A DNA stretch of 64,000 nt from Gemmatimonadota bacterium (GTDB lineage: Bacteria > Gemmatimonadota > Gemmatimonadetes > Palauibacterales > Palauibacteraceae). The position numbers were made by a program, and so were the translations under genes. The notes beneath the pieces were generated by a model. The model was given only the letters and a program-made list of their open reading frames with translations, did not search any database and was not told the origin of the DNA. The stretch spans positions 4,907 to 68,906 of the forward strand of contig JBDHIO010000009.1 of assembly GCA_039587355.1 (NCBI GenBank). The letters run 5' to 3'. Below are positions 1 through 64,000 of the stretch, piece by piece. How positions within the stretch are numbered: position 1 is the stretch's first letter; each line of letters starts with the position of its first letter.

Positions 1-269
1 GGTGCTGGCGTTTGTGTTCTTCAGGGTCTGAGGGTTGGGGCAGTTGGCGGGCCCCAGCTCACTCGCACGTGCTCCTAACCAAGCGTCTATCAGGGAGGCA
101 GGAAGACGGGTCGTTCGGGGTGCTTGCCATGCAGAAGTAGGATGGGATCAGGCTGGACTTCTGCGCAGGTCATCGCCGCTACAAGGTCAATCGCCCTGAC
201 ATCGACCTCTTGCCGCTGGACACCTTCACGGTTGGTGCAATCTTCTCGTTCTGAGACCATCCAGTCGGG

Positions 270-1844
270 TTACCACACACCAGCCCCGAACTCGATCACG
301 AAGTTGAGCCGATTGATGTCGGCGAAACCCTTGCTCTGAACGCCGACGCGAAGGCCCCAGAAGTCTGTCAGAAAGCTCGAGAACTGGGCCCTCAGCTTGA
401 TCCCCAGCTCAGCCGTGAAGTCGGTGCGACGTACGGTCCCGTCCGGCTCTTGTTCGTCAGTAGGTATCCCCGCACGGGCTAGCTCCGTCGAGTCATACGT
501 GGCGACCTCAACCCCCGCCGCGAGGTAACCATCGATCCAGCGCGATGCCGAGGTCGTGTAATGAGCCATCCACCCGAAGTCCGCCAGTTCGGTGCTCTTC
601 AGGTAGACACGGTTAACGATGAACCCGCCGGTCAACGGGTCCTCTACATTCTTGACAATGAGAAAAGGGAACGTGAACGAGACGCCCAGGTCGCCGTCGT
701 ATCTGGCCGCGATCCCGAACGATCGTAGGACCTCCGCTTCCCGAAACCACTCCTCAAACTCTACCGGGTCAGCGGATGTATCCAGTTCCGGCCAGCCTGG
801 ACTCTCATGCTTGGAGATGTAGTAGTGGAGGCCCTCCGGCTCCGGGACGTTGGGGCTGGTCAGCGCCAGTTCTGACGGCGGCAAGGGCCTCAGCTCGTAT
901 TCGACGTGAGGAAGCTCGTAGGCGCCCGTGCTGGCGAAGTCCGACCGGGCTTCGCTCTCCTCTGGGAGTGGGGGGTAGACCCTGTGCTCGGGTCGTCGGT
1001 CCTTGGCCATCCATGCTTCGTACCCGCCCCTAAACAGCGCCCCCGTGCTGATGATGTCGCGCACTCCCCAGGCGTCGTTTACGTGGCGGCTAACATCGTA
1101 GGCAGGCGTGTACGCGCCGTCGCTGTTCTTGTCGGTGGCAAGCGCGTGCTTACCCTCCTCGACCAGCAGGTGCATGGGGAACTTGGTCTGGTCGTCCACG
1201 TCGATGACGTTCCAAAACCAGACGATTCCGTGAGCCTTTGCTTTGACCACCGTGACCATCAACACGTAGTTCGTCTCCTTGCAGCTCGCTTCTTCGAAAC
1301 TGCCGAAGCCCGTGCGAGGGACGGTGACCCGGAACTCTGCGGCTTCCAGATCGTGTAGGTGCGCACCGAGGCCCCACTCCTCGCTCAGGTAGGCGAAGTA
1401 GGAAATCCGTAAAGCGCCAACCGTTCGGAAGTCGATGATCGATTGCCCGATGTCCTCCTGGTTGAGCGCTACGCCGTCATAGGGCGAGCCGCTGGTCGAG
1501 ACTACCTCTTCCACTTGGTAATAGACGACGGGCCGATCGGGAGAAGGCTCGTCGAAAGGGAGGGGTTCGGGAATCCGAATCGACGTTCCCGACTGACCCG
1601 TGCGGGTCCGAGCGGCCCGTGGTCCATATAGGAGCTGCTCGTCAGGAGAGAACCAGTAGACTGGAGCGATATGGGAGACCAGTTCCTGCACGGTCATCTG
1701 CTCCTTCGTCCCCCACCAGACGGAGCCCGGTACGTTCGAGAAATCGCAGGTGCCAGGAGTGAAGCCTTGCTGTGCCACCAGCTCTGCGGCGGGCGTCAGA
1801 CAGCAGAGGGCCAGGCCGAGGTGCCCGCTACGGATGCGAAACAT
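270..1844 (-). CDS. secreted / outer-membrane beta-barrel-like hypothetical protein
   Basis: Long ORF 270..1889. An internal Met gives the signal peptide MFRIRSGHLGLALCCLTPAAELVAQ. The C-terminus ...RLNFVIEFGAGVW ends in an aromatic residue as in OM beta-barrels. No family recognised. Confidence 0.5.
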   Translation of the reverse strand: MFRIRSGHLGLALCCLTPAAELVAQQGFTPGTCDFSNVPGSVWWGTKEQMTVQELVSHIAPVYWFSPDEQLLYGPRAARTRTGQSGTSIRIPEPLPFDEPSPDRPVVYYQVEEVVSTSGSPYDGVALNQEDIGQSIIDFRTVGALRISYFAYLSEEWGLGAHLHDLEAAEFRVTVPRTGFGSFEEASCKETNYVLMVTVVKAKAHGIVWFWNVIDVDDQTKFPMHLLVEEGKHALATDKNSDGAYTPAYDVSRHVNDAWGVRDIISTGALFRGGYEAWMAKDRRPEHRVYPPLPEESEARSDFASTGAYELPHVEYELRPLPPSELALTSPNVPEPEGLHYYISKHESPGWPELDTSADPVEFEEWFREAEVLRSFGIAARYDGDLGVSFTFPFLIVKNVEDPLTGGFIVNRVYLKSTELADFGWMAHYTTSASRWIDGYLAAGVEVATYDSTELARAGIPTDEQEPDGTVRRTDFTAELGIKLRAQFSSFLTDFWGLRVGVQSKGFADINRLNFVIEFGAGVW

Positions 1845-2084
1845 GGGCCTCCTTGAGTCAGGTGGTTCGTGGCGACGAGATCGTGGCAAAGTGCGGTCGG
1901 TCCAGTACTGGCAAAAGTCCCCGGATGTGATGCGGAGAATCCTAGGTCGGCCTCCGTCAGGCTCCTCCGCCTGCTTCTAGCGCCTGTTGTCCAGGCATGT
2001 GACGCCCGGACCCGTGGCGATTGCTCGCGTTCTTCGACGGATCCGATCAAATTGGGCGCCGCGGCAGAACCCTGTCGCGACTAG

Positions 2085-2128
2085 GGGCGAATAGCTCAGC
2101 CTGGTTCAGAGCGCCTGCCTTACAAGCA
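2085..2128 (+). pseudogene. truncated tRNA-Val, 5' part only (acceptor, D-arm, anticodon arm through CAAGCA); attL-like remnant
   Basis: GGGCGAATAGCTCAGCCTGGTTCAGAGCGCCTGCCTTACAAGCA is identical to nt 1-44 of the intact tRNA-Val at 10695 and then diverges (CCTGTGAGG). About 100 bp upstream (1986-2084) is also ~80% identical to the region upstream of the intact gene (TGTCCAGGCATGTGAC...GCGATTGCTCGCGTTCTTCGA...GCGCCGCGGCAG...CCTGTCGCGA). Confidence 0.75.
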
Positions 2129-2208
2129 CCTGTGAGGGATGGCCGGTGCGGGAACGGTACCGGCCTTGCGGTGCCCTTGTGTGCCGTCGGCGCCACCGGC
2201 GAGAGCCG

Positions 2209-3291
2209 CTACAGGGCGACGTCCCGGGCGTGTGAGGTGACGTGCTTCGCGACGAATGGGGAGGTCATCGCGCGAACTAGCGCGCTGTAGTCGAGCTGAA
2301 ACGCGACCTCCACGCCGACGGAGAGGCGGTCCTGGCCGGCATCCGCGACGAGGTGGTCGCTGCTGGCCCCGAGGATCGAGATTCCGGGAGGCGGAAGGAG
2401 GCCGTCCGGATCCGTGTCCTGCCGTCCGAGGGCGAGGATCAACCGCCAGCTGTCGCCCCGATACACGACAGTCGGTTTGTCCCCGAACGCGGTCTGCGCG
2501 ATCTCGCCCCATGGTTGCGACGGTTTGCGTTTCGACTCGATCACTTCGGCGACGAGCGTGATGGCGTCGGTATGCAATCCGTCGATGGGTCGGCGATGGA
2601 GGGTCTCGCGTCCGAGCAGGATGGACTCGCCAAGACGCAGATGGTTGATTCGGTGCATGTCCGCGCCGCTGAAGGCCCACTCGATGCTGGCGGAGTTGCC
2701 CCCGGACACGAGGCCGATAACCGGGCCGAAGGTCGTGTCGATGGAGTCGGCCAGCGCGGACAGTTCGACCATGTTCGTCCTGTCCGGCGCCACGCCGCTG
2801 TGGCAGGCCAGGTTGGCGCCGATGCCCTCGAGCGCGATGTTCGGCAGGCGCAGCGTCTCGCGCACGTGGAACTCGACGTCGCCCGGAAGGATGCCTTCGC
2901 GGAGATCCCCAAGCTCGACCATCAGGACAACGCGGTGTGTCCGCCCGGCCTGCCGGGCCGCGGACGAGAGCTTCCTGATGACATCGAGCTCGGTGTTGAA
3001 GCTCACGTCGGTCTGCGCCACGACTCGGTCGGCCTGGCTGAGCATCGGAGAGCGAATGAGCATCATCGGGGAACGCACTCCCGCGCGGCGCATCGACTCG
3101 ATGTTCTCGATGCGAGAGTCGCCGAGCGAACTCACGCCCGCCTGAACCAGCGCGCCGGCAATCTCGGGTGATCCGAGCGTCGCCTTCGTAACGCCCGACA
3201 CCGAGATGCCGCGGTCGGCCAGCCGTCCCACCAGGACGGCCGCGTTGTGTCGGATCTTGCCGAGGTCGATCTCCAGTCGCGGCGTGCTCAT
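2209..3291 (-). CDS. PLP-dependent alanine racemase-like enzyme (YhfX / amino-acid racemase-like family)
   Basis: 360-aa ORF. N-terminal alanine-racemase TIM-barrel-like region (MSTPRLEIDLGKIRHNAAVL...GVTKATLGSPEIA) with the C-terminal beta domain. The stop overlaps the start of the upstream gene by 4 nt. Confidence 0.75.
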   Translation of the reverse strand: MSTPRLEIDLGKIRHNAAVLVGRLADRGISVSGVTKATLGSPEIAGALVQAGVSSLGDSRIENIESMRRAGVRSPMMLIRSPMLSQADRVVAQTDVSFNTELDVIRKLSSAARQAGRTHRVVLMVELGDLREGILPGDVEFHVRETLRLPNIALEGIGANLACHSGVAPDRTNMVELSALADSIDTTFGPVIGLVSGGNSASIEWAFSGADMHRINHLRLGESILLGRETLHRRPIDGLHTDAITLVAEVIESKRKPSQPWGEIAQTAFGDKPTVVYRGDSWRLILALGRQDTDPDGLLPPPGISILGASSDHLVADAGQDRLSVGVEVAFQLDYSALVRAMTSPFVAKHVTSHARDVAL

Positions 3292-4493
3292 CGCGCGACG
3301 GCGGGCAGCTTCTCCTTCAGCTCGGGGAAGGCCGCGAGAACCATCTCGACCAGGCGCTCGCGCGGCCAGGTCAGCGCATCCGTCACAGGGATGCCGAGCT
3401 CGTCCTCGTACATCGCGATGGCTTCGGTGACCTCCGTGTCGGTCATGTTCTCGTGGTTGATCGTGAGACCGATGACCTTCGTGTCGGCAAAGGTCTGTAT
3501 CAGGTGGATCTCGGACGCGGCCGTTGGCATGGCCAGCGCGGGGAAGTCGCCGAGGCGATTCCGTCCTGGTGCGTGCTGCAGCACCACGCCTTCCGGGCGA
3601 CTACCGCGGAGAATGAACGTCGAGGTGAGGTAGGCAGGGTGGCTCAGCGCGCCCTGTCCCTCGACGACGATCACATCGGGACCCTCGCCTTCGAACGCTT
3701 CGACGACGGTGGCTTCCATCTCACCCGAACAGAACTGCGACGGAATGGCATCGAGCGCCACTCCGTAGCGAGCACCCTGGATCAAACCGGTCTGGCCGGT
3801 TCCGACCAGCACCGCGGTCAGGCCGCACTCGCGGAGAGCCTGCGTCAGGATCGTTGCCGTAGTGCGCTTGCCGATCGCGCCGTCGGTGCCTAGCACGGCG
3901 ATGCGCGGGCAGGTGACCTCGCTGATGCGACCGCTGAACATGCGCAGATCCTTCTTGGCCCGTGGCTTTCGGACGTCGAGAATCTCCACGCAGTTCTCCA
4001 CGCTCGCCGCGGCGAACTCCGGGTCGTCGTTCAGGAACTCGTGGAGACCGTTGACGACGTTGATGCCCAGCCCCATCGCCTCGAGCACGACGCGGCGCTC
4101 GTGCGGCGACAGAAGGCCGCTCGAGGGGGCCATCCCGAAGATGAAGTAATCCGGCACACCTCCGACGTGCTCCAGTGCGCTGACCAGGTCACGGCAGATG
4201 GGCGTGTCGTTCGGTCTGCCGTCGAGTACCGCGCCGGCATCAAGACCGACCTTCTCGCTGTCGATGACCGCCAGGATCTCATACCTGTCCGAGTGACGGA
4301 CGAGCCCGTTGGCGGTCTTTCCGTCGCTCGCGCCGAAGTTGGCCTCGCAGTAGACGACGGCTGTTGCGGCCCGGGGTGGTTGCCCGTCGATGTTGCCTGG
4401 CGACGGGTGTGTCGTCAGGTCGTTTCCTGGGGGCCGTCTCGGACCACGGGACGGACGCGACGGGATGGATTGCGGATCTCGGAACACGGTCAC
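3288..4493 (-). CDS. DUF1611 family protein (Rossmann-like N-domain plus P-loop-like C-domain)
   Basis: 401-aa ORF with a GTDGAIGKRTTA P-loop-like segment and the typical DUF1611 C-terminal half (PDVIVVEGQGALSHP). Forms an operon with the racemase-like gene via a 4-nt overlap. Confidence 0.75.
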   Translation of the reverse strand: MTVFRDPQSIPSRPSRGPRRPPGNDLTTHPSPGNIDGQPPRAATAVVYCEANFGASDGKTANGLVRHSDRYEILAVIDSEKVGLDAGAVLDGRPNDTPICRDLVSALEHVGGVPDYFIFGMAPSSGLLSPHERRVVLEAMGLGINVVNGLHEFLNDDPEFAAASVENCVEILDVRKPRAKKDLRMFSGRISEVTCPRIAVLGTDGAIGKRTTATILTQALRECGLTAVLVGTGQTGLIQGARYGVALDAIPSQFCSGEMEATVVEAFEGEGPDVIVVEGQGALSHPAYLTSTFILRGSRPEGVVLQHAPGRNRLGDFPALAMPTAASEIHLIQTFADTKVIGLTINHENMTDTEVTEAIAMYEDELGIPVTDALTWPRERLVEMVLAAFPELKEKLPAVAR

Positions 4494-4694
4494 TCCTCGA
4501 GTTGGGCTCAGAGGAGGCGACGGAATCGTGCCGGCCAGAGTTGGCCGGAATTCAACGAGAGGTCCCCGCTAAGTCGGTCTTGAAGCGGAGCCGCCACGGG
4601 AAGGCACTGCTTCCCTGAGCGAAATCCACCATAGACACTACCGTCGGGGAGCCTTCAAGACCAGATCGAGGGGAAGCCCGTCGACATCCGGAGG

Positions 4695-4791
4695 GCCTGC
4701 ATTTACGAGCAGGAAGTCGGGGGTTCGAACCGAAGCTCGACGTCAGCCGACCGAAGCTCGCCGAGGGAGCGAGGCCATCCCTCTTCGCCCC
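4695..4791 (+). pseudogene. tRNA-Val 3' part (anticodon arm, variable loop, T-arm, acceptor 3' strand) interrupted by a 46-nt insertion in the T-loop; attR-like remnant
   Basis: GCCTGCATTTACGAGCAGGAAGTCGGGGGTTCGAA [46 nt containing CCGAAGCTCG x2] ATCCCTCTTCGCCCC, compared with the intact GCCTGCCTTACAAGCAGGAAGTCGGGGGTTCGAATCCCTCTTCGCCCA. The discriminator A is replaced by C. Confidence 0.7.
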
Positions 4792-4813
4792 CATTATGTT
4801 GTCCCTCAGTCAC

Positions 4814-4856
4814 GGGCGAATAGCTCAGCCTGGTTTAGAGCACCTGCCTTACAAGC
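4814..4856 (+). pseudogene. second truncated tRNA-Val 5' part (diverged copy), 22 nt downstream of the 3'-part remnant
   Basis: GGGCGAATAGCTCAGCCTGGTTTAGAGCACCTGCCTTACAAGC has 2 mismatches to the intact gene and then diverges (GGCCCCGAG). There is no conserved upstream block. Confidence 0.7.
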
Positions 4857-5237
4857 GGCCCCGAGATCCCCCGATTCCCGGCATTTCTCCGTATTTCAAC
4901 GGGAAAGTACGGATCATATCCCGTACTTCGATCGTCGTCTCCGGGGGTGATCCGTATATCGACAGCCCCACGAACAGCCCCAGGTCCGTGAATCCAGGAG
5001 GTGCGGGTCGCTCGGGCCCCACCACGTTCGAGAGCTGGGGCATGCTCACCGCGACCCAGTGCCCTGGCGTAGACAGGGGACGCCAGCCGACAGACAGGCG
5101 TCGCCGTGGGAGTGTCGAATGGCGCAGATGCACCCAACGCCGGCATCATTACGCAACGTCTTTTCGTCAATACGCGAGTCATACGACAGCCACGGTCAGC
5201 CCAAAGACATTATCCAGAGAGATATGGGAGACTGCCA

Positions 5238-5720
5238 GTGGAACAACACGATGCGTTGCTCACTCTAAGTGAGATTGCAGCAGCATTCGTTGGGTTTTCG
5301 ACGATCGTGGTTGTTTTCAGGTCGAATCGTTCGGAACTCCAACGGTTTCGTCTGCGCGGCGTGGCCGAGATCGGCATCGCCGTCCTCTTCGGGGCGTTCT
5401 TGCCGCTCATGGTAGCGGGGCTGGTTTCTTCAGACTCTCAAGTCTGGCGCATCAGCAGCGTGATCTTCGCGCCGACAGCCCTGACTGGTTGGATCGTCTG
5501 GTCCCGGAGCGTGTCCCGAGCCGGTCACCCGCCGACCTTCGGAAAGCTGCCGTTCGCACCCGATGTCGTGGCCAACGTGGTGGGACAGGTGCTGCTGTGG
5601 TGGAACGTGATGGCCCCGACCCCGGCCGCCCCTACTCGATATGTGACGGCTCTGATGTCGTTTCTCATCATCGCAGCCATGAGTTTCGTCGCGTCGGCTT
5701 TCGGCGGAGCTGAGACCTAG
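5238..5720 (+). CDS. small integral membrane protein (about 4 TM helices), function unknown
   Basis: GTG-start ORF in the frame of ORF 5106..5720. Hydrophobic segments LLTLSEIAAAFVGFSTIVVVF, IGIAVLFGAFLPLMVAGLV, VIFAPTALTGWIVW and ALMSFLIIAAMSFVASAF. Lower-GC region (~50%). Confidence 0.45.
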   Translation: MEQHDALLTLSEIAAAFVGFSTIVVVFRSNRSELQRFRLRGVAEIGIAVLFGAFLPLMVAGLVSSDSQVWRISSVIFAPTALTGWIVWSRSVSRAGHPPTFGKLPFAPDVVANVVGQVLLWWNVMAPTPAAPTRYVTALMSFLIIAAMSFVASAFGGAET

Positions 5721-5811
5721 AGCGACGGAATTGAGGGGATAATGCCGAGTAGGGTGAGTTAGGAACAAGACCCTTGGACGTCACGGGACGGTTCTCTTCT
5801 CCCTAGGCGGG

Positions 5812-6270
5812 TTGCGGGGCGATGTGTCCGAGAGACTCCTGTATTCGACCGTAGCCCTAGAGACCGTGCTTCTTCGGAACGAAACCGAGCCGATTCAAAG
5901 TGCCCTGTCCGATCGCGTGGCCTTCCTCGTCACACAGGAACTGGAGGGATGGCTAGCCGTCGCAAAGGATGTGAAACGGGCGTACGGCCTTAGAAGTCGA
6001 TTCGTTCATCACGGTGTCGACGCAGTCGACTCGGAGGTTGTTAGTCGCTTCTTGCTGCATAGTTGGCTGGCGATTTGGACCCTGATCCACAACGCACATC
6101 GATTTGAAGATGCGAATGAACTGGCCGATTCGTTGGACAGATTGAAGTTCGGTGGGGGCCGCTACTTGATCAGGTCAGTGGGTCTGGCCTCCGCCACTGC
6201 ACCTAACAAAGTCCGCGGGCGGCTCCGGGTCTCTGGCCGGACCGCAGCGATGCCCTCGAGGGGACTATGA
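5812..6270 (+). CDS. hypothetical protein with an Rx4H (HEPN-like) motif, RSRFVHHG
   Basis: 152-aa ORF with a TTG/GTG start in lower-GC DNA. The only sequence hook is R-x4-H followed by H (LRSRFVHHG) in a predicted helical protein. Its stop overlaps the next ORF (ATGA). Confidence 0.45.
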   Translation: MRGDVSERLLYSTVALETVLLRNETEPIQSALSDRVAFLVTQELEGWLAVAKDVKRAYGLRSRFVHHGVDAVDSEVVSRFLLHSWLAIWTLIHNAHRFEDANELADSLDRLKFGGGRYLIRSVGLASATAPNKVRGRLRVSGRTAAMPSRGL

Positions 6271-6806
6271 GTCTTGAAGATCTAGCGCGAATCGGCGAGT
6301 TCGCGGGCGTGATCGCCGTCCTTGTCACTCTACTCTACCTGTCCATCCAGGTACGGCAGAGCATCCGAGAGACCCGTGATCAAACAGCCTGGAGGATCAC
6401 GGAATCACTCAACCAGTTTACGGTCGCGCTCACCTCCGACGGGGAGACCGCGGAGATCTGGTGTCGCGGGAACGACAACTTCGACGCGCTCGATCGCGTC
6501 GAGCGGGAGCGGTTCGTAGTCCTGGTGGCTCAATGGGGCAATGTCTTGATCGCTTTGTACCGCACGAGGGACACCTCCTCGATCCCCGCCGAATACTGGG
6601 ACCACAACCTGGAGACGTTTGCGATCTACTACGCCACCTATCCGGGATTTCGGAAGGCGGTCGAATACGTGAACGTGCCGGACTACCTCCTTAGAGAGGT
6701 CGTCGCCAGGGCCGAGCTCGGAGCAGGCGCGCCGGGCACAAATACCTCGCCAGCAGCGATGAACGAGCGAGCCGAAGGTTCCACATCGGCGGACGAGGAG
6801 GCATAG
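6267..6806 (+). CDS. hypothetical single-pass membrane protein
   Basis: 179-aa ORF. N-terminal TM helix IGEFAGVIAVLVTLLYLSIQV followed by a soluble domain. 4-nt overlap with the upstream ORF indicates translational coupling. Confidence 0.5.
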   Translation: MSLEDLARIGEFAGVIAVLVTLLYLSIQVRQSIRETRDQTAWRITESLNQFTVALTSDGETAEIWCRGNDNFDALDRVERERFVVLVAQWGNVLIALYRTRDTSSIPAEYWDHNLETFAIYYATYPGFRKAVEYVNVPDYLLREVVARAELGAGAPGTNTSPAAMNERAEGSTSADEEA

Positions 6807-7191
6807 CCTGGGGTCGCCGCAAGGACCGTCCGTGAGAGCGAGAGGTCCGGAGATGAAGCAGACAAGCGTCGGTGGTGTGATTCAGATCTTCGCCAACGTC
6901 GGCGTGATCCTGAGCGTTTCTCGCCATTCAGATCGGCCCAAGCAAGCGTCCGAAGCCCCGCCGACACCGGACCACCCCTCAAACCACGCCACCCGAATTC
7001 CCTCTAGATCGCCGACCCCGACCCCCCAATCCGATTAGATCGACCCACTGTCCCTTTGGGGATGCAGCTCCTAGCGTGAATCGTTCAGATTAAGGGAAGG
7101 GGCGACTGCTGACATCCCCGTCCAGCAATCCATGTATTAGTTGGATGGCTCGGAACCGACCGTGGGATTGCGAGTCAAGGAGATGAAGATC

Positions 7192-8085
7192 ATGTCCACC
7201 ATTCGCTCGCCGCTACTCGTGGCCGCAGCGCTCACCCTCCTGCCTGCCGCGGTCACGGCTCAGGGCAGGGTGGAAAAGAACGTTGTCGTGGGCACGTGGT
7301 CTGGTCTGGCCCTGGTGATGGACGTCTACCATCCCGAAGATCCGAATGGCTACGGCATCGTATACATTGCCGGGAGTGGTTGGACGAGGCCTTTGTCTTA
7401 CGATGGTGCCCTTCTGACCGAACGGGGCGAGTCGCAGCGGTCGCCGCTCGTGGATGCAGGCTACACCGTCTTTTCCCTAACTCACCGAGCTCTTCCACGA
7501 TTCCATTTTCCTGCTCCACTGGAAGATGTGCAGCGGGCCGTCCGATTCATCCGATTCCACGCTGGGGAGTATGGCATTGACCCGCAGCGAATCGGGGCCA
7601 TGGGCGGTTCATCTGGGGGAAACCTGGCCCTCCAACTAGGCGTGCTAGATGGTGAAGGGGATCAAGACGGCCCTGATCCCGTCAATCGGGTGAGCGCGAA
7701 GGTCCAGGCCGTCGTCGCACAGGCAGCCCGAGCCGACCTGACTCATGCCGATGGGTCTTTCAGCTTCATGACATCTGTGTTGATGATCGGGGCTCGCCCT
7801 TCGCGGGACGTTGAGTCGCAGGTGGGCCGAAAGTGCTGGGAGGCGTCACCGGTCAACCACGCTTCGAGCGACGACCCTCCGACGCTGCTTCTCCACGGTG
7901 ACATGGATGAAGTCGTCCCATACCACCAATCGGAACTCATGCTCGCTGCGTTGCAGGAGCACGAGGTGGAGGCTCGCTTGCTCCGGATTCCTGGTGGCGG
8001 CCACGGTCCATCGTTTCCCGGGGCCACAGACCCGCCGGACCACATTCGTGCCGTGATCGATTGGTTCGAGCGTCTGAAGCGATAG
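7192..8085 (+). CDS. secreted alpha/beta-hydrolase (esterase/peptidase S9-like)
   Basis: Signal peptide MSTIRSPLLVAAALTLLPAAVTAQ. Nucleophile elbow GGSSGGN (G-x-S-x-G), a C-terminal HGDMDEVVP acid and GGGHG His motif. RBS AAGGAG 9 nt upstream of ATG 7192. Confidence 0.8.
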   Translation: MSTIRSPLLVAAALTLLPAAVTAQGRVEKNVVVGTWSGLALVMDVYHPEDPNGYGIVYIAGSGWTRPLSYDGALLTERGESQRSPLVDAGYTVFSLTHRALPRFHFPAPLEDVQRAVRFIRFHAGEYGIDPQRIGAMGGSSGGNLALQLGVLDGEGDQDGPDPVNRVSAKVQAVVAQAARADLTHADGSFSFMTSVLMIGARPSRDVESQVGRKCWEASPVNHASSDDPPTLLLHGDMDEVVPYHQSELMLAALQEHEVEARLLRIPGGGHGPSFPGATDPPDHIRAVIDWFERLKR

Positions 8086-8192
8086 GTCGGGTTCTACCTC
8101 GCCAGTGCGGACACTTCAGACTAGGCTTGGGCTTCCCACGGGCCCTAGGTGTCTACGCGGGTCTGGAGCAAGACCGCTCGCGGTCGCCCGCG

Positions 8193-8618
8193 CTACCTCA
8201 CGTATTCGAGCGAGTTTCCCGTCTGGCATTCATCCAAGACCAGCCGGTCAACCAGGACCGCCACGAGGTCCGAGCACCCGCACCCTTCGGGAACGAGAAA
8301 GAGGTTGTCCCGGGACGGTTCCCAGCCACCGGTCGTCACTCGGCTCTGCGTCGACACCTGCCCACCCTCCGTGACCCGTAGTCCTAGGGTATGCTCGAAA
8401 CTGCGGTCCGCACGAAGTACAAGCGTGCCCTGGGTCACCTCGACGAATCGCTGGCCTTCCTCAATGAAGGGGGCGGGCAGGTCACCGTCGTTGACGGACC
8501 GGAGTTGATATGTGCCAACGACGCTCGGCGGATCACCACCCGCGCCGGTGGGGTTATCACTTCCTCCACAAGCACAGATCCAAAGAAGGAGGATCGTGCC
8601 CAGTCCTCGGCTGCACAT
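8193..8618 (-). CDS. putative lipoprotein, function unknown
   Basis: Internal Met of ORF 8193..8825 gives MCSRGLGTILLLWICACGG (signal peptide plus Cys). 141 aa. Confidence 0.5.
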   Translation of the reverse strand: MCSRGLGTILLLWICACGGSDNPTGAGGDPPSVVGTYQLRSVNDGDLPAPFIEEGQRFVEVTQGTLVLRADRSFEHTLGLRVTEGGQVSTQSRVTTGGWEPSRDNLFLVPEGCGCSDLVAVLVDRLVLDECQTGNSLEYVR

Positions 8619-8922
8619 CCGCGGCTCCTTCGACGTTCGTCTGCCCCGCTTTCTCCTACTTTGTAGCGGAACATCCGTGCCGGCCTGCACGCCCGCGCCC
8701 AGCGGTCGAAGGAGCGGACCCCACCCGGGTTGGTTGGCGGAGGGGCATTCCGCCCCACTCGCTGTACCGGGGCGAAACAACCCGCCGTGGGACGGGCTGG
8801 CTTCTCGGCCTGTGTGAGAGAGCATCCCGGAGGCGTGGAGCGCAACCCCTAGCCAGTCCCCGAACGCTTCGGCGCTCCGTCACGAGTGGTTTGAAGGCCC
8901 TGAGGTCATCACCGTCAACGCT

Positions 8923-9213
8923 ATGAACCCGACATCGACGCACGTTGAGGAGGCCATCCGTTCCAGTGGTCTCCGCGTGACCTACACGCCCTGCGTTCTG
9001 ATGCTGCGGAAGCCTCCGCCCGAAGCCCTGAGCAAGATTGGAAACCTGCCGGACGCGGAACGTCAGAAGTCATTCCGACTGCTAATCTCAATCCTCGGCG
9101 TGGCTGATTCGGAACGGAGAGCCGGGTGCGGCGATAACTGCGCCCACTGGTGGAATCGCGACCTTCGTGATGAAGCGGTCGTCCGGCAGATTCTCGCGGA
9201 GGGTGCGGCCTAA
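8923..9213 (+). CDS. small hypothetical protein
   Basis: 96-aa ORF in lower-GC island DNA. No recognisable motif. Confidence 0.3.
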   Translation: MNPTSTHVEEAIRSSGLRVTYTPCVLMLRKPPPEALSKIGNLPDAERQKSFRLLISILGVADSERRAGCGDNCAHWWNRDLRDEAVVRQILAEGAA

Positions 9214-9396
9214 CAGACGCGGTGGGGGCACCTCATGTCCGGCGCGCCCTCGCCGGGCCCGTTTAGGGTTGGTTGGAAGGTGTCGTCGTCGGGGGGGGGT
9301 CGGGAGGGTCGTAAGCCAGGACTCCTGGAGCCGTGCCTGGAGGTTGGTAGCGGCCAAGGCGGGACAAGCGCACGCCCTTCGTGGGCCCGCTCATGT

Positions 9397-9640
9397 CGTC
9401 CCTCGCCAAGCCGCGATCGTTTCCGAATCGAAGTGCACGTCCAACTGTGGAAAGGCGATCGTGATGCCCGCGTCCCTGAGAGCCCACCAGATCGCTTCGT
9501 GCAGATCAGAGCTGCGATGGAGCCGATTCCATGGGTCGTCGAACCACACCGACACTTCAAAAGCGATTGCTACTGGCGCGGTAAGCGCCCAGCTCGCGCG
9601 CTTCGCTCGCGGTCCGCATCTTGGTCGCGCAGCAGAATCG
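9397..9640 (-). pseudogene. C-terminal fragment of an MscS-family mechanosensitive channel gene (remnant)
   Basis: The minus-strand translation ...AIAFEVSVWFDDPWNRLHRSSDLHEAIWWALRDAGITIAFPQLDVHFDSE* aligns with the MscS C-terminal domain ([41 protein letters not shown]). The upstream ~200 aa of MscS are absent; that DNA is occupied by a + strand ORF. Confidence 0.45.
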
Positions 9641-9739
9641 CAAGTCGGTTAGAACGCGTTCGAGGAGCTGGTCATCTCAACACCAAAGATCCCGTGGCCG
9701 CGCATCCTAGTAGAGGGAGCGGTAATCGTCGCCTCGATC

Positions 9740-10363
9740 TTGCTTGCGTTCGGCGTCGATGCGGCTTGGGACGGCCGAGCGGAAAGGCAACGTCGCGATG
9801 CCATGCTCGTGGCACTTGCCGGCGACATGGCCTTGGCGAAAGACGAGATCGATCGCGTCGCTGGCTATCACTCCATTGGACGAAGTGCCGCTGAAGACCT
9901 GCTCAGGTACGAGGATGTCCCTGCGGGGCAGGAGGCTCAGTCTGTCGTTGATTCCCTGGTCGGAGCGGTCTCGTTCGGGGCGGCCAGCTATGATGCGCCC
10001 TTGGGCGCGGTTGGAAGTCTCATAAACTCCGGCGACTTCGAACTCCTTAATGATCCGGCCTTGGCGGCCGACTTAACCGCGTTCCCCGCTTTAATCGCCA
10101 ACCTCGAGCGTGAGCAGAGTTTCCTCGCACCGGCGATCGCGGACTTGGCCGTCTACCTTGGGTCCGAGGGAGTCGATATGAGCCACCTGCAGACCGAGGT
10201 GCCTTGGCAGACCCGCCCCACGGAGGCATTCGCGCTCCTTGCGTCCCCACGCTTCAGGGGCATCATCGGCGAATTCTATATCTCGTACCGTAACACCTTG
10301 GGCGCGCTCGCCTCGATCCGCGAAGCGCTCGCCCGGATGGAGTCACGCCTGCCTGTCTCATGA
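9740..10363 (+). CDS. hypothetical protein with an N-terminal hydrophobic segment
   Basis: 207-aa ORF (TTG start in the track). The frame is open upstream to ~9653 and encodes a TM-like stretch (VIVASILLAFGV), so the true start is uncertain. No family recognised. Confidence 0.45.
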   Translation: MLAFGVDAAWDGRAERQRRDAMLVALAGDMALAKDEIDRVAGYHSIGRSAAEDLLRYEDVPAGQEAQSVVDSLVGAVSFGAASYDAPLGAVGSLINSGDFELLNDPALAADLTAFPALIANLEREQSFLAPAIADLAVYLGSEGVDMSHLQTEVPWQTRPTEAFALLASPRFRGIIGEFYISYRNTLGALASIREALARMESRLPVS

Positions 10364-10694
10364 GCCGCGGAAAGCTTCGGGCTATGCGTTCTAACAAGCG
10401 ATTGCTGCTGACGGCCCAGCTGTAGTCTCCCGCGCTTCGCGCGCCCCGCCTACGATGTCCGCAGCAGAGTCGCAGAACCTTTAGGCTGCCGGTGAGGGGT
10501 TTGGTTCGACATCACAACCGACGACATCCGCTAAACAGATCGAGGTTCTCTACGCCGCTGGAGTGGACCCCACGGATGCCTGTCGAGTGGCGCCAGCTGT
10601 CCAGGCATGTGACACGAGGACACTGAGCGATTGCTCGCGTTCTTCGATCGGTACAATCAGATTGTGCGCCGCGGCAGGATCCTGTCGCGAACTC

Positions 10695-10770
10695 GGGCGA
10701 ATAGCTCAGCCTGGTTCAGAGCGCCTGCCTTACAAGCAGGAAGTCGGGGGTTCGAATCCCTCTTCGCCCA
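10695..10770 (+). tRNA. tRNA-Val (anticodon UAC)
   Basis: Cloverleaf read directly: acceptor GGGCGAA/TTCGCCC, D-arm GCTCAGCCTGGTTCAGAGC, anticodon arm CCTGC-CTTACAA-GCAGG (anticodon TAC), T-arm GGGGGTTCGAATCCCTC, discriminator A. CCA is not encoded. Confidence 0.9.
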
Positions 10771-10796
10771 TATGATGCGGGTGTCGATCGGGCACC

Positions 10797-10846
10797 GAAG
10801 AGGGATCGGCGGACGCGCAGCGTCGTAGCCCATCCCTCTTCGCCCA
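10797..10846 (+). repeat. hairpin repeat copy 1 ending in the tRNA-Val 3' end (GAAGAGGGAT..loop..ATCCCTCTTCGCCCA)
   Basis: 10-bp perfect inverted repeat GAAGAGGGAT/ATCCCTCTTC around a ~25-nt loop. The last 15 nt are identical to the tRNA-Val 3' terminus. Confidence 0.7.
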
Positions 10847-10888
10847 TGCGTCATCCCCCCATGTGTCATTCCCTCGATCCGCCTGCTC

Positions 10889-10937
10889 GAAGGGGATCGG
10901 CGGACGCAGAGCGTCGCAGCCCATCCCTCTTCGCCCA
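10889..10937 (+). repeat. hairpin repeat copy 2 (GAAGGGGAT...CCATCCCTCTTCGCCCA)
   Basis: About 90% identical to copy 1, 43 bp downstream of it. Confidence 0.7.
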
Positions 10938-11295
10938 AATGAGCCTGGCTCCGCAGATCCTCCGGCAGTTGGGGACAATGTGCCGCGCGAAAGAGCCCCT
11001 TCGTCGGGATACTTCGGCCCACTCACCGGAGCAGGTCCTCGAGCAGGAACGCTGGGATCGCCAGGGGGCGTAGGGGGACCCGGGGGGTTCGCGCCAGATG
11101 ATGCCGTGGGCATGATACCCGCCTCCTTCCAGTCGGTACTTCTCCTGGGGAAGCTGCATGTCTATCAAGGGCGCCTCCGTTCTCCACGATTCGCAGAGCC
11201 CTGGTTCCGGCTTTTCCACGAGGCGGACGGGTGATGGGGCCGAGAGACCGGTTCCCAGCATCGGAAGAGGTGAATCGGACTGGAAGGAGGCTCGG

Positions 11296-11817
11296 ATGTT
11301 GAAGAAAGCCACGCTGATCATCGCGGCCTTACTGCTCACCGCGGGCGCTCTGGATGCTCAGGAGCACCACCGAAGAGGCCTCTGGGGAGGTGTCGGTTTT
11401 GGATGGGCATCCCTCAACTGCTTCGACTGTGGCGCGGATGGAAGCGAGAGTGGCTGGGGAGGAGCCGGTCGTCTCGGAGGCACGGTCTCACCCAGCTTCC
11501 GGCTGGCCGCCGGTACGAACACCTGGAACGAGAGTGAAGGTTCTGTCACGGTCCAGGCAGGGTCGCTGGAGCTACAGGGCTTCTGGTTTCCGGGCGCTGG
11601 CGACTTCTTCGCGCTCGGAGGCGCAGGTCTGGGGTACGCGGCTGTCGATTGGGACATCGAAGACACGTACTTCGCCTTCACCGCCGGAGCGGGATACACG
11701 ATCAATCTGGGCGAAAGCAAGGCGTGGGCGCTCGTGCCCGAGGTTTCGCTCACGACGTTCGCGAACGATGCTCTGACGTACTACGTGAACCTGAACTTCA
11801 GCTTCTGGTGGAACTGA
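11296..11817 (+). CDS. small outer-membrane beta-barrel protein (OmpW/OMP_b-brl-like)
   Basis: Signal peptide MLKKATLIIAALLLTAGALDAQ. Gly/aromatic-rich alternating strands. C-terminal ...NLNFSFWWN. RBS AAGGAGG 5 nt upstream. Confidence 0.7.
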   Translation: MLKKATLIIAALLLTAGALDAQEHHRRGLWGGVGFGWASLNCFDCGADGSESGWGGAGRLGGTVSPSFRLAAGTNTWNESEGSVTVQAGSLELQGFWFPGAGDFFALGGAGLGYAAVDWDIEDTYFAFTAGAGYTINLGESKAWALVPEVSLTTFANDALTYYVNLNFSFWWN

Positions 11818-11894
11818 CCTTCTGCTGAAGCAGGAGTATCAAGGACAACTTCCGCCCCGCGGTCCAGCGGGGCGGCCCCCCGTCTTTCGGCCAC

Positions 11895-11928
11895 TCGGAA
11901 CGTCGTAGCCCATCGCTCCTCGCCCATT
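11895..11928 (+). repeat. degenerate third copy of the tRNA-3'-end repeat
   Basis: CGGAACGTCGTAGCCCATCGCTCCTCGCCCAT versus CGCAGCGTCGTAGCCCATCCCTCTTCGCCCAT (~80% identical). Lies just downstream of the OMP gene. Confidence 0.5.
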
Positions 11929-12010
11929 ACAACCATCGAAACCCTCTCAAACGTCCCACACGTATAGACCCGTATCCGCATGGCCGTAATACCGCCCCTG
12001 GAGGTGAGCA

Positions 12011-13012
12011 GTGATTGAATGGATCAAGACTCGTTCGAAGCGTGACCTCGTATTGTCTCTCGTAATCGCAGGGGTCTTCTTCGTGTTCGCGGGCGCCTTC
12101 GTCCGCGGCGTGTTCAGCGAGCGGCACTACAGCTCCGAGTACAGCTCCGGACACAACTACGAGTACGAGTACTCGGGCGGCATGCTCTTCGATGAGTCGT
12201 TCGCCGTAGCTCCCGGGGCACTGCTCGTCGTGCGGGTTTCCGACCTCGACGTGGTCGTTTCCACCACGTCCGGCAGAGAGGCCACCGTCCGCCTCGACCT
12301 CGATGAGGGCGAGGGCGTATCAGGCAATGCCCTCGAGGCCATGGGCTTCCGGGTAGAGCGCACGAGCGAGGGCCTCGAGATCACGACGGAGGGCAACGAT
12401 CGCGGGCGGCACGACGACTTCGACGGGACGCTCATGGTTACCGTGCCGACGCAGTTCGATGTACAGGTGCGCACGGGTGACGGTGACGTGGCTGTCGAGT
12501 CGGTCGAGGGCTCCGTGATGCTCAACACGGGCGACGGCGACATCGCGCTCGGTGGCGCGCTCGGGCCCGAAGTGATGATCCAGACGGGTGACGGCGATGT
12601 GGCGGTCGGAGGCGTGGGAAGCGCGGACATCAAGATCCAGACGGGTGACGGTGACGTGGCGCTTGGCCGGCTCGAGGCCGAGCAGGTGCAGGTCCGCACC
12701 GGCGACGGCGACATCGTGATCGCCGAGATGTCCGGTGCGCTCAAGGCGTCGACCGGCGACGGCGACGTGATGCTGCATGTCGGCAGCTTCCAGGGCGTCG
12801 AGATCTCTACGGGCGACGGTGACGTCACCCTGTACGCTCCGTCGTCTCTCGCGGCCGACGTATCGATCATCGGCGGCGAGCTCGTCCTCGGTGAGGCGTT
12901 CGCCCTTCCGGCGACGATCGAGGACCGGCGGGTCGAAGGTCAGCTGAACGGCGGCGGACCGAACCTCCGCATTCGGGTGGGCGACGGAACGATCCGGCTG
13001 ATCGAGCGCTAG
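12011..13012 (+). CDS. DUF4097-type beta-strand repeat protein (putative adhesin / Toastrack family) with N-terminal TM anchor
   Basis: N-terminal TM helix LVLSLVIAGVFFVFAGAFV followed by about 8 tandem ~17-aa repeats carrying TGDGDV/I (coding 12470-12850). GTG start with RBS GGAGG upstream. Confidence 0.7.
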   Translation: MIEWIKTRSKRDLVLSLVIAGVFFVFAGAFVRGVFSERHYSSEYSSGHNYEYEYSGGMLFDESFAVAPGALLVVRVSDLDVVVSTTSGREATVRLDLDEGEGVSGNALEAMGFRVERTSEGLEITTEGNDRGRHDDFDGTLMVTVPTQFDVQVRTGDGDVAVESVEGSVMLNTGDGDIALGGALGPEVMIQTGDGDVAVGGVGSADIKIQTGDGDVALGRLEAEQVQVRTGDGDIVIAEMSGALKASTGDGDVMLHVGSFQGVEISTGDGDVTLYAPSSLAADVSIIGGELVLGEAFALPATIEDRRVEGQLNGGGPNLRIRVGDGTIRLIER

Positions 13013-13034
13013 ACGCGAAACGCCAGCTACGCAA

Positions 13035-13070
13035 AACGGGGCGTCCTCCGAAGAGGGCGCCCCGTTTCTG
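13035..13070. terminator. bidirectional Rho-independent terminator hairpin between convergent genes
   Basis: AACGGGGCGTCCTC-CGAA-GAGGGCGCCCCGTT: a ~14-bp GC-rich stem (1 mismatch) with a tetraloop, followed by TTTCTG on + and TTTTGCG on -. Confidence 0.6.
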
Positions 13071-13092
13071 CATCCGTCAGGTCCCGGCAGGA

Positions 13093-13314
13093 TCAGAAGA
13101 GCTTCAACACCCGCCGAAGCGCGAATAGTGCGACGGCGACGGCCCCGACGAGAATCAGATCCGTCGGTCGATCGGCCGAACGGCCACCGCCACCGGACGC
13201 CTCGTCCGTGGTCGTTTCCGCCTGATCACCGTGGAACCCGCAATACTCCGATCCCTCGTTCGCGTCACGTTTGCAACGCTCGCCCGATTTGGTCATGCCG
13301 TGGCACTGCGCCAT
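13093..13314 (-). CDS. small tail-anchored protein with a CxxC/C..H zinc-ribbon-like N-terminus
   Basis: 73-aa ORF MAQCHGMTKSGERCKRDANEGSEYCGFHG...LILVGAVAVALFALRRVLKLF with a C-terminal TM helix. It is the only recognisable ORF at the 3' end of the Arg-rich 13093..13983 frame. Confidence 0.4.
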   Translation of the reverse strand: MAQCHGMTKSGERCKRDANEGSEYCGFHGDQAETTTDEASGGGGRSADRPTDLILVGAVAVALFALRRVLKLF

Positions 13315-13376
13315 GTCGCTATTCCTCCGGTTCGACTGGGACACCTGTACACTACGCACCGGCCGTGCCGTCGGAT

Positions 13377-14276
13377 TCACTCGCCCCCGCGGTACGCGGC
13401 CTCGATGAAGCGCGCCGCGGACCGTCCGAACCGATTCGCGATTTCGGGCGGCATCTCGTCGATGATCTGTCTCAGGTCTCTGCCCGCGTCCGTCGCCACG
13501 CGAACGTAGTCGATCGTCAGCCGCAGGCCCTCGACGTAGCTCCGGAGCTCTTCGACGGTTCCCGGACGTCCGTGGCCGGGAACGATCGTCACGTCGTCCG
13601 GCAGCAGCTCGAGAAAGGACGCGAGGGCTGCTTCGACTCCTTGCAGCGATCCTCCGGTATCCAGATCCGGAGCGATCCATCCCTCGGGCCTCCAGAGGTC
13701 CCCGGTGGCGGCTACGCCGGCTTCGGGCCAGTACACGATCGCGTCGGAGTCGGTATGTCCCCTCACGTGGAGGATCTCGATCGTCTGACCGTTGAAATGC
13801 AGGGACACGCGGTCCGAAAAGGTCACGGTCGGCCAGAACGGTTCCGGCAGGGCGGGGAACGTCTGCTGGACGAGGAATTCGAGAGTCTGGTCCTCCTGAA
13901 TCCGGGACCGGAGGGTTCCGGGGCCCAACACCACGGCCGTTTCCGAGAACCGGTCGTTGCCGCCCAGGTGGTTCTGGTGCCAATGGGTGTTCGCGACGTA
14001 CCGGACGTCATCGACCCCGAGATCGCCGAGCGCCGCCACGAGATCGGTCGATATGGAGTCGGCCATGGTATCGACGAGAAAGGTCCCGTCTCCTCCCCGA
14101 AACACGATCGTGTTCCCGGACCCCTCGTTCGGGGAGAGGACCGTGAACCCGTCCGCGAGCTCGAACGAGCGGATTCGGTCCTGCCCCGCGGTGGCCGTCG
14201 AAAGGGCGGCGAGCGCGGTCAGCGAGAGGACGAACGGACGAAGAGGGTTGCTCAAGGGGTTCTCCTGCGGTTTCAT
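13377..14276 (-). CDS. secreted MBL-fold metallo-hydrolase
   Basis: Signal peptide MKPQENPLSNPLRPFVLSLTALAALSTATAGQ. Metallo-beta-lactamase motif THWHQNHLGG (H-x-H-x-x-H) with downstream His/Asp ligands (HVRGHTDSD, VPGHG). Confidence 0.75.
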   Translation of the reverse strand: MKPQENPLSNPLRPFVLSLTALAALSTATAGQDRIRSFELADGFTVLSPNEGSGNTIVFRGGDGTFLVDTMADSISTDLVAALGDLGVDDVRYVANTHWHQNHLGGNDRFSETAVVLGPGTLRSRIQEDQTLEFLVQQTFPALPEPFWPTVTFSDRVSLHFNGQTIEILHVRGHTDSDAIVYWPEAGVAATGDLWRPEGWIAPDLDTGGSLQGVEAALASFLELLPDDVTIVPGHGRPGTVEELRSYVEGLRLTIDYVRVATDAGRDLRQIIDEMPPEIANRFGRSAARFIEAAYRGGE

Positions 14277-14340
14277 CAGCGTGGCTCGGGCAGCGCCGCG
14301 GTCGGCACGCCGCAAGGAGAGAAGATACGGGAGGTCCGCG

Positions 14341-14745
14341 ATGACGTGCACACGTGCCGGTCGGCGGCGTCGGTTTCCGGCGGGTGCCTGCATCGCGGCC
14401 ATCCTGGCCGCGGGCTGCGCCTCGGCAGGCGTCATCGAACGAACGTACACGCACACCGCCCGGTACCGTGTTTCGTGCAGCGTCAGCGACGAGTGTCGAG
14501 TCCAGTACCTCGATCAGGAAGGGGTGCTCAGGGCATCCGACATCGTCGGAGAGTGGCATTTCGAGCGTGGCGTCGATCCGGGCGATCGGATGTGGATTCG
14601 CGCTTCGGGCGGAGGGTGTCCACCGCGTCCGCTGCGCGTGGAGATCCTGCTGGATGAGACGACGGTCGCCCGGGACCTGACGAGAGCGGAACACGCCTCA
14701 CGCTGCGACTGGATAATGGCCGAAACGGAGTTCGTCGTCCCCTGA
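14341..14745 (+). CDS. small lipoprotein, function unknown
   Basis: ATG within ORF 13957..14745 gives MTCTRAGRRRRFPAGACIAAILAAGCASAG (lipobox LAAGC). 134 aa. Divergent from the MBL gene. Confidence 0.5.
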   Translation: MTCTRAGRRRRFPAGACIAAILAAGCASAGVIERTYTHTARYRVSCSVSDECRVQYLDQEGVLRASDIVGEWHFERGVDPGDRMWIRASGGGCPPRPLRVEILLDETTVARDLTRAEHASRCDWIMAETEFVVP

Positions 14746-14769
14746 CCGGGACGATCTGACGGGGAGACC

Positions 14770-15342
14770 ATGCAGAGAATCGGCAACGCGATACTGCGGC
14801 TGATCGGGTGGCGGATGGTGGGGGAGGCCCCCCGCCAGTGCGTCATCATCGGTGCACCCCATACATCCAACTGGGACTTCCCGCTCGCCATTCTGGCATT
14901 CTGGTCGCTCGGTGCGGACTGCAAGTGGGTGGGCAAGCACACCCTCTTTCGTTGGCCGTTCGGCTGGTTCATGCGCCGCCTCGGCGGCATCCCGCTGAAT
15001 CGGTCCACCACGAAGGACTTCGTGTCCGAGGTCGTGACCTGGTTCGAGGACGACCCGGACCTGAAGCTGGTGATCGCCCCGGAGGGCACCCGGAGCAAGA
15101 AGGGGTTCTGGCGTAGCGGGTTCTACTGGATCGCGAACGGGGCCGGGGTGCCGATCGTGCTGGGCTTCGTGGATTACGAGAAGAAGGTCGGAGGGTTCGG
15201 CCCCGCGATCGTCCCCACGGGAGACAGCGAGGCCGACATGGACCGTCTCCGCGAGTTCTATTCGGGCGTCCACGGCAAACGCCCCGACAAGCTCAGTCCG
15301 ATCCGGCTGCGCCCCGGGGGCGATCCCTCCGGGGCGTCATGA
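14770..15342 (+). CDS. lysophospholipid (1-acyl-sn-glycerol-3-phosphate) acyltransferase family protein
   Basis: H-x4-D acyltransferase motif HTSNWD and the APEGTRS motif. Confidence 0.75.
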   Translation: MQRIGNAILRLIGWRMVGEAPRQCVIIGAPHTSNWDFPLAILAFWSLGADCKWVGKHTLFRWPFGWFMRRLGGIPLNRSTTKDFVSEVVTWFEDDPDLKLVIAPEGTRSKKGFWRSGFYWIANGAGVPIVLGFVDYEKKVGGFGPAIVPTGDSEADMDRLREFYSGVHGKRPDKLSPIRLRPGGDPSGAS

Positions 15343-15364
15343 GCCGGGGCGGCCGCGCACGCCT

Positions 15365-16108
15365 CTACCTGCGGTAGCGTACGAAGATCTGGTGTTCGAC
15401 CCCGCTGGCCATCGACTCGTAGTCGTACACCCACCGCAGCCGATTCCCATCCCGGCTCGTCGCGTTGTGCTCGACGATCTCGAACGGGGCCGCGATGGTG
15501 AAGGCGATCGACAACTCGTTGAACATCGTCTCCACCAGGCCCTTCATCCCGTCGGGCAGACCGGTCTCTTCTTCGAGCTCCTCCATCGGGTTCATCGGCT
15601 CGTTCCGAATCACGAACGTGTCGCCCTCGTCGACGATCTCGAGGCCCCCGAAGGGTTCGGCGCCGGAGGACCCGCCGTCGGGGCCGACATCCACGTCGTT
15701 GAGCGACCGGATGTCGTCGAAGGCGAGCCGTAGGGACATCTCCGTCCGGAGACCGTCGCGGCTCTGATCCGCCGAGACGAGCGTCACGCCGGGTGGAAGC
15801 TCCGGCTCGATCTCCCCGCGCAGGTTGTCCTCTTCGAGCACGCCCGAGTCCACCTGGGACAGCAGCTCCTCGCGCGCCTGGTCGACCTCTTCGTCGGTGG
15901 GCGAGCCGCCGTCTCCCATGAAAGCCTTCTGCGCGGAGGCCATCGCATACGCCATTTTGTCGAGATCGACGGCGATGTCGAAGTCTGCCTCGCCCGAGAG
16001 GTCCTCCTCGAGGTTGATGGCGTACTCCATCTGGAAGCAGGCCGTCGAGGGGACGATCAGTGCCGTCACCAGGGCCAGCGTTCGACCGAGCTTCGCGAAT
16101 GCATGCAT
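15365..16108 (-). CDS. acidic lipoprotein, function unknown
   Basis: Internal Met gives MHAFAKLGRTLALVTALIVPSTAC (lipobox). 247 aa, D/E-rich. Confidence 0.55.
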   Translation of the reverse strand: MHAFAKLGRTLALVTALIVPSTACFQMEYAINLEEDLSGEADFDIAVDLDKMAYAMASAQKAFMGDGGSPTDEEVDQAREELLSQVDSGVLEEDNLRGEIEPELPPGVTLVSADQSRDGLRTEMSLRLAFDDIRSLNDVDVGPDGGSSGAEPFGGLEIVDEGDTFVIRNEPMNPMEELEEETGLPDGMKGLVETMFNELSIAFTIAAPFEIVEHNATSRDGNRLRWVYDYESMASGVEHQIFVRYRR

Positions 16109-16251
16109 CGGAACGACTCCTTGAAGTTCTTCCCGCGGGGAGAGGCCCCGCGCGCGGATAGAAAATATACGCACGAAGGCCGACGACGCGCTCGAGACGC
16201 GGCGTCGGCCGTACGCACAGTGAGTGTCAGCCGGTCTTCACCGGCTTCGAC

Positions 16252-16737
16252 CTACAGCTCGGTTTCGAGCAGCCTGTCGACGAGCCCGCGATAGCCCTTG
16301 ATTGCGACGCGGAGATCTTCCGTGTCGGTCGGCTCGCTGCCACGGTCCCAGGTCCGAACGAGGTCGTTGCGCTCACGCGCGAACCGCTCGGTCAGCCGCT
16401 TCAGCACGAGATCCACCAGGTTGTCTGCCTGCTCGCAGGCCCGGTGAGGATCATCGATGAAGCTGGCCTGAATGTCGGCCCACCTGGACCGGAACTCGGC
16501 CACGTCCGCCTCGGTCATGCCGTCCGGCTCATCGGCGGCCGGCTCCTCCGACTGTGCACCGTTCGCGTCCGCCATCGGATCGACGTCCTGGAGGAAGTCG
16601 AAACCGACATCGAGACCCTCGACGGCCATGTCGCTCACATCCGCATCGTCCACGTTCACTCCCCCGGTGTCCATGTCGTTGAGATCACCCTCGATCTCGG
16701 GAAGTCCGAACCCGTCGTCCATCGACAAATCGCGCAT
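16252..16737 (-). CDS. highly acidic hypothetical protein
   Basis: 3' part of ORF 16252..17421. The upstream part of that frame overlaps ybdK and is Arg-rich noise. Start MRDLSMDDGF (16737) or MRQNLAG (16770). The conserved-looking C-terminus is IKGYRGLVDRLLETEL. Confidence 0.45.
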   Translation of the reverse strand: MRDLSMDDGFGLPEIEGDLNDMDTGGVNVDDADVSDMAVEGLDVGFDFLQDVDPMADANGAQSEEPAADEPDGMTEADVAEFRSRWADIQASFIDDPHRACEQADNLVDLVLKRLTERFARERNDLVRTWDRGSEPTDTEDLRVAIKGYRGLVDRLLETEL

Positions 16738-16964
16738 GACACTCACTCGTCCTGCAAGGTTTTGGCGCATTGCCAGACCTCGCCCATCGAGGCCTGCTCG
16801 AAGGCGACGGGCCACCGGGCTTGCGGGTGGGTTGAAACGGGCGTGAAGCCTCGTCTCCGCGGGTCCCCCCGGTCGCCCGACAGCACGTCTCCGGGCGAGG
16901 GGAGGAGCAAGGCGGGTGCCAGCGGGACCCCGTGAAAACGGTCCCGGGCGGCGGGTTACGCGGG

Positions 16965-18071
16965 CTACACTCCCTCGGCGGTCTCTGCGATGAGGTGGTC
17001 CACCACGGCCGAGAGTTCTCCGGTTTCCTCGAAAACGGCCACCTGGCGCTGAGAACTGCTGCCGTGCTCGAGGATATGAAGTGCGTACTCCACCTCCGCG
17101 CGCGACCCGAGATCGTCGAGCACGTCGTCCAGGAACCAGCCGATGAACTCGCGAATCAACTCGGGGGCCGGCTTCTCCTCCTGTTTCCCGAAATCGATCA
17201 TGTTGCCCGTTACGCCGTATCGTGCGGCGCGCCACTTGTTCTCGTTGATCAGCGTCGCGGGGTACTGGCGGAACGTCAGGTTGTCTCGCCGGAGTCTCCA
17301 GAGCTTCGCGACGAGCGCCTGGAAGATCGCCGCGATGCAGACAACCTCGTCGACCCGCGTGCACATGTCGCAGATCCGGAACTCGAGCGTCGGGTACGAG
17401 TGGTTCGGTCGGACATCCCACCAGATCTTGCTCGAATCCGGGATCGTGTTCGCCCGCACGAGGGTCTCGATGAGGTACTCGTATTCGCCGTAGGAATCGA
17501 AGGTCAGCGGGAGCCCCGTGCGCGGGAAGTTCGACCAGTTGATCGTGCGGTACGAGTGCAACCCGGTCTGCCGGCCCTCCCAGAACGGCGAGCTCGCCGA
17601 CAGCGCGAGCACGTGCGGCAGGAAATACCGGGAGACATTCATGGCATCCATGAGGAACTCGCGATCCTCGATCCCCACGTGGACGTGCATCCCGAAGATC
17701 AGGTTGCGCGCGGCCACCTCCTGCAGGTCCTCACGCAGCCCGATGTACCGCTCGAGCGGGGTGATCTTCTGCTCGGTCCAGTTCGAGAACGGGTGCGACC
17801 CGGCCGCGACGATCCTCAGCCCGCTCTCGGCGACCTTGCTCGACACCAGGCGCCGCATCTTCACGACCTCGGCCCGGGCGTCCTGCACGGTCTCGCATAC
17901 GGTGCTCGCCATCTCCACGACGGATTGGTGGAGCTCCGGCTTCATCTGTTCGCGGAGTACGACGTGCTCCGAATCGAGGATCTCCGTGATGTAGGACGTC
18001 AGCTCCCGGGTCTCCGGGTCGACGACCTGGTACTCCTCCTCGATTCCGAGCGTGAGCGAAGGGGCTTTCAT
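16965..18071 (-). CDS. ybdK: carboxylate-amine ligase YbdK (glutamate-cysteine ligase family 2)
   Basis: 368 aa. GCS2 family hallmarks LTLGIEEEYQVVD, HVHVGI and WWDVRP. Confidence 0.85.
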   Translation of the reverse strand: MKAPSLTLGIEEEYQVVDPETRELTSYITEILDSEHVVLREQMKPELHQSVVEMASTVCETVQDARAEVVKMRRLVSSKVAESGLRIVAAGSHPFSNWTEQKITPLERYIGLREDLQEVAARNLIFGMHVHVGIEDREFLMDAMNVSRYFLPHVLALSASSPFWEGRQTGLHSYRTINWSNFPRTGLPLTFDSYGEYEYLIETLVRANTIPDSSKIWWDVRPNHSYPTLEFRICDMCTRVDEVVCIAAIFQALVAKLWRLRRDNLTFRQYPATLINENKWRAARYGVTGNMIDFGKQEEKPAPELIREFIGWFLDDVLDDLGSRAEVEYALHILEHGSSSQRQVAVFEETGELSAVVDHLIAETAEGV

Positions 18072-18145
18072 GCGGCGATTCCTTGGCGGCAGTCGTTTTC
18101 CAGCGTCAACCTAACGTGCGGTTCGGGTCGCGCACCCCGACCCGA

Positions 18146-18769
18146 TCATTCCTCTCCCTCGGGGGGCTTTACCCGGCGGACCTGTTCGAGCAAGGCGAGC
18201 AGTCCGAAGGCCTCCTGGCGGATCTGGGCATGCCGGAGCGCGTCCCAGTTCGTCGTGATGTACTCGGTCAGGTATCGAGTGACGTGCGGGAGCGAGATCG
18301 CGCGGAATCCCTTCACGATCTTCGGATCGACGATGGATCCGAAGGCCAGCATGCGAACGCTCACGTCGCCCTCCCAACGCGTCTCACCGCGCCGCTCGAG
18401 GTCCCGGAAGCTCCGCTCCTGACCCTCGAAAGGTGCGAGCCCGGAGCGTGAAAGCACCGCTGCCAGAATCGCGCGGTCCCTGGCACCCCGATTGAGCTCG
18501 GCGCGACCCTCCTTCACCTCGACGATCAGAAGGTCCGCCGTGGCGCGAGGAATCGCGAGCTCGGGGTCCGGCTCGAACGGCTCGACCTGGCGGTGATCTC
18601 CAGCCGAGGCAATCCCGCCCGCGGTGCACAGCCGTAGCGCGAGGAGGTCGATGTCGGTCGCCGATTGATATCCCCCGCCCGGTATGGACGTCAGAACCGG
18701 GTATTCGGCCACGGTGAAGTATCCGTTCACGTGCAGGTACGCCTGAACGAGCGAGACCGCGTGGTCCAT
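18146..18769 (-). CDS. PD-(D/E)xK nuclease superfamily protein (Mrr/Hjc-like fold), function unknown
   Basis: Internal Met MDHAVSLVQAYLHVNGYF. Catalytic-type signature D-IDLLAL ... LLIVEVKEG (D...E-V-K). 75 bp upstream of ybdK on the same strand. Confidence 0.55.
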   Translation of the reverse strand: MDHAVSLVQAYLHVNGYFTVAEYPVLTSIPGGGYQSATDIDLLALRLCTAGGIASAGDHRQVEPFEPDPELAIPRATADLLIVEVKEGRAELNRGARDRAILAAVLSRSGLAPFEGQERSFRDLERRGETRWEGDVSVRMLAFGSIVDPKIVKGFRAISLPHVTRYLTEYITTNWDALRHAQIRQEAFGLLALLEQVRRVKPPEGEE

Positions 18770-19113
18770 CTTCTTCTCCCTCGGGATCCGCGCCGGGAGG
18801 GTTGTAGAACATGCCTCCCGGCGCCGTCGTAACGCCGGAAAACCCGCGTCAAATGGGGCTGTTCCCAAGATAGCGTCAAATCTCCCCACTGGCGTCATGC
18901 AGACTGCGATACCAACTCTCGGGCGTCATAAGTCGTTCGCAGGTAACAGGTTATCCGTAACTCAGGTCGTCTGGCGGAAGCTCGAAACGCTGGAACTCCG
19001 CGTGGTTATTGAAGAAACGCCACCTCGAGGGCTTGCAATCGCGCTTCTGTTCTCTTTCTTTTCGGGTGCTCGCACCGGTTATGTGTGCTCACCACACCAG
19101 GGGAGGATCTAGG

Positions 19114-19407
19114 ATGACCAAGGACGAATTTGCGGCGAAGCTCGCGGGGAAGTGTGACCTGAGCAAAGCCAAGGCTCGCGAAGTGATCGACTGCATCTTC
19201 TCGACCGACTCGGGTCACGGCATCATCGCCGTCGAGCTCGATGCGGGCCGCGACTTCACCGTCACGGGCTTCGGTACGTTCGGCACCCGTCGCAGGAAGG
19301 CGCGCATGGGCCGTAACCCGCAGACCGGCCAGTCGATCCACATCCCGGCCATGACCGTCCCGACGTTCAAGGCCGGCAAGGGCCTCAAGGATCGCGTCCG
19401 AGTCTAA
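19114..19407 (+). CDS. hup: HU family DNA-binding protein
   Basis: MTKDEFAAKLAGKCDLSKAKAREVIDCIF...GFGTFGTRRRKARMGRNPQTGQSIHIPAMTVPTFKAGKGLKD is the canonical HU/IHF fold sequence. RBS GGAGGA upstream. Confidence 0.85.
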   Translation: MTKDEFAAKLAGKCDLSKAKAREVIDCIFSTDSGHGIIAVELDAGRDFTVTGFGTFGTRRRKARMGRNPQTGQSIHIPAMTVPTFKAGKGLKDRVRV

Positions 19408-19580
19408 ACGGACTCGTTCGGAAGCCCTCCGCGGGCTTTCGGGAGCGGTGGCGCGGAGCTTGGTCCGACCGTAATCGGACCCACCTCGACCGGGGTGCGA
19501 GCCGCCGCAACAACCAGATCTGGCTGCGCCCGGGGTCACCTCGACCTCGGGCGACCGCTCCCCTCACCCCTCCACCCAAC

Positions 19581-20723
19581 TCAGAGTCGCAGGATCTCGG
19601 GCAGCTTCCTCAACGCCTCCAGGCTGTGCCCGGACTCAAAGTCGTCGATGTACGGAAGCGCCGCCCGCATCCCCCGTGCTTCGGGCGCGTAGCGTGAGTT
19701 TTCGAGAAGCGGGTTCAGCCAGACGACCCTGCGGGCGCGACGCTGTATCCGTTGCATCGCACGCTCGAGGGGTTCTATCTCGCCCTGATCCAGCCCATCC
19801 GAGAGGATGACGACGAGCGTGCGTCGCCCGAGCATCGCCCGGCCATGGCGCTCGACGAAGTCGGCCAGGCACTCCCCGATCCGGGTGCCGCTCGACCAGC
19901 CCCTCGCCCGGAGCTCCTCGAGCGCCTCGTCCACCCGGGTGCGGCCGAGCCACGGTGTGAGGTGGGTCAGCCGCGTGCTGAACGCGAAGGTCTCGATGTC
20001 GGTCGCCCGACCTGTCGCGAGCATGAACTGCACGAGGAAGCGGCTGTAGCGTTCCATTGATCCGCTGACATCGCACAACACGACCACCTTCGGGGGCTCA
20101 CGCTTTCGTCTTCGGCGTAGCAGACGGAGCCACTCGCCTTCCGTCCGCACCGCATGGGCCGCGCTGCGGCGCAGGTCCACGGGGCCCCGGCGGCCGCCGG
20201 GCTCGAGACGTCGGCTCCGGCGGGTCGAGAGGCGGATCAGCAGCCCCTCGATCCACCGGTCGAGGTCCTTGAGCTCGTTGTCGGAGACCGCGGAGAACGA
20301 ACGTCTCGCCAGGTGCTCGGCCGCGCTGTACGCGCCCCCGATCGCGGGACCCCGCCCCTCGTCTCCGGCCTCGGCTCGCACAGGGCGACCGGCGCTGCCG
20401 AGAGGAACGTCCGGCGTCACCCCGTGCCTGCCCGGGCGGGGCAATGGGGTGTCGGGGAGACGTGGGGCTCCTCGCCAGAGACGCTCGAAGCACGCGTCGA
20501 AGACCGGCAGGTCCGCCTCGCGCGAGCAGAAGGCGGCGCGCAGTCCGTGATGGACGTCGAGGCGGTCGGACAGGTCGAGCAGCCCCGCGGCGTTGCGTGC
20601 GAGAATGGCCTCGGAGAGCGAGCTCTCCAGGCCTTCGTCCCTCAACGCCGCCGCGAGGGCGGTGATCCAGGCGTTCGGGTCGTCGAGAATGCTTCCCGGC
20701 CCCCCGTGGGGGTCGCCGGTCAC
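19581..20723 (-). CDS. VWA domain protein (CoxE-like), partner of the MoxR ATPase
   Basis: C-terminal vWA/MIDAS VVVLCDVSGSM...TRIGECL...LVVILSDG. GTG start overlaps the upstream MoxR stop (GTGA). Confidence 0.75.
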   Translation of the reverse strand: MTGDPHGGPGSILDDPNAWITALAAALRDEGLESSLSEAILARNAAGLLDLSDRLDVHHGLRAAFCSREADLPVFDACFERLWRGAPRLPDTPLPRPGRHGVTPDVPLGSAGRPVRAEAGDEGRGPAIGGAYSAAEHLARRSFSAVSDNELKDLDRWIEGLLIRLSTRRSRRLEPGGRRGPVDLRRSAAHAVRTEGEWLRLLRRRRKREPPKVVVLCDVSGSMERYSRFLVQFMLATGRATDIETFAFSTRLTHLTPWLGRTRVDEALEELRARGWSSGTRIGECLADFVERHGRAMLGRRTLVVILSDGLDQGEIEPLERAMQRIQRRARRVVWLNPLLENSRYAPEARGMRAALPYIDDFESGHSLEALRKLPEILRL

Positions 20724-21601
20724 GAGTCGGCGCCGGAGCGGTCCAGTAGCGCGTGGATCCTGTCTGGGTCCAGGCCCGCGTAGTCCCCGGGGTCCTTGAT
20801 CAGGGTGCCCAGAGTCGCATCGACGGTCTCGGCATCGACGGTCTCGGCGCCCGTCGCAGCGAGTGCCGCAGCGAAATCGAGCGTCTCCGCGACGCCCGGG
20901 GTTTTCGACAGCCGCTCGGTTCGAAGTCGCTGGACGAGATCCACCGCGTCGGTCCTCAGCTCGGCATCGAGGTCGGGGAAGCGTCGCGCCAGAATCGTGA
21001 GCTCGGTGTCGCGATCGGGGTAGTCGATCCACAGGTAGAGGCACCTCCGCCGGAGGGCGTCGGAGAGCTCCCGCGTTCCGTTCGAGGTGAGGATCACGAT
21101 CGGACGGGTCGCGGCGGTGATCGTCCCCAGTTCGGGAATCGAGATCTGGAAGTCCGAGAGCACCTCCAGAAGGAAGGCTTCGAACTCCTCATCCGCCCGA
21201 TCGATCTCGTCGATCAGCAGTACGACGCGATCGGGGCTGCGGATGGCCCGAAGAAGCGGTCGCGCGAGGAGGAACTCCTCTCCGTATATGGTCCGCTCGA
21301 GGTCCTCGGGCGTGGCTTCGTTCTGCTCGAGCCTGATGCGCAACAACTGCTTCTGATAGTTCCACTCGTATAGAGCGGTGTGTGCGTCCAGCCCTTCATA
21401 GCATTGCAGCCGAATGAGCTCGAGGCTCAGCCACGAGGCGAGGGCCTTCGCGATCTCGGTCTTTCCCACACCGGCCGCCCCTTCGACGAGCAGCGGCTTT
21501 TCCAGGGCGAGGGCCAGGTGCACCGTGGTGGCCAGTCCACGCCCGGCGATGTAGCCCTCGGCTCCCAGTCCGTCTCGTACTTCCTCGATCTCGTGTCGCA
21601 C
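20720..21601 (-). CDS. MoxR-family AAA+ ATPase (CoxD-like)
   Basis: Walker A GAAGVGKT, Walker B LLIDEID, sensor RRC. 293 aa. Contains a 15-bp tandem duplication (ETVDAETVDA). Confidence 0.85.
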   Translation of the reverse strand: MRHEIEEVRDGLGAEGYIAGRGLATTVHLALALEKPLLVEGAAGVGKTEIAKALASWLSLELIRLQCYEGLDAHTALYEWNYQKQLLRIRLEQNEATPEDLERTIYGEEFLLARPLLRAIRSPDRVVLLIDEIDRADEEFEAFLLEVLSDFQISIPELGTITAATRPIVILTSNGTRELSDALRRRCLYLWIDYPDRDTELTILARRFPDLDAELRTDAVDLVQRLRTERLSKTPGVAETLDFAAALAATGAETVDAETVDATLGTLIKDPGDYAGLDPDRIHALLDRSGADS

Positions 21602-21751
21602 GTCTCGATCCCTCGCGAGGGTGCCCGCGGAGGGCCCCGGGTTGACGACCTTCCCCCGATCCCTCCAGCTTCCGCTCCCACCGGACCGCGCCGGGTCCGG
21701 TGCACCCCGACATTATACCGCTTGGACACCCCGACAGCCTTCCAGAGGTCG

Positions 21752-22222
21752 ATGGCGATTCACATAGAAAAGGAATTCGATGTTCCGCAGCCCGTCGAGG
21801 AGGTGTGGGACTTCCTCACCGACCCGGAATGCATCGTTTCGTGCCTTCCCGGCGCGACGCTTCTCGACGCGATCGACGACCGGACGTTTCGGGGCGAGAT
21901 CGGGATGAAGCTCGGTCCGATCGGGACTGTCTTCAAAGGCGTGATTCGCTTCGACGAGCTGGACCCGTCTGATCACCACGTCGTGATGACGGGGGAGGGG
22001 AGGGACGACAAGGGAATCGGCAGCGTGAAGATGACGATGACGAGCAACCTCAGGCCGGGAGCCGAGGGTGGAACCCACGTCTGGGTCTCGCAGACCGTCA
22101 GTCTCGCCGGCCGCCTCGCCTCGTTTGGACGCGGGGGAGTGATCCAGTCGGTCGCCGATGTCGTCTTCGGGCGTTTCACGGGGTGTGTGAAGCAGAAGAT
22201 CGCCGAGCGGAGCAACGCCTGA
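21752..22222 (+). CDS. CoxG / SRPBCC family protein
   Basis: MAIHIEKEFDVPQPVEEVWDFLTDPECIVSCLPGA... is a typical carbon-monoxide dehydrogenase subunit G-like (polyketide cyclase/SRPBCC) N-terminus. Confidence 0.7.
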   Translation: MAIHIEKEFDVPQPVEEVWDFLTDPECIVSCLPGATLLDAIDDRTFRGEIGMKLGPIGTVFKGVIRFDELDPSDHHVVMTGEGRDDKGIGSVKMTMTSNLRPGAEGGTHVWVSQTVSLAGRLASFGRGGVIQSVADVVFGRFTGCVKQKIAERSNA

Positions 22223-22238
22223 ATCGGGGGGAGCGTCC

Positions 22239-23069
22239 GTGAGTCTGATAGATCTGCATTCCCACGTGCTGCCGGGCGTCGACGATGGCGCCCAGGACGT
22301 CGAGGAGTCGCTGGCGGCGCTGCGGGCCCTGGAGGCGAAGGGTGTCGAGCTCGTGGCCGCGACACCCCACTTCCGTGCCTCGCTGCTCGAGCGAGCGGCT
22401 CGCGCGGCGAACCGGCTCGCGCTCTTCGACGAGGCCTACGACGAACTCTCGGGCGCGATCGCGGCCTCCGACCTGTCGATCGAGGTCGTCCGGGGGTGCG
22501 AGTTCAAGCTCGATGCTCCGATCGCCGATCTCGCGGACGACCGGCTGCGCCTCATGGGTACGGCGAGCGTGCTCGTCGAATTCGGTTCGTTTCAACTACC
22601 GCCGTTCGCCGGAAACCAGCTGCGCGCCGTCAGCGACGCCGGGTGGCAACCTCTCCTCGCCCACCCGGAGCGCTACTTCGGGATCGAGTCCGCGTTCGAC
22701 CGCGTGGCGCGATGGGTGTCGGAGGGTGCTCGGCTGCAGGTGAACGCCCGCTCGCTTTCCGGGGGGTACGGGCCCGGGCCGCGCCAGGTCGCCGCCGAAT
22801 TGCTCGCGCGGGGATGGGTGACGTGCGTGGCGAGCGACTACCACGCGCGCGGGGCGACGGAATGGAGCGCGGCCCTCGAGCTTCTCCGAACGGCCAGAGA
22901 TCCCGATGCGCCGGACGGGTCTGGGCCTGGGAGGGACGCGGAGGAATGGGTCACCGAGCTTGTGTTCGAGAATCCGCGGAGGATCCTCGCGGACGAACCG
23001 ACCCGGCCCGTCGTCCCGCGCCTTCTCGACCTCAAGAGCGGCAGGGCGCGATCCCGGCGGCGGAGGTAG
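22239..23069 (+). CDS. PHP-family protein-tyrosine phosphatase (CpsB/CapC/YwqE-like)
   Basis: N-terminal IDLHSHVLPGVDDGA with downstream His clusters (HPERY, DYHARG). Confidence 0.7.
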   Translation: MSLIDLHSHVLPGVDDGAQDVEESLAALRALEAKGVELVAATPHFRASLLERAARAANRLALFDEAYDELSGAIAASDLSIEVVRGCEFKLDAPIADLADDRLRLMGTASVLVEFGSFQLPPFAGNQLRAVSDAGWQPLLAHPERYFGIESAFDRVARWVSEGARLQVNARSLSGGYGPGPRQVAAELLARGWVTCVASDYHARGATEWSAALELLRTARDPDAPDGSGPGRDAEEWVTELVFENPRRILADEPTRPVVPRLLDLKSGRARSRRRR

Positions 23070-23408
23070 CCCGTTTCGAGCCCTTTGGGGCGACCGGTGA
23101 CGTGTTCGGGGGTCGGTTGGCGTGACGGATCCCGAGCGGGATTCGTGTGTATGCAGTCGAGAGCGTTGAGCCTGGTTCTCAACGGTTGTATTTTGAGTGG
23201 TCCGCCATCGTTGAAACCCATGTGTGGCGGGCGTTTCTCATAGATGCGAACCTCGAGCGGCTTGCGCCGAAGGCCATGCCGCGTTAAACGGACGTGCTAA
23301 TCTTCAGGCGCCGACGTGTGGTTTTGGAGGCGTCGCGGACATATAGATGGAGGGTGGCGGGCGTCGGAGCCCGCTCCTGGGCGTAAACTCGGTCCGAGGT
23401 ATCGTTAA

Positions 23409-25175
23409 ATGAGAAGCTCACGCATTGCCCTTTCGCTGGCCGGCGCAGTCGCCGTTGCCGGTTTCCTCACGGCGCTCACGGTGTCGGACGTCGCCGCGCA
23501 GGCGAGCGACCGCTCGGTCCTCGTCGCGCCCCTGATGGTCGGCGAAGGCGTCCACGGGAACTTCGGGAAGGACGTCGCGAAGCGCGTTCGCGAGGCTATG
23601 GAGGGGTTCGGCACGTACGAGGCCCTCGAGGAGGGCGACGTAAAGGACTTCCTCGGTCAGTACGACCTCAAGGCCGACGATCTCTCCCCCATTGAATGGC
23701 GACAGGTCGCGGCGCAGATGCAGGCCGCCCTCGTCATGGTCGGAACGGCCGAGCAGGATGCGAACGGCATCAACGTGAACGTGAGCTTCTTCGATCCGCG
23801 CACGCAGGACGAGTTGCCGGTGGAGCCGTTCTCCGTGCCGGACCGCAGGCAGGATCGCGAGGCCGCCGGGATCATCATCGACGGGCTTTCCGAACAGGTC
23901 GAGTACCTGCAGTCGATTCTCTTCTGCTCGGAGTACCTGTCGTCCGAGCAGGTCGAGGACGCGCTGCGGAACTGCGACCGGGCGCTCGAGATGAACGCGA
24001 ACAGCGATCGGGCCCGCTATCTCCGCGGACGCACCCACATGCTCTCCGAGTCGTGGGGCGCCGCCGCCGAGGACCTCGAGGCGGCCGTCGCGGCCGATCC
24101 GTCGAACACGGACGGGCTCCAGTCCCTCGCGTACGTGTACGCGCAGTTGGGGGATCGCGTCAATTCGCTCAAGTACTACCAGGAGTACCTGAACTTCAAT
24201 CCGGACGACGCGGCGGTCCGGCTCCAGATCGCCTTCGAGCTGGCCAGTGCGGGCGGCTTCACCGAGGCGATGCAGATCCTCGAGGACGGCGTGGCGATCG
24301 ATGACACGAACGGCGACCTCTGGGCCTACCTCGGAAACGTGGCGCTCAGCGCCGGCCAGGAGAACGGCACGGTCACCGACGAGGCGGCGATCCGTCGGTC
24401 GGTGGAGGCGTTCGGGAGGGTTCTCGACATCAAGGGCAACGACGTCGAGCCGACGATGCTCACCAACGTCGTGAACGCGAACGCGATGATCGGCGATTTC
24501 GACGCCGCGCTCGCGTTCTCCGACCGCGCGATCGAGTTGATCAATAACCCTGCTCCGGCGGAGGAGGGCGCGGAGGCGCCTGCCCAGTCGAAGGAGCAGA
24601 TGCTCGCGTCGGTGTACAACGCCCGGGCCGGTGTCTACAGCGGTATGGAGGACTACGCTTCGGCCGCCGAGGAGCTCACCAAGGCCCTGCAGAACGACCC
24701 TGACATCTCCGGTGGCTACCAGCGGGTGGCGCTCTACAAGCTGCGCGCGGGTGACACGGACGGCGCGATCACGGACTTCCGGACGGCCGTGGCGAACGGT
24801 GCGAACTCGGATGAGATCGCGAACGCCCTCTTCGGTCAGGGCTACCAGGATCACTTCGAGCAGGGCGAATACCAGGCGGCGATCGCGCTGTTCACGGTCG
24901 CGGCGGAGTTCGCCGAAGCGCCCGACACGTCGCAGCAGATCCACTTCTTCATCGCCTACGGCAACTATCAGCGCGGGACCGCGCTGGACTCGGGCAACGA
25001 GGATGCCGAGGCGTGTGGTCCGGCCCGCGCCGCCCTCGCCGCGTTCCAGGCCGTTGGCGGTCACCTGGCGCAGTCCGGCCAGTATCAGGCGAACAACCAG
25101 GCGCAGATTCGCGAGGCGGTGGACGTCCAGCTGTACCGGCAGGAGCAGATCATCGAGAAGTCCTGCCAGCGCTGA
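23409..25175 (+). CDS. secreted tetratricopeptide-repeat protein
   Basis: Signal peptide MRSSRIALSLAGAVAVAGFLTALTVSDVAAQA. Multiple TPR-like A/Y/L-rich helical repeats. Confidence 0.7.
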   Translation: MRSSRIALSLAGAVAVAGFLTALTVSDVAAQASDRSVLVAPLMVGEGVHGNFGKDVAKRVREAMEGFGTYEALEEGDVKDFLGQYDLKADDLSPIEWRQVAAQMQAALVMVGTAEQDANGINVNVSFFDPRTQDELPVEPFSVPDRRQDREAAGIIIDGLSEQVEYLQSILFCSEYLSSEQVEDALRNCDRALEMNANSDRARYLRGRTHMLSESWGAAAEDLEAAVAADPSNTDGLQSLAYVYAQLGDRVNSLKYYQEYLNFNPDDAAVRLQIAFELASAGGFTEAMQILEDGVAIDDTNGDLWAYLGNVALSAGQENGTVTDEAAIRRSVEAFGRVLDIKGNDVEPTMLTNVVNANAMIGDFDAALAFSDRAIELINNPAPAEEGAEAPAQSKEQMLASVYNARAGVYSGMEDYASAAEELTKALQNDPDISGGYQRVALYKLRAGDTDGAITDFRTAVANGANSDEIANALFGQGYQDHFEQGEYQAAIALFTVAAEFAEAPDTSQQIHFFIAYGNYQRGTALDSGNEDAEACGPARAALAAFQAVGGHLAQSGQYQANNQAQIREAVDVQLYRQEQIIEKSCQR

Positions 25176-25257
25176 CGCGCAGATGAGCCCGCGCTAGCGG
25201 GCTCGAAGGGGAGCGGGTCCGGTCGAGTGGGTCGGGCCCGTTTCTTCGCTTCACGGG

Positions 25258-25283
25258 GTGGGGAGAAGTGGGGTGAAGTGGGG
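25258..25283 (+). promoter_or_regulatory. putative MraZ operator: three GTGGGG direct repeats with 10-bp periodicity upstream of mraZ
   Basis: GTGGGGAGAAGTGGGGTGAAGTGGGGTTGC at 25258/25268/25278. Two further GTGGG units lie at 25322-25337. 95 bp upstream of the mraZ start. Confidence 0.55.
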
Positions 25284-25378
25284 TTGCATGGCACATCGAT
25301 GCATCGTATGGTGTGTCCCGGTGGGTGGAGTGGGTCGTCTTGGGAGGGACACCCTGAAATCGATGACAAAGGCCAATC

Positions 25379-25816
25379 GTGGCGGGTTTTCTTGGCAGGT
25401 TCCTGCATACGCTGGATCCCAAGGGCCGCATCAGCCTTCCGGCGCAGTTCCGGCGAGGCCGCGAATCGGATCCCTTTGTCCTCATTCAGACGCAACCCGA
25501 AGCCCTCACGCTGTATCCGGATGACGCCTGGGAAGCAGTCCAGGCCGAGTTGCTCGACTACATGAAGCGGCAGCCGGAGCACAGGCACAAAGTGCTCCGA
25601 ATCACGGCGGATGCGGTGGAAGTGGTACCGGACAAACAGGGACGGATTCTGATCCCCGAGAGGATGCGAAAGGCGGCGGGCCTGTCGGACGAAGCCTGGG
25701 TGATCGGGGCGATCAACAAGATCCAGATCTGGGATCCGGCGCGGTTCGAGGAGGCGACGGGTGATGATTCAGATGACGACGCCTTCGATCGACACATGAA
25801 GTCGGTGCTCGTATAG
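25379..25816 (+). CDS. mraZ: transcriptional regulator MraZ
   Basis: MAGFLGRFLHTLDPKGRISLPAQFRR... with the duplicated MraZ domain (second half AWVIGAINKIQIWD). Confidence 0.9.
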   Translation: MAGFLGRFLHTLDPKGRISLPAQFRRGRESDPFVLIQTQPEALTLYPDDAWEAVQAELLDYMKRQPEHRHKVLRITADAVEVVPDKQGRILIPERMRKAAGLSDEAWVIGAINKIQIWDPARFEEATGDDSDDDAFDRHMKSVLV

Positions 25817-25876
25817 CACTCGAGATAGATCGACCCGATCACCGCACGTTCGGCGGATGATGATGAGTCGAGAGAG

Positions 25877-26824
25877 GTGACCGAGAAGCAGTTTCAGCAC
25901 GAGCCGGTCATGCCGGACGAAGTGCTGCGGTTCCTGCGCCCGGAGCGTGGGGGGATTTTCTTGGACGCCACACTCGGCGGTGCGGGGCACGCGGTCCGTC
26001 TTTTAGAGGCGGAGTCGGACGTGCGGGTGATCGGGATCGATCAGGATCCGGAAGCGATCGAGGCTTCGGCGAGACGGCTCGAGAAGTACGGAGACAGGGT
26101 CGAGCTCGTTCTCGGGAACTTCCGGGATGTCGAAACGCTGGAGAGCACTACTGAAATAGATGATCTGGCGGGGGCCCTTCTGGACCTGGGCGTTTCGTCT
26201 CACCAGATCGATACAACGGCTCGCGGGTTCTCTTTTCGTCCGGGCACATCGTTGCGGATGCGGATGGGCGGGACAACCGGCGAAGATAGAGAGCCCGCGG
26301 CCGACCTTCTAAACACTGCAGCAGAAAAGGAACTCGGTCGGGTCTTCCGTGATTTTGGGGACGAGCGCAGGTGGAGGGCGCTCGCACGTGAGGTGGTGAG
26401 GCGGAGGAAGACCCGGCCGTTTTCTACAAGTGACGATCTCGTGGGGGCGCTGACCGCGGTACTGGGAAGAAGCGCCTCCGAGCGCGAAAAGGCCCGAGTG
26501 TTCCAGGCGGTCCGGATCGCGGTGAATGACGAGCTCGACGCGTTGCGCGAGGGGTTGGAGTCGATACGCGAGCGGCTGGCGGTGGGTGGGCGGCTCGTCG
26601 TGATCTCCTACCACTCTCTCGAAGACAGAATCACAAAACAGTTGTTCCGTGAATGGGCCCGGGACTGCGTGTGTCCTCCCGAGATACCGGTGTGCCGGTG
26701 CAGGGGGAAGTCTCTGGGGCGCGTACTGACGCGTCGGCCGGAGCGACCCACGGACGAAGAGGTGGGCCGGAATCCGCGGGCAAGGAGCGCACGGCTGAGA
26801 GCGTGGGAGAACTCTGGCAGTTAG
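25877..26824 (+). CDS. rsmH: 16S rRNA (cytosine1402-N4)-methyltransferase RsmH (MraW)
   Basis: HEPVMPDEVL...FLDATLGGAGHA and the DLGVSSHQ(ID) motif. Confidence 0.9.
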   Translation: MTEKQFQHEPVMPDEVLRFLRPERGGIFLDATLGGAGHAVRLLEAESDVRVIGIDQDPEAIEASARRLEKYGDRVELVLGNFRDVETLESTTEIDDLAGALLDLGVSSHQIDTTARGFSFRPGTSLRMRMGGTTGEDREPAADLLNTAAEKELGRVFRDFGDERRWRALAREVVRRRKTRPFSTSDDLVGALTAVLGRSASEREKARVFQAVRIAVNDELDALREGLESIRERLAVGGRLVVISYHSLEDRITKQLFREWARDCVCPPEIPVCRCRGKSLGRVLTRRPERPTDEEVGRNPRARSARLRAWENSGS

Positions 26825-27189
26825 AGACGGATCGGGCGACCCCGAAGAAGGTCCGCCGTCGAACGCTCAGGAGGTGGGCGTTACCGGCGGTCGGAGGGGT
26901 GCTGCTGGTTCTGTCGCTGGCCGCGGTCGTCGGCAGGGGTGAGGAAGGCCGACGGGTTTCGCAGGAGCTGGATCGACTCGAGGAGCGCGAACTGATCCTG
27001 TTCGACCAGCTCGCGGGCGAAGAGGCCAGGGTGGATTCGCTGGGGGCTCTCCCGAGAATGGTGGAAGCCGCAGCGCGGATCGGTCTTCGGCGCGCAGGGG
27101 ACGGGGAGCTGTACCACCTGTCCGACGCGGACGACGAAGGTCGGTCAGGGGTGGGATTAGCGTCCGACATGGCGGACGCGAGCCGGTAA
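26803..27189 (+). CDS. ftsL: FtsL-like cell-division protein (single TM plus coiled coil)
   Basis: GTG start overlapping the rsmH 3' end. Basic N-terminus, TM helix ALPAVGGVLLVLSLAAVVG, then the leucine-rich coiled coil ELDRLEERELILFDQLAGEEARVDSL. Sits at the ftsL position between rsmH and ftsI. Confidence 0.5.
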   Translation: MGELWQLETDRATPKKVRRRTLRRWALPAVGGVLLVLSLAAVVGRGEEGRRVSQELDRLEERELILFDQLAGEEARVDSLGALPRMVEAAARIGLRRAGDGELYHLSDADDEGRSGVGLASDMADASR

Positions 27190-27225
27190 ACGGCGCGTGA
27201 GGATCGGTACTCGGAGGGTGGCCGG

Positions 27226-29241
27226 GTGACACGGTTCGGACTACAGATGACCGGGGACAGGATTCGGGAGGCGCTCGACGGGCGCTCCGAACCCGTGTCG
27301 CCGGCAACGCATGCCCGGCGGCATCGTGCGCTGACATGGGGATTCACCGTCGTGGCGACCCTCTATGCGGCCCGGCTCGGATACCTGCAGTTCCTGCACG
27401 GAGACGAGCTCCGGACGGCCGCGGTGGCGCAGAGCTGGGGCGAGAAAGAGATCCCCGCGCGCCGCGGAGAGATCCTCGACCGGGATGGACAGCCTCTCGT
27501 CTCCGATGACACCCGGTACCAGGCGTTCCTCTCCGTTGCCGACCTCGACATCGATCGCTCTGAGGCCGTTGCGGCGATCGAGGACGTGATCGATATCACC
27601 GCGGATCGCAGGGAGAGGTTGCTCGCCTCTACCGACGGCTGGGAGCCGATCGCGACGGGGGTCACGGACGAGGAGCGCACGCGCCTCGAGTCGAGCCTTT
27701 CGGGCGGTATCGGATTCGATGCCTACCCGGCCCGCCAGTACCCGCGAGGCAGCATCGCCATGCCCCTCATCGGGCGGATCGCTCCCGACGGCGCCGGCCA
27801 GAGCGGGCTCGAGCTCGAGCTCGACGAGCACCTGCGCGGACTTCCGGGGCTTCGAAGAATCCGAGTCGACGCGAAGCGCCGGGAGTATCGACCTGGTGAC
27901 GCGATGCTGAAGGAGCCGCGGCCGGGATACGATGTGGTTCTGACGATCGACGCCGAACTGCAGCGGATCGCCGAGAACGAGCTTGCCCGTGCCCTCGGAG
28001 AGACCGAGGCCGTGGGCGGCGACATCCTCATCTACGACCCGCGCAGCGGCGAGATCCTGGCCGCCGCCAGCGAGAAGCAGGGGGCTGCCGGCGGTACCGT
28101 GCCCGCGTTCTCGGACGCCTACGAGCCCGGATCGACAGCCAAGCCGTTCCTGCTCGCGGCCCTGCTGAACGAAGGCCTCGTGGATCTCGACGAGGTCGTC
28201 GACGTCGAAGGTGGGCAGCTTCGGGACGGCCGACGGGTGATCACCGACGTTCACGGGTTCGATGAGCTCACCGTCCGCGACGTGATCGCTCAGAGCAGTA
28301 ACGTCGGCGCGGCCAAGCTCGCGGATCGGTTGCGCCCGTCGAAGCAGCACGGGTACCTGCGCGACTTCGGCTTCGGCATGCCTACCCAGATCGAGTACCC
28401 GTCCGAGTCGGGCGGCGTGCTCACGCGCGCGTCCGAATGGTCGGGCCTGAGTCCGGCATCGCACGCGATGGGCTACGAGATGGCGACCACCTCGCTTCAG
28501 CTCGTCTCGGCGTACGGAGCCCTCGCGAACGGCGGCCGCCTGATGCGTCCCACGTTGATCAAGGAGATCCGCGACCCGGCCGGGAACGTCGTCTGGTCAG
28601 CGGAGCCCACGGTTGTGAGGCAGGTCGTTCGTCCGGAGGTCGCGAGGACGGTCAGCGAGGTCCTGGCGAACGTCGTCAGCGAAGGGACCGCGAAGCTGGC
28701 CGGGATGGCCCGGCTCTCGGTCGCCGGGAAGACCGGGACCGCGAAGCTGGTCGTCGATGGGGTCTATCCTCCCGGGCGCTACCGCGCATCGTTCGTCGGC
28801 TACGCGCCGGCCGACGACCCGCGGGTGGTGATTCTCACCCGCCTCGAGGACCCGCGAGGGGCCTATTACGGTGGAGCGATCGCGGCTCCCACGAGTCAGG
28901 CGACCCTCCAGGCCGCGCTCGCCGCCGAGGTGGACGCCGTCGATCGGAGGCTGGTCGCCTCGGACGTCGAGCCGCGTCGCTGGTCCGGTGGGGATCCGAC
29001 GTCGGACCAGGGGCCCTTCATCTTCGCGGTGGATCTGCCCGGTGAGTCGTGGAGCCCCCCTGGCCTCGATACGAGGGCAGTGGTGGTCCCGAACCTCCGG
29101 GGATTGCCTGTCCGCGCGGCGGCGTCGCGACTTCACGATCTCGGGCTCAAGGTCGAGTGGTCCGGGAGCCTTACGGTGAAGTCGCAGGAGCCGTCGCCCG
29201 GCATCGAGCTGCGAAAAGGCGAGAAGGTCGTGCTCAGGTAG
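27226..29241 (+). CDS. ftsI: peptidoglycan D,D-transpeptidase FtsI (PBP3) with C-terminal PASTA domain
   Basis: SxxK (STAKP), SxN (SSN) and KTG(T) motifs. C-terminal PASTA-like VVPNLRGLPVRAAASRLHDLGLKVEWSG. Confidence 0.9.
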   Translation: MTRFGLQMTGDRIREALDGRSEPVSPATHARRHRALTWGFTVVATLYAARLGYLQFLHGDELRTAAVAQSWGEKEIPARRGEILDRDGQPLVSDDTRYQAFLSVADLDIDRSEAVAAIEDVIDITADRRERLLASTDGWEPIATGVTDEERTRLESSLSGGIGFDAYPARQYPRGSIAMPLIGRIAPDGAGQSGLELELDEHLRGLPGLRRIRVDAKRREYRPGDAMLKEPRPGYDVVLTIDAELQRIAENELARALGETEAVGGDILIYDPRSGEILAAASEKQGAAGGTVPAFSDAYEPGSTAKPFLLAALLNEGLVDLDEVVDVEGGQLRDGRRVITDVHGFDELTVRDVIAQSSNVGAAKLADRLRPSKQHGYLRDFGFGMPTQIEYPSESGGVLTRASEWSGLSPASHAMGYEMATTSLQLVSAYGALANGGRLMRPTLIKEIRDPAGNVVWSAEPTVVRQVVRPEVARTVSEVLANVVSEGTAKLAGMARLSVAGKTGTAKLVVDGVYPPGRYRASFVGYAPADDPRVVILTRLEDPRGAYYGGAIAAPTSQATLQAALAAEVDAVDRRLVASDVEPRRWSGGDPTSDQGPFIFAVDLPGESWSPPGLDTRAVVVPNLRGLPVRAAASRLHDLGLKVEWSGSLTVKSQEPSPGIELRKGEKVVLR

Positions 29242-29590
29242 CCGGCGAGAGGCTTCGGCAGGGGAACATCGGAACAAGTGCTCGGTGCGGGGGATAGCCG
29301 TACCGACGGATAGAGAGCCGGGTGCGACGCCGCTCAGGGAGCGGTGGCTCAATCGGCCGACGGTACTTCAGCGCAGGAAGGCGGGACGCCGGACTAAAGG
29401 AATCGAGGCCAACGTCAAACGACAGGTGCGGCCGGGGGGTGTGTGGGGATGTGGATGATGACCCGGTTCCAGCCAGGGTACGGCCGTGCCTGTCTTTCTT
29501 ACGGATTCGGCCGCGGCGGATGACCTCCGTCATGCGGCCGGGTTCGGTTCAGGTGCCTCGATCACGCAGCCGGCCCGGAAGACGCACCGC

Positions 29591-31060
29591 GTGCCACAAC
29601 TGACCATCTCAAGCGAACGAGTCGAGCAGAGACTCCTGCACCGCGGCATGCCGCCCCTCCGGGTCGGACAACCGCCCGCGCAATTCTCCGGCTTCGCGTC
29701 GGACTCGCGAGCCGTTCACGAAGGCACTCTTTTCGCTGCTGTCCCGGGCACCCGCGTCGATGGTCACGACTTCGTCGCGGCCGCGGCGGAGGCGGGGGCG
29801 ACGGCGGCCCTGGTCGAGCGCGAACTCGATGTGCCGATCCCTCAATATGTCGTACCGGACGGTCGCCTGGGCGTCGCGCACCTCGCGATGCTGTTCGCCG
29901 GAGATCCCGCTGCGGACATGCGTGTGACCGCCGTGACGGGAACGAACGGCAAGTCCACCACGACGTGGCTCGTTCGCTGGCTTCTGGCCGACTCGGCACC
30001 CTCGGCCGCGGTCGGGACGCTCGGAGTCGTCGACGCGGAGGGCCGGGTAGGGAAGGGATCCCTGACCACGCCCGACCCGATCGACCTCGCCTGGATGCTC
30101 TCGGGGCTCCGCGACGAAGGGGTGGTGAACGTCGCCCTGGAAGCCTCGTCGCACGCCCTCGACCAGCGCCGGATCGACGGGCTGCGCTTCGCCGCCATCG
30201 CCTACACGAGCTTCAGTCGCGAGCACCTCGAGTATCACGCCGACCTCACCGCGTATCGCGACGCCAAGGTGCGGCTCACCGAGCTCCTCTCGACCGGCGG
30301 TGTGTGCGCGGTGAACGCCGACGAGCCCGAGTGGCGCGACCTGCGACCCGCGGACGCCAGAGTGCTGCGCTACGGGTTCGCGGAAGGATCCGATGTTCGG
30401 GCGGTCGACGCCCGGTTCTTCGCGGGTGGTACGGACTTCACCCTGGTGACGCCGGACGGGGAGGCGGACGTCTCGCTACCGTTGCCCGCCGACTTCAACG
30501 TGAGCAACGCGCTCGCGGCGGCCGCGGTCGCCTGGGGTCTGGGTCGCGACGTCGCGGAGGTCGCGGAACGCCTCTCCTCGGCTCCTTCCGTTCCCGGGCG
30601 GATGGAGGTTCTCCGCCGTTCTCCCACGCTGGTATTTCGAGACTACGCGCACACGCCCGACTCGTACGAGCGGGTTCTCGGAACCCTGAGAGGCCTGGTG
30701 CCGGGCCGAGTCGTGGCGGTGTTCGGGTGCGGAGGTGATCGGGACCCCGGCAAACGTCCGATCATGGGAGAGATCGCGACCCGCCTGGCGGATCTGAGCC
30801 TGGTCACGACGGACAATCCGCGCTCTGAGGACCCCGGGGAGATCTGCGCCCAGGTCGTGGAGGGAATCGACCCGGGGCGATACGAGATCGTGCTCGATCG
30901 TCGCGACGCGATCGCCAGGGCGCTCTCCGAGACGGGCCCGGACGACGCGGTGGTTCTGCTCGGGAAGGGACACGAGACCTACCAGCTCATCGGTGACGAG
31001 CGCCTCCCCTTCGACGAGGCTGCGATCGTGGAGGAACTGCTGGTGGGGGCGGGCGCATGA
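29591..31060 (+). CDS. murE: UDP-N-acetylmuramoyl-L-alanyl-D-glutamate--2,6-diaminopimelate ligase MurE
   Basis: DSRAV...LFAAVPGTRVDGHDFV, GTNGKSTT, DNPR. Start uncertain: GTG 29591 or ATG 29648; the ORF track opens at 29486. Confidence 0.85.
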   Translation: MPQLTISSERVEQRLLHRGMPPLRVGQPPAQFSGFASDSRAVHEGTLFAAVPGTRVDGHDFVAAAAEAGATAALVERELDVPIPQYVVPDGRLGVAHLAMLFAGDPAADMRVTAVTGTNGKSTTTWLVRWLLADSAPSAAVGTLGVVDAEGRVGKGSLTTPDPIDLAWMLSGLRDEGVVNVALEASSHALDQRRIDGLRFAAIAYTSFSREHLEYHADLTAYRDAKVRLTELLSTGGVCAVNADEPEWRDLRPADARVLRYGFAEGSDVRAVDARFFAGGTDFTLVTPDGEADVSLPLPADFNVSNALAAAAVAWGLGRDVAEVAERLSSAPSVPGRMEVLRRSPTLVFRDYAHTPDSYERVLGTLRGLVPGRVVAVFGCGGDRDPGKRPIMGEIATRLADLSLVTTDNPRSEDPGEICAQVVEGIDPGRYEIVLDRRDAIARALSETGPDDAVVLLGKGHETYQLIGDERLPFDEAAIVEELLVGAGA

Positions 31061-32439
31061 CGGCGGCACGCGAGCTGGGCTCCGGGATGATCCGCGAGAC
31101 CCTCGGCCTCCCGGATGCCGATTCCGAACGAATGTTCGGAGGGGTTTCGATCGACTCGAGGTCGGTGACGCCCGGGGATCTGTTCGTCGCGCTCAGGGGC
31201 GAGCGCGTGGATGGGGCGGAGTTTCTCGCGCAGGTCGCCGAGGCCGGGGCGACCGGGGCGATCGTCACCAGCGGTCGCGAGGATCACGACCTGCCGCTGG
31301 AGTACTTCGCCGTCGATGACACGGCGGAGGCGCTCACCCGTCTCGCGGCTCGGGTCCGCGCTGACGCGACGGCTCGGGTCGTCGGTGTCACGGGAAGCTC
31401 GGGCAAGACGACCGTGAAGGAGATGATCGCCTGCGCCCTGAGCGGCTCACACCGCGTGTTCCGGACGGAGGGCAACCTGAACAGCCAGATCGGCCTCCCG
31501 CTCTCGATCCTCAGGACGCCCGTGGACGCGGAGTTTTGGGTGCTCGAGATCGGCGCCAGCGAGCCCGGCGAGATTGGTCGCCTGACCGCGCTGGCCGCTC
31601 CCGACGATGTCGTCTTGACCACCGTGGGTGCCGCCCACCTCGAGGCGTTCGGAGACGAAGCCGGCGTGCTGGACGAGAAACTGGACCTGGTGCGAGGCGC
31701 CTCACCCGCCGGGACCGTCGTCGTCGGCGAACTTCCGGCCATGCTGCACAAGGCCGCGCGCGAGCTTCGTCCCGACACGCTGGTCGCGGGCCTCGGGGCC
31801 GCAGCGGACGTCCGACCCGAGACTTCGGTGGTGGGTGCCGAGGCCGTGTCGTTCGATTTCGAAGGACAGCGGTTCGATGTGCCCGCCGGTGGAGAGCACC
31901 ATCTGCGGGACGCCCTGATGGCGGTCGCGATCGCGAAGGCTGCCGATGTTCCGATGGCGGCAGCGGCGACCGGCCTCGCGCGCTACGTCCCGCTGGGGCA
32001 TCGCGGGGCCGTCGTCCGGGTCGGAGACCTGACCGTGCTGGCGGACTGCTACAACGCGAACCCTGAATCATTCGGGGCGGCCATCGCACAGTGCCGCGAC
32101 CTCTACCCCGGGCGACGGCTCGCCGCGTTCGTCGGTTCGATGCTCGAACTCGGCGACCACGAGGCGGCTGCGCACCGGTCGGTGTTGCAGCAGCTGCGCG
32201 CCGCAGGATTCGAGAGCATCGCCGCCACCGGTTTGTTCGCGGGCGTGTCCGAAGCCGGTCCGCTCGTCCAGGTGTCGGAGGACCCGGAGGCGGCCTGGCC
32301 GGCGTTCGCCGCCACGCTGCGTGGCGACGAGGTGGTGCTCGTGAAGGCGTCGCGCGGCGCGCGTCTCGAGAGAGTCCTGGGCTGGCTGGAGAATCGATTC
32401 GGAGTCGGCAACGCACGTCTGACTGGAGAAACTCGCTGA
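31057..32439 (+). CDS. murF: UDP-MurNAc-pentapeptide synthetase MurF
   Basis: GVTGSSGKTT P-loop and Mur ligase domains. ATGA overlap with murE. Confidence 0.9.
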   Translation: MTAARELGSGMIRETLGLPDADSERMFGGVSIDSRSVTPGDLFVALRGERVDGAEFLAQVAEAGATGAIVTSGREDHDLPLEYFAVDDTAEALTRLAARVRADATARVVGVTGSSGKTTVKEMIACALSGSHRVFRTEGNLNSQIGLPLSILRTPVDAEFWVLEIGASEPGEIGRLTALAAPDDVVLTTVGAAHLEAFGDEAGVLDEKLDLVRGASPAGTVVVGELPAMLHKAARELRPDTLVAGLGAAADVRPETSVVGAEAVSFDFEGQRFDVPAGGEHHLRDALMAVAIAKAADVPMAAAATGLARYVPLGHRGAVVRVGDLTVLADCYNANPESFGAAIAQCRDLYPGRRLAAFVGSMLELGDHEAAAHRSVLQQLRAAGFESIAATGLFAGVSEAGPLVQVSEDPEAAWPAFAATLRGDEVVLVKASRGARLERVLGWLENRFGVGNARLTGETR

Positions 32440-33545
32440 TGCTGTTCCATCTGCTCTTTCCGCTCGCGGACCAGCACATCCTGTTCAATGTCTTCCAGTA
32501 CATCTCGTTCCGCGCGGCCGGGGCGATGGTCACGGCGCTGCTGACCGCGTTTCTCGTCGGCCCTCGCGTGATCGGGTGGCTGCAGACGAGGGGCTGGGGA
32601 CAGGTCGTGCGGGCGGAGGGGCCGTCGACCCACCTCAAGAAGGCGGGTACTCCGACGATGGGTGGGCTGATCATCCTCGCGGCCGTCGTTCTGCCGACCG
32701 TCCTGTGGGCGCGGTTCGACCGACCCTTCGTCTGGATCGCATTGGGTGTCACCGCGTGGATGGGCGCGATCGGGTTCATGGACGACTACCTCAAGATCGT
32801 CCGACACGAATCACGCGGTCTGATCGCCCGGTACAAGTTGATCTGGCAGTTCATCCTGGGTCTGGCTCTCGGCGGGCTCCTTCTCGCGATGCCGCTCTCG
32901 GAGTACGGCGCGACACAGACGATGCTGCCGTTCTTCAAGGACTGGAGCGTGGTGATCGTTCCGGCCCTCTTCCCCCTGTTCGTCGCGATCGTCGTCGCTG
33001 GAAGCGCGAACACCGTGAACCTGACCGATGGGCTCGACGGCCTGGCGACCGGGTTGAGCGCCATCGCCGCGATCACGTTCGGTTTGTTCGCGTACGCCGT
33101 GGGTCGGATCGACACGTCGGCGTATCTGGGGGTCTTCTACCTTCCGGGCGCGGGTGAGCTGGCGATCTTCTGCGCGGCCCTGGCGGGTGCCGCGATCGGG
33201 TTCCTGTGGTTCAACGCTCCGCCTGCCCAGGTCTTCATGGGTGACACCGGGTCGCTGGCGCTCGGCGGCGCGATCGGCGCGGTCGCGGTGCTCCTCAAGT
33301 CCGAGTTCCTGCTCGTGATCGTCGGCGGCGTGTTCGTCCTCGAGGGGCTGTCGGTGATCATTCAGACAGGCTGGTTCCGCTACACGAAGAAACGGACGGG
33401 GACGGGACGACGCGTGTTCCGGATGGCACCGCTCCACCACCACTTCGAGAAGCTGGGATGGCCGGAGACCCGGGTCGTGGTTCGGTTCTGGATCCTCGGA
33501 ATCATCTTCGCGCTGGTCAGCCTGGCCACGCTGAAGGTGCGCTGA
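32439..33545 (+). CDS. mraY: phospho-N-acetylmuramoyl-pentapeptide transferase MraY
   Basis: MLFHLLFPL...NLTDGLDGLA...PAQVFMGDTGSLALGG. TGATG overlap with murF. Confidence 0.9.
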   Translation: MLFHLLFPLADQHILFNVFQYISFRAAGAMVTALLTAFLVGPRVIGWLQTRGWGQVVRAEGPSTHLKKAGTPTMGGLIILAAVVLPTVLWARFDRPFVWIALGVTAWMGAIGFMDDYLKIVRHESRGLIARYKLIWQFILGLALGGLLLAMPLSEYGATQTMLPFFKDWSVVIVPALFPLFVAIVVAGSANTVNLTDGLDGLATGLSAIAAITFGLFAYAVGRIDTSAYLGVFYLPGAGELAIFCAALAGAAIGFLWFNAPPAQVFMGDTGSLALGGAIGAVAVLLKSEFLLVIVGGVFVLEGLSVIIQTGWFRYTKKRTGTGRRVFRMAPLHHHFEKLGWPETRVVVRFWILGIIFALVSLATLKVR

Positions 33546-34912
33546 TGCCCCTCTTCGAACGGGGAGATCCCGTCGCGGTTCTCGGGCTCGGAGCCTCCGG
33601 GCTCGCCGCTGCCCGGCTCGCGCACTCCCTCGGGGGCGACGTGTACGCGAGCGACTTCGGGTCCGGATCAGGTCAGGGGCAGGCGGCCGAGTCTCTGTGC
33701 GCCGAAGGGATACGCGCCGAGGCGGGCGGGCACGACATGGATCGGATCCTGTCTTCCGCCGTGGTCATCACGAGTCCCGGCATCGACCCTCGCACCGACG
33801 TCCGGAGCGCGGTCTCGGATGCGGGCCTGCGCACGGTAGCCGAGATCGAACTCGCGTTTCGGAGCCTTCGCTCCAGGGTGATCGGTATCACCGGCACCAA
33901 CGGAAAGACCACCGCGACCGCGCTGTGCGGACACCTGCTCGAGACGGGCGGCGTCTCCGCGGTGACGGCCGGAAACATCGGTCGGCCGCTCTCCGACGTC
34001 GCGATGATGGCCGACCAGCCCGACTGGGCGGTCGTCGAGCTGAGCTCGTTCCAACTGGCCGATCTGGAAACCTTCGCCCCGGCGATCGGGGTGCTGCTCA
34101 ACCTCGCTCCCGACCACCTGGATCGATACGCGAGTCTGGAGAAGTACTACGCCGACAAGGCGTGCCTCTTCGCGAACGCGACAGACGACAGCGCCTGGGT
34201 ACTCAACGGAGACGACCCGGCGGTGATGGACCTCGCGCGCGGGGTCCCGGGCTCACACTACCTGAGTTCGCTCGACGCGCCCGAAGGCGACGGTTCGTTC
34301 GTCGACGACGGCTGGCTGGCGCAGCGCGTCGGTGGCGTCACGACGCGGTGGATGCGCACCGAGGACCTGCCGCTCCCCGGTCGTCACAACTGGATGAACG
34401 CGCTCATGGCCGGGCTCGCCGCCTCACTGGCTGGCTGCCAACCGGAGGCGGTAGGGCGGGGGCTCGGTGGTTTTCGCGGGCTTCCCCACCGGCTCGTGCC
34501 GGTCCGTGAGGTCGACGGCGTGCTGTGGGTGAACGACTCGAAGGCGACGAACATCTCGGCCACGCGAGTCGCGCTGGCGGCGTACGATCGACCGCTCGTC
34601 GTGATGCTCGGAGGCCGGCACAAGGGTGAACCGTACACGTCGCTGCTGCCCGGCGTGGGTGAGGCTCGGGCCGTCGTGGCCTACGGCGAGAGCGCTCCGA
34701 TCATCCAGCGCGAGCTCGGCCCTTCCGTGGACGTGCATCTGGCGAACGGGCTCGAAGACGCGGTGCGCAGGGCGCGGAAGCAAGCGAGATCGGGTGACGT
34801 GGTGCTCTTCTCTCCGGCCTGTTCGAGCTACGACATGTTCCCGAGCTACGCGGTGCGAGGAGACACGTTCGAACGACTGGTCGCGGCGCTCGACACGGAG
34901 GACGACTCATGA
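33545..34912 (+). CDS. murD: UDP-N-acetylmuramoylalanine--D-glutamate ligase MurD
   Basis: VLGLGASGLAAARL Rossmann segment and GITGTNGKTT. Confidence 0.9.
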   Translation: MPLFERGDPVAVLGLGASGLAAARLAHSLGGDVYASDFGSGSGQGQAAESLCAEGIRAEAGGHDMDRILSSAVVITSPGIDPRTDVRSAVSDAGLRTVAEIELAFRSLRSRVIGITGTNGKTTATALCGHLLETGGVSAVTAGNIGRPLSDVAMMADQPDWAVVELSSFQLADLETFAPAIGVLLNLAPDHLDRYASLEKYYADKACLFANATDDSAWVLNGDDPAVMDLARGVPGSHYLSSLDAPEGDGSFVDDGWLAQRVGGVTTRWMRTEDLPLPGRHNWMNALMAGLAASLAGCQPEAVGRGLGGFRGLPHRLVPVREVDGVLWVNDSKATNISATRVALAAYDRPLVVMLGGRHKGEPYTSLLPGVGEARAVVAYGESAPIIQRELGPSVDVHLANGLEDAVRRARKQARSGDVVLFSPACSSYDMFPSYAVRGDTFERLVAALDTEDDS

Positions 34913-36063
34913 CCCAGGCGACGCTCGACTGGGGGCTCGCTCCCGTTCAGACCTCGACCGGTTCGCCCGCGTGGGTGCGACGGGCGCTCCTGTCGCTCAC
35001 CGGCGGCCTCGTTCTGGTCGGACTGCTGTCCGTCTATTCGGCGAGTTCGTTCGCGGCCCAGCAGGCCGGCCTGCCGGCCAGCTATTTCGTGGTGAACCAG
35101 CTCGCCCGGGCCGCGGCCGGCGCCGTCGTCCTGTTCATCGCGTCGTTCGTCGACTATCGCATCTACCGGAAGCTCGCCTGGCCCATACTCGGTTCCGTGG
35201 CGCTCCTGCTGATTCTCGTTGTGCTGCCCTGGACCACGGAGATCGCGCCGGTGCGGAACGGCGCCCGCAGGTGGATCACACTCGGGCCGGTCACCTTCCA
35301 GCCGAGCGAGATCGCCAAGGTCGCCATCGTCATCTGGGTCGCGGCTCTGGCGGAGCGGAAGCAGGACAGACTGCCCTCCTTCCGCGACGGCCTTCTTCCG
35401 TTTCTCATCGTTCTCGGGCCGTTGATCGGGCTCATCCTGATCGAGCCGCATCTGTCGGCCACTCTCATCACGTCGGCCCTCGCGGCGACGGTCCTGTTCG
35501 CCGCGGGCGCGCGCTTTCGCCACTTCGCGATGCTCGCCGCGCCGGCCATCCCGCTCCTGTGGTTCTCGATCCGCAGCAACAGCTACCAGTTGAAGCGGAT
35601 CATGGCGTTCCTGAATCCCGAGGCGGACCTCACAGGGGTCGGGTATCAGCTTCAGCAGGCGCGCATCGCGATCGGCTCGGGCGGGGCGATCGGGGTCGGG
35701 TTCGGCGAGAGCACTCAGAAGCTCCAGTACCTTCCAGAGCCGCAGAACGACTTCATCTTCCCGATCATCGCGGAGGAGTGGGGGTTCATCGGCGCGACCA
35801 TCCTGTTGGGGGCGTTCCTCTTCTGGACCCTCCTCGGGTTTCGCATCGCCTCGTCGGCCCCCGATCTGTTCGGGCGTCTGCTCGCCATCGGGCTGACCGG
35901 GATCGTCGCCCTCGGCGCGTTCCTCCACATGGGGATCACCATGGGTGTGCTTCCGACGACCGGCGTGAGTCTGCCCTTCATCAGCGCGGGCGGGACGGGG
36001 ATCGTCGTAGCCCTCGGGGTGACGGGAGTTCTCCTGAACATCGCGTCGAAGCGCAGCGCCTGA
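34909..36063 (+). CDS. ftsW: SEDS-family peptidoglycan glycosyltransferase FtsW
   Basis: 10-TM SEDS protein with FQPSEIAK and PEPQNDFIFPII motifs. ATGA overlap. Confidence 0.9.
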   Translation: MTQATLDWGLAPVQTSTGSPAWVRRALLSLTGGLVLVGLLSVYSASSFAAQQAGLPASYFVVNQLARAAAGAVVLFIASFVDYRIYRKLAWPILGSVALLLILVVLPWTTEIAPVRNGARRWITLGPVTFQPSEIAKVAIVIWVAALAERKQDRLPSFRDGLLPFLIVLGPLIGLILIEPHLSATLITSALAATVLFAAGARFRHFAMLAAPAIPLLWFSIRSNSYQLKRIMAFLNPEADLTGVGYQLQQARIAIGSGGAIGVGFGESTQKLQYLPEPQNDFIFPIIAEEWGFIGATILLGAFLFWTLLGFRIASSAPDLFGRLLAIGLTGIVALGAFLHMGITMGVLPTTGVSLPFISAGGTGIVVALGVTGVLLNIASKRSA

Positions 36064-36064
36064 C

Positions 36065-37171
36065 GTGGCGGGCGCGCGGATTCTGTTCACGGGCGGCGGT
36101 ACGGGAGGTCATCTGTACCCTGCCCTGAACATCGCCGCGGCGATCCATGGGCTCGACCCGTCGGCCGAGTGTTACTTCGTGGGCAGTCGACGGGGGATCG
36201 AATCCACCGTTCTGCCGGACGCCGGGTACCCACACCGCCTCCTCCCCCTCGAGCCGATACGGCGTGCGAAGCCGTGGCGGAATTGGCGGCTGCTCGCGAC
36301 CGCTCCGTCCGTCATCTCCGGCGTGTCCTCCGTCTTCCGGTCCTTTCGCCCGCACGTCGTCGTCGGAACCGGGGGGTACGTGTCGGGCGCGGCTCTCGCG
36401 TGGGGGCGGCTGACGGGCGTGCCGATCGTGCTGCAGGAGCAGAACGCCGAGCCGGGCTTCGTGACGAGACTCATGGCGAAGAGTGCGAGGCAGATCCACC
36501 TCGGATATCCGGAGGCCCGGCCACGTCTCTCCGTCGGTCCGGGCACGCGGATCCACGACACGGGGAACCCGGTCGCCGCCACGCGTGACGGTGACACGTA
36601 TCGATGGCCTGCCGGCCGCGTCCTGCTCGTCGTTGGTGGGAGCCAGGGTGCGCTCGGGGTCAACGAGGCCCTGCTGGGCGATCTGGAGACGGTGGAGCCG
36701 GCCGCCTGGCCCGACGACCTGACCGTTGTCTGGATCGCGGGACGCGCGCATGCGGAGTCGCTGGAGCAGCGCGTGGCCGGGCTGCGCGTGGCGGACCGGA
36801 TTCGCGTCGAGCCCTTCATCGCCGGTCTCGGCCGCCAGCTAGGGCATGTCGACCTCGCGCTCAGCCGTTCGGGGGCCATGCTGGTCGCCGAGTTGTGTGC
36901 CGCGTGCGTGCCGTCGGTTCTCGTTCCCCTGCCGACGGCCGCCGCCGATCATCAGACGATCAACGCCACCGCGCTCTCGGATGCGGGAGCCGCCGTGGTG
37001 CGACCGCAGGGCGAACTTCGGAGCGGGGATCTCTGGGCGACCTGTCTCGGCCTCATCCAGGACACCGAAGCGCTCGCGGCCATGGGCGAGGCGGCCCGCA
37101 CACGGGCTCGTCCGCACGCCGCGGAGGAGATCGCGGCTGCGGTTCTCGAACTCGCAGGGGAGGCGACGTGA
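36065..37171 (+). CDS. murG: UDP-GlcNAc:undecaprenyl-PP-MurNAc-pentapeptide GlcNAc transferase MurG
   Basis: GGGTGGHLYPAL N-terminal G-loop. GTG start 2 nt after the ftsW stop. Confidence 0.9.
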   Translation: MAGARILFTGGGTGGHLYPALNIAAAIHGLDPSAECYFVGSRRGIESTVLPDAGYPHRLLPLEPIRRAKPWRNWRLLATAPSVISGVSSVFRSFRPHVVVGTGGYVSGAALAWGRLTGVPIVLQEQNAEPGFVTRLMAKSARQIHLGYPEARPRLSVGPGTRIHDTGNPVAATRDGDTYRWPAGRVLLVVGGSQGALGVNEALLGDLETVEPAAWPDDLTVVWIAGRAHAESLEQRVAGLRVADRIRVEPFIAGLGRQLGHVDLALSRSGAMLVAELCAACVPSVLVPLPTAAADHQTINATALSDAGAAVVRPQGELRSGDLWATCLGLIQDTEALAAMGEAARTRARPHAAEEIAAAVLELAGEAT

Positions 37172-38550
37172 CGCTCCGGCTGGCCACACGCGCGGACCTT
37201 CCTCCCGAGGGCGGGCACGTTCACCTCGTCGGCGTGGGTGGGGCCGGGATGCGGGGGCTCGCGCTTCTCTACGACCACCTCGGGTACGAGGTCAGCGGCT
37301 GCGACCGGTCGGCGGGCGATGTCGCCGATCTGACCGACCGGGGCATTCGCTTCCTGGGGGATCACGATCCCTCCCACGTCGAAGCCGCCGATCTCGTCAT
37401 TCGGAGCTCGGCCGTGCCGGAAGACGCCCCCGAAATGCGGGCGGCAGGGGCGCGCGGCGTCCCCGTGCTGCGTCGCGCACGAGCCCTGGGCGCGGCTCTG
37501 AACGGTGCCCCCCTCGCGGGGATCGCGGGAACGCACGGCAAGACCACGATTACCGCGATGACGGGGTACGCCTGCGAGGAGGCGGGGCTCGATCCGACCG
37601 TGATGGTCGGGGGGCATGTCGGGGTGTGGGGTGGCTATGCCCGGTTGGGCGACGGGCCCGCGATCGTCGAGGCGGACGAATACGATCGCTCGTTTCTGGA
37701 ACTCGACCCCACGGTCGCGCTGGTCAGCTCGCTCGAGGCGGAGCACCTCGATATCTACGGTGACTTCGACGGCGTGCGTGCGGCGTTCAGGGACTTCGCG
37801 AGTCGGGCCGGCGGTGGCCCGGGCCTCCTGTACTGCGCCGACGATGAGGGCGCGCGCGCCCTCGGCGAGTCGATGGTCGGCGCCCGGTCGTACGGCTTCG
37901 CCGAAGCTTCTGACTACCGCCTCCTCCCCACCGACTCGCACGAGCGCTGGCACCTCGTCTGGGCGGAGGGCGAGATAGACATGGCTCTGAGGGTGCCGGG
38001 CCGTCACAACGCGCAGAACGCGGCGGGTGCGTTCGCCGTGGCCCGAACGCTGGGTGGGGATCCGGCGGGAATCGTCGCCGGTGTGGCGCGATTCCCGGGT
38101 GTCGGGCGGCGCCTGGAAATCCTGGGGACGTGGGGCGAGGTGACGCTGGTAGACGATTATGCCCACCACCCGACGGAGGTGGCCGCGTCGATCGAGGCCC
38201 TGCGGGCCGCATACCCCTCGGCGACGTTGAACGCGGTCTTTCAACCGCATCTCTTTACTCGCACCCGGGACTTCGCGGACGACTTCGCCGCGGCCCTGGG
38301 CGGGGCGGACCACGCGTTCGTGCTGCCGATCTATCCTGCGCGCGAGAAGCCGATCGAAGGGGTCACGTCCGATCTGATCACGGCGACGGGTCGTGCGGAG
38401 CCAATCGATCGCGAGGGGGCGCTCGAGCTCGCTCGACAGGCCGCGGGGCTGGGCCGTCGCATTGTCATCGCTTTCATGGGGGCGGGTGACGTCACCGGGA
38501 TCGCGAGGGAGGCCGCCGCGCATGCCGAATCGGGTCGGGGTCGCGAGTGA
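37168..38550 (+). CDS. murC: UDP-N-acetylmuramate--L-alanine ligase MurC
   Basis: HLVGVGGAGM and GTHGKTT motifs. GTGA overlap with murG. The long ORF 36604.. is a spurious 5' extension over murG. Confidence 0.9.
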   Translation: MTLRLATRADLPPEGGHVHLVGVGGAGMRGLALLYDHLGYEVSGCDRSAGDVADLTDRGIRFLGDHDPSHVEAADLVIRSSAVPEDAPEMRAAGARGVPVLRRARALGAALNGAPLAGIAGTHGKTTITAMTGYACEEAGLDPTVMVGGHVGVWGGYARLGDGPAIVEADEYDRSFLELDPTVALVSSLEAEHLDIYGDFDGVRAAFRDFASRAGGGPGLLYCADDEGARALGESMVGARSYGFAEASDYRLLPTDSHERWHLVWAEGEIDMALRVPGRHNAQNAAGAFAVARTLGGDPAGIVAGVARFPGVGRRLEILGTWGEVTLVDDYAHHPTEVAASIEALRAAYPSATLNAVFQPHLFTRTRDFADDFAAALGGADHAFVLPIYPAREKPIEGVTSDLITATGRAEPIDREGALELARQAAGLGRRIVIAFMGAGDVTGIAREAAAHAESGRGRE

Positions 38551-39452
38551 CCTCCCGGGTGGAGTGGCGATCGAACGTTCCGCTCGCCGGGCTCGCCCGC
38601 TACCGCATCGGAGGTCCGGCCGCCCGGCTGGGCATGGCGGATGACGTGGAGGGCGTCGTGTCGGCGATCCGGGAGATGGAGGGGCGCCCACACCTCGTTC
38701 TGGGGACCGGCGCGAACGTCCTGATCGCCGACGCCGGGGTCGCCGAATCCGTGCTGCTGCTCGGCCCGGGCCTGGACTACATGAAGGTCGAGGAAGGGGC
38801 GATCGAGGCCGGAGGAGCGGCGCGCCTGCCGGCCCTCGCGAACGCCGCGCGGAAGGGTGCGCGAGTGGGATTCCGCTTCCTCGAAGCGGTCCCCGGGACC
38901 GTCGGTGGCGGCCTCCGGATGAACGCCGGTTCCCGGGACGAATGGATCTGGCACAGGGTCGAGTGGGCCGAGGCCGTCTCGGATTCCGGTGAAGTCGTCC
39001 GGATCGGCCCGAACGACGCGGGTTTCGGGTATCGTCGGATCGAGATTCCCGAGTCGTGGGTGTTCGTCGGCGCCCGCTTTCATGCGAGGCCCGGAGACCC
39101 TATGCTGGTGGAGGAGGCGCATTTACGCTTCAGAAGTCGTAAAGTAGGAGACCAGGTATACGAGCTCCCGTCCGTGGGCTCGACCTGGAAGAACCCGGGG
39201 GGCCTGCACGGGTCGGCGTGGGAGATCGTCGACCAGGTGGGTATGAGGGGCGCGCGACGCGGCGATGCGCAAATTGCCGAACGCCACGCGAACTTCATCG
39301 TGAATCTTGGGGAGGCGAGGGCGGTGGACGTGGTGGAGTTGATGATCGAGACCCGGAAGCGGGCCCATGAGCAACTCGGGATCCTGTTGGAGCCCGAGAT
39401 CCGGCTCTGGGGCTTCACCTCCGATCAGCTCGAACTCGTGGGGGCCTCGTGA
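38547..39452 (+). CDS. murB: UDP-N-acetylenolpyruvoylglucosamine reductase MurB
   Basis: FAD-binding RIGGPA...VLGTGANVL and the C-terminal SVGSTWKNP motif. GTGA overlap. Confidence 0.9.
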   Translation: MTSRVEWRSNVPLAGLARYRIGGPAARLGMADDVEGVVSAIREMEGRPHLVLGTGANVLIADAGVAESVLLLGPGLDYMKVEEGAIEAGGAARLPALANAARKGARVGFRFLEAVPGTVGGGLRMNAGSRDEWIWHRVEWAEAVSDSGEVVRIGPNDAGFGYRRIEIPESWVFVGARFHARPGDPMLVEEAHLRFRSRKVGDQVYELPSVGSTWKNPGGLHGSAWEIVDQVGMRGARRGDAQIAERHANFIVNLGEARAVDVVELMIETRKRAHEQLGILLEPEIRLWGFTSDQLELVGAS

Positions 39453-40210
39453 GCGGCGGCTGGATTCCTTCCGGCCTCACCCGTCGCGGGCGACGTCGGC
39501 TCTTCGTCATCGCCACAGCCGGTGTCATGGGTCTCGGCGTACCCCAGTGGATGCCGCGGCTCCTCTCGACGCTCCCCGCGTTCCAGGTCGAGCACGTGAA
39601 GATCCTCGGGACCCGTCACGTCGCTCCGGACGAGATCAACCACCTCCTCGCGCTCGAGGCTGACGCTTCGGTGTGGGATTCCGTGGACCCCCTCGAGCGA
39701 CGCGTCCGCGAGCACCCGATGATCCGGGAAGCGACGGTCCGGCGCGAAGGCCTCAACGCCCTCTCCGTGATCGTGGTCGAGAAGCGCCCGGTCGCGCTGG
39801 TCGCCACTCCGGAACTCAAGGCCGTGAACGGAGGCGGCGTCGTGCTCCCGGTGGAACCGTTCATGGCGGGGCTCAACCTCCCGATCATCAGCGGCGTCAC
39901 CGAGGTCGAGGACGACGTCGTGCTGGAACCGGCCGTGCGCGAGATGGCCGGCGTCCTGGATCAACTGGTCCGCGTCGATCCCGGCTTCGTGTCGGTGGTG
40001 TCGGAGATCGGTCCCGCGACCGGCGGTGGATACGGCTTCACGATGCTGCCCGCAGCCGATGCCGAGGTCGTGCTGCTCCCGTCGAAAGGGCCCGTGCGAG
40101 CCCTACAGCGCGTGGCGCTGGCCCTCGGTCGGACCGAGGCGGCACGCGTCGCGCGAGCGGACGCGCGGTACTCACGACAGGTGGTCCTCACGCCGATGGA
40201 CGGTAGATGA
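39449..40210 (+). CDS. ftsQ: cell-division protein FtsQ (POTRA)
   Basis: Basic N-terminus plus TM helix LFVIATAGVMGLGV, then POTRA VEHVKILGTRHVAPDEI. Confidence 0.85.
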   Translation: MSGGWIPSGLTRRGRRRLFVIATAGVMGLGVPQWMPRLLSTLPAFQVEHVKILGTRHVAPDEINHLLALEADASVWDSVDPLERRVREHPMIREATVRREGLNALSVIVVEKRPVALVATPELKAVNGGGVVLPVEPFMAGLNLPIISGVTEVEDDVVLEPAVREMAGVLDQLVRVDPGFVSVVSEIGPATGGGYGFTMLPAADAEVVLLPSKGPVRALQRVALALGRTEAARVARADARYSRQVVLTPMDGR

Positions 40211-41436
40211 TCAGCGGTACGGGGGTCCTGGCCGGGATCGATATCGGCTCGACGAAGACCTGCGCGGTGGTGGCGGAGAGTCGTCCGGGCCGGGAACCGG
40301 GAGAGCCGCTCGAGCTGCTCGGGGTCGGAGTGAGCCGCGCCGGCGGGATGAACGGCCCCGCGATCACGAACCTCGAAGCGGCGACGCGGTCCATCCGGGA
40401 GGCGGTCCAGGAAGCCGAGCGCATGGCCGGGCGAGAGGTCGATGGCGTCTATATTTCCGTTCCGAGCACGTACATCCGGACGTCCCGCTCGCGCGGAGTC
40501 GTCGCGGTGTCTGGCGCGGAGATCACGCCGGCACACGTCCGACGGGTGCAGGAGGTCGGGCAGGCGGTGCCGATCCCGCCCGACCGACAGCTGATCCACG
40601 CGATCTGTCAGGAGTACTCGGTCGACGGACGGGGCGGCATACAGGACCCCGTCGGGATGGTCGCGACCCGGCTCGAAGCAGACGTCTGCGTCGTGACCGC
40701 CGAGTCCGCAGTGTGCCGCGACCTCGCGAAGGTCGTCGATCGGGCGGGGTACCGCGCGGGCGAATTCGTGATCGCGCCGCTGGCCTCGGGGCTCTCCCTG
40801 CTGGATGACGGCGATCGGGACGCCGGCGTCGCGCTTATCGAGATCGGTGGGGCAGCCACCGATGTTCTCGTCTATGGCGGCAAACGTCTGCTTCACGTAG
40901 CGACGATGCCGTGGGGCGGGGCGGCGGTGACCCGTGACGTGGCGCGCGGACTCGGGGTCCCGGAGGAAGAGGCCGGGCGGCTCAAGGAGAGCCACGGCTC
41001 GGCGCGCCGCAGCTCGGTGGATCCGGAGGAACAGCTCGAAGTGTCGGGACCATCGACGGGGGCGGGGAGACGCGTCTCACGCGAGCTCCTGGCACACATC
41101 ATCGAGCAGCGGCTGGACGAGATTCTCGGACTGGTCTACGAGGAGCTGGATGAGGCGGGCGTGAGGGACCGGCTCGGTGCCGGGATCGTTCTCGCCGGGG
41201 GCGGCGTCTGCACTCCGCAGACGGTCGAGCTCGCTCGGTCCGTCTTCAATCTCCCCGTCAGGCTCGGGGTGCCCGGTGCGGGTCTGGCCGGGGCGACGAA
41301 CGCGGTCGCATCACCGGTGTTCGCCACCGGGGTGGGCCTCGCGATGTACGGCAGCATGCAGCGCAGTAGTGGCGGTATTGCGGGTGCGACCCGCGCGATT
41401 GCGCGGGTTGGTGGGTGGATTCGCGATTTCTTCTAG
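40207..41436 (+). CDS. ftsA: cell-division protein FtsA
   Basis: Actin-like ATPase: [14 protein letters not shown], the GGGV motif, and a C-terminal amphipathic tail. Confidence 0.9.
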
Positions 41437-41470
41437 GGCGGTGAACGGGACCGGGGGAGCGGAGGAGCAA

Positions 41471-42664
41471 ATGGTCTTCGAGTTCGACGACAACCTCGCG
41501 CGCAACGCGCGGATGAAAGTCGTGGGGGTGGGTGGTGCCGGCGGCAACGCGGTGAACCGGATGATCGACGAGCAGCTGGAGGGCGTCGAGTTCATCGCGG
41601 TGAATACCGATTCGCAGGCCCTCAAGCAGTCCGAGTCGCACATCAAGATTCAGATCGGAAAGCGACTCACGAGAGGTCTCGGGGCGGGCGCGCGGCCGGA
41701 GATCGGCCGGCAGGCGATCGCCGAGACCGAGGATGAGGTCCGGAAGTCTCTCGAAGGGGCAGACCTGGTGTTCGTGACCGCGGGCATGGGTGGCGGGACC
41801 GGGACCGGATCGGCTCCGGTGATCGGCCGCATCGCGCGCGAGATGGGCGCGCTCTGCATCGCGATCGTGACCCGGCCGTTTCACTTCGAGGGGAAGAAGC
41901 GCATGCGGCACGCGGAGATGGGTCTGCGAGAGCTTCGCCGCGCCGTCGACACGATGATCGTCGTGCCCAACGAGCGGCTCCTCGCCGTCGTCGGGAAGGA
42001 CACGACGTTCAGGGAGGCCCTCAAGAAGGCCGACGAGGTGCTGCTGCATGCGACGCAGGGGATCTCGGACCTGATCAGCGTCACGGGCGAGGTCAACGTC
42101 GACTTCGCGGACGTGCGCACGGTCATGTCGAATCGGGGGGCGGCACTCATGGGAACGGGCAGGGCGAGCGGGGACGAGCGGGCGGTCGACGCGGCCCAGC
42201 AGGCCATTTGCTCTCCCCTCCTCGACAACGTATCCATCAACGGCGCCACCGGCGTACTCGTGAATATCACGGGTGGCCCGGACCTCACGATCGATGAGGT
42301 TACCACGGTCAACTCGATCATCCAGGAAGCTGCGGGCGAGGACGGCGAGATGATCTTCGGCGTCGTTCACGACCAGCAACTCGAGGGATCGCTCCGCGTC
42401 ACGGTGATCGCCACTGGATTCGGCGAGCCGGTCGAGGAGGACGAACCGCTTCCGGTCCAGACCGAGACGATCACCGAGATCCGCTCGGATCCGATCGTGA
42501 TCGGATCGCGGTACGAAGGCCCTCAGCTGGTCGAGGAACCTGGCGTGGAGCCGCCGGTAGTGGAGATGCCGGCCGCGACGACGAACGACGAGCCGTGGAC
42601 CGATCCGGCGGAGGCCTTCGAGGATCTCGAGATCCCGACCTTCATCCGGCGACAGATGGACTGA
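41471..42664 (+). CDS. ftsZ: cell-division GTPase FtsZ
   Basis: [37 protein letters not shown] upstream of ATG 41471. The ORF track N-extension is spurious. Confidence 0.9.
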
Positions 42665-42700
42665 TCGCGAGCCGTCAGACGAGGCACGCGAGATGAACGG

Positions 42701-43996
42701 GTGGTCTGGTTGGAGCTGCTACGCGACAGGAGAGTGGGATCGGCCCTCGCGGTCGGTCTGATCGGTTCGGGTCTCGCCTGGGTATTCCTCCGCTCTTCAG
42801 GGGGACCTGAGCCGATCAAGCTGGTGGAGGTACCCACCCCTCCGCCGCCGATCGAAGTCGTCGAAAGCCTTCAGCGTGGCCAGACCCTCGGTCAGGTCCT
42901 CGAGAACCACGGGATCGTCGGCAACGCGTTCGTCGATCTCGTCGGCGTCATCAGCGAGTACGAGAGTCCCAGACGTCTGCGGCCGGGCACAGAGATCACG
43001 TTCGCGATGCGGCCCGATGATTCGCTGAGCCGGATCAGCCTGAAGCTAGACCGCGATCGAACGCTACATCTGCTGGCCGGCGAGGGTGTGGATGCATCCT
43101 GGGGCGCACGGCTGGATTCGGTTCGAATCCGGCGGGATACGATTGTCGTGGCCGGCGTTGCGGGAGCCACCGGGCTCTACGAGGTCCCCATGCTGGGCGA
43201 CGGGGCGGACTTCACGTATGCCCAGAAGGATGTTCTGCTCGGTCAGCTCGCACAGATCTATGCGTGGCAGATCGACTTCTGGCGTGATCTCCGGCAGGGT
43301 GACGCGTACCGCTTCGTCGCGGCGCGCGAGGTTCGGCCGGATGGCACGTTCCGGGTAGCGCGCATTCTCGCCGCCGAGTTCAGCAACCGGGGCCGTCTCC
43401 TCACTGCCGTTCGCTTCCAGCCCGACGAGTCCCAGCCCATCGAGTTCTATGACGAGGAGGGCGAGGCGCTCCGTGGCCAGTTCCTTCTCGCGCCGCTCGA
43501 CGTGGCACGTGTCACGAGTGGTTTCAGCATGCGACGATTCCACCCGGTGCTGCGCCGAAACCGGCCCCATCTGGGGATCGACTACGGCGCTTCTCGAGGC
43601 ACACCGGTGTTCGCGACCGGTGGCGGCGTCGTCACCCGCGCCGGGGCCTGGGGCGGCTACGGGACGGCGATCGAGGTCAGACACGCGAACAATCTGAGGA
43701 CGCGATACGCCCACCTGAGCGGGATCGCTCGCGGTGTGCGTTCGGGGGTCCGGGTCCAGCAGGGGCAGGTGATCGGCTACGTCGGGTCGAGCGGCCTCGC
43801 GACGGGTTCCCATCTGCACTACGAGTTTCTCCGCAACGGAAGCCACGTGAACCCGGCCCGGATGCAGTTCCCGCGGGCCGAGCCGGTGGCCAACCAACAC
43901 CGCGAGCTGTTCATGGCGCAGAGCGCGTATGCGCTCTCGCTGCTCCAGCGCCTCGAGATGCCGGTCGCCTCGGGCACGGCGAGGACGCAGGACTGA
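42701..43996 (+). CDS. membrane-anchored M23 (LytM) peptidase
   Basis: N-terminal TM helix. C-terminal HxxxD...HLHYE zinc-peptidase motifs (GIDYGASRGTPVFA...GSHLHYEF). Confidence 0.8.
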   Translation: MVWLELLRDRRVGSALAVGLIGSGLAWVFLRSSGGPEPIKLVEVPTPPPPIEVVESLQRGQTLGQVLENHGIVGNAFVDLVGVISEYESPRRLRPGTEITFAMRPDDSLSRISLKLDRDRTLHLLAGEGVDASWGARLDSVRIRRDTIVVAGVAGATGLYEVPMLGDGADFTYAQKDVLLGQLAQIYAWQIDFWRDLRQGDAYRFVAAREVRPDGTFRVARILAAEFSNRGRLLTAVRFQPDESQPIEFYDEEGEALRGQFLLAPLDVARVTSGFSMRRFHPVLRRNRPHLGIDYGASRGTPVFATGGGVVTRAGAWGGYGTAIEVRHANNLRTRYAHLSGIARGVRSGVRVQQGQVIGYVGSSGLATGSHLHYEFLRNGSHVNPARMQFPRAEPVANQHRELFMAQSAYALSLLQRLEMPVASGTARTQD

Positions 43997-44012
43997 CCCG
44001 CCGCCGAATCCC

Positions 44013-45950
44013 GTGAATCCGCTACTCTGGTCCGTCGCCGCGCTCGCCGCGATCGGCCTCGTCGCGTGGGCCTACGGCGCGCGCGAGGAGCGGGTGCCGG
44101 GTCGCTTCGGGCCCGCGGCCCTTCGCACCGCGGCGCTGTTTCTCATGCTCGCGGGTCTGGTGCTCCCGGCGCTGCGCGGACGTGTCATCGGGAGCCCCCA
44201 GCGTGTTGTCCTTTTGGACGCCTCGGCGAGCATGCAGCTCCCCGTTCGGGCTGGAGGCTCCGCCTCCACCAGGCTCGACTCGGCCCTGTCGGAGGTGTCT
44301 CGACTGGGCCCTGATCGCCTTTACACCTTCGGGGACGCCGTCGTCGGCGTCCCCGTTGGCGATCTCGATTCGGTCACTTCACGGGGGCGTCGATCGCGAG
44401 TACGACCCGCCCTGGAGGCCGCGCGCCTCGGCGGTGCCGACAGCGTGTGGATCGTGTCGGACGGACACTGGACGGATCGGGTGGAAGCCCTCGACGTCGC
44501 TCGTGGTCTGGGGCTCGGGGTGCGCGAGATCCGGGTGGTGGACGAGACACCGCGCGCGGGCATCGCGGCTGTTCGATCTCCGCAGCGAGCGCGCGCGGGT
44601 GATACCGTCCGGGTCGCGGTGGAGATCAGGGCCGCCGGTGTGGCGTCGGACGACAGCGTGACGGTCGACCTCGAGCTGGACGGCACACGACTCGCCCGGA
44701 GCCGGGTCGCCAGACCGACGGCGGGACGCGCGCTCGTCACCGAGCTCGAGTTCGTTCCCCTGGACCCGGGCGAACCGTCCGCGTGGCGTCGATACGAGGT
44801 CGCCCTTGGGGAGGGGGCGGATCCGCTCGGGGTCTCGGATCGGATCCCGACCTGGATCGAGATCTCCGAGTCTGCCACGGGCGCTGTCCTCGTGTCGCTC
44901 GCGCCCGACTGGGAGGCGCGTTTCCTCGTGCCGTCTCTTGAGCGGCTGGTCCTCGGGGGAGCCCGTGGCTTTCTGCAGCTGGCGGACGGCCGCTTCATCG
45001 ACATGGCAGCGAACCCACGCGTCGTCGGCGAGGACGCCGTCCGGGCTGCGCTGTCCGGGGCGAGGTTGCTCGTCGCCCAGGGGGATCCGGCGACGTTCCC
45101 GGGGTGGCTCTCCTCGGCCCTCGAGTCGCACCCCCGGGTCCTCGTCCTTCCGCGGGCCCCCGGCGACGTTCCCGGAACGGGCGTCCGGCTGACCGGTCCC
45201 GTCCCGGGGGAGTGGTACGCCTCCGGTCCGATTCCCCCGAGTCCCGCGGCGGCGCTGCTGACCGGGGTCGAGCTCGATCCGCTCCCGCCTGTGACCGAGC
45301 TCTACGCGGTGGACGAGCCGGGCGCATGGGCGGTTCTCAACGCGAGCCGCAACCGGCGGGGAGAGGGGCGGCCGCTTATGATCGCCGCGGAGCGCGGGTC
45401 GGCCCGCTGGGCGGTGGCTGCCGGGGCGGATTGGTGGAGGTGGGCGGCTCGAGGCGGGTCGGCAAGGCGGGTGTACGACGGGGTCTTCGCCGGCGTCGTC
45501 GGGTGGCTCGTCGAGGACGCCACGTCCGAGCTCGCGGCGCTAGTGGCGGTACCCGGCCCGGACCGGCCGTTCGAGTGGCGTGTCCGGCCCGGCGCGACGG
45601 ATATGCGAATCAGGATCGAAGACGAGGACGGGACCGCCGTCTTCGAGCAGACGTGGCCGACGCCCGATGAGCGGGTAGGGGCTTCCGGGCTCCCTCCGGG
45701 GCGGTATCGGATGGAGATCGAGGCCACGGGCCCCGACGGCCCGTTCAACTTCGAGCGGCCGCTGGAAATCGTCCCCGACCCGCTCGAGCTGCTGCCGGCG
45801 GCAACGGCGGCCCCCGCGGCGATCGAACCCGTCGTACAGACGCGTCCAGCGATCGAGGGACGCACGCCCCGGCCCGTGTGGCCCTTCGTCCTCGCCGTGA
45901 TCCTGCTCTGTATCGAGTGGGTCTGGAGACACCGGATCGGTCTGAGATGA
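44013..45950 (+). CDS. multi-TM protein with VWA-like domain (BatA-like)
   Basis: GTG start. Two N-terminal TM helices, then the MIDAS-like VVLLDASASM motif. C-terminal TM helix. 645 aa. Confidence 0.55.
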   Translation: MNPLLWSVAALAAIGLVAWAYGAREERVPGRFGPAALRTAALFLMLAGLVLPALRGRVIGSPQRVVLLDASASMQLPVRAGGSASTRLDSALSEVSRLGPDRLYTFGDAVVGVPVGDLDSVTSRGRRSRVRPALEAARLGGADSVWIVSDGHWTDRVEALDVARGLGLGVREIRVVDETPRAGIAAVRSPQRARAGDTVRVAVEIRAAGVASDDSVTVDLELDGTRLARSRVARPTAGRALVTELEFVPLDPGEPSAWRRYEVALGEGADPLGVSDRIPTWIEISESATGAVLVSLAPDWEARFLVPSLERLVLGGARGFLQLADGRFIDMAANPRVVGEDAVRAALSGARLLVAQGDPATFPGWLSSALESHPRVLVLPRAPGDVPGTGVRLTGPVPGEWYASGPIPPSPAAALLTGVELDPLPPVTELYAVDEPGAWAVLNASRNRRGEGRPLMIAAERGSARWAVAAGADWWRWAARGGSARRVYDGVFAGVVGWLVEDATSELAALVAVPGPDRPFEWRVRPGATDMRIRIEDEDGTAVFEQTWPTPDERVGASGLPPGRYRMEIEATGPDGPFNFERPLEIVPDPLELLPAATAAPAAIEPVVQTRPAIEGRTPRPVWPFVLAVILLCIEWVWRHRIGLR

Positions 45951-46891
45951 GCGACTTCAAGTTCGAAAGAAAGCGTTCGCTGTGGCGCAGGATCGTTGAT
46001 TTCGCGCTCACCGACGTGAACACGATCGTCGAGGGAGGCATCGACGAAGAGTCGATCGAGCGTCTCGAGCGCGTTCTCCTAGAGGCAGACTTCGGTGTGG
46101 AGACGGCGATGGATCTCGTCGCGGTTCTCGAACGGGAGAGCGAGCGAGGTCGTGTGACCTCGGCGTCGGCGCTCAGGACGCTCCTGGCCGAGGAGATCGG
46201 CGCGATTCTCCGGACCCCCGGGACGGAGCTTCCGGGCACGGAGGCGGGCGAACTCGCGCGCGGTGACGGTCTGGGAGTGATCCTCGTTCTCGGCGTTAAC
46301 GGCGTCGGGAAGACGACCTCGGTGGCGAAGCTCGCGCACCGGTTGTCCGCACGGGGCGACTCGGTTCTGCTGGCCGCGGCGGACACGTTCAGGGCCGGGG
46401 CGCAGGAGCAGCTCTCGGAGTGGGCGACGCGCATGGGGATCGAGTTCGTCGGTGGCGGCCCCGGCGCCGATCCGGCCGCGGTCGCGTTCGATGCGGTGGA
46501 GGCGGCACTGGCACGGGGCATGGATTGGGTGATCATCGACACGGCGGGTCGGCTGCACACGCAGACCGATCTCATGGCCGAGCTCGTGAAGATCGACCGC
46601 GTCGTCTCGCGGAAGGTCGACGGGGCTCCGCACGAACGGTTGCTTGTCGTCGACGCGACGTCGGGCCAGAACGTCCTGAACCAGGCGCGGCAGTTCGGGT
46701 CGACGCTCGCGCTGAGCGGTCTCGTGCTCGCCAAGTTCGACAGCACGGCGAGAGCCGGTACGGCCGTCGCGGTCGCGCGAGAGCTGTCCGTCCCCGTACG
46801 GTTCCTGGGGACCGGCGAGCGCCTCGAGGACCTGGAGCCGTTCACGCCGGACGAGTACGTGGAGAAACTGCTGGGGCCGACCGGGGAGTGA
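45947..46891 (+). CDS. ftsY: signal-recognition-particle receptor FtsY
   Basis: GVNGVGKTTS P-loop and the SRP54-type GTPase motifs DTAGR and AKFD. ATGA overlap with the upstream gene. Confidence 0.9.
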   Translation: MSDFKFERKRSLWRRIVDFALTDVNTIVEGGIDEESIERLERVLLEADFGVETAMDLVAVLERESERGRVTSASALRTLLAEEIGAILRTPGTELPGTEAGELARGDGLGVILVLGVNGVGKTTSVAKLAHRLSARGDSVLLAAADTFRAGAQEQLSEWATRMGIEFVGGGPGADPAAVAFDAVEAALARGMDWVIIDTAGRLHTQTDLMAELVKIDRVVSRKVDGAPHERLLVVDATSGQNVLNQARQFGSTLALSGLVLAKFDSTARAGTAVAVARELSVPVRFLGTGERLEDLEPFTPDEYVEKLLGPTGE

Positions 46892-46892
46892 C

Positions 46893-48858
46893 GTGCCGCG
46901 ACGATCGCTGCTTTCAGGACCCGTACAGTACCTGAAGGGCGTCGGGCCGCGCCGGGCCGAGCGCCTCGCGCAGATGAACATCCAGACCGGCCGGGACCTC
47001 CTGTATCACCTGCCGCATCGCTACGAGGACGCGACGACCGTGGACACGATTTCGTCGCTGGGACCCGGCGACGACGCGACGGTAATCGGTACCGTCGTGT
47101 CGAAGGGCGTGATTCCCACTCGACGGCGGCTGCGCGTCTTCCGCGTCGTTCTTCGCGACGACACGGGACAGATCGAATGCTCGTGGCCGGGACAGCCGTG
47201 GCTCGATCGTACGATCGCGCGCGGCGACCGGCTGCTCGTCTCCGGTCCCGTCCGGTTCTTTCACGGACGCCAGATACAGCCCAGGGAGCACACGGTGCTC
47301 TCCAGGGAAGGGGAGACGGAGGACGCGGGCGACCCGCGGGCCGCGTCCGCGGACGGGCAGGTCTTCCCCGTCTATCCCGCCACCGAGGGTCTGACGCACC
47401 GCCAGGTCCGCGGCATCGTCGATGAGAACCTCGACGCGCTCATCACGGATCTGGCGGAGCGGGACTCGCTCCCCGAGTCGTGGCGTGACGAACTGACGCT
47501 ACCGGATCTCGCCGGGGCGCTCGAGACGCTTCACCGTCCCCCGTCGCTGGATGCCATCGAGCCCGCCCGGCGGCGGCTGGCGTTCGAGGAGTTGTTCTAT
47601 CTGCAACTCCTTCACGCGCGCGCCCGAGCGCGGCTGCGACGGGACGTGGAGGGCATCGCATTCGTCGCGGCGGATGAGTTGACGCGCGGTCTGCTGGACG
47701 CGTTGCCCTTCGAGCTGACCGGCGCTCAGTCTCGGGTGTGTCATGGCTCCGACCGAGCTGCTCGCCGAGCAGCACATGCGCACGCTCACCGACCTCCTGG
47801 AACCGCTGGGTCCGAAGCCCGTGCTGCTCACGGGGTCGGTCACGGGCAAGGCCAGGCAGTACGCGCTGCAGCGTATCGAGTCGGGGGAGGCGGCCATCGT
47901 CGTCGGAACGCATGCCTTGATCCAGGATACCGTCGAGTTTCATTCGCTCGGGATCGCGATCGTCGACGAGCAGCACCGCTTCGGAGTCGAGCAACGACGT
48001 CGCCTGCGCGAGATGGGAGGATGCGCCGATGCGCTCGTCATGTCGGCGACGCCGATCCCGCGCAGCCTGGCGCTCGTCCTGTACGGCGATCTCGACCTGT
48101 CGGTGATCGACGAGATGCCCCCCGGCAGAAAGCCGGTGGTGACCGGGGTGCGGGGGCCCGACAGCCGCGAGGCCGCGTTCGATTTCCTTCGAAGTCAGCT
48201 CGAAGAAGGGCGGCAGGCCTACGTGGTCTACCCGATCATCGAAGAGTCGGAAGTCCTCGAGGTGCGGGCCGCGACATCGATGCACGAGCAGCTGTCGAAG
48301 AGGTTCGCGGACTTCGAGGTCGGACTGCTCCACGGCCGACTGAAGAGTGCCGAGAAGGATGAAGTCATGCGACGGTTTCTCGCTGGCGACGTGTCAGTAC
48401 TCGTCGCCACGACCGTGATCGAGGTCGGCATCGACGTCCCGAACGCCACGGTCATGTTCATCGAGGACGCCGAGCGCTTCGGACTCGCGCAGCTTCACCA
48501 GCTGCGGGGCCGCGTGGGACGAGGGGCCGATCAGAGCTACTGCGTCGCGTTCCAGTCGGGCAATGCGCCGTCCGAGCGATTGTCCGCCTTCGCCTCCACG
48601 AACGACGGTTTCAGACTGGCCGAGGAGGATCTGCGGATCCGGGGACAGGGGGACCTGTTCGGAAAGGACCAGTCAGGGATCGCCACACTGCGTTTCGCGG
48701 ATCTGGAGCGGGACCGCCGGCTGCTCGACGAGGCCCGGAACCGGGCGCGACGGATCGTGGCGGATGACCCGGAGCTGTCCGGGAGCGAGCACGCCGAGAT
48801 CCGACGGGAGCTCGAGGAACGGTATGCGGGCCGCGAGGCCCTGTACCAGATCGGCTGA
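46893..48858 (+). pseudogene. recG: recG (ATP-dependent DNA helicase), disrupted: helicase motif I missing and a frame change at ~47740
   Basis: ORF 46893..48362 encodes the RecG wedge/N-domain up to ...LPFELTGAQSRV. ORF 47743..48858, in frame +1, resumes at MAPTELLAEQH (motif Ia) and runs through motifs II-VI (DEQHRFGV, SATPIPRS, QLRGRVGRG). The ~44 aa in between, including GDVGSGKT, are absent from the DNA. Confidence 0.7.
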
Positions 48859-48869
48859 GGGGCACGACG

Positions 48870-50301
48870 ATGGGGCGACTGAACCGGCGCAATGAGGGCC
48901 GCGCCGCTATCCTGGCGGCTCTCGGCATCGCCGCGATGGCGTCCTGCCAGCGTGCGGACATGTCGCCGGGTCGGGTCGAGTCTACCCGGGTGCGGCCAGT
49001 GGTCGTCATAGACGGGCGCTTCGATGAGTGGGGCGCCGCGCGGTCGACGCAGTTCCCGGCGGGCGGATCGGTGGCATCGGTGTCCTCCCTGAGCGACAGC
49101 ACCGCTGTCTACGTCGCGCTCGCGCTCCGTGAGTCGACGAACCTGCAGGGAAGTGCATCGCCGCTCCTGCTCGTGTTCGATGCGGATGACGATCCGGCTA
49201 CGGGTGTGGCCGCTTTCGGCGTGCCCGGTGCGGATCTGGTGATCAGTTTCACCGCGCTCACCGAGGAAGGCACGGCGCAGGGTGTCGTGTCGTGGGTGCC
49301 CGACCCGGATGATCCGGAGCGGGTGACTGCCCCCTCGCGGCCCTTCGTCCCCGCCGATCTGGGTCTGTGGTTCGAGCCCCTTCACGCGACGGATCGGATC
49401 GAGTTGCGGCTCGCCCGCGGTGGCGCGAACGGACTCTTCGCGACCGAGGGATTCGCCGGGAGAATCGTGGTGCTCGAAGGGGGCGGTGCGGAGCGCGAGC
49501 GGAGCCCGCTGTTCAGGCATCGCGCCCCGGCCGCCGAGGCATTGACGGCGGAGGCGGAGCCGAGGTCAGGCCTCGATCGCGCGCCGGAGGCCGAATTTCG
49601 CGTGCTGGTGTGGAACGTCGCCGGGCGCCTCTCGTCGAATCCGGAGCCGTTCCGCGCGATCCTCCGCGCGATCGATGCCGACCTGGTGCTGCTCGACGAG
49701 GTGTCGGCGCGTACGGATCTCGCGGCGGTTCGGGCCGTGCTGCCCGGCGATCCATCGGAGTGGTCCGTGCACATCGGGTCCAGCGGGGGTCGGCAGCGGG
49801 GTGCGGTGGCGGCCCGATCGCCGCTGACCGCCGCCCGTCATCGATCTTGTTTGCTGCGGAAACTCGGTCACCTCGCGTCAGGACCGCGTGCGTGTTCTCG
49901 AGGCCGCCACGGTGAATCGAGCGGCGCGGCGGGCTGTCGCGTCCGCGGATGGATCGGCCGCCGCCGTGATCCTCGCCGGCGACTTCAACCTTGTCGGCTC
50001 GGAGACTCCGCTGATCACGGCGGGGCGGGGCCTCGACACGGGCGGCGGCGACCTCGAGCCGATCTACGCGCTACAACTGGACGGAGCGTCCACGGCAACG
50101 TGGATCGGTCCGTCCACACCGTTTCCGCCGGGCCAGCTGGACTACCTCCTGCACCCCTCCTCCCTCGAACCTCTCCGGGCGTTCGTCTTCGAAACCGAGG
50201 ACCTCGGTGTCGCTGATCTCGCTACCCTCGGTCTCTCAGCCGAGCTGAGCGATGACGCCTCGGACCATCGTCCGGTCGTCGCGGACTTCCGCTGGCGCTG
50301 A
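48870..50301 (+). pseudogene. lipoprotein with C-terminal endonuclease/exonuclease/phosphatase (EEP) domain, frameshifted at ~49828
   Basis: Lipobox AALGIAAMASCQ. EEP motifs FRVLVWNVAG and LLDEV sit in frame 0; AGDFNL and SDHRPVVADF sit in frame +1 (ORF 49888..50301). The frame-1 stop at 49825 and the C-rich tract GACCGCCGCCCG mark the shift. Confidence 0.55.
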
Positions 50302-50423
50302 TTGCCCCGCGGAAGCCGCGTCACCCGGACGTCAGGGAAGCCTGACGATCGGTCTTCGCTCGATGCGCTGAACTCCACCTCGTTCACGATTGCCAGTCCC
50401 CGTCCGGGGCGCGAGACTGACGG

Positions 50424-51125
50424 ATGCGACGACGCGAGAGGGGGATCGGGTTCGCCGCGGTCTGGACACTCATCTCCTGTGTCCCGTCCGCCGTTCTCGG
50501 TCAGGACTGCGAGGTCGACCGGTCGGCCGGGCACGCGGATTGGCACGAGGCTCAACGCGCGCTCGAAGGATATCGGGAGGAACTCGCGCGAATCCTGACC
50601 GACGCCGGGCAGCCCGCCCTCGGCTCGCTGGTCATCCGGCGGGGCCCGGACGGGGGTACGATCGACGTCCGCCGGCTGTCTCTCGCCGTTCCGAGCGAGG
50701 CGGAGGCGGTGTTCACCGGCGTTCTCGATCGTCTGGTGGCGTCGCCCGAGCTGGCATCCTCGAGCTCGATCAGCCTCGACTTCGGCGCTCCCCCCGTGGA
50801 TCTGCGGCCGGACCAGACCGAGACCTGCGGGGCCGAGATGGATAACGTGGCGGAGGCCGGCGGGCTTCTCGCGCAGGTGGTCGCGGGCGCGATCCAACGA
50901 GAGGGGAAGGCGAATCCGGCCGGCCGGGTGCGGTTCGAGCTCTCGCTGCTCGTGGACTGGACGGGCCGCGTGAGCGAGATCGAGTTCCGCGAGGATCCCC
51001 GCGGGTGGGAGTGGATCGTTCCTTACCTGGAGGCGCTCGCGCCTGCTCTGCGATATCGTCCTGCGACGCTGAACGGAACACCGAGGACCATGTGGGTGCC
51101 GGAGCAATTCGAGCTCGAGTTCTGA
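50424..51125 (+). CDS. secreted protein with TonB-C-terminal-like domain
   Basis: Signal peptide MRRRERGIGFAAVWTLISCVPSAVLGQ. C-terminus ...LLVDWTGRVSEIEF...RYRPATLNGTPRTMWVPEQFELEF resembles the TonB/TolA C-terminal fold. Confidence 0.45.
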   Translation: MRRRERGIGFAAVWTLISCVPSAVLGQDCEVDRSAGHADWHEAQRALEGYREELARILTDAGQPALGSLVIRRGPDGGTIDVRRLSLAVPSEAEAVFTGVLDRLVASPELASSSSISLDFGAPPVDLRPDQTETCGAEMDNVAEAGGLLAQVVAGAIQREGKANPAGRVRFELSLLVDWTGRVSEIEFREDPRGWEWIVPYLEALAPALRYRPATLNGTPRTMWVPEQFELEF

Positions 51126-51160
51126 GCGAAACCGAAAACCGAAACGCGCGACGAGTTCTG

Positions 51161-52456
51161 ATGGAATACAAGGCGATTGAGGATCTGCCCGAGCTGGTCG
51201 GCGAAACCGTCTCTCTTCGGGGCTGGGTACGACGTTTCCGCTCGAGCGGAAAGATCTCGTTTCTCGTTCTCCGGGACGGGACGGGCGAGGTGCAGTGCGT
51301 GTACGTGAAGAACGAGGTCGATGAATCGGTCTGGGCCTCGCTCGACGAGGTCGGACACGAGGCGGCCGTGTGCGTGAGCGGTGTGGTCCGCGCGGACGAC
51401 CGCGCCCCATCGGGTGTCGAGCTCACCGCTTCCGGTCTCGAGGTCCTCGGCAGGTCCGACGAATTTCCGATTCAGCCGAAGGAGCATGGCGTCGACTTCC
51501 TCCTGGAGAAGCGGCACCTGTGGCTCCGGAGCGCGCGCCAGGTCGCGATCATGCGAATCCGTGACGAGGTCGTGCGCGCCATTCGCGACTTCCTGCACCA
51601 TGAGGGGTTCACGCTGGTCGATACGCCCATCCTGACCGGGGCGATCGGCGAATCGGCAGGAACGCTCTTCGAGACGGAGTACTTCGACCTGGGGACGGCG
51701 TATCTCGCGCAGACGGGCCAGCTCTACGTCGAGGCGGCCGCTGCCGCGCTCGGGAAGGTCTACTGCTTCGGGCCAACGTTTCGGGCGGAGAAGTCGAAGA
51801 CTCGCCGGCACCTGACGGAGTTCTGGATGGTCGAGCCCGAGGTGGCGTGGAACGACTCCGACGACAACATGGCGCTGCAGGAGCGGTTCGTGTGCTTCAT
51901 CGTGAAGCGTGTGTTGTACAACCGCCGCGAGGACCTCGAGGCGCTCGGACGCGACATCTCGAAGCTCGAGGCGATCAAGCCGCCGTTCGACCGCATGAGC
52001 TACACCGAGGCGGTCGAATTCCTGCAGGCGGGCGGCAGCGACATCGAGTGGGGAGCCGATCTGGGCGCCCCGGACGAGATGAAGCTGGTGGAGGGGCGCA
52101 GCGTGCCGCTGTTCGTTTACGACTACCCGAAGGGTGCAAAGGCCTTCTACATGAAGGAGAACCCGGAGGACCCACGGACCGTGAAGTGCAACGACATGCT
52201 CGCGCCCGAGGGGTACGGCGAGGTCATCGGGGGCAGTCAGCGCGAGGACGATCACGACCGGTTGCTCGAGCGGATCCGCGAGGAGGGACTGCCCGAGGAG
52301 TCGTACGACTGGTATCTCGATCTTCGCCGCTATGGCACGTTCGTCCACAGCGGTTTCGGTCTCGGCATCGAGCGCACCGTCACGTGGATGTGCGGGATCG
52401 ATCACCTGCGAGAGACGATCGCGTTCCCCAGAATGATGCAGCGAATCACGCCGTAG
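51161..52456 (+). CDS. asnS: asparagine--tRNA ligase
   Basis: Class II aaRS motifs FRAEKSKTRRHLTEFWMVEPE and GFGLGIERTVTWMCG with an N-terminal OB-fold. About 431 aa, the AsnRS length. Confidence 0.85.
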   Translation: MEYKAIEDLPELVGETVSLRGWVRRFRSSGKISFLVLRDGTGEVQCVYVKNEVDESVWASLDEVGHEAAVCVSGVVRADDRAPSGVELTASGLEVLGRSDEFPIQPKEHGVDFLLEKRHLWLRSARQVAIMRIRDEVVRAIRDFLHHEGFTLVDTPILTGAIGESAGTLFETEYFDLGTAYLAQTGQLYVEAAAAALGKVYCFGPTFRAEKSKTRRHLTEFWMVEPEVAWNDSDDNMALQERFVCFIVKRVLYNRREDLEALGRDISKLEAIKPPFDRMSYTEAVEFLQAGGSDIEWGADLGAPDEMKLVEGRSVPLFVYDYPKGAKAFYMKENPEDPRTVKCNDMLAPEGYGEVIGGSQREDDHDRLLERIREEGLPEESYDWYLDLRRYGTFVHSGFGLGIERTVTWMCGIDHLRETIAFPRMMQRITP

Positions 52457-52479
52457 TCATCCACCAGAAGGAGAGGCAC

Positions 52480-52959
52480 ATGTTGGTTCGAAACGGATCC
52501 GTCGCCGCGGTGCTAGTGATTGCCGGAGCGGGGAGCCTCGCGGCGCAGGAGCACGAGCATGAGGAGATGCACCAGCAGGTGTCACAAATGAACACGGCTG
52601 AGTATCTGGGCGAGAATCCCGGTCTGCCGTTCTCCGAGGCGGTCCGGGTCGGCAACATGCTCTATCTGTCCGGACAGATAGGCACCGGCGATGCTGGTCT
52701 CGTATCGGGCGGGATTCAGCCCGAGACCCGCCAGACGATGGAGAACATCAAGGCGGTGCTCGAGAAGTACGGGTCGTCCCTCGACGAGGTCGTGAAGTGC
52801 ACGGTCTTCCTCGCGGAAATCGCGGAATGGCCGGCGATGAACGAGGTCTACGTGACGTACTTCACGAAGCACAAGCCGGCGCGGAGTGCCGTCGCGGGGA
52901 GCGGCCTGGCGCTGGACTCGCGCGTGGAGATCGAGTGCATGGCTACCGTCGGGCTCTAG
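52480..52959 (+). CDS. RidA/YjgF family protein with signal peptide
   Basis: MLVRNGSVAAVLVIAGAGSLAAQ, then the Rid fold (LYLSGQIG...VKCTVFLAEIAEWPAMNEVY...ARSAV...VEIECMA). Confidence 0.75.
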   Translation: MLVRNGSVAAVLVIAGAGSLAAQEHEHEEMHQQVSQMNTAEYLGENPGLPFSEAVRVGNMLYLSGQIGTGDAGLVSGGIQPETRQTMENIKAVLEKYGSSLDEVVKCTVFLAEIAEWPAMNEVYVTYFTKHKPARSAVAGSGLALDSRVEIECMATVGL

Positions 52960-53642
52960 CGGGTCTGCGAAGCAGCCGTCTGCCAGGCGGCCGACACCGC
53001 GCCGAGGGTGACGTCGTCCAGACGATGACCGCCCTCGAAGCTCCATGATCTGAACGGGACGCCCGCGGCGGTGAGGCGTGACTCGTGCTTCGCGACCGCC
53101 GTCTGCCCGAAGAACTCGTCCGCGTCCCCCATGACCAGGTGAATGTCCGATTCCGCCAACCGGTCACCGTGCTGCGAGAGATCGAGGTCCGGCGGGGTGG
53201 TCCCCCCCCACATGATCGCCCGGTCGATCCGGGTCGCTCCGAGCGCGACCCACCGACACAGCGTGTGAACCCCTTGAGAGAACCCCAGCCCGACCGTGCG
53301 GACGGACGCCGGGTCGGCGCCGAGTTCTGCCAGCGTCGCGTCGTGCAGGCGATCCAGGTACGCCACGTAGTCGGCGATGTCCGTGAGGCGGTCCTCGCTG
53401 GTCATCCACGACGCGCCCACCTTCCGCGCCGCGTGGTCCACGTACTGCCTGTGGAGTCCCTCGGGCGCCACGATGTGCCGGGTATCGTCCGCGATCGGGC
53501 GGAAGCGCTCGATGAACCTGGGAGCCAGCTGGTTGTAGCCGTGCAGGGCGTACCAGACCTCCCGGACCTTTCCCGCGTCGCCGGTGAGCACCGAATAGCG
53601 GGCGTGTCGTTCAATCGCGATGTGACGAGTCTCTGCCGACAA
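52956..53642 (-). CDS. alpha/beta-hydrolase (phospholipase/carboxylesterase family)
   Basis: VWYALHGY, GFSQG nucleophile elbow, and a C-terminal GDADEF...GGH triad. TTG start inferred; the track N-extension is Arg-rich. Confidence 0.65.
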   Translation of the reverse strand: MSAETRHIAIERHARYSVLTGDAGKVREVWYALHGYNQLAPRFIERFRPIADDTRHIVAPEGLHRQYVDHAARKVGASWMTSEDRLTDIADYVAYLDRLHDATLAELGADPASVRTVGLGFSQGVHTLCRWVALGATRIDRAIMWGGTTPPDLDLSQHGDRLAESDIHLVMGDADEFFGQTAVAKHESRLTAAGVPFRSWSFEGGHRLDDVTLGAVSAAWQTAASQTR

Positions 53643-53691
53643 GGAAATCGATCCCCGGTGAGGTGATTGGACTCTTGCTGTCCTGCTGAAG

Positions 53692-54864
53692 CTACTCGAA
53701 CACGGGGATGACGTAACGCTCGAGCGTCTCGAGATCGAATTCGTCGCGCGAGATCGCGTAGATGTACGTGTGCCCCACGGCCACAAGCGTCCGCCCCTCG
53801 GGCAGCGCGACCGAACCGACCTGGCCCCCGGCCGGGCCGATGATATCCACCCTGGACGGTGATCGCGTGGATGGGGTACGCGCGATCCAGAGCCGTCCCG
53901 CAGCATCGAGCGTGATCCCGGAGGGGTCGAACGGCGCATGCAAGTCAGCGAACTCGTTCGTGTCGATCAGCTCGCGGATCTCCTGATCCGTCGCACTCGG
54001 GCTCTGCCCCAGGCCGCCATCGTCGCCCCGTCCACTGACCGGGCTGCTCTCGACGAACCGGCGCACGAACGCCTCGCGGTCGGCCGGCGTAACCGGCGAC
54101 TCGACATGTTCGAGAATCGGGCCCTCCGTCGTGGTCCCCCCGCGCCGCCACTCGACCCGGAAGGGCTTCCACCGAACGATGGCGACGGACCCGTCCGGTC
54201 CGGCGGCCCAGCCGTCCCGGGCCGCGAACATCACGAACGGGATCCCCGGGGTCATGCGAGGCCGACCGGCGTCAGAGCGCGGTCGGGCGGTGTCCACGCG
54301 GCCGATCTCCTCTATCTCGTCCGTGCCGGGCGTCCAGCGGACGAGCGGGCGCGGGGCCCGCGATCCCGGTGGATCTCCCGTCGCCCAGCCCGGCTGCACG
54401 TAGTAGACCCTGCCGTCGTCATCGACCGCGGAGGGGTTCGACGCCCCGGGGACGGTGACCCGAATCGTGCGATGGATCTCACCGTCCGGCCCGATTACGG
54501 CCAGTCGGGTGTTTCCGAGGTCGACGAGCACCGTCGAGTCCCCGCGAAAGGGAAGCAGCCGGTTCGGGAGCCGGAACTCGCCCGGCCCGCCGCCCACACG
54601 TCCGACGTCGCGGCGACTGCCTTCGGCGAAGTCGAGCAGCGAGACTCGCTCCTCGATCCAGTCGCTCACGACGACACGCCCGTCCGGTAGCTCACGGACT
54701 CCGTTGATCAGGCTGAACGAGGCCGCGAACGGTTCGCCGTCGGCGTCACGAAGCACCAATGACTGACCGTCCAAACGCGTGGCGGCTGCCACGAGCAGAG
54801 CCAGAACTACCGTCCCCCTGCAAACGAATTTCACTCGTACGTCTCCCGGCCGAGAGCCTCTCAT
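53692..54864 (-). CDS. secreted hypothetical protein (beta-propeller-like?)
   Basis: Internal Met gives the signal peptide MRGSRPGDVRVKFVCRGTVVLALLVAAATRLDGQ. No motif recognised. Confidence 0.5.
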   Translation of the reverse strand: MRGSRPGDVRVKFVCRGTVVLALLVAAATRLDGQSLVLRDADGEPFAASFSLINGVRELPDGRVVVSDWIEERVSLLDFAEGSRRDVGRVGGGPGEFRLPNRLLPFRGDSTVLVDLGNTRLAVIGPDGEIHRTIRVTVPGASNPSAVDDDGRVYYVQPGWATGDPPGSRAPRPLVRWTPGTDEIEEIGRVDTARPRSDAGRPRMTPGIPFVMFAARDGWAAGPDGSVAIVRWKPFRVEWRRGGTTTEGPILEHVESPVTPADREAFVRRFVESSPVSGRGDDGGLGQSPSATDQEIRELIDTNEFADLHAPFDPSGITLDAAGRLWIARTPSTRSPSRVDIIGPAGGQVGSVALPEGRTLVAVGHTYIYAISRDEFDLETLERYVIPVFE

Positions 54865-55016
54865 CGATGTGCCGTCTCTCTTACATGCGACAGCCGCGCA
54901 GGTCGGGTCGTTGGTCCGGCGTGGTTCGGCCGGGTTGAACCGAGGTTGTGCGCCGGCACGCGTGCTCGCAGTGTGGCAGAGAGGGCGGTTCAAACTCCAG
55001 TGGGAGGATGGGTGCG

Positions 55017-55700
55017 ATGAGGGTGTGGAGAAGCGACGTCGAGGCGGGGCGGGGGGCTCGAACGGGACGGGCGTCGGTTGTGGCTGGGCTCGCGGCGATC
55101 GCCCTCGGCGCAGGCCAGATGCCCCTGGCCGCGCAGGGGTTCGAGTTCGGAGGCGGGTTCAGCCGCATGAAGGCGCCCGACCTGTTCCTCGGACCCGACG
55201 ACTGCACCGGCGGGAACGCGTGGTCGGGAGAGGGCGTCGTGGCCCTGCGCTTCACGTCCACCGTCGCCCTCGAGGCGACGACCGGGTACAACTGGTCGAA
55301 TCCCAAGCAGTGCGAGCGCGATCTGCCCACGATCCCGCCGAACGGCGAGTTCTCTCACACGTTCCAGCAGTCGGCCGGCGGGTACTCGTTCGTCACGACG
55401 GACTTCCGGATCGTGGTCGAATCGCCGGAACCGCATCAGTCGGCGTGGCTCAGGGCCTTCGGCGGCTACGGCCGCATGTGGTCCAGGGACATCGGCTACT
55501 GGCTCGCAGGGGGCGGACTGGCCCTCGCCGGGCGTCTCACGCCGATCCTCGAGGCGGAGTGGAACTGGTTCTCGGTCCCGTTCGAGGAGCTCACTCTCAA
55601 CTACGTCGATGGCGTCCTGCAATCGACCGACAGGGTCTCGGGCTCGAAGGCCGAGAACACGTTTCGGATCCGCGCGGGGCTGCGGTGGCGACTCCGGTGA
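55017..55700 (+). CDS. outer-membrane beta-barrel protein
   Basis: Signal peptide MRVWRSDVEAGRGARTGRASVVAGLAAIALGAGQMPLAAQG. Gly/aromatic-rich alternating strands. C-terminal FRIRAGLRWRLR. Confidence 0.55.
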   Translation: MRVWRSDVEAGRGARTGRASVVAGLAAIALGAGQMPLAAQGFEFGGGFSRMKAPDLFLGPDDCTGGNAWSGEGVVALRFTSTVALEATTGYNWSNPKQCERDLPTIPPNGEFSHTFQQSAGGYSFVTTDFRIVVESPEPHQSAWLRAFGGYGRMWSRDIGYWLAGGGLALAGRLTPILEAEWNWFSVPFEELTLNYVDGVLQSTDRVSGSKAENTFRIRAGLRWRLR

Positions 55701-56134
55701 CCTCTGGATTCATCTACCGCCGGCGTGTCGAGTTCGCCGACACGGACGCCGCCGGGCTGATCCATTTCACGGCCCTCTTCCGATACATGGAGGAGGCCGA
55801 GCACGCCCTCTACCGGTCGCTCGGTGGCGCCGCGTTCGAACGCACCGACTCCGGCTTCCGCGGGATGCCTCGCGTGGCGGCGAACTTGGAGTTCCTCGGC
55901 CCTGTCCGGTATCCGGATGAGATCGACGTACATCTCGTCCTGCGGGAGAAGCGCGCAAAGGTGTTGCGTTACGAGGCGGAGTTCCGAGTCGCGGGGGACG
56001 CGAGCGAGTCCGTCGTGGCCCGCGGCGGCATGACGGTTGTGTGTGCCGCGAAGGCGGACGATGGTTCCGAGTGGGCGGGCACGGAACTCCCCGCGGCGCT
56101 CTTCGATCAGCTCGAGGTCGGTTCGGACTCCTGA
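55697..56134 (+). CDS. acyl-CoA thioesterase (4HBT / YbgC-like hotdog fold)
   Basis: GTG start overlapping the upstream stop (GTGA). FIYRRRVEFADTDAAGLIHFTALFRYMEEAEH is the typical 4HBT N-terminus with the catalytic Asp. Confidence 0.75.
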   Translation: MTSGFIYRRRVEFADTDAAGLIHFTALFRYMEEAEHALYRSLGGAAFERTDSGFRGMPRVAANLEFLGPVRYPDEIDVHLVLREKRAKVLRYEAEFRVAGDASESVVARGGMTVVCAAKADDGSEWAGTELPAALFDQLEVGSDS

Positions 56135-59070
56135 TCGGACATCAGCCTGTCCATCACGACCGCCAGATGGTGCGCCTCTCTCCCCGTGAGGTCCCGAATC
56201 TGGTGGCGGCAGCTCGTTCCGTTCGCGACGATCCACGCGGCCTCGGGTGCCTCACGCACCGCGGGTGCCAGGTCGGTCTCGCCGATCTTCCGGGAGAGGT
56301 CCGCGTGCTCCTCCTCGTACCCGAAGGACCCGGCCATCCCGCAGCACCCCGCCGCGATGGCGCTCGCCTGGACGCCGGGAGCGGCCTCCAGCACACGGAC
56401 GGTGTGGTCCGCGACCCCGAACGCCTTCTCGTGACAATGCCCGTGCACGACGGCGATCGTGTCGTGTGTATCGCCGAACGGAAGACGGTCGAGGGCCTCC
56501 GTTCCGAGGAACTCAGAGAAAAGCAAGGCGTGCTCCGCCACCGATCGTGAATCGGGGCCGGGGCGGACGGCCTGCAACTCGTCCCGCAGTGTGAGCAGGC
56601 ACGAGGGCTCGAGACCGATAATGGGGACCCCGTGGTCGGCGAGCGGCGCGAACGTCTCGACGACTCGATCCATCTCGGCCCGGGCTTCATCGACCAGGCC
56701 GGCGTTGAGGAACGTCCGGCCGCAGCAGAGCGGTCGTCCGGTCGTCTCGGGGATGTCGACGGAATATCCGGACGTTCGCAGCACCCGGATCGCGGCATAG
56801 GCCTGCTCGGGCTCGAAGTACCGGGAGAACGTGTCGACGAAGAGCGCGACGCGTCGTCCGGCCCGCGGGGCGCCGGAATGGTGCCGGGCGACCTTCACCC
56901 CGGACCCTCTCCTCCCCGGTGCGACGAACGGGCGAGGCGCCCACTTCGGGAGGGGGCGGTCCGACGAAAGCCCCAGCCCCCGATCCAGGACCCGTCTGAA
57001 CGGGCCGGCGTGATTTCGGGCGTTCGCGAACGTGGGCACGTGAGACACCCAGCGGGCGAGGTGGGGGAGGTAGGCGAGGGTGCGGTCTCGCATCGTCAAC
57101 CCCCGAACCGCGCGCTGCCGCGCGAGGAACTCGATCTTCATCCGCGCCATGTCGACCCCGGTGGGGCACTCCCGTCGACACGCCTTGCAGCCCAGACACA
57201 GGTCCATCGCTTCGTGCAACTCATGCGAATCCCAGGCATTCTCGCCGAGCTGCCCGGACAGCACGAGCCGCAGCGCGTTCGCGCGTCCCCGGGTCGAGTG
57301 CCGCTCGTCTTCGGTCGCGCGGAACGAGGGGCACATGACTCCGGGTGCCCGCTGCCGGCACGCCCCGTTGTTGTTGCACATCTCTACGGCCGCGGGGAGT
57401 CCGTTCCAGTCCGACCAGTCCAGAACCGTCTCTTCGTTCTCGGTCTCGTACCCGGGCCCGTACCGGAACAGAGACCGGTCGTCCATCGCGGGCGGCCGCA
57501 CGATCTTGCCGGGGTTGAGAATCCGGTGAGGGTCGAACCGGGTCTTGATCTCGTCGAACGTGCCGGCGAGACGGGGTCCCAACATCTCTTCGAGGAACTC
57601 GGATCGCACGATCCCGTCCCCGTGCTCTCCAGAGTGCGAGCCTCCGAGATCCCGTGCGATGGCGAACGCCTCCCGCGCGATCTCGCGCAGCCGACGGACG
57701 TCTTCCGGGTCCTTCATATCGAGGGCGGGTCGAACGTGCAGGCAGCCGACCGAGGCGTGCGCGTACCAGATGGCCCGGGTCTCGTTGCGCTCGATCACGG
57801 TCGACAGCCGATCGTACCACTCCGGGAGGCGCGAGATTGGAATGGCGCAGTCCTCGATGAAGGCGATCGGCTTTCGTGGATCCCGCATCGAGGTGGCGAT
57901 ATTCAGGCCGGCCTTGCGGACACCCCAGATCGCGGCCTGCAGGTCGGGCTCCTCTGCACGGACGATGCCCCGGGCTCCCGCCTCGCCGGCCACGTCGTGA
58001 AGTGCGTCGAGGCGGGCCCGGGCGTCGTCGTGGTCATCGCCCGAGAACTCGACGAGAAGGACGGCCCCGGGGAGCCCGCCATCCGACGCGTCGGCGGCGT
58101 CCCGCCCGAGCGCGCTCATAAGGGTGGGGCGGAACCCGGGGTTCTTCTCGGTGAGGTCGAGCAGGGCCTGGTCGACGAGCTCGACGGCCGTCGGGTCCAG
58201 GCCCACAATCGCAGGCACGGCGCTGAGGGCCTCCCGGACGGACTCGAAGCGGACGACCGCGAGCACGCGCGAGCGCGGCAGCTCGTGCAGCCTCAGTTCG
58301 ATCGCGGTGAAGAACGCCAGCGTCCCCTCGGATCCGACGAGGACGTCGGCCAACGTGGCCCCCGGTTCTCCCAGCCGGTGGAGACCGTATCCGGCCACGT
58401 GGCGCGGCACCCGGGGCAGTCGTCGCAGGAGTTCCTCACTCTCGCGGGCGTAGAGCGCCTGCAGGGCGGTCTGGAGCGCCATCGGGGCCTGCGGGGCGTC
58501 CGACGCCCGGGAACCTCCGGCGAGGGACGGTCCGAACCACGCCGTCGACCCATCCGCCATGACCGCCTCGATACCCGAGACCTGGCCGACCATGTGCCCG
58601 TACCGGATCGACCGCGCTCCCGCGCTGTTGTTGCCCGTCATGCCGCCGATCGTCGCCCGGCTCGAAGTCGCCACGTCGATGGGGAAGAACAGCCCGTGCG
58701 GCGCGAGAAGCCGGTTCAGATCGTCGAGCACAATTCCGGGCTCCACGACGACGCGCCGACCATCCGGGTCGAACTCTCGAACCCGGGTCAGGTGGCGGCT
58801 CGTGTCCAGCACGAGTCCAGTGCCGATCGACTGGCCGCTCATCGAGGTGCCCGCGCCCCGCGGCGTGATGGGGACCCCCGACTCTCCCGCGAGCTCCACG
58901 GCGATCCGAACATCCTCTGCCGTGCGCGGAAAGCCGACACCCATCGGCTGGATCTGATAGATCGACGCGTCGGTGCTGTAGAGTCCGCGGGTATATCGGT
59001 CGAACCGGACCTCACCCGTCAGCGCGTCCTCGAGTCGCCGCGCGAACGCACCGGTGCCCGTGCCGGTCAT
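56107..59070 (-). CDS. FAD-linked oxidase fused to 4Fe-4S and CCG domains (YdiJ/D-2-hydroxyglutarate dehydrogenase-like)
   Basis: 987 aa. N-terminal FAD-binding PCMH domain (PRGAGTSMSGQS), central GlcD-like C-domain, Cys clusters (CxxCxxCxxxCP-like CLGCKACRRECP), and C-terminal CCG repeats (CCG...CCGMAGSFG). Confidence 0.75.
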   Translation of the reverse strand: MTGTGTGAFARRLEDALTGEVRFDRYTRGLYSTDASIYQIQPMGVGFPRTAEDVRIAVELAGESGVPITPRGAGTSMSGQSIGTGLVLDTSRHLTRVREFDPDGRRVVVEPGIVLDDLNRLLAPHGLFFPIDVATSSRATIGGMTGNNSAGARSIRYGHMVGQVSGIEAVMADGSTAWFGPSLAGGSRASDAPQAPMALQTALQALYARESEELLRRLPRVPRHVAGYGLHRLGEPGATLADVLVGSEGTLAFFTAIELRLHELPRSRVLAVVRFESVREALSAVPAIVGLDPTAVELVDQALLDLTEKNPGFRPTLMSALGRDAADASDGGLPGAVLLVEFSGDDHDDARARLDALHDVAGEAGARGIVRAEEPDLQAAIWGVRKAGLNIATSMRDPRKPIAFIEDCAIPISRLPEWYDRLSTVIERNETRAIWYAHASVGCLHVRPALDMKDPEDVRRLREIAREAFAIARDLGGSHSGEHGDGIVRSEFLEEMLGPRLAGTFDEIKTRFDPHRILNPGKIVRPPAMDDRSLFRYGPGYETENEETVLDWSDWNGLPAAVEMCNNNGACRQRAPGVMCPSFRATEDERHSTRGRANALRLVLSGQLGENAWDSHELHEAMDLCLGCKACRRECPTGVDMARMKIEFLARQRAVRGLTMRDRTLAYLPHLARWVSHVPTFANARNHAGPFRRVLDRGLGLSSDRPLPKWAPRPFVAPGRRGSGVKVARHHSGAPRAGRRVALFVDTFSRYFEPEQAYAAIRVLRTSGYSVDIPETTGRPLCCGRTFLNAGLVDEARAEMDRVVETFAPLADHGVPIIGLEPSCLLTLRDELQAVRPGPDSRSVAEHALLFSEFLGTEALDRLPFGDTHDTIAVVHGHCHEKAFGVADHTVRVLEAAPGVQASAIAAGCCGMAGSFGYEEEHADLSRKIGETDLAPAVREAPEAAWIVANGTSCRHQIRDLTGREAHHLAVVMDRLMSDQESEPTSS

Positions 59071-59212
59071 CTCGGTTGAAGCGATCGGTGGTTTCTCCCA
59101 TGACGGTGCGAGGTCGTCGGCGTGACGCGCGGGATTGCGCGCGGCTCGCGGGACTCCAATGGTAGCCTGACGGACCCGACCAATCCCAGCAACCCCGACA
59201 ATCGAGTAATGC

Positions 59213-60403
59213 GTGTCGTACTCGAGCGGCCGACAGCTACTTCAGCTTCCGGGACCGACCAACGTTCCCGACCGTATTCTGCGGGCGATGCACCGTCCGC
59301 TGATCGACCACCGCAGCGCGGTGTTCGGCGAGATGGTGATGGGGATACTGGACGACCTCGCCACGCTCTTCGGAGCGAGCAATGGCGTGATGATCTTCCC
59401 GTCTTCCGCAACGGGCTGCTGGGAGTCGGCTCTGGTGAACACGCTTTCGCCCGGAGACCGCGTCCTGCTCTACGACAACGGCTTCTTTGCGCGGAAGTGG
59501 GGACAGATGGGGGTCGCCCTCGGGCTCGACGTGATCCGCATCGACGGAGACTGGAGGCTCCCGGTGGATTCCGGGCGGATCGCGTCCGAGCTGGCTGGCG
59601 ACGACCAGCAGCGCATCCGGGCGGTGCTGGTGGTCCACAACGAAACGTCGACCGGCGTCACGAGCGATATCGCCTCCGTCCGTACCGCGATGGACGCGTC
59701 CGGGACGGACGCGCTGCTCATGGTCGATACCGTCTCATCACTCGGTGCCACCGACTATCGACAAGATGGGTGGGGGGTCGACGTCGCTGTGTGTGGATCA
59801 CAAAAGGGGCTGATGCTGCCGCCCGGGCTCGGATTATGTGCGGCCAGCGAGCGAGCCGTCGACAGAGCCCGCGAGGCGCGGCTGCCGCGTGCCTACTGGG
59901 ACTGGCAGGAGATGAGGGAGATGAACCGGGACGGCTTTTTTCCGTCGACGCCTCCGACGTCCCTCCTTTTCGGGCTTCGAGAAGCCCTCGATATGCTACG
60001 GGAGGAGGGCCACCGGGAGGTGTTCTCCCGGCACGCGAGACTCGCCGAGGCCACCCGGCGCGCCGCGGCCGCCTGGGGACTCGAAAACTATTGTGCCGCT
60101 TCTGACGCGCACTCGGCCGCGGGGACGACGCTGATGATGCCGGACGAGACGGGAGCGAACGCGTTTCGAGACGAGTGCCTGAGGCGGTTCGATCTCGTGC
60201 TCGGCGGCGGGTTGGGACCGTTGAAGGACAGGGTGTTCCGAATCGGTCATCTGGGAGACCTCAACGCGCTCATGCTGGCGGGCACGCTCGCGGGCGTGGA
60301 GATGGTGCTGCGGTCGGTCGGAGCGTCACCTCGCAGCAGCGGGGTCGGTGCGGCGCTCGACTTCCTGCAGGAGAACTCCGGTTCGGGAGAGAGCGGGACA
60401 TGA
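59213..60403 (+). CDS. class V aminotransferase (serine/alanine--glyoxylate aminotransferase family)
   Basis: PGPTNVPDRILRAM N-terminus. PLP-Lys in VCGSQKGL. 396 aa. Confidence 0.8.
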   Translation: MSYSSGRQLLQLPGPTNVPDRILRAMHRPLIDHRSAVFGEMVMGILDDLATLFGASNGVMIFPSSATGCWESALVNTLSPGDRVLLYDNGFFARKWGQMGVALGLDVIRIDGDWRLPVDSGRIASELAGDDQQRIRAVLVVHNETSTGVTSDIASVRTAMDASGTDALLMVDTVSSLGATDYRQDGWGVDVAVCGSQKGLMLPPGLGLCAASERAVDRAREARLPRAYWDWQEMREMNRDGFFPSTPPTSLLFGLREALDMLREEGHREVFSRHARLAEATRRAAAAWGLENYCAASDAHSAAGTTLMMPDETGANAFRDECLRRFDLVLGGGLGPLKDRVFRIGHLGDLNALMLAGTLAGVEMVLRSVGASPRSSGVGAALDFLQENSGSGESGT

Positions 60404-61407
60404 TGAGACGCGAGTGGAGGACGGGTGCGGTGCGAGCCCTCGGAGTCGCGGCCGTCGCGGCAACGTTCGCGTGTACGCCGGTTGCGGACGGGGGCGTGGT
60501 CGAGCTGAAGCTCGGGCACGTCGGGGCGCCGGGATCGCTCTTCGACCTGGCTGCGGTCGAGTTCGCGCGCCGGGTCGAGGAACGGACCGTCGGCGCCGTC
60601 ACGGTGGCCACGTTCGGGTCGAGTCAGCTCGGCGGGGACGAGACCCTGCTTCAGAAGCTCAAGCTCGGGACCGTGGACCTGGCGCTGCCCTCGACCGTGA
60701 TGTCCTCGATGATCGACCAGTTCGGTCTGTTCGAGATGCCGTACATCGTCACGGACCGCGACCACATGCGCCGGATCGAGGAGTCCGTCGTGTGGCCCGA
60801 TCTGGCGCCGCTGGCCGAGGCTGACGGGTATCGTCTCCTCGCCGTCTGGGAGAACGGGTTCCGGCACATCACCAACAACGTGCGGCCGATCCGTGGGCCT
60901 GCCGACCTCGAGGGCATCAAACTGCGGACCCCGCGGGGGATCTGGCGGGTCAAGCTGTTCCAGACGCTCGGAGCGAACCCCACGCCGATGTCCTACTCCG
61001 AGGTGTTCATGGCTCTGCAGACCGGGGTCATGGACGGACAGGAAAACCCCTTCGCTCAGATCCACAGCGGTCGGTTGCACGAGGTTCAGAGCTACCTGTC
61101 GCTGACCGGACACGTGTACACACCGGCGTTCGTGACGGTGGGGGAGAATCGGTGGGCGCGTCTTCCCGAGGACGTCCAGACCGCCGTGGCCGCGGTCGCC
61201 CGCGAGATGCAGGCGTTCGTCTACGAGACCGCCGTGCGGCTCGAGGAGCAGTATCTGGCGGAAATGGTGGGATCCGGGATCGAGGTGAACGATGCGGACC
61301 GTGACGCGTTTCTCGCCGCGAGCAGACCTCTGTACGAAGAGTTCGCCGCTTCGGTGACGGGAGGAGGCGATCTGATCGCGAAGGCGCAGGCGGTGGCGGA
61401 GCGCTGA
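60400..61407 (+). CDS. dctP: TRAP transporter substrate-binding protein DctP
   Basis: Signal peptide/lipobox (AATFACT). DctP family body (LKLGHVG...GTVDLALPS...ENGFRHITN). Confidence 0.8.
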   Translation: MMRREWRTGAVRALGVAAVAATFACTPVADGGVVELKLGHVGAPGSLFDLAAVEFARRVEERTVGAVTVATFGSSQLGGDETLLQKLKLGTVDLALPSTVMSSMIDQFGLFEMPYIVTDRDHMRRIEESVVWPDLAPLAEADGYRLLAVWENGFRHITNNVRPIRGPADLEGIKLRTPRGIWRVKLFQTLGANPTPMSYSEVFMALQTGVMDGQENPFAQIHSGRLHEVQSYLSLTGHVYTPAFVTVGENRWARLPEDVQTAVAAVAREMQAFVYETAVRLEEQYLAEMVGSGIEVNDADRDAFLAASRPLYEEFAASVTGGGDLIAKAQAVAER

Positions 61408-61493
61408 GCACGGAACCGTCGCGGCCGATCGGCCGCCTGGCCGGGTGGCGGGGCGTTCTCGAAAAGGGTCTCGAGGGAGCGGTCCTCGCCCTG

Positions 61494-61931
61494 ATGACTT
61501 CGCTGGCTCTGATCGTCGTGCTCGGCGTCGGCTTCCGGAAATTCGGGGCCGCGCTGGTGTGGTACGATGAGGTGGCGGCGATACTGCTCGCCTGGCTCAC
61601 GTACTACGGGGCCGCGTACGCGGCCCTGCGCCGCGCCCACATCGGTGTCCCGACCGTCCTTCAGGCTCTCTCGGGGACGCCGCGCGCCGTGCTCTTCTGG
61701 ACCGCCGAGGTCCTGGTGATCGGCTTCTTCATCGTCGTGGCCTGGACGGGGTGGCAGGTCCTGGTCGTCATCGGCGGTGATTCCCTGGTCAGCCTCCCGT
61801 GGGTGCCGGCCCGGCTCGCGCAGTCGGTGATTCCGATCGGCGCGCTGCTGTTTGTCCTGGCCGAAGTCGCGAGCATCCCGGGCGCCTGGCGCGAAGTCCC
61901 CGGGATGGAGCGGGCGGAGGAGCCGACGTGA
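61494..61931 (+). CDS. dctQ: TRAP transporter small permease DctQ
   Basis: 4-TM small protein. The frame is open upstream to the dctP stop and encodes a DctQ-like N-terminus (VLEKGLEGAVLAL) but contains no ATG/GTG/TTG there, so the start is uncertain. Confidence 0.65.
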   Translation: MTSLALIVVLGVGFRKFGAALVWYDEVAAILLAWLTYYGAAYAALRRAHIGVPTVLQALSGTPRAVLFWTAEVLVIGFFIVVAWTGWQVLVVIGGDSLVSLPWVPARLAQSVIPIGALLFVLAEVASIPGAWREVPGMERAEEPT

Positions 61932-63211
61932 TCCTCCTGCTGATGTTCATCGGCCTGCTGATCCTCGTCACGATGAACGTGCCGATCGCCGTGGCCCTGG
62001 GGATCGTGGCCGTCGTCGCCATGGTCGGGACTTCGGGGGTCGCGGCGCTTCCAAACGTCGGCATCGTGATGTTCGACGGGGCGACATCGTTTCCGCTCAT
62101 CGCGATCCCGCTGTTCATCCTCGCCGGCGCGATCATGAACGCCACGGGCATCTCCCGGCGGCTGATCGCTTTCGCGTCCGCGCTGGTCGGGTTCATCCGG
62201 GGCGGTCTCTCGATGGTGAGCATCTCGGCCTCGCTCTTCTTCGCCGAGATCTCCGGGTCGGCCGTCGCCGACGTCGCCGCGTTGGGGTCGATCCTGATTC
62301 CCGCGATGAAGAAACGCGGGTATTCGACTCCGTTCGCGGCGGCGGTCATGTCGTCGGCCGCGACGCTCGCTGTCATCATCCCTCCGTCCATCCCGATGAT
62401 CCTCTACGGGGTCATGGCCGAGGCGTCCATCGTCGAGCTGTTCGTCGCCGGCATCATCCCCGGCGTGCTCGGGGGTCTGCTGTTGATGTTGGTCGCCTGG
62501 CTCTACGCGCGCCGGCACGACTTCCCGGTCGAGGACGCGTTCGAGCTGAGACGGGTCTTCCGCACGTTTCGGGAGGCCGGCTGGGCCCTGTTGCTTCCCC
62601 TGATCATCCTGGGCGGCATCTTCACCGGCTGGGTCACGGCGACGGAGGGGGCCGGTCTCGCCGTGGTCGCATCGCTGGTGATCGGCGGGATCGTGTACCG
62701 CGAACTGGATGTCGCGGGTCTGCGGACGGCGATGCTCGAGGGTGGGATACAGACTGCCGTCGTCATGCTGCTGGTGGCCGCCTCGGCCCTCCTGGGAGAC
62801 TACCTCACAGAGCTACAGGTCCCGCAGCAGGTGGCGGCAGGGATCATGGAGATCACCGAAAACAGGTGGCTGATCCTCGCCCTGCTCAACGTCTTCTTCC
62901 TGGCGATCGGCCTGTTCCTACACTCCGCCGCGGCGATCATCCTCGTGGTACCGATCGTGATGCCGCTCGTGCGGGCCGCCGGAATCGACCCGGTGCATTT
63001 CGGCCTGATCGTCACGTTGAACCTGGGGATCGGTCAGCAGACACCGCCGGTCGCGAGCGTCCTCGTTACCGCCTGCTCCGTCGCCGGGGCCGACATATGG
63101 GAGGTCAGCAAGGTGAACCTCCGGTTCGTCGGGGTCCTGCTGCTCGTTCTGCTTCTCGTGACCTACATCCCGGCGATACCCATGGCGCTGGTCGATGTCT
63201 TCTACCGGTAG
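61928..63211 (+). CDS. dctM: TRAP transporter large permease DctM
   Basis: GTG start overlapping the dctQ stop (GTGA). 12-TM DctM family (IPLFILAGAIMN...). Confidence 0.85.
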   Translation: MILLLMFIGLLILVTMNVPIAVALGIVAVVAMVGTSGVAALPNVGIVMFDGATSFPLIAIPLFILAGAIMNATGISRRLIAFASALVGFIRGGLSMVSISASLFFAEISGSAVADVAALGSILIPAMKKRGYSTPFAAAVMSSAATLAVIIPPSIPMILYGVMAEASIVELFVAGIIPGVLGGLLLMLVAWLYARRHDFPVEDAFELRRVFRTFREAGWALLLPLIILGGIFTGWVTATEGAGLAVVASLVIGGIVYRELDVAGLRTAMLEGGIQTAVVMLLVAASALLGDYLTELQVPQQVAAGIMEITENRWLILALLNVFFLAIGLFLHSAAAIILVVPIVMPLVRAAGIDPVHFGLIVTLNLGIGQQTPPVASVLVTACSVAGADIWEVSKVNLRFVGVLLLVLLLVTYIPAIPMALVDVFYR

Positions 63212-63999
63212 CTGCTCGTCCCGGTGCGCCACTCGCCCTCGAGCTGATCGAGAGCTTCTCGCGACATTGCCGCGTCGCCCGCTTCAGTAGCTGCCGCGGC
63301 AAGCCCCACGAGGGTTCTCGCACGTCCGGGTGTGCGCTGCAGCTGTGTCCGATACGCGTCAACTGCCTCGGCGGCCCGACCCGCCCGCAGGAGGCCGTCG
63401 CCCAGCGCCTCGTAGGTGGGCAAGGAGACCCGGGGCGGACCGAACTCGTAGGGCAGCGAGGCTTCCAGCTCCGCGGCCTCGGTTAGCAGGGCGAGCCCCG
63501 AGTCGACCCCGGCGCCCCATCTCAGCTCGATCATGCCCTCGAGCTCCAGTGCGCTCGCCTTCGGGAATCCGCCTCGCGGCGACATTCGCGCGAGGGCCGC
63601 CCGGGCCGCCGCTTCGTCGTCCGCGAGCACGGCCCGATACCCGTCCACCCACGCGATCGCACCGGCGACCGGCCCGGCCACGTCGCGCCGGAGGGTCTCG
63701 ATCGTGTCCCAGTCCTCCGTGTCGACCGCGTACATGAGCAGCATGCTGCCGTAATAGCCCGGCTCCTGGCCCGCCGGGCCCTCGTCCATGCGGGCCGCGC
63801 AGGCGGACAGAACGGCCTTCGCGTCGTCGAACCGACCCTGCTGGAGGTACCCGTACTCGAGCCACGACGTGTAGTGGCCGCAGACGCTCTTACGCCGCCC
63901 GAGCTCACCTTGCCGGGCATTCTGGACGTCCCGCGCGACCTCGTTCGCTCCCACGACGGCGTCCCACATCCCCCGGGCGACGAATATGTGAGAGGTCAT
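63202..63999 (-). CDS. TPR-like helical repeat protein (5' end at or beyond the window edge)
   Basis: ORF running to the last base of the window (Met codon at 63997-63999). Helical A/L/G-rich repeats. Possibly partial. Confidence 0.4.
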   Translation of the reverse strand: MTSHIFVARGMWDAVVGANEVARDVQNARQGELGRRKSVCGHYTSWLEYGYLQQGRFDDAKAVLSACAARMDEGPAGQEPGYYGSMLLMYAVDTEDWDTIETLRRDVAGPVAGAIAWVDGYRAVLADDEAAARAALARMSPRGGFPKASALELEGMIELRWGAGVDSGLALLTEAAELEASLPYEFGPPRVSLPTYEALGDGLLRAGRAAEAVDAYRTQLQRTPGRARTLVGLAAAATEAGDAAMSREALDQLEGEWRTGTSSYR

Positions 64000-64000
64000 G

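Follow-up and report, generated by a model that had tools for sequence, protein, structure and literature searches.

Stacked tRNA-Val 5' halves and a racemase/DUF1611 operon in a composite island at the tRNA-Val(TAC) gene of a Gemmatimonadota bacterium

To the left of a tRNA-Val(TAC) gene of an uncultured Gemmatimonadota bacterium we found a composite island that spans 15 kb or more and comprises four tRNA 5' halves and, at its right end, one intact gene, and in which a small cassette with a racemase-like and a DUF1611 gene forms the middle unit. The analysis covered a stretch of 64,000 nucleotides (GenBank assembly GCA_039587355.1, contig JBDHIO010000009.1, positions 4,907 to 68,906; hereafter the window, whose first letter is position 1). 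The tRNA-Val pieces and the stacking of the units are best explained by repeated recombination in the anticodon loop, a reading to which we assign a probability of roughly 60%. The original prediction had described one isolated insertion which inactivated one tRNA-Val copy and left no reconstituted tRNA. This picture fails, as the left tRNA piece forms the right arm of a neighboring unit (Ea), the right piece is followed after 22 nt by the 5' half of another unit (Ec), and an intact tRNA-Val(TAC) that shares this 5' half and the block in front of it is present 5.9 kb to the right. The structure is a known kind of genomic island with an uncommon layout.

Pieces of tRNA-Val and the intact gene

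The only ARAGORN and Rfam tRNA call in the window is the intact tRNA-Val(TAC) at 10695-10770 on the plus strand (Rfam tRNA, 73 bits), which is the right end of the stack of 5' halves. The piece at 2085-2128 (5' half 1, plus strand), predicted to be a 5' part of tRNA-Val, is identical at 44 of 44 positions to positions 1–44 of this gene (10695-10738) and runs from the 5' end as far as base three of the anticodon stem's 3' strand; a 22-mer taken from it occurs three times in the window, compared to none expected from shuffles. 5' half 2 (4814-4857, plus strand) shows two substitutions relative to the intact gene and starts 22 nt beyond the 3' piece. One of the two substitutions is a T variant in the D-loop, which is also present in related genomes. 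A fourth copy, 5' half 0, is located 4.1 kb to the left of the window and is known from an independent assembly (L098), where it occupies positions 14365-14536 together with a left arm. All four 5' halves are direct copies and end within one base in the anticodon stem (AAGC or AAGCA).

The ~100 bp of conserved upstream sequence noted earlier correspond to a block of ~105 nt (U1, 1980-2084, plus strand), which is the right arm of Ea and ~79% identical to the block in front of the intact gene (U3, 10590-10694, plus strand), the right arm of Ec; both belong to repeat family D2. Including the tRNA part, the repeat 1980-2128/10590-10738 comprises 149 nt at 85% identity, with 100% in the tRNA part. 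At ~21% upstream divergence the chance of finding no change in 44 nt is ~0.79^44 = 3e-5, so that the 5' halves were part of working genes until recently. A pristine 5' half 1 beside such a diverged block does not agree with the old and decayed insertion proposed before. The working tRNA gene presumably has its promoter region in U3. Promoter prediction on the upstream blocks, including U3, gave none by the criteria of the tool. In our own reading, TTGCTC-N15-TACAAT in U3 is a candidate promoter.

The 3' part proposed at 4695-4791 is tRNA-derived, with a local alignment to the tRNA better than 1000 of 1000 shuffles, but it is not contiguous. Its first part (4695-4729, plus strand) comprises the anticodon arm, variable loop, T stem and T loop up to TTCGAA and differs from tRNA-Val by one indel and one substitution; the anticodon loop has 8 nt, and the run from AGCAGG to TTCGAA is an exact 22/22 match. 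A non-tRNA insert of 47 nt (4730-4776, plus strand) then splits the piece in the T loop. It is followed by a copy of the tRNA 3' end (4777-4791, plus strand), which reads ATCCCTCTTCGCCC with CCA in place of A; 4777-4790 repeat the last 14 nt of tRNA-Val, and the end is CCCCCA, not CCCA. As predicted, the anticodon arm is present twice around the cassette, on the left as GCCTGCCTTACAAGCA and on the right as GCCTGCATTTACGAGCAGG, with differing loops (CTTACAA and ATTTACGA, respectively). The proposed att-like signature stands insofar as a shared anticodon arm is typical of anticodon-loop recombination, but the 3' piece is not demonstrably the original partner of the left piece. The 47-nt insert and the 22-nt spacer behind the piece were not significantly similar to what follows the intact gene, which leaves an origin of 3' piece and spacer as a tandem duplicate of 'tRNA plus unit' unsupported.

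The 3'-end copy at 4777-4791 belongs to a family of 3'-end units (D3) which is also found behind the intact gene. The region 10771-10937 (plus strand) comprises two tandem units with 91-nt spacing and with hairpins whose 3' strand is a copy of the last 15 nt of the tRNA; one unit is present at the same position in L102 and L103 (52 nt at 96%; 157 nt at 89% including the tRNA). A degenerate unit is located at 11882-11926 (plus strand), and synteny with related genomes starts just to the right of it (breakpoints 11926/11927), which indicates that the tRNA is in its native place while the DNA to its left is variable.

The racemase/DUF1611 cassette

Between 5' half 1 and the 3' piece the cassette comprises 2.6 kb, filled as predicted by two co-directional genes, both on the minus strand and overlapping by 4 nt (ATGA). 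The PLP-dependent racemase-like gene (2209-3291; Pfam PF01168 Ala_racemase_N, E=2.9e-25) is related to the ornithine racemase Orr but scores under the cutoff (NCBIfam NF040742, 356 vs 480 bits), and the DUF1611 gene (3288-4493; Pfam PF07755 and PF17396, DUF1611_N + DUF1611, E=9e-65) is similarly DgcN-like but under the cutoff for the N-acetyltransferase DgcN (NCBIfam NF041892, 155 vs 480 bits). The GTG start of the latter at 4493 lines up with the ATG start of its homologues. A conserved leader of ~90 nt with three possible hairpins accompanies the gene pair (4494-4585, minus strand); in its last hairpin CUCCUC is predicted to pair with the ribosome-binding site GAGGAG. No Rfam match was obtained for the leader. 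The conserved upstream region of the operon ends at 4653, ~40 nt short of the 3' piece, and on the other side 80 nt with a G+C-rich hairpin (2129-2208) separate 5' half 1 from the racemase stop codon. The hairpin folds no better than shuffles, and this spacer is unlike the left arm of Ea and Ec and unlike every other fetched locus.

Regarding the search for the same cassette in other tRNA contexts suggested by the original prediction, we found the leader and both genes at 80 other loci, but with no common flanks and no tRNA-Val(TAC) pieces. Protein identity is 75-83% in proteins whose source labels span several phyla, and the module is also carried on a conjugative Vibrio plasmid. We regard the operon as a self-contained, compact and mobile-looking module. 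The intact tRNA-Val(GAC) located right after the racemase in L021, L052 and L084 we regard as a coincidence, as it is a different tRNA in low-G+C organisms of another lineage.

Units Ea and Ec

The units of the island span 2.6 to ~6.3 kb and contain several genes each. Unit Ea consists of the first 2.1 kb of the window and ~4.1 kb further left. Its right part (1-1979, minus strand) encodes a functionally uncharacterised protein of 524-539 aa (270-1889, minus strand); left of the window follow tannase, porin and pentameric-channel-like genes, up to 5' half 0 with the left arm on its right side. Homologues of the 539-aa protein (55-69% identity) are present in relatives, where none adjoins a tRNA. 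As the gene at 270-1889 is Ea cargo, left-flank synteny by means of its protein is unable to reveal an empty site. Unit Ec (4858-10738) begins with a left arm of ~160 nt (4858-5020, plus strand) with four CCGTA/TACGG motifs. Its cargo (5021-10589), lower in G+C than core genes, comprises small proteins of unknown function, a DUF5958 protein (8923-9213), a lipoprotein on the minus strand (8193-8825) and an alpha/beta hydrolase (7141-8085); the Ec ORFs had no match in the phage and defence libraries PHROGs and PADLOC.

Both ends are common to Ea and Ec, and the cargo is unrelated. The Ec left arm is ~88-90% identical to the arm after 5' half 0 of Ea (89.6% over 173 nt of the left junction, 5' half included) and is recognisably like an arm in another Gemmatimonadota genome (L096), where a degenerate 5' half followed by the left arm is present 4.7 kb upstream of an intact tRNA-Val, with cargo unrelated to that of Ea and Ec. 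Ec-like cargo was also found beside the tRNA-Val of L101, at 91.8% identity over 476 nt compared to only 77% for the L101 backbone, which suggests that the exchange was recent. At thirteen further Gemmatimonadota loci a single intact tRNA-Val(TAC) is present, and the fetched sequence lacks the cassette. A genome scan with the 5' half yielded 11 loci, all single intact genes of other Gemmatimonadota with no upstream block, none of them closely related.

Search for a recombinase

The predicted lack of an integrase holds for the ORFs tested. No recombinase or integrase was identified in the larger ORFs of positions 1-16000, in twenty further ORFs (250-524 aa) past 16 kb or when 8600-9810 was scanned in six frames. 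The ORFs tested of L098 (up to 5' half 0) gave no Phage_integrase domain and no domain of another recombinase, and the larger ORFs of the L096 unit gave no recombinase. An autonomous relative was found neither in the fetched loci nor in four viral-contig scans with the 5' half and the left arm as queries. Since no unit encodes a recombinase, the enzyme would have acted in trans; it may have been encoded elsewhere in the genome, by a helper element or by an element since lost.

Origin of the stack

If the stack arose by repeated anticodon-loop recombination, the tRNA-Val(UAC) gene would be a recombination hotspot into whose anticodon loop foreign segments were spliced several times. Ea and Ec would each have delivered a new 5' half, and each insertion of this type would displace the resident 5' half leftward, with a working gene formed anew at the right-hand end. 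The racemase/DUF1611 operon may have entered by like recombination, either as a small circle or within a somewhat larger unit, in an insertion that would rebuild no tRNA. A tyrosine recombinase, the crossover in the anticodon loop, movement as circles and the order of events are what we infer from this arrangement. The insertion of the cassette is plausible. Against it stand the third-position G+C of its genes (0.82-0.86), which is like that of core genes and unlike Ec, the lack of either Ea/Ec arm, and the negative searches for an empty site, a circular junction and a second tRNA-flanked copy. Against the reading as a whole count the negative recombinase search in the units and the window ORFs tested and the negative promoter prediction for the upstream blocks. 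Given the differing loops and the contrast between a damaged 3' piece and a flawless 5' half, the two tRNA pieces of the cassette may not be reciprocal products of one event. Two histories appear about equally likely: the cassette could have entered a second, tandem tRNA copy, or a unit made up of cassette, 3' relic, spacer and 5' half 2 could have entered a single gene.

Alternatively, the operon could be the surviving cargo of a larger island with its own arms and integrase, trimmed to 2.6 kb that were never mobile alone. Decay to integrase-less remnants is the usual account of tandem structures (PMC5704250; 10.1101/2020.12.28.424599), and the 47-nt internal replacement in the 3' piece implies that deletions or insertions happened here. 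We nevertheless consider this history rather unlikely, as the tight fit of the operon (80 nt and ~40 nt) would require two deletions both ending exactly at the anticodon arm, and no gene fragments are left.

It is improbable that the operon, 5' half 2 and its upstream sequence are original chromosome, beside which homologous recombination among tRNA pieces placed Ea on the left, the cassette never having been inserted. The core-like G+C pattern of the cassette genes, the D-loop T variant which 5' half 2 shares with related genomes and a 3'-end-like motif (GGAGGCCATCCCTGTTCGCCTC) ~23 nt upstream of the tRNA in L102 would suit such a history. However, it demands the right arm of Ea in front of the tRNA 3' part, where we found the racemase terminator region instead; the fetched sequences of L101, L102 and L097 contain no racemase/DUF1611 pair near tRNA-Val, and the spacers preceding the tRNA in L102 and in the window show no obvious similarity by eye.

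Contigs here and in related genomes often terminate at tRNA-Val or its pieces, as would be expected if a metagenome assembler misjoined contigs at these repeats. Such an artefact is very improbable here, because L098/L099, from a different sample, reproduces both cassette junctions and all junctions from 5' half 0 to 10364 (L098 is 99.96% identical to window positions 1-10364 and continues for another 4200 nt to the left), the left cassette junction is found in L006 too, and the exact repeats measure just 44 nt, with the longer arms 10-20% diverged. A working split, permuted or intron-containing tRNA-Val gene with halves joined as RNA, superficially suggested by the order of 3' piece, 22 nt and 5' half (4695-4857), can practically be dismissed in view of the 8-nt anticodon loop, the 47 extra nt in the T loop, the altered 3' end, the lack of any ARAGORN/Rfam tRNA call or intron family match at 2085-4857, the opposite-strand operon as insert, the presence of an intact gene and the failure of the pieces to give a complete cloverleaf after removal of the insert.

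Relation to known mobile elements

The island is most readily compared to Islander-type islands, with which it shares an intact tDNA and same-orientation fragments as boundaries of the units, a breakpoint centred on the anticodon, a restored gene and stacking (PMC4383910). The intact tRNA (10695-10770) is accompanied by 5' halves in the same orientation at 2085, at 4814 and in L098, and 5' fragments lie upstream and 3' fragments downstream of it (3'-end units at 10802-10937 and 11882-11926). An exception to this configuration is the 3' piece (4695-4791), unless it stems from a second or former tRNA copy. In contrast to the typical case, the 5' halves are displaced and no unit contains an integrase, none being found in the ORFs tested of the window, L098 and L096. 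Displacement of a 5' tDNA fragment is documented for a minority of islands (159 of 3919), and at least three stacked units at one tDNA are rare (4 cases) in that survey, which required an integrase (PMC4383910). As the 5' half is displaced, such an island must also supply the upstream region.

CIMEs (cis-mobilizable elements), defined in Streptococcus as decayed ICEs which kept attL and attR (PMC5704250; Pavlovic 2004 and Bellanger 2011, cited there), are similar in their retained att ends, the lack of integration and transfer genes and the accretion in tandem at att sites, and would be similar in the need for a foreign recombinase. Ea and Ec have kept both ends and lack such genes, and the cassette retains just the duplicated anticodon arm. 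Unlike in CIMEs, a parent element with recombination or transfer genes was seen in none of three instances, and the cassette does not have the shared arms. Tycheposons of Prochlorococcus likewise grow as islands beside specific tRNA genes, with partial copies between elements and with remnants and cargo (10.1101/2020.12.28.424599), but they have their own tyrosine recombinase and replication genes. No recombinase and no replication or packaging module was found in any unit here, and phylum and target tRNA are different. With integrons the island would have in common small cargo units which lack a recombinase, are promoter-poor or self-contained, are stacked at one site and probably moved in trans. 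It differs in that no IntI was found in the ORFs tested, in bounding repeats that are tRNA-derived and unlike attC (as judged without an attC model), and in multi-gene units of 2.6 to ~6.3 kb.

Significance

The units with the common arms may go further than a single locus. We consider it doubtful, but worth stating, that Gemmatimonadota possess a family of recombinase-less cassettes made up of the left arm, any cargo, and a promoter region with a tRNA-Val 5' half, which a recombinase encoded elsewhere routinely moves into the anticodon loop of tRNA-Val. If so, the stack would be a tRNA-anchored, integron-like array in which an essential tRNA receives another promoter and 5' half with each insertion, and such a family could also capture arm-less modules like the racemase/DUF1611 operon. 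As all three units of the family (Ea, Ec and the L096 unit) come without a recombinase, they are candidates for a system in which cargo is mobile solely in trans. For genome analysis it matters that these repeats split metagenome assemblies at the locus and that island finders which demand an integrase would overlook this island entirely. Of more general interest than the tRNA pieces themselves may be the racemase/DUF1611 module, whose two enzymes are widely exchanged as one unit and are accompanied by a candidate regulatory RNA. Island growth anchored at a tRNA is documented here in Gemmatimonadota, a phylum known mostly from metagenomes, and in the minority mode, in which incoming DNA substitutes the 5' half and upstream region of the tRNA and not its 3' end.

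A tRNA-Val gene and its displaced pieces

The only tRNA gene of the window is an intact tRNA-Val(TAC) at 10695-10770 (ARAGORN; Rfam tRNA 73 bits), contrary to the original prediction, which had stated that no reconstituted tRNA was present. The first 44 nt of this gene (5' half #3) recur as an exact copy at 2085-2128 (#1) and with two substitutions at 4814-4857 (#2), and a 22-mer of the 5' half occurs three times in the window, with 0 occurrences expected. A 3' piece starts at 4695, and its first part (4695-4729) corresponds to the tRNA from the anticodon arm into the T loop; it is identical from AGCAGG to TTCGAA (22/22) and departs from the gene by one additional base in the anticodon loop and one A-to-G change. 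After 4729 the piece is interrupted by 47 unrelated nt, and the final 14 nt of the tRNA then recur at 4777-4790, the end reading CCCCCA. Aligned to the tRNA, the piece scores above 1000 of 1000 shuffles. The claim that parts of tRNA-Val flank a two-gene cassette on both sides thus stands for the exact 5' part, whereas the 3' part turned out to be broken.

The 105 nt 5' of #1 (block U1, 1980-2084) resemble the 105 nt 5' of the intact gene (block U3, 10590-10694). Including the 5' halves the repeat comprises 149 nt at 85% identity, with about 79% in the upstream portion and 100% in the tRNA portion. By simple arithmetic, the chance of 0 changes in 44 nt at the ~21% divergence of the upstream blocks is about 3e-5. 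Perfect 5' halves beside such diverged blocks indicate that each 5' half belonged to a working gene up to its displacement. The end points of all 5' halves in the anticodon stem are sharp and lie within one base of each other.

Layout of the inserted units

An independent contig (L098/L099, GCA_039586785.1; JGI 3300041074) covers window 1-10364 with 99.96% identity and extends 4.2 kb further left, ending there with a fourth 5' half, #0 (43/43). This half and the left arm following it are located at L098 14365-14536, approximately 4.0-4.2 kb left of window position 1. The ~160 nt after #0 are ~88-90% identical to 4858-5020 after #2, and with the 5' half included the two junctions agree at 89.6% over 173 nt. 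Because a fourth 5' half and a left arm lie outside the window, its first 2 kb are island cargo, not native flank.

Read from the left, the stack begins with #0, the left arm and the cargo of a first unit, Ea (tannase, porin, channel-like protein and a 539-aa protein at 270-1889), followed by U1 and #1. To the right of #1 lies the cassette, then the 3' piece, a 22-nt spacer and #2, and then the left arm and cargo of a further unit, Ec (4858-10589), which lead into U3 and #3, the latter fused to the 3' half as the intact gene. Hairpin units repeating the tRNA 3' end (10802-10846, 10893-10937 and a degenerate one at 11882-11926) form the right end. Ea and Ec have both ends in common, but not their cargo. 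Ec contains two small, overlapping plus-strand ORFs (5812-6270 and 6267-6806) without significant match in Pfam and without any match in NCBIfam, PHROGs or PADLOC; the first contains RSRFVHH, which judged by eye may resemble the Rx4H HEPN motif.

The junction expected at a cassette-free site is U1 and the 5' half joined directly to AGGAAGTCGGGGG..., that of a circular cassette is ...GACATCCGGAGGGCCTGCATTTAC(A/G)AGCACCTGTGAGGGATGG..., and that of a circular Ec is U3 and the 5' half joined to GGCCCCGAGATCCCCCG... No recombinase domain was found in the larger ORFs of window 1-16000, in any of the six frames of 8600-9810, a stretch poor in genes, among the public gene calls of L098, or in twenty ORFs (250-524 aa) of the 16-64 kb region, which are ordinary genes of the core chromosome (mraW, mur ligases, ftsW, ftsZ, lysyl-tRNA synthetase, TRAP transporter).

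The native site in related genomes

Source names place the organism among the Gemmatimonadota. The same 5' half was found in eleven loci (ten MAGs) of the genome collection, all of them single intact genes and many at contig ends. Via orthologues of the metallo-hydrolase in the right flank we reached L101 and L102/L103, each with one intact tRNA-Val(TAC) nearby. These loci are syntenic with the window from ~24.3 kb (L102: 22.2 kb) down to 11926/11927, the exact outer edge of the last 3'-end unit, and in L097 the tRNA directly adjoins the DUF4097 gene. Synteny and the arrangement in L097 place the tRNA at its native position, with the variable DNA on its 5' side.

L101 carries a U-like upstream region, and the adjoining 476 nt are 91.8% identical to Ec cargo, compared to 77% for the backbone, which suggests, on nucleotide identity, a recent exchange. 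The shared stretch (L101 20022-20497, window 8150-8625) lies in the Ec lipoprotein gene and just upstream of the L101 tRNA-Val. In an unrelated Gemmatimonadota MAG contig (L096, JBFILW010000189.1), a degenerate 5' half and, after it, a recognisable left arm occupy 4685-4900 on the minus strand, 4.7 kb upstream of an intact tRNA-Val; the DNA in between encodes a TPR Ser/Thr kinase and an ECF sigma factor, and the larger ORFs of this contig yielded no recombinase.

Immediately after the window's tRNA-Val (10771-10937) lie hairpin units whose 3' strand copies the final 15 nt of the tRNA (GAAGAGGGAT...ATCCCTCTTCGCCCA). They are present in two copies in the window and in one copy in relatives (L102 15233-15309, L103 5605-5704). 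The unit of L102/L103 lies in the corresponding place (96% identity over 52 nt; 89% over 157 nt with the tRNA included), so it is a conserved feature rather than a private scar. The first unit folds well (z = -2.96); it may be a site at which T-loop-specific elements attach, a processing signal or a terminator. When window 11927-13012 is compared with L101 and L102, these relatives carry an aminotransferase gene (and more) between tRNA-Val and the DUF4097 gene, and L101 an IS3-family transposase, where the window has only a 219-aa protein without family match, flanked by 3'-end units; this different gene content shows that the 3' side of the tRNA is variable too. Within the DUF4097 gene, six 37-nt repeats (12461-12833, mostly spaced 54-57 nt) encode a repeated GDGD motif of an ordinary repeat protein.

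A widely exchanged two-gene cassette

The coordinates and gene calls predicted for the cassette were correct: two minus-strand genes, overlapping by ATGA, lie between 2128 and 4695. One encodes an Ala_racemase_N protein closest to the ornithine racemase Orr, below the Orr cutoff, the other a DgcN-like DUF1611 protein, below the DgcN cutoff. The DUF1611 protein (3288-4493) is unusually conserved, only its first ~50 residues being variable. It was found at 74-85% identity in 80 metagenome loci, 76 of which also showed the racemase; pieces of tRNA-Val(TAC) or window-like flanks were absent from these 80 loci, except for the same-organism contig L006. Homologues at 75-83% identity carry source labels of Alpha- and Gammaproteobacteria, Acidimicrobiales and Myxococcota. 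Copies with ~60% identity are present on Vibrio and roseobacter plasmids, and the same gene pair occurs on a conjugative Vibrio plasmid, where a weak match to the leader lies in the expected position. The wide spread without common flanks, together with the plasmid copy, argues for a self-contained, widely exchanged module. In the window the module is tightly bounded, with 80 nt to #1 and ~40 nt between the end of the conserved upstream region and the 3' piece. Neither arm of Ea or Ec was present in it, and its genes have a core-like third-position G+C of 0.82-0.86, compared to <0.70 in most Ec ORFs.

Nucleotide similarity among the loci runs from 2245, inside the racemase gene, to ~4580 (4653 in the closest loci) and takes in a leader of ~90 nt that ends at the DUF1611 start codon. 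This leader (4494-4585, minus strand) is conserved in 54 of the 80 loci (upstream of the DUF1611 start in L007-L086) and also lies at L104 4762-4846, with the consensus CTTAGYGGGGACCTCTCGTTGAC..CCGGCC..GGCCGGCACGATCCCGTCGCCTCCTCTGAGCCCAACTCGAGGAG-N8-ATG. It can fold into three hairpins, in the last of which CUCCUC is paired to the ribosome-binding site; the cells pair in 85% of cases, compared to 35-52% with partners slid, and there is little covariation. Rfam gave no match. From its sequence, the leader is a candidate regulatory RNA of the two-enzyme module.

In L021 (12158-12232), L052 (2457-2531) and L084 (3375-3449), all of a lower-G+C lineage, an intact, convergent tRNA-Val(GAC) directly follows the racemase gene, in the same relative position as the window's 5' half. 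We considered this as a related junction and rejected it, since the tRNA is a different one and the placement probably a coincidence.

Origin of the stack

The sharp ends of the 5' halves, the conserved arms of Ea and Ec and the junction in another genome are the signature of site-specific recombination at the anticodon loop, the sublocation that Islander records for about half of its tDNA islands (PMC4383910). The incoming DNA would bring the tRNA 5' half and its upstream region, a configuration of a minority of islands (159 of 3919 in that survey; PMC4383910).

The duplicated anticodon arm at the cassette supports insertion into the anticodon loop, and two histories fit its origin. Either Ea rebuilt a second, tandem tRNA-Val copy, which would then have been split by a small circle carrying only an anticodon-arm-like site, with one base differing in the 7-nt overlap TAC(A/G)AGC; or a single tRNA gene would have taken three units in turn, the middle one consisting of the cassette, the 3' relic, the spacer and #2. 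The thirteen related loci with one tRNA-Val(TAC) and the identical loops of the 5' halves favour the second history, while the start of the 3' piece exactly at the anticodon stem by the cassette end speaks for the first, or for such an event having occurred in a donor genome.

The main rival explanation is that the cassette is a trimmed remnant of a larger island, which we consider unlikely. That the tRNA gene anchors a cassette system which is mobilised in trans and routinely active appears more doubtful still.

The original prediction of one cassette splitting a tRNA-Val was thus right in part: insertion at the anticodon loop is supported, but as part of a composite stack. Like the CIMEs, a term of the Streptococcus literature for elements that stack by accretion (PMC5704250), Ea and Ec have kept their ends and lack recombination genes; tycheposon islands likewise are stacks of elements with partial tRNAs in between and include degraded remnants (10.1101/2020.12.28.424599). 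At this locus, recombinase-less islands form a composite stack 5' of tRNA-Val(UAC), of a known kind and in an uncommon configuration.

Follow-up and report, generated by a model that had tools for sequence, protein, structure and literature searches.

A probable degenerate, integrase-less genomic island at the tRNA-Val gene of an uncultured Gemmatimonadota bacterium

The window analysed here is a 64,000-nt stretch of DNA from an uncultured member of the Gemmatimonadota. The segment at 4857–10694 ends at a tRNA-Val(TAC) gene that ARAGORN and Rfam (73 bits) recognize as the sole intact copy (Table 1). Partial copies of this gene lie upstream in the same orientation. Copy A (43 nt, 2085–2127) has no mismatches to the intact gene (chance expectation, 0 matches), and another exact 5' half is found on a contig that extends 4.2 kb further left (L024). 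The copies of the 5' half, three or four in number, share the same terminal nucleotide, ...CTTACAAGC(A), and unrelated DNA follows the 5' half at two independent junctions. The blocks preceding copy A (U) and the intact gene (U') are ~80–85% identical, and with the half gene they make up a 149-nt direct repeat (1980–2128 versus 10590–10738; 85% identity, 87.5% by BLAST). A reading made earlier from the sequence alone had placed the segment between a tRNA-Val remnant and the intact gene, and had proposed that the working tRNA owes its upstream region and 5' half to the right end of the segment; both statements hold. By eye, U' contains a candidate promoter (TTGCTC-N15-TACAAT). A promoter scan (16–18 nt spacer rule) and a terminator scan around U, U' and the left arm returned no sites.

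Table 1. Features at the tRNA-Val locus (window coordinates)
Feature	Position	Strand	Evidence or remark
U, block upstream of 5' half copy A	1980–2084	+	Part of the 149-nt repeat
tRNA-Val 5' half, copy A	2085–2128	+	Matches the intact gene exactly as far as the anticodon-stem junction
Segment X, between Z and Y	2129–4690	-	Core-like composition
Orr-like PLP racemase (segment X)	2209–3291	-	Pfam
DUF1611/DgcN-like protein (segment X)	3288–4493	-	Pfam
Block M, tRNA-Val anticodon stem-loop and 3' half	4691–4795	+	47-nt T-loop insert
tRNA-Val 5' half, copy B	4814–4856	+	43 nt, 2 mismatches; also found as direct repeat
Left arm of Y, conserved	4857–4983	+	Shared with L024 52–178 and partly with MAG locus L021
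Membrane-protein ORF, 160 aa (204 aa maximal)	5238–5720	+	Gene calls
C-terminal ~120-aa helical domain from ~450-aa family, fragment or stand-alone copy	5785–6270	+	
179-aa protein, long N-terminal hydrophobic helix	6267–6806	+	
Esterase, BD-FAE / alpha-beta hydrolase	7141–8085	+	Pfam PF20434, E 1e-38
DUF5958 ORF, truncated	8923–9213	+	Pfam, model positions 46–125 of 125 only
attC-like element 1	9551–9669	+	R' = GTTAGAA, R'' degenerate; R1 model 129 bits
207-aa ORF flanked by both attC-like elements	9740–10363	+	
attC-like element 2	10386–10501	+	R'' = TTCTAAC, R' degenerate (TTTAGGC); R1 model 106 bits
U', island-borne region upstream of working tRNA-Val	10590–10694	+	149-nt repeat
Intact tRNA-Val(TAC)	10695–10770	+	ARAGORN, Rfam
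Two 45-nt units, each closed by the tRNA 3' end (CCCATCCCTCTTCGCCCA)	10802–10937	+	Direct repeat
Third 3'-end scar, more diverged	11882–11926	+	Repeat and 3'-end search

A 3' fragment, block M, is also situated upstream of tRNA-Val, 17 nt ahead of copy B, and is supported by direct repeats and by BLAST matches of MAG tRNAs to 4691–4729. Rfam, run at a permissive threshold on 4600–5100, yielded a tRNA match below threshold (17.5 bits) and a spurious sRNA match, and nothing else. We rejected a tRNA gene in permuted order (3' half, 17 nt, 5' half), given the 47-nt insert, an 8-nt anticodon loop and no call by ARAGORN. We also rejected interruption of the tRNA by a group I/II intron or an IS element, such domains being absent and the junction lying in the stem.

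The left arm of the segment aligns with the contig further left column for column, with scattered mismatches only, over ~127 nt, after which the two diverge completely. It carries four CCGTA motifs (0.17 expected; counted post hoc) that make two small palindromes. Conservation and motifs suggest a putative binding arm for a recombinase or accessory protein. Together, U, the 5' half and the arm span about 276 nt, close to the ~250 bp quoted for attP (PMC4383910). IMG/VR searches with the arm and with the tRNA-Val 5' half found no match, and in a metagenome scan a 21-mer that U and U' share gave chance matches only, lacking a nearby tRNA or extended similarity. Matches to the tRNA 3' end are in excess (5 versus 0.09 expected), and the 45-nt units downstream of tRNA-Val appear to be scars of 3'-side integrations. 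A ~1-kb islet ending at the third scar carries an OMP-like ORF (11158–11817, GC3 0.72), and the spacing from tRNA-Val to DUF4097 is about 1.2 kb here versus about 0.6 kb in one related locus (L022).

The sequence-only reading had also described a sharp fall in GC to 50–58% between flanks of ~68%. The segment is compositionally atypical, among the lowest 0.4% of same-size windows, but its GC averages 61.7% versus 66.8% for the window, its lowest 500-nt window has 58.2%, and the drop amounts to 4–6 points and is not sharp. Nor are the flanks uniformly at ~68%: GC at 1–2000 is 61%, and low GC persists to about 12000. A windowed profile is nonetheless not uniform. GC3 is 0.64–0.76 in the ORFs of the segment versus 0.82–0.86 in segment X and in genes from 12 kb on, and tetranucleotide distance is raised across the segment.

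The cargo is a decaying mosaic of gene fragments, an esterase, and the remnant of two attC-like sites around one cassette. For the membrane-protein ORF, Pfam and PADLOC give no match, and no family is assigned. The next ORF (motif Y-x-L-R-S-x-F-V-H-H-G) has 901 matches in a representative search, mostly onto residues ~340–450 of ~450-aa proteins, and its tblastn coverage is confined to residues 327–448. With regard to the HEPN domain, a helical bundle with an Rx4-6H motif, 56 homologues show no variation at R57 and H63 and hardly any at H62. Its AF2 model has five helices (pLDDT 86); Foldseek returned no significant match, Pfam and PADLOC none, and the parent family lacks a Pfam model. The 179-aa protein is modelled by AF2 as all-helical (pLDDT 79), with no match in a fold search. 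On another contig (L031), a homologue of the 179-aa protein occupies the first cassette position of an integron whose integrase scores 306.3 bits against TIGR02249, above the curated cut-off of 265. Pfam bears out the proposed esterase, and by eye its N-terminus resembles a signal peptide; NCBIfam matches were all far under cut-off. The G9 homopolymer is at 9291–9299. A supposed MscS gene fragment (9391–9560, minus strand) has no Pfam match even at E 10, no PDB sequence match and no tblastn match to a neighbouring MscS, which leaves only a by-eye resemblance.

The attC-like elements are similar, ~100 nt long, on one strand and 717 nt apart. Element 1 is 87% identical to positions 2954–3054 of the integron-bearing contig, a copy located after the cassette beside the bona fide integrase. 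Terminal inverted repeats of the pair fit TCTAAC...GTTAGA, with one degenerate R box in each copy; a strict R''/R' box scan found no attC, missing both of these homologous copies, and their boxes are therefore degenerate. DNA folding gave the elements energies no better than shuffled sequence. For the copy beside the integrase, folding showed the expected end-to-end hairpin. A further weak candidate after the DUF5958 ORF (9205–9283) is not significant (R1 covariance model 7.7 bits, E 1.2). The 207-aa ORF, whose frame runs on upstream of a TTG with no canonical start codon there, appears to form one gene cassette with its bracketing elements. A six-frame Pfam scan of 4500–11200 detected no integrase gene or pseudogene (no Phage_integrase match at E<=0.1) and no phage structural/replication or conjugation domains, and tblastn with an IntI query across the 64-kb window found nothing; the segment thus has no integrase, as had been claimed. 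It had further been called the likeliest place in the window for an undescribed function. We do not share that view: the cargo is mostly fragments and orphans (a piece of a ~450-aa protein, a truncated DUF5958, a degenerate attC pair) and does not point strongly to any new function.

Comparison with 11 related MAG tRNA-Val loci, all from other species, shows that the segment is present in none of them and its synteny is not conserved. The downstream flank of tRNA-Val is syntenic in three loci (L022, L019, L020), and the upstream side differs in all 11, being high-GC housekeeping DNA in L022. Upstream of tRNA-Val, U-like sequence was found in none of the 11. One MAG (L021) has the same arm, partly conserved, after a decayed 5' fragment, and a 4.7-kb segment with different genes between the arm and its intact tRNA; it has no U. 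In four relatives the neighbours of the 539-aa gene include no linked tRNA, and this gene is therefore not a synteny anchor. We found no conspecific genome with an empty site and therefore infer, rather than observe, the acquisition.

The segment has a sister. On the contig reaching 4.2 kb left of the window, the exact 5' half is followed by the same ~127-nt arm, the left end of an element that we call Z. Both ends are common to Z and to our segment, here called Y, and the cargo between them is unrelated; Z carries a tannase, a porin, a pentameric ligand-gated channel and a 524-aa protein, with no integrase among its gene calls. Because the left end of Z is there, U is better read as Z's right (P-type) arm than as native chromosome. 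The earlier reading had reported an upstream copy at 1986–2084 and called it chromosomal; the repeat is real, but that designation is probably wrong. Between Z and Y, segment X has GC3 of 0.82–0.86 and a typical tetranucleotide distance, and its proteins have NCBIfam matches under cut-off. Exact-protein look-ups retrieved only a 2.8-kb and a 14.6-kb contig, and the 524-aa and 401-aa proteins have no record. Y belongs, as one unit, to a larger tandem array that runs from about -4170 to 11926 and has scars on either side of tRNA-Val.

These observed repeats, junctions, shared ends, composition, absent integrase and downstream-only synteny are best explained if 4857–10738 is a degenerate, non-autonomous integrative genomic island of an uncultured Gemmatimonadota, a reading that we consider probable. 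An accessory island at this locus, as had been proposed, is supported, and its left edge, 4857, is exactly the junction after a tRNA 5' fragment. Y would have arrived by site-specific recombination of the tyrosine-integrase type, with a crossover within the tRNA-Val(TAC) anticodon stem-loop. Its attachment site would have carried U', the tRNA 5' half and the ~127-nt arm, and integration would therefore have pushed the resident 5' half to the left end; copy B thus appears to be the displaced fragment that marks attL. To rebuild the tRNA gene, U' and the island 5' half would have been fused to the native 3' half: most likely, the portion up to ~10738 comes from the island, and the 3' part and downstream DNA are native. 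Being closest to tRNA-Val in the array, Y should be the newest unit under the usual model. The integrase gene may have been lost, or the elements may rely on an integrase encoded elsewhere, as CIMEs do. We infer which recombinase acted, how the events followed one another and whether Y can move today. The absent integrase and the arm without U in L021 count against an island, and the core-like segment X and block M in its 'wrong' position are not cleanly accounted for by one.

Could the arrangement have arisen with no mobile element, by local duplication (segmental or slippage) of the upstream and 5' half block, followed by divergence and gain of unrelated DNA? The repeats are direct, U and U' are only ~80% identical and an integrase is absent, as such a history would have it. 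However, it fits poorly with the same anticodon-stem nucleotide at two independent junctions, with a ~127-nt arm that adjoins this junction in Y, in Z and in a different MAG, and with DNA in between that looks foreign in composition, and it leaves the separate 3'-end scars downstream unexplained; we regard it as quite unlikely. Much the same holds for an artefact, in which metagenome contigs were mis-joined via the 43–149-nt repeats. In 6 of the 11 MAG loci a contig does break off at tRNA-Val or no more than ~70 nt from it, and a 14.5-kb contig begins ~30 nt ahead of a 5' half. Yet the junctions at copies A and B recur on independent contigs that differ by no more than 4 SNPs over 10.4 kb: one from JGI 3300041075 (L001) and one of 14,564 nt from JGI 3300041074 and NCBI GCA_039586785.1 (L023/L024). 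A 43-nt repeat is moreover below typical read length, and U and U' differ enough to be distinguished, which makes mis-joining highly improbable. The four SNPs versus L023 all fall inside the 207-aa ORF, and three are synonymous. For the U'-tRNA junction, the window's own contig is the sole support.

A further possibility is that the locus was shaped by an integron integrase, Y being the remains of a chromosomal cassette array (CALIN) abutting the tRNA, with U and U' as decayed attC sites. Two ~100-nt attC-like elements do surround the 207-aa ORF, a homologue of the 179-aa ORF sits as first cassette next to a true IntI (L031), and U is colinear with attC-like element 1 over 47 nt, scoring beyond 300 of 300 mononucleotide shuffles. 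That score, however, is one of 16 comparisons against a weak null, and the attC model, with filters off, misses U, U' and the arm. The attC-like sites are also confined to the last ~1 kb of Y, and a fixed junction in repeated tRNA halves is the mark that tDNA integration leaves, unlike attC x attI recombination. We thus find this origin very unlikely.

Under the island explanation, both sides of tRNA-Val are hotspots of integration in a little-studied phylum, and islands of the 5'-fragment type can build up in tandem without an integrase of their own; they would therefore be missed by finders that require one, such as Islander with its filter. A bolder proposal is that Y, Z and the L021 island belong to a still-mobile, integrase-less family in the Gemmatimonadota whose split attachment site (U, tRNA 5' half and ~127-nt arm) is conserved. 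An unlinked integrase would mobilise its members in trans, and they would accumulate in tandem upstream of tRNA-Val. With each arrival an essential tRNA gene would have its promoter and 5' half replaced, and mobile DNA would thus set its expression. We hold this to be speculative and rather unlikely; if the elements are trans-mobilised, the arm and U block would be a usable attachment site, and mobile DNA would supply the promoter of a tRNA gene.

Parts of the locus resemble three known systems. Like a CALIN (PMC4889954), Y has an attC-like pair on one strand around a promoter-less ORF and no integron integrase nearby; it differs in having one degenerate R box per window copy and in that a tRNA island carries the cluster as cargo. 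With CIMEs, best documented in Streptococcus (ICEberg 2.0, PMC6323972), it shares the lack of integration and transfer genes, tandem accretion with sisters and conserved att-like ends, the putative attL and attR both being conserved between Y and Z; a cognate integrase or ICE was not found in the DNA examined. Closest in layout are the tDNA islands catalogued by Islander (PMC4383910), which likewise have an intact tRNA gene, a co-oriented upstream 5' fragment and the island between them, crossover in the anticodon stem-loop, a gene restored by island DNA, and tandem arrays. Here, the fragments at 4814–4856 and 2085–2127 start at tRNA position 1 on the same strand and both lie upstream of the tDNA, and the distance from fragment to tRNA, about 5.8 kb, is within 2–200 kb; block M, an upstream 3' fragment, breaks the placement rule. 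Neither Y nor Z has a tyrosine integrase gene in or overlapping it, and the Islander integrase filter would therefore reject them. A 5'-fragment tRNA island is a known though minority arrangement (159 of 3919 islands, with 125 tandems; PMC4383910), from which Y further differs in that its restored part includes ~105 nt of upstream DNA, presumably the promoter.

The window contains a single tRNA gene, tRNA-Val(TAC) (ARAGORN and Rfam). A pattern search with its first 43 nt returned three matches versus 0 expected by chance: one within the intact gene and two separate 5' halves, copies A and B. All tRNA-Val 5' halves share one end point, ...CCTGCCTTACAAGC(A), which lies in the anticodon stem, two bases into its 3' strand; past it, copy A continues as CCTGTGAGGG... 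and copy B as GGCCCCGAGATCC.... Copies A and B provide two independent junctions, both at the same nucleotide. We also found a 149-nt direct repeat with 85% identity, made up of ~105 nt of upstream sequence (U on the left, U' on the right) and the tRNA 5' half.

Features of the tRNA-Val locus (window coordinates unless a contig is named)
Feature	Position	Remarks
Z opening	L024 1-184, about window -4170 to -3990	5' half + ~127-nt arm
Z genes	L024 338-6021	
149-nt direct repeat	1980-2128 and 10590-10738	
tRNA-Val 5' half A	2085-2127	exact; pattern search
Segment X	2129-4690	
X gene pair	2209-4493	minus strand
Block M	4691-4795	
tRNA-Val 5' half B	4814-4856	2 mismatches; pattern search
Arm of Y	4857-4983	
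ORF of the ~450-aa family	5785-6270	
179-aa ORF	6267-6806	
BD-FAE esterase	7141-8085	
G9 homopolymer	9291-9299	
attC-like element 1	9551-9669	
207-aa ORF	9740-10363	
SNPs, window versus independent assembly	9724, 9766, 10182, 10219	207-aa cassette
attC-like element 2	10386-10501	
Intact tRNA-Val	10695-10770	
First 43 nt within intact gene	10695-10737	pattern search
45-nt 3'-end units	10802-10846, 10893-10937, 11882-11926	downstream of intact tRNA-Val
DUF4097 gene repeats	12461-12833	

Copy B, a tRNA-Val remnant, and the intact gene bound island Y as the sequence-only reading proposed, and the left boundary coincides exactly with the one drawn there. The accessory island is real. Its GC content, put at 50-58%, is in fact 61.7% over 4857-10694 versus 66.8% for the window (lowest 500-nt window, 58.2%); GC is indeed lower, in the bottom 0.4% among equal-sized windows, but the supposedly sharp drop is only a modest step. 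Third-position GC of the island ORFs is 0.64-0.76 versus 0.82-0.86 for genes in 2.1-4.7 kb and beyond 12 kb, and tetranucleotide distance is raised at 4-12 kb and also at 1-2 kb. The island was said to have no integrase, and this holds: a six-frame Pfam scan of 4500-11200 gave no integrase, phage or transfer domains, its sole matches being an esterase and DUF5958, and an IntI query found no recombinase across the whole window.

A sister element, Z, lies to the left. It is completed by a 14,564-nt contig (L023/L024; GCA_039586785.1, also recorded from JGI 3300041074) that differs from the window by 4 SNPs in 10.4 kb and extends 4.2 kb further left. The first bases of this contig are another exact tRNA-Val 5' half, followed by a ~127-nt arm near-identical to that of Y, after which similarity ends abruptly. 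Z thus reads 5' half, arm, tannase, Porin_4 protein, bacterial pentameric ligand-gated ion channel (Neur_chan_LBD), 524-aa protein, U and 5' half A; Y reads 5' half B, arm, cargo, U' and a 5' half joined to the native 3' half. Both ends are common to the two elements and the interiors are entirely different. Since Z and Y share ends and the left end of Z was found, the upstream copy at 1986-2084, earlier taken as chromosomal, is better read, on sequence comparison, as the right arm of Z. That the right end of Y supplies the upstream region and 5' half of the functional tRNA stands.

On the simplest reading, the elements entered by site-specific integration, with the anticodon stem-loop as target. 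The element attachment site would carry the 5' side of the tRNA gene with its upstream region; upon integration the resident 5' half would be pushed to the far end, and the tRNA gene would be rebuilt from island DNA and the native 3' half. Because a rebuilt gene could be hit again, the newest unit would be the one beside the 3' half, here Y. U, 5' half and arm together measure about 276 nt, near the ~250-bp attP of tyrosine integrases (PMC4383910). The arm contains four CCGTA motifs (0.17 expected, a post hoc count), arranged as two small palindromes. By eye, U' offers a promoter candidate, TTGCTC-N15-TACAAT; a scan allowing only 16-18 nt spacers called none.

The 3' side of the intact tRNA bears a different kind of trace. 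Matches to the tRNA 3' end number 5 versus 0.09 expected, and three 45-nt units are each closed by this end, preceded in all three by the same ~28 nt (…CGTCGTAGCCC; window 10771-11926). Two of the three contain a hairpin with an inverted 3'-end copy (CGAAGAGGGAT…ATCCCTCTTCG). The outermost unit is the most diverged; the ~1-kb stretch that it closes contains an OMP-like ORF with low GC3. All three units resemble scars left by ordinary integration events on the 3' side.

Scanning genomes with the tRNA-Val 5' half as query gave 11 MAG loci, all from Gemmatimonadota, the phylum in which protein names place the window's organism as well. Their upstream side is different at every locus, and U is absent from all 11. 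Downstream synteny extends in L022 from DUF4097 onward (70-74% DNA identity) and is partial in L019 and L020; L019 and L015 are contigs of one MAG that overlap exactly at the tRNA. The window's DUF4097 ('toastrack') gene itself has six copies of a 37-nt repeat, mostly every 57 nt, of the GTGAC GGTGAC type that codes for TGDGD repeats. The upstream DNA of L022 (GC 72-78%), encoding an RluD-like pseudouridine synthase and a Peptidase_MA peptidase, is ordinary chromosome. L021 has a decayed 5' fragment, then the arm as in Y and Z, and a 4.7-kb segment between arm and intact tRNA with genes for an ECF sigma factor, a kinase-TPR protein (kinase motifs by eye) and a lipoprotein; among its ORFs of at least 90 aa, two of which were scanned with Pfam, none was noted as integrase-like. 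At 6/11 loci (L013, L015, L016, L018, L019, L021) tRNA-Val lies at a contig end or no more than ~70 nt from one. Such breaks are expected where a site is repeated or varies between strains, and they suggest that the site is of this kind in several lineages. An empty site in a same-species genome was not found.

Segment X, between Z and Y, allows two histories. It is core-like in composition, yet positioned between copy A and block M. M comprises the tRNA-Val anticodon stem-loop and 3' half; a 47-nt insert interrupts its T-loop, and its anticodon loop has 8 nt. Copy B starts 17 nt past the end of M; the order in 4691-4857, 3' part and then 5' half, resembles a permuted tRNA gene. The arrangement is probably what is left of a tandem gene or an element arm. 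Three sequential integrations, Z, X and Y, fit the data, M and the 17 nt being the upstream arm of X. An ancestral tRNA-Val pair 17 nt apart fits as well: Z would have hit the first gene and Y the second, and X would then have entered the anticodon loop of the first gene, flanked by CCTGCCTTACAAGC and CCTGCATTTACGAGC; no such tandem pair was seen in the 11 relatives. X carries an overlapping pair of genes for an ornithine-racemase (Orr)-like PLP enzyme and a DUF1611/DgcN-like protein, a pairing that suggests D-amino-acid metabolism; both score well below NCBIfam equivalog cut-offs.

Y had been proposed as the likeliest site of an undescribed function in the window, but its cargo is decayed and not promising in this respect. 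The G9 homopolymer and the esterase (BD-FAE) are present as described; the alleged MscS gene fragment drew no Pfam, PDB or tblastn support. The DUF5958 ORF covers only the last two thirds of the model. For ORF 5785-6270, matches are confined to residues ~327-448 of a widespread ~450-aa family (901 representative clusters, no Pfam model; proteins P0122-P0270), so the ORF is a fragment or stand-alone copy of the family's C-terminal helical domain. E, Y, R, S and H positions of this domain are invariant (YxLRSxFVHHG), and AF2 models it confidently with five helices. Because Foldseek returned no significant PDB match, a HEPN-like label would derive from the R...H motif alone.

Of about 11 homologues of the 179-aa ORF, one lies in metagenome contig L031 (1163-3262), where it directly follows, as first cassette, a 350-aa integron integrase on the same strand as the cassettes (306 bits versus the curated cut-off of 265, TIGR02249). 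GTTAGAAC is read twice, at the junction after the integrase gene and where the next cassette starts. After the cassette comes a ~100-nt element with ends TCTAAC...GTTAGA; its identity is 87% with window 9561-9661 and 73% with 10386-10484. A covariance model based on these three copies gave the two in the window scores of 129 and 106 bits and found no others (whole window, default filters; first 13 kb, filters off). The two attC-like copies, each with one degenerate R box, enclose the 207-aa ORF in gene-cassette fashion, and every one of the four SNPs that separate the two assemblies falls in this cassette; 3/4 are synonymous in the 207-aa frame, one of these lying before the first canonical start codon. 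The pair and its cassette are a small, decaying CALIN-like cluster, cargo of Y. U and attC-like element 1 share a colinear 47-nt similarity that outscored 300/300 shuffles; this was one of 16 comparisons and had no covariance-model support. Elsewhere, on contigs L025-L030 from six JGI metagenome samples (e.g. L025 276-1282), a 153-aa homologue of the 179-aa ORF stands beside an unrelated 163-aa ORF, the pair having a two-component system on one side and housekeeping genes (FHA-domain protein, truD, ispF, ispD, enolase) on the other; no tRNA or attC-like site was detected.

Overall, Y is a 5'-fragment-type tDNA island that belongs to a tandem array, lacks an integrase and carries decayed cargo. 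Z and apparently L021 lack an integrase as well; either the gene was lost repeatedly or an integrase encoded elsewhere was relied on. The latter would fit the definition of CIMEs, elements that have lost integration genes and keep attL and attR (PMC6323972). Among the Islander tDNA islands the same 5'-fragment configuration is known but rare (159/3919), and 125 tandem arrays are recorded (PMC4383910). The type of system is not new; Y adds a member of it in a poorly sampled phylum.

Follow-up and report, generated by a model that had tools for sequence, protein, structure and literature searches.

HEPN-superfamily proteins are recognized by an Rx4-6H motif at the end of helix 3, in which a polar residue follows the arginine, together with an acidic residue in helix 2 and an insert that separates helix 2 from helix 3 (Anantharaman et al. 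2013, PMC3710099). ApeA, at ~600 aa, carries the motif as RNKITH and has Pfam domains of its own, HEPN_Apea/ApeA_NTD1 (bioRxiv 10.64898/2026.03.20.713152; PMC3710099), and a further HEPN family is known from integron cassettes (the PDB 3jrt family; PMC3710099). A CALIN is a cluster of attC sites without an integron integrase, in which two or more sites share a strand within 4 kb and no intI is nearby (Cury et al. 2016, PMC4889954). In proteins with DUF4760 (PF15956), an N-terminal transmembrane (TM) helix precedes a helical domain of ~130 aa.

In the window (the whole 64-kb stretch of DNA analyzed here), three ORFs lie side by side:

5238–5720, forward strand: ORF1, GTG start, encoding a multi-pass membrane protein of 160 aa; a conserved, real gene unrelated to ORF2 or ORF3
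5812–6270, forward strand: ORF2 as first called, 152 aa, TTG start, TGA end; probably a piece of a pseudogene extended by a read-through tail
6267–6806, forward strand: ORF3, 179 aa, an N-terminal TM anchor plus a conserved ~120-aa helical domain; a member of an integron gene-cassette family

An initial account of this DNA (the sequence-only reading) took the three ORFs for toxin-antitoxin or abortive-infection cargo. We find neither a three-gene nor a two-gene module: ORF2 is truncated, and the adjacencies are unconserved. We place at roughly three in four the probability that ORF1, ORF2, and ORF3 are a chance juxtaposition of unrelated genes. By this explanation, a gene remnant would have lost its N-terminal domain, HEPN helix 1, start codon, and native stop; its frame would then run through 39 non-coding-like codons to a TGA that overlaps the ATG of ORF3 by chance; and ORF1 and ORF3 would be intact, independently conserved small membrane proteins flanking the remnant. 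For the window itself, the outcome is the removal of a false candidate defense module, and little further importance attaches to it; as a general point, read-through of a gene remnant can imitate translational coupling.

ORF2 is a gene remnant with a read-through tail

The argument turns on three features of the ORF2 frame:

5755–5757, forward strand: in-frame TGA that closes the ORF2 frame upstream (read from the sequence)
5782–6150, forward strand: remnant of a HEPN-like C-terminal domain, matching residues 326–448 of the 449-aa protein P0002 and carrying E17 and R61-S-x3-H66-H67 (5992–6012)
6154–6270, forward strand: read-through tail of 39 codons with no counterpart in any homologue, whose TGA overlaps the ATG of ORF3

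The ORF is present as the sequence-only reading described it, with a TTG start at 5812 (ORF1 has the other non-canonical start, GTG at 5238) and the R-x4-H-H motif LRSRFVHHG at residues 60 to 68 (R61 at 5992–5994, H66 at 6007–6009, and H67 at 6010–6012); the public annotation begins at GTG 5824 (148 aa), which has a G-rich stretch upstream. The 152 aa do not, however, make up a whole protein but a C-terminal piece followed by a tail. At the 5′ side, homology detected by tblastn begins at 5779–5791, upstream of the TTG and just past the in-frame TGA, and direct reading of the sequence between that TGA and 5812 shows no ATG, GTG, or TTG. The remnant is 51% identical to P0002 over 123 residues (BLASTP, E = 2e-36), its nearest relative has 53% identity, and an exhaustive HMMER search aligns ORF2 residues 1 to 113 with residues ~336 to 448 of ~450-aa proteins. 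No trace of the missing N-terminal ~325 residues was found within the 64-kb window by tblastn. ORF2 residue 1 corresponds to P0002 residue 336, past the helix at 319–336, such that only 10 to 11 residues of HEPN helix 1 persist in frame, upstream of any start codon; with helix 1 absent, ORF2 does not hold a complete four-helix HEPN domain.

At the 3′ side, homologues finish at the equivalent of ORF2 residue ~113 to 116, 0 to 3 residues past a K-F/Y position. In the tail, G+C at codon position 2 is 0.68, versus 0.39 to 0.50 in the coding parts, and AlphaFold gives residues 111 to 152 a block-mean pLDDT of about 55 to 76. The ATGA overlap between ORF2 and ORF3 is real (the TGA ends at 6270, and the ATG is at 6267), but it arises because the frame reads through 39 codons beyond the end of every homologue, and it is no sign of translational coupling by design.

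ORF2 is, in sum, the 3′ remnant (the last quarter) of a gene, missing the N-terminal domain, HEPN helix 1, the start codon, and the native stop. Most probably it is a pseudogene fragment without activity, and the HEPN RNase role predicted for intact relatives is impossible for this copy. Its 113 homologous codons are uninterrupted, with E17, R61, S62, H66, and H67 all retained; consequently, either the truncation is recent or selection still acts on the fragment. AlphaFold folds residues 1 to 113 confidently, though it is the alignment of intact homologues that drives this confidence.

A mosaic accessory segment beside a tRNA gene

The three ORFs lie in an accessory segment (4857–10694) that is a mosaic, bounded as follows:

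4813–4856, forward strand: copy of the 5′ half of tRNA-Val, at the left edge of the segment holding ORF1 to ORF3
10695–10770, forward strand: intact tRNA-Val, anticodon TAC (ARAGORN; Rfam, 73 bits), at the right edge of the segment; an integration hotspot

The left-hand copy and 10694–10737 form a direct repeat of 44 nt with 95% identity, and G+C content is ~59 to 62% at ORF1 to ORF3 versus 65 to 68% in the flanks, which bears out both the foreign composition and the integration-hotspot location noted in the sequence-only reading. The ORF1-ORF2-ORF3 arrangement was found in two assemblies only, which are near-identical (99.96% identity) and may not be independent, such that the arrangement could reflect a chimeric assembly. 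The ORF1 to ORF3 region is mostly ordinary genome debris in a mobile-DNA-rich patchwork beside a tRNA gene.

ORF1 matches the earlier description of a 4-TM protein upstream on the same strand: hydropathy shows three TM segments that are strong and one or two more that are weaker, and a 91-nt gap separates it from ORF2. Its frame opens at 5106, and GTG 5238 yields the 160-aa product common to its homologues (n = 15, 68 to 86% identity, one labeled Gemmatimonadota); DNA homology to one related contig (L013) spans exactly 5239–5720. ORF1 relatives in other assemblies, one of them labeled Gemmatimonadota, sit after amidohydrolase genes, in ordinary chromosomal rather than defense contexts, and in the assemblies examined a HEPN-like or ORF3-like gene was never seen beside them. 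A 163-aa gene upstream of an ORF3 homologue (L005–L010) was considered as a sign of a conserved ORF1-ORF3 pair and rejected, as it has no similarity to ORF1.

ORF3 is likewise the 179-aa single-pass protein first described, with one N-terminal TM segment and an ATG that overlaps ORF2. It has 10 homologues (56 to 84% identity, 37 invariant positions), among which DNA homology begins 4 nt before the ATG. Contig L012 encodes an integron integrase (306 bits against TIGR02249, cutoff 265), and the first cassette behind it holds an ORF3 homologue (2440–2952, 72% identity) with an attC site at its 3′ end (2942–3055, 110.7 bits); GTTAGAAC occurs there at 2388, 45 nt before the ATG of the homologue. 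Distant ORF3 relatives are cassettes in five attC-bearing contigs. ORF3 shares the layout of DUF4760 proteins, and its first 34 residues are almost identical to those of P0162, which matches DUF4760 at E = 5e-10. This similarity stops after residue ~49, however, and thus covers the N-terminal anchor only; the DUF4760 model matches neither ORF3 nor five of its relatives (close or cassette-borne) at E ≤ 0.1. A family library scan also returned a weak TMEM175 match to the ORF3 TM helix.

The right end of the segment is a cluster of two attC sites without an integrase (CALIN), consisting of:

9549–9662, forward strand: attC site 1, R′ core GTTAGAAC at 9648–9655 (covariance model, 93.8 bits, E = 5e-22)
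9649–10478, forward strand: complete gene cassette between the two attC sites, holding an ORF at 9740–10363
10384–10494, forward strand: attC site 2, degenerate R′ TTTAGGC (covariance model, 75.2 bits, E = 3e-17)

Sites were detected with an nhmmer profile and then with a covariance model built from 80 attC sites. The first shares 87% identity with the L012 integron attC. The cassette starts with TTAGAACGC, which is reverse-complementary to GCGTTCTAA (10386–10394), the R″ of the attC belonging to that cassette; this pairing is a cassette signature. DNA folding of the attC candidates, in a G+C-rich background, gave z-scores that were not significant. The cassette ORF has eight distant relatives in attC-bearing contigs and a weak CARF match. 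As in described CALINs, the two sites share a strand, with 835 nt between them, and show cassette-type R′/R″ complementarity, and tblastn with an integron integrase as query found neither intI nor a remnant of it in the window; the cluster differs in its relation to ORF1 to ORF3, lying 2.7 kb downstream of them and not demonstrably including them. At least 120 metagenome contigs carry attC sites of this family, arrayed at a spacing of 600 to 800 nt; together, the window and the related contigs define an attC family that is abundant, along with a recurrent set of membrane-anchored cassette proteins of environmental integrons. In one integron among these contigs, the integrase is on the same strand as the cassettes.

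These sites raise the possibility, tentative in our judgment, that ~4857–10494 is a decayed cassette array, which ORF1, the HEPN remnant, and ORF3 each entered either as a cassette of its own or through integrase-mediated insertion at secondary sites, with later erosion of their attC sites. This reading addresses origin only and is thus compatible with chance juxtaposition. It is consistent with the genuine attC pair and intact cassette at the right end, with the ORF3 homologue that leads the cassettes of a true integron of the same attC family, with distant relatives of ORF3, ORF 9740–10363, an esterase, and ORF1 in attC-bearing contigs, with a GTTAGG core exactly at 5757 (the 5′ edge of the HEPN remnant), and with documented integrase insertion outside att sites (bioRxiv 10.1101/2022.09.11.507474). 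The covariance model, however, run with filters off, returned no attC at E ≤ 10 in 4800–9548, which includes ORF1 to ORF3 (as a one-family model, it could miss diverged sites); the window has no integrase or remnant of one; ORF1 relatives are mostly ordinary chromosomal genes; and the HEPN-like family is absent from 331 kb of attC arrays. A 19-nt inverted repeat (5753–5771/7468–7486) was rejected as a cassette boundary, as the match does not exceed chance expectation and the second arm falls within the esterase gene.

No conserved module at the locus

The sequence-only reading had recognized no family in any of the three ORFs, and Pfam, PADLOC, NCBIfam, and PHROGs indeed match none of them; the defense-system search used PADLOC-DB v2. 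For ORF2 alone, an alternative is that it functions as a stand-alone, sensor-less mini-HEPN, exapted after truncation and translated from GTG 5824 or TTG 5812 independently of ORF3. Such a protein would fit the 113 intact codons with every conserved residue kept, the existence of a public gene call, and the confidently predicted helical fold. We nevertheless consider it unlikely: HEPN helix 1 is missing, whereas HEPN RNases require an intact bundle and dimerization (PMC3710099; bioRxiv 10.64898/2026.03.20.713152); both short relatives examined in their genomic setting, P0005 and P0075, are parts of broken genes rather than stand-alone genes, as are the fragments of the split gene in L040; and a word-indexed search of 5.8 billion clustered proteins returned ORF2 alone, with no close homologue of the truncated form.

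The reading originally offered, in which ORF2 is a small HEPN RNase toxin coupled to ORF3 as its membrane antitoxin, partner, or effector, with ORF1 as a possible third member, in an island carrying toxin-antitoxin or abortive-infection cargo, draws on real observations. The ATGA overlap is genuine, the Rx4H motif and acidic residue are retained in ORF2, the segment is low in G+C and sits at a tRNA hotspot, and combinations of HEPN and membrane proteins are known (membrane-associated HEPN groups [PMC3710099] and Cas13b-Csx28). This reading is very improbable, however, given an ORF2 devoid of helix 1, N-terminal domain, and native stop, an overlap made by a tail absent from homologues, the lack of any PADLOC match, ORF3 relatives that are stand-alone integron cassettes, and ORF1 relatives in ordinary chromosomal settings. 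In the conserved-adjacency test for a two-gene module, 22 loci of full-length HEPN-like genes, from about ten phyla, share no neighbor family, and the gene upstream of each ORF3 homologue is different in every case; the ORF2-ORF3 pair itself occurs in no other sequence examined and is unique to this genome. A nascent toxin-partner pair, in which truncation removed a presumed sensor or autoinhibitory N-terminal domain and thereby freed a constitutively active mini-effector (from 5812 or 5824) newly coupled to ORF3 by the ATGA overlap, is scarcely credible.

A large HEPN-like family

The remnant preferred here as the explanation of ORF2 reveals a large, uncurated family of ~450-aa proteins with a confident AlphaFold model and HEPN-type C-terminal motifs. 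An exhaustive HMMER search returned 919 matches at E ≤ 1e-3 (457 at E ≤ 1e-10); each represents a cluster at 50% identity, the family thus numbering at least 919 such clusters from about ten phyla, and the family is absent from Pfam, NCBIfam, and PADLOC. Intact members combine a ~315-residue N-terminal alpha/beta domain, whose fold has no match in the PDB, with a C-terminal HEPN-like domain bearing E...R-S-x3-H-H. An alignment of 119 family sequences shows no variation at S62 or H67 and ≥90% conservation at R61 and H66; the R-S-x3-H-H columns are conserved likewise in 70 full-length proteins. By our own estimate, an R-x4-H pair occurs by chance in roughly one in five proteins of ORF2 size, and the pair gains meaning only because it is conserved in homologues. 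The likeness to HEPN/Abi2 Rx4-6H motifs remarked on in ORF2 therefore proves to be a conserved HEPN-like catalytic-type motif across a large homologous family.

The AF2 model of P0002 (pLDDT 94) has helices at 319–336, 340–355 (with E352), 363–375, 379–402 (with R396 and H401/402), and 406–428, a pattern that the ORF2 model repeats as a predicted structure. As in the HEPN superfamily, R-S-x3-H-H falls where helix 3 is predicted to end and extends into the loop that precedes helix 4, helix 2 holds an invariant glutamate, and an extra helix lies between helices 2 and 3. The family differs from the superfamily in its acidic motif (E-x4-R versus the usual E-x3-[KR]) and in having no Pfam HEPN model among its leading matches, and the window copy differs further in having no helix 1. 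Neither HEPN nor ApeA Pfam models appeared among the 25 most frequent matches to the 119 members at E ≤ 1, nor did any match ORF2 or eight full-length members scanned singly. The sequence-only reading had tied its HEPN guess to conservation of the arginine and histidine in homologues and to a HEPN-like fold. The residues are conserved; Foldseek, in contrast, found no significant HEPN match among solved structures (2hsb is at rank 31, E = 4.1), and PDB sequence searches with the single sequence and with a 70-sequence profile gave no match. The guess probably holds for the family.

By analogy with ApeA, intact relatives may be single-protein, dimerizing HEPN RNases with an N-terminal sensor domain, and the profile of the family makes it a candidate single-protein antiphage RNase of the ApeA type. 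Like ApeA, its members are single genes without a conserved partner, patchily distributed across many phyla. Unlike ApeA, they are ~450 aa rather than ~600 aa long, carry RSxFxHH rather than RNKITH, and do not match the ApeA Pfam domains; in the window, no more than the final quarter of a gene of this kind is present. Relative to integron cassette HEPN proteins, the likeness lies in a HEPN-type domain in an integron-associated setting; the differences are that no PDB chain matches in sequence, that the ORF2 fragment is not flanked by attC sites, and that the family was absent from the attC arrays sampled. Plasmid and phage collections gave no match to the full-length member queried, and PADLOC-DB v2 gave the 70 full-length members isolated weak matches only (best E = 0.005). 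Family genes are often found broken, with an IS200-type insertion plus a frameshift in L163 and genes split in two in L164 and L040. Full-length genes are solitary and sometimes adjoin restriction-modification, PARIS-like, or Old-like genes, a proximity to defense genes in which the family again resembles ApeA.

Gene layout and composition

The segment spanning positions 5238 to 6806 is best explained, with a probability of about 0.75, as a mosaic in which the genes are unrelated and the middle one is a HEPN-like pseudogene remnant. A sequence-only reading had proposed a three-gene toxin/defence module here, and the positions that it gave for the ORFs are correct:

5238 to 5720, + strand: ORF1, GTG start, 160 aa
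5812 to 6270, + strand: ORF2, TTG start, 152 aa
6267 to 6806, + strand: ORF3, ATG start, 179 aa

ORF1 and ORF2 are spaced by 91 nt, and the reported ATGA overlap of ORF2 and ORF3 is present in the sequence. Also borne out are the foreign composition (G+C of 59 to 62% at the ORF region versus 65 to 68% in the flanks) and the lack of a recognizable family, since ORF1 to ORF3 have no match in Pfam, PADLOC, NCBIfam, or PHROGs. By hydropathy, ORF3 has the single transmembrane (TM) segment ascribed to it, located at the N terminus; ORF1, described as a 4-TM protein, has three strong segments plus one or two weaker ones. The ORF1–ORF2–ORF3 arrangement was seen in only two near-identical assemblies.

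ORF1 and ORF3 as independent genes

ORF1 and ORF3 are independent of ORF2 and of each other. ORF1 has relatives at 68 to 86% identity (one labelled Gemmatimonadota), with DNA homology limited to the coding region. An amidohydrolase gene (Amidohydro_1/3 or Amidohydro_2) precedes the ORF1 homologue in five other assemblies (L013–L018), at a distance of ~43 nt in four and ~200 nt in L013, the contig with the closest homologue; none of the five has a HEPN-like or ORF3-like neighbour of the homologue. This pairing hints at a functional connection, which the window lacks. The assembly sharing the window's locus also carries, on a different contig, an ORF1 paralogue with 71% identity. On L013, a run of small same-strand genes at 4337–7455 (ParE toxin, SDR, DUF2283, DUF433, and HTH_3) looks like a cassette or toxin-antitoxin array; an attC profile search of this contig gave a single weak match (5836–5874, E = 0.037).

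Relatives of ORF3 share 56 to 84% identity and 37 invariant positions. Their similarity to the window begins 4 nt 5′ of the ATG, and their upstream neighbours all differ: an unknown 163-aa protein, a tRNA-Pro region, a SnoaL-like protein, an ORF3-like paralogue, and an integrase. ORF3 residues 1–34 (window 6267–6368; TM anchor plus QVRQS.R juxtamembrane motif) are nearly identical to the start of protein P0162; the remainder of P0162 is a DUF4760 domain with no sequence relationship to ORF3. Because the near-identity is restricted to the N terminus, one membrane-anchor module seems to be combined with different C-terminal domains.

The integron link

The integrase upstream of the ORF3 homologue on contig L012 is an integron integrase (306 bits against TIGR02249; cutoff, 265), and at 1163–3262 of this contig the integrase and cassettes lie on the same strand:

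2215: stop of the integrase gene
2388: junction GTTAGAAC
2440: start of the first cassette ORF
2942 to 3055: attC site

On this contig, GTTAGAAC lies 45 nt 5′ of the ORF3-homologue ATG, and the attC is a ~110-nt imperfect palindrome after the homologue's stop, running from ...TCTAAC-AAGCGATTGCTGC to GCAGCAGAATCGC-...-GTTAGAAC. A two-arm pattern built from this element and used to search metagenome contigs matched at least 120 of them, many with several copies 600 to 800 nt apart. The consensus across the window, L012, and contigs L041–L160 is R″ YCTAAC-AAGCGATTGCTRC ... GCAGCAGAATCGC ... R′ GTTAGRY. In contig L074, the R′ of one site and the R″ of the following site are reverse complements, a hallmark of cassette arrays. 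This attC family is abundant, well conserved, and often in arrays, and distant ORF3-like proteins are encoded by cassettes on five contigs that bear attC sites. With a covariance model derived from 80 sites, exactly two attC sites are detected in the window:

9549 to 9662, + strand: attC, 93.8 bits
10384 to 10494, + strand: attC, 75.2 bits

Between them lies a single intact cassette (9649 to about 10478) containing an ORF at 9740–10363. Because the window holds no integrase or integrase remnant, the pair is a CALIN (a cluster of attC sites lacking an integron integrase) as defined by Cury et al. 2016 (PMC4889954). A decayed cassette array is a plausible, though less likely than not, origin of the mosaic and is compatible with the main reading, but the covariance model detects no attC of the L012-type family flanking ORF1 to ORF3, so their arrival as cassettes is not demonstrated.

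A TM-like stretch, ILVEGAVIVASILLAFGV, lies at 9689–9739, in frame and directly 5′ of the TTG of the cassette ORF, where no canonical start codon serves it. A relative on contig L075 includes this stretch within its ORF, so the true start of the cassette ORF may be non-canonical or lost.

ORF2 as the remnant of a larger gene

Within the mosaic, ORF2 is a truncated copy, the last part of a larger gene. A word-indexed homologue search returned nothing besides ORF2 itself; when 1.84 billion cluster representatives were searched exhaustively with HMMER, 919 relatives emerged at E ≤ 1e-3, of which 457 reached E ≤ 1e-10. Almost all of them are ~445 to 460 aa long, and ORF2 residues 1–113 match their positions ~336–448. 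Homology of the ORF2 frame starts at 5779–5791, 5′ of the TTG (tblastn and BLASTP) and shortly after an in-frame TGA (5755–5757); the homologous stretch ahead of the TTG holds no ATG, GTG, or TTG, and the family's first ~325 residues have no counterpart in the whole 64-kb window (tblastn). At the other end, relatives terminate 0 to 3 residues past the K-F/Y equivalent to ORF2 residue 113, and the ORF2 frame continues for 39 codons. This tail has a block-mean pLDDT of about 55 to 76 in the predicted model and a G+C at codon position 2 of 0.68, versus 0.39 to 0.50 in real coding parts. Because the tail, without counterpart in relatives, ends at the TGA overlapping the ORF3 ATG, we interpret the apparent translational coupling as a by-product of read-through.

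As a caveat to the pseudogene reading, the 113 codons of the remnant are uninterrupted and every conserved residue is kept. Exaptation as a mini-HEPN lacks support, and we consider it improbable. The proposed three-gene module is likewise unlikely.

A 19-nt inverted repeat (5753–5771 / 7468–7486; 89% complementary, with GTTAGG and CCCTAAC cores) has one arm exactly on the remnant's 5′ boundary and the other within a BD-FAE esterase gene; it is probably due to chance.

Probable HEPN character of the family

The sequence-only reading likened the motif LRSRFVHHG to that of HEPN RNases. We find it at ORF2 residues 60–68 (R61, 5992–5994; H66/H67, 6007–6012). In the numbering of P0002, a 449-aa member, E352, R370, A372, Y393, S397, H401, and H402 are invariant in 70 full-length proteins and R396 is conserved at ≥90%; ORF2 retains equivalents of all these residues. 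The full-length AlphaFold2 model is very confident (pLDDT, 94; pTM, 0.91), with an alpha/beta N-terminal region of ~315 residues followed by C-terminal helices (319–336, 340–355, 363–375, 379–402, 406–428, and 436–448). A 2013 survey gives the positions of the features that define HEPN (PMC3710099): the Rx4-6H motif at the end of helix 3, a conserved acidic residue on helix 2, inserts between helices 2 and 3, and a polar residue following the motif Arg. The predicted structure agrees, with E352 within helix 340–355, the extra helix 363–375 as a helix 2–3 insert, and R396-S-x3-H401-H402 at the end of helix 379–402. However, a Foldseek search of the PDB with both models gave nothing significant (HEPN protein 2hsb ranked 31st, E = 4.1), and no HEPN model is among the 25 most frequent Pfam matches of 119 family members at E ≤ 1. 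On this still incomplete evidence we regard the family as HEPN-like, with reasonable though not complete confidence; the fold assignment is based on the predicted structure and the position of the motif. Translation in the window can start only after helix 319–336, so the core bundle of ORF2 is incomplete.

The full-length family has no entry in Pfam, NCBIfam, or PADLOC and no match in plasmid or phage collections. Profile HMMs do not assign it to ApeA: no ApeA model is among the 25 most frequent Pfam matches of the 119 members, and none matches the window ORF or the 8 full-length members scanned singly. Screening one genome for each species turned up 22 loci, hosted by Clostridium, Ignavibacteria, Cyanobacteria, Desulfobacterota, Scalindua, Chloroflexia, Gamma- and Alphaproteobacteria, Acidobacteriota, and Bacteriovoracaceae. 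All-against-all comparison of flanking ORFs revealed no neighbour family shared between loci. Among the neighbours are restriction-modification enzymes, AriA/AriAB-like AAA_15 ATPases, Old, BrxH-like, or PIN proteins, along with many housekeeping genes. Like the window copy, the short members checked are debris of broken genes: P0005 (130 aa) is the final fragment of a gene that an IS200-type transposase interrupts and that also has a frameshift, and P0075 (161 aa) is the latter half of a gene that has been split. Members are often broken, as at three loci:

L163, 1454 to 3393: IS200/Y1-transposase insertion plus frameshift; adjoins DUF6602 and Abi_alpha genes
L164, 1 to 1294: split in two
L040, 5986 to 7328: split in two

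The tRNA-Val hotspot

The placement of the island at an integration hotspot was sound: tRNA-Val, with many partial copies around the segment, is a hotspot on both sides.

10695 to 10770, + strand: intact tRNA-Val
2084 to 2127 and 4813 to 4856: 5′-half copies
4703 to 4798: split 3′-half copy, interrupted by a 47-nt insert
1980 to 2128, 4703 to 4856, 10590 to 10770, 10802 to 10846, 10893 to 10937, and 11882 to 11926, and L001 3 to 180: tRNA-Val-related repeat intervals

A near-identical assembly (L001) has an additional 5′-half copy upstream of the window, making three partial 5′-half copies in total, one just outside the window; another of them also includes ~100 nt of upstream sequence. The last ~15 nt of the tRNA are copied at three places downstream of the intact gene. 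The segment at 2128–4702, flanked by a tRNA-Val 5′ half and 3′ half, carries DUF1611 and alanine-racemase-like genes. Within the ORF at 12011–13012, a 57-nt (19-aa) unit with a TGDGDV core is repeated six times in tandem at 12461–12833.

Follow-up and report, generated by a model that had tools for sequence, protein, structure and literature searches.

A recG gene without helicase motif I in a Gemmatimonadota contig, paired with a second out-of-frame deletion that points to a shared local cause

Introduction

RecG, which most bacteria encode (PMC4027168), is built from a wedge domain and an SF2 ATPase motor (PMC6213257). The described proteins closest to the locus studied here are the Thermotoga maritima enzyme (1GM5), the 693-residue RecG of structure 9WM0 and the profile family NF008168/TIGR00643, with all of which it shares the wedge, motifs Ia–VI, the TRG region and domain 3. 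In contrast to 1gm5_A and 9wm0_A, however, the recG of the window (the whole 64,000-nt stretch of DNA that was analysed) lacks about 46 residues (1gm5_A 376–422, 9wm0_A 277–322), among them motif I (Walker A), and its two halves lie in different reading frames. RecG is the best family match of both halves. The nearest paralogous SF2 motor is that of the transcription-repair coupling factor Mfd: The motor of the 3' part also matches TIGR00580 (274 bits), 6m6a and 2eyq, but the Mfd scores lie far under those of RecG, and the N-terminal part is a RecG wedge with no Mfd module.

Results and Discussion

The recG gene changes frame at a hole of 134 nt

The lesion in recG is a direct reading of the sequence and involves no statistical signal: A continuous frame of ~690–700 codons, as expected for RecG, is absent, and the frame changes by +1 at 47738/47743 (Table 1). 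The translation of the 5' part ends at 47738 with ...ALPFELTGAQSRV, and ...CTCAGTCTCGGGTGTGG is the recG 5' sequence that leads up to the missing coding segment. The out-of-frame remainder of the first open reading frame translates into an Arg/Ala-rich tail with no family match, while the 3' part carries motifs Ia (MAPTELLAEQH), II (DEQH), III (SATPIPR), IV, V and VI (QLHQLRGRVGRG), the TRG region and the C-terminal domain. The codon-position GC profile and a seven-state hidden Markov segmentation place the switch of the coding frame at ~47720. The open reading frames, this switch and the tblastn alignments given below thus agree with the sequence-only reading, according to which recG jumps from ...LTGAQSRV to MAPTELLAEQH in a +1 frame. 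Public gene calls for the 3' part measure 360 and 371 aa (NCBI and JGI/IMG); both trace to one contig of 145,197 bp and hence do not count as independent.

Table 1. Coordinates of the recG locus and its neighbours in the window.
Feature	Position (nt)	Strand	Remarks
ftsY (signal-recognition-particle receptor)	45878..46891	+	stop 1 nt before recG start; conserved upstream neighbour
Open reading frame of 489 aa	46893..48362	+	GTG start; recG wedge and linker to 47738, then out of frame
recG 5' part: wedge (OB-fold) domain and linker	46893..47738	+	ends ...LTGAQSRV, just before motif I
Junction 1, site of the 134-nt deletion	47736..47742	+	cgggtgtg/tcatggct (slash, junction); 44 codons + 2 nt, +1 shift; motif I (GDVGSGKT) removed
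Out-of-frame tail of the 489-aa frame	47739..48362	+	spurious reading of the recG 3' part; GC pattern by codon position is that of the other frame
recG 3' part	47743..48858	+	+1 frame; starts MAPTELLAEQH at an ATG, the conserved Met of MAPTE
EEP gene 5' part: secreted protein or lipoprotein and start of EEP domain	48870..49835	+	L001 residues 63–371, L002 residues 3–227
Junction 2, 158-nt deletion within the EEP domain	49833..49840	+	52 codons + 2 nt, +1 shift
EEP gene 3' part	49840..50301	+	+1 frame; IDLVCCGN...GDFNLVGS...SDHRPVVADFRWR

The hole was sized against the closest relative, L001, whose RecG is intact: its residues 5–279 align by tblastn in frame 3, ending at 47738 (75% identity), and residues 324–696 align without gaps in frame 1 from 47737 (81% identity), so that the two alignments overlap by 2 nt (47737–47738). 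The 44-residue stretch of L001 that is absent here includes the Walker A loop. The DNA alignment of recG (A1) contains a single gap of exactly 134 columns (216–349), which corresponds to 44 codons and 2 nt and bears out the earlier statement that some 44 codons with the Walker A sequence GDVGSGKT are missing. Any microhomology at this junction amounts to 1–2 nt at most.

Profile and structure matches delimit the same segment. In the 5' part, the Pfam wedge domain (PF17191, RecG_wedge) is matched at profile positions 1–160 of 162 with E = 2.9e-20, and the 3' part matches DEAD (profile positions 51–164 only), Helicase_C and RecG_dom3_C. The NCBIfam RecG profile NF008168 is covered at positions 106–370 by the 5' part (186 bits) and at 420–794 by the 3' part (583 bits), with 371–419 unmatched; its cut-off of 718 bits is reached by neither fragment alone, although their sum would reach it. 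Similarly, 1gm5_A is matched at 113–375 and 423–770, and 9wm0_A at 4–276 and 323–674. What is present therefore comprises the N-terminal wedge, motifs Ia–VI, the TRG region and C-terminal domain 3, and what is missing is SF2 motif I (the GxGKT of Walker A), whose place is after the linker and ahead of motif Ia. Pfam, NCBIfam and the L001 alignment accordingly concur with the view that the rest of recG, from the wedge to motif VI, is intact.

An SF2 motor without the Walker A loop and its lysine is not expected to bind or hydrolyze ATP. Since motif I is lost and RecG depends on the coupling of its wedge to the SF2 ATPase motor, no active RecG would arise from the gene as written; judged by its sequence, this reading of recG cannot encode an ATP-driven RecG translocase. 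The expected products would be, at most, a wedge fragment with a nonsense tail and a motor fragment without motif I. Among the papers searched, none combined RecG with a K302A mutant.

The adjacent gene carries a second out-of-frame deletion

The gene that adjoins recG downstream (48870–50301) belongs to the endonuclease/exonuclease/phosphatase (EEP) family and has an out-of-frame deletion of its own, which the sequence-only reading had not mentioned. Its 3' part is 53–59% identical to residues 426–582 of L001 and 283–433 of a second relative (L002), and residues 372–425 and 228–282 of these orthologues, which are continuous, have no counterpart at the junction. On either side, the alignments fall in different frames with just 4–7 nt between them (49835, 49840), and the DNA alignment of the gene contains a gap of 158 columns. 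The codon-position GC profile places the frame switch at ~49785. Correspondingly, the EEP domain is not complete in any one frame: PF03372 is matched at positions 2–84 (23.2 bits, below the cut-off of 24.5) and 132–225 (31.4 bits) in different frames, with 85–131 absent.

The two junctions are 2,098 nt apart, and both deletions (134 and 158 nt) are 2 mod 3 in length and produce a +1 shift. The lesion is thus not specific to recG, and its pairing with the one in the EEP gene shifts the balance towards either a local reconstruction problem or a single complex event. A sensitive tblastn search of the 64-kb window for the missing recG and EEP-gene peptides returned noise only.

Motif I and gene order are conserved among relatives

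In the species-representative collection, metagenome-assembled genomes (MAGs) of uncultured Gemmatimonadota come nearest to the window. The closest of them, L001 (CAZCLY010000011.1; 82% aa), shares with the window the order ftsY–recG–EEP gene as well as a 673-aa gene further upstream, but unlike the window it has one unbroken recG frame with GDVGSGKT and an unbroken EEP gene. The window's recG accordingly occupies the orthologous position within a conserved gene order. The ftsY gene, compared by tblastn with L001, L002, L081 and L083 (59–73% identity), lies directly upstream of recG in all four; the genes called at its position in L081 and L083 contain SRP54 domains.

Motif I was surveyed in 83 loci, two of which were set aside, L082 for a truncation at the contig edge and L081 for a separate lesion. 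All of the remaining 81 informative loci align in one piece through GxGK[TS], and RecG is kept in all 80 species-representative relatives examined. The comparison with the recG of relatives, which had been proposed as a check, therefore yields an uninterrupted motif in every informative case, and homologues that naturally lack the segment, the other outcome considered at the time, number 0 of 81. With motif I universal, the segment absent from the window and recoding insufficient to replace it, the original alternative of pseudogene or assembly error is what is left.

Material from the same species was sought in two further collections. In the protein collection, only the calls from the contig itself were recovered (100%), the next best match standing at 79%; in JGI metagenome contigs, a wobble-tolerant pattern placed just upstream of the junction gave no match.

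Other short or broken recG calls have separate causes

The 371-aa call for the 3' part has counterparts of exactly this length (P0011, P0021) in public data. They arise because the gene caller, given a contig that begins only a short way upstream, takes the Met of MAPTE as the start, which is shown directly for L082/P0011 only: L082 (1–1149), which encodes P0011, has in-frame RecG sequence upstream to the contig edge and is thus a truncation.

L081 (ENA contig NODE_11377, coverage ~2.5; 1082–3135) resembles the window in consisting of a wedge frame and a 371-aa frame starting at MAPTE, separated by an out-of-frame deletion in the P-loop region, but differs in that the deletion measures only 34 nt and sits at a different position, right after GDVGSG, where it is flanked by TGG microhomology. 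L083 (Logan SRR34348011; 3001–5088), a contig of another assembly that is ~96% identical to L081, has an intact RecG of 695 aa. L081 was found by picking 371-aa matches and hence provides no evidence for a deletion hotspot. A family of stand-alone 371-aa RecG proteins without motif I was considered and rejected, as L082 is an edge truncation and L081 bears a different lesion with an intact close relative.

A broken frame was also observed in a third MAG, L003 (JBDHFW010000209.1), where the 673-aa gene that precedes ftsY has a homologue (219–2032) occupying two frames, with a split at ~1517/1523; frame breaks are thus also present in other public Gemmatimonadota MAGs.

The damage is confined to two genes and shows no sign of age

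The window has a GC content of 66.8% and contains no N; neither N runs nor scars mark the junctions. A scan of codon-position GC along the 64 kb detected no frame break besides these two, within the limits of a method that is blind to lesions in the weakly coding stretch at 4.4–12 kb and to in-frame deletions in poorly conserved genes. Five further candidate breaks proposed by a GC3 hidden Markov scan were explained, on inspection, by neighbouring genes or inexact boundaries. In the dcw cluster, ten genes (ftsI, murE, murF, mraY, murD, ftsW, murG, murC, murB, ftsA) each match an NCBIfam profile over its full length in a single stretch. The clean frame scan and these full-length genes lead us to reject genome-wide decay or a generally error-prone assembly. 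The dcw cluster itself (25400–42700) is complete and in canonical order: mraZ, rsmH, an ftsL-like gene, ftsI, murE, murF, mraY, murD, ftsW, murG, murC, murB, ftsQ, ftsA and ftsZ.

A relative-rate test on RecG, polarised with ten outgroup RecG sequences, counted 31 lineage-unique changes in the window against 24 in L001 (p = 0.42). This non-significant result, together with the remaining motifs, which are all intact, rejects a long-standing pseudogene. In the absence of excess change, the recG lesion is therefore either recent or not biological.

Origin of the two deletions

We consider a local defect of sequence reconstruction the most likely cause of both holes and assign it a probability of roughly 0.55. 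The argument for one local cause is drawn from the combination of findings above: two lesions of the same type lie side by side in an otherwise clean 64-kb sequence with no sign of decay, and recG is kept by every relative. From this we infer that both holes share one local cause. More specifically, lesions of 134 and 158 nt, of the same unusual kind and free of repeats, affect adjacent genes, whereas chance would place two independent pseudogenes side by side in a non-decaying genome with a probability of a few percent. The halves of recG are fully conserved outside the hole, with no period of relaxed constraint, and a comparable lesion occurs in the low-coverage L081 while L083 is intact. 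Mechanistically, the assembly may have linked a piece of ~2.1 kb (47739–49835) to the sequence on either side over two short gaps that were uncovered or badly closed, with no N placeholders inserted; alternatively, a faulty long-read backbone might have been polished only in part. In either case the organism itself would have both recG and the EEP gene intact.

Two observations speak against such a defect. The junctions are clean, and common short-read assemblers break the contig or insert Ns rather than abut sequence, so that the artefact would need a particular step in the pipeline. The same lesion also appears in the NCBI and the JGI/IMG gene calls, though these, as noted, represent a single contig. 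Moreover, junctions whose microhomology is 1–2 nt long are just as compatible with real deletions by illegitimate recombination or end joining.

Genuine recent deletions are accordingly the strongest alternative, a serious possibility that we nevertheless place below even odds. The dominant strain would then carry a recG null allele and a broken EEP gene, produced in quick succession or in one complex event, for example when two breaks close to each other, with 1–2 nt of microhomology, were repaired by end joining or template switching. Junctions free of N within a contig of 145 kb agree with such an origin, as does short microhomology with no flanking repeat, which is typical of illegitimate recombination; the lack of long-term decay fits a recent event. 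From the genetics of E. coli, recG is dispensable in model bacteria, and by analogy with E. coli recG mutants we propose that a cell without RecG would survive via RuvABC and other routes of fork processing. On the other side, two similar deletions in adjacent genes with none other in ~55 genes call for either a coincidence or a complex event, both of them rare, RecG is retained by every species-representative relative, and the allele occurs in no second assembly among the collections searched. The more elaborate form, in which both deletions are real and stem from a single complex episode of microhomology-mediated repair that left the intervening 2.1 kb untouched, so that a naturally recG-null Gemmatimonadota lineage dominates the population, strikes us as rather unlikely. 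If true, it would offer a field example of RecG loss, possibly together with a clustered rearrangement of the kind that RecG normally helps prevent.

A collapse of ~130 bp in the assembly had been offered as the technical explanation; two copies of a repeat inside recG would have been merged. It is a subset of the artefact hypothesis, and its size falls in the range of read- or k-mer-related artefacts. In 12 relatives, however, the borders of the missing recG segment share matches of at most 5–7 nt, which is chance level, and the segment is of constant length and unique sequence. Within the window, a search for direct repeats, hairpins or a shared motif at either junction gave chance-level matches only, and the 158-nt lesion likewise has no flanking repeat. 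In each gene, the GTCAT common to the two junctions belongs to the native coding sequence (V-M and V-I). An assembly artefact thus remains the favoured cause, while collapse as its mechanism loses its footing, as no border repeat exceeds 7 nt in the 12 relatives, and we regard it as very improbable.

The reading of the locus as a natural functional variant, be it a split or motif-I-less RecG-like protein or a product of programmed frameshifting, an intein or other recoding, can draw on the fact that both halves are open and that an ATG, the conserved Met of MAPTE, opens the second, but it is effectively refuted: a +1 ribosomal shift would rejoin the frames, yet neither it nor splicing can bring back the Walker A lysine and the rest of the 44 absent codons, the window does not encode the missing peptide at any other place, the architecture occurs in 0 of 81 relatives, the other 371-aa RecG calls reduce to the edge truncation of L082 or the other lesion of L081, and the sequence after the junction has recG's own frame signal and not that of an inserted element.

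The case is one of an ordinary local sequence lesion in an ordinary RecG orthologue, more likely an assembly defect than evolved biology. Its practical value lies in a warning for annotation and quality control: the genome as deposited would score as lacking a functional RecG, and, should the lesion be an artefact, any inference about repair pathways or metabolism that builds on this genome would be wrong. That a second hole lies 2.1 kb away serves as a useful flag for a problem of local reconstruction. Real deletions, on the other hand, would make recG an ordinary pseudogene of recent origin, in a repair function that is not essential, and of modest interest to specialists in replication restart.

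Apart from the recG locus, the window contains a region of ~7.7 kb (4360–12072) whose GC content of 59–65% differs from the ~67% found otherwise and which has nearly no codon-position GC signal and short open reading frames only. One of the nine frames tested there matched Pfam, namely an alpha/beta hydrolase (BD-FAE) at 7141–8085, and a tRNA-Val(TAC) gene lies within the region at 10695–10770. The region may thus be foreign or degraded DNA beside a tRNA gene.
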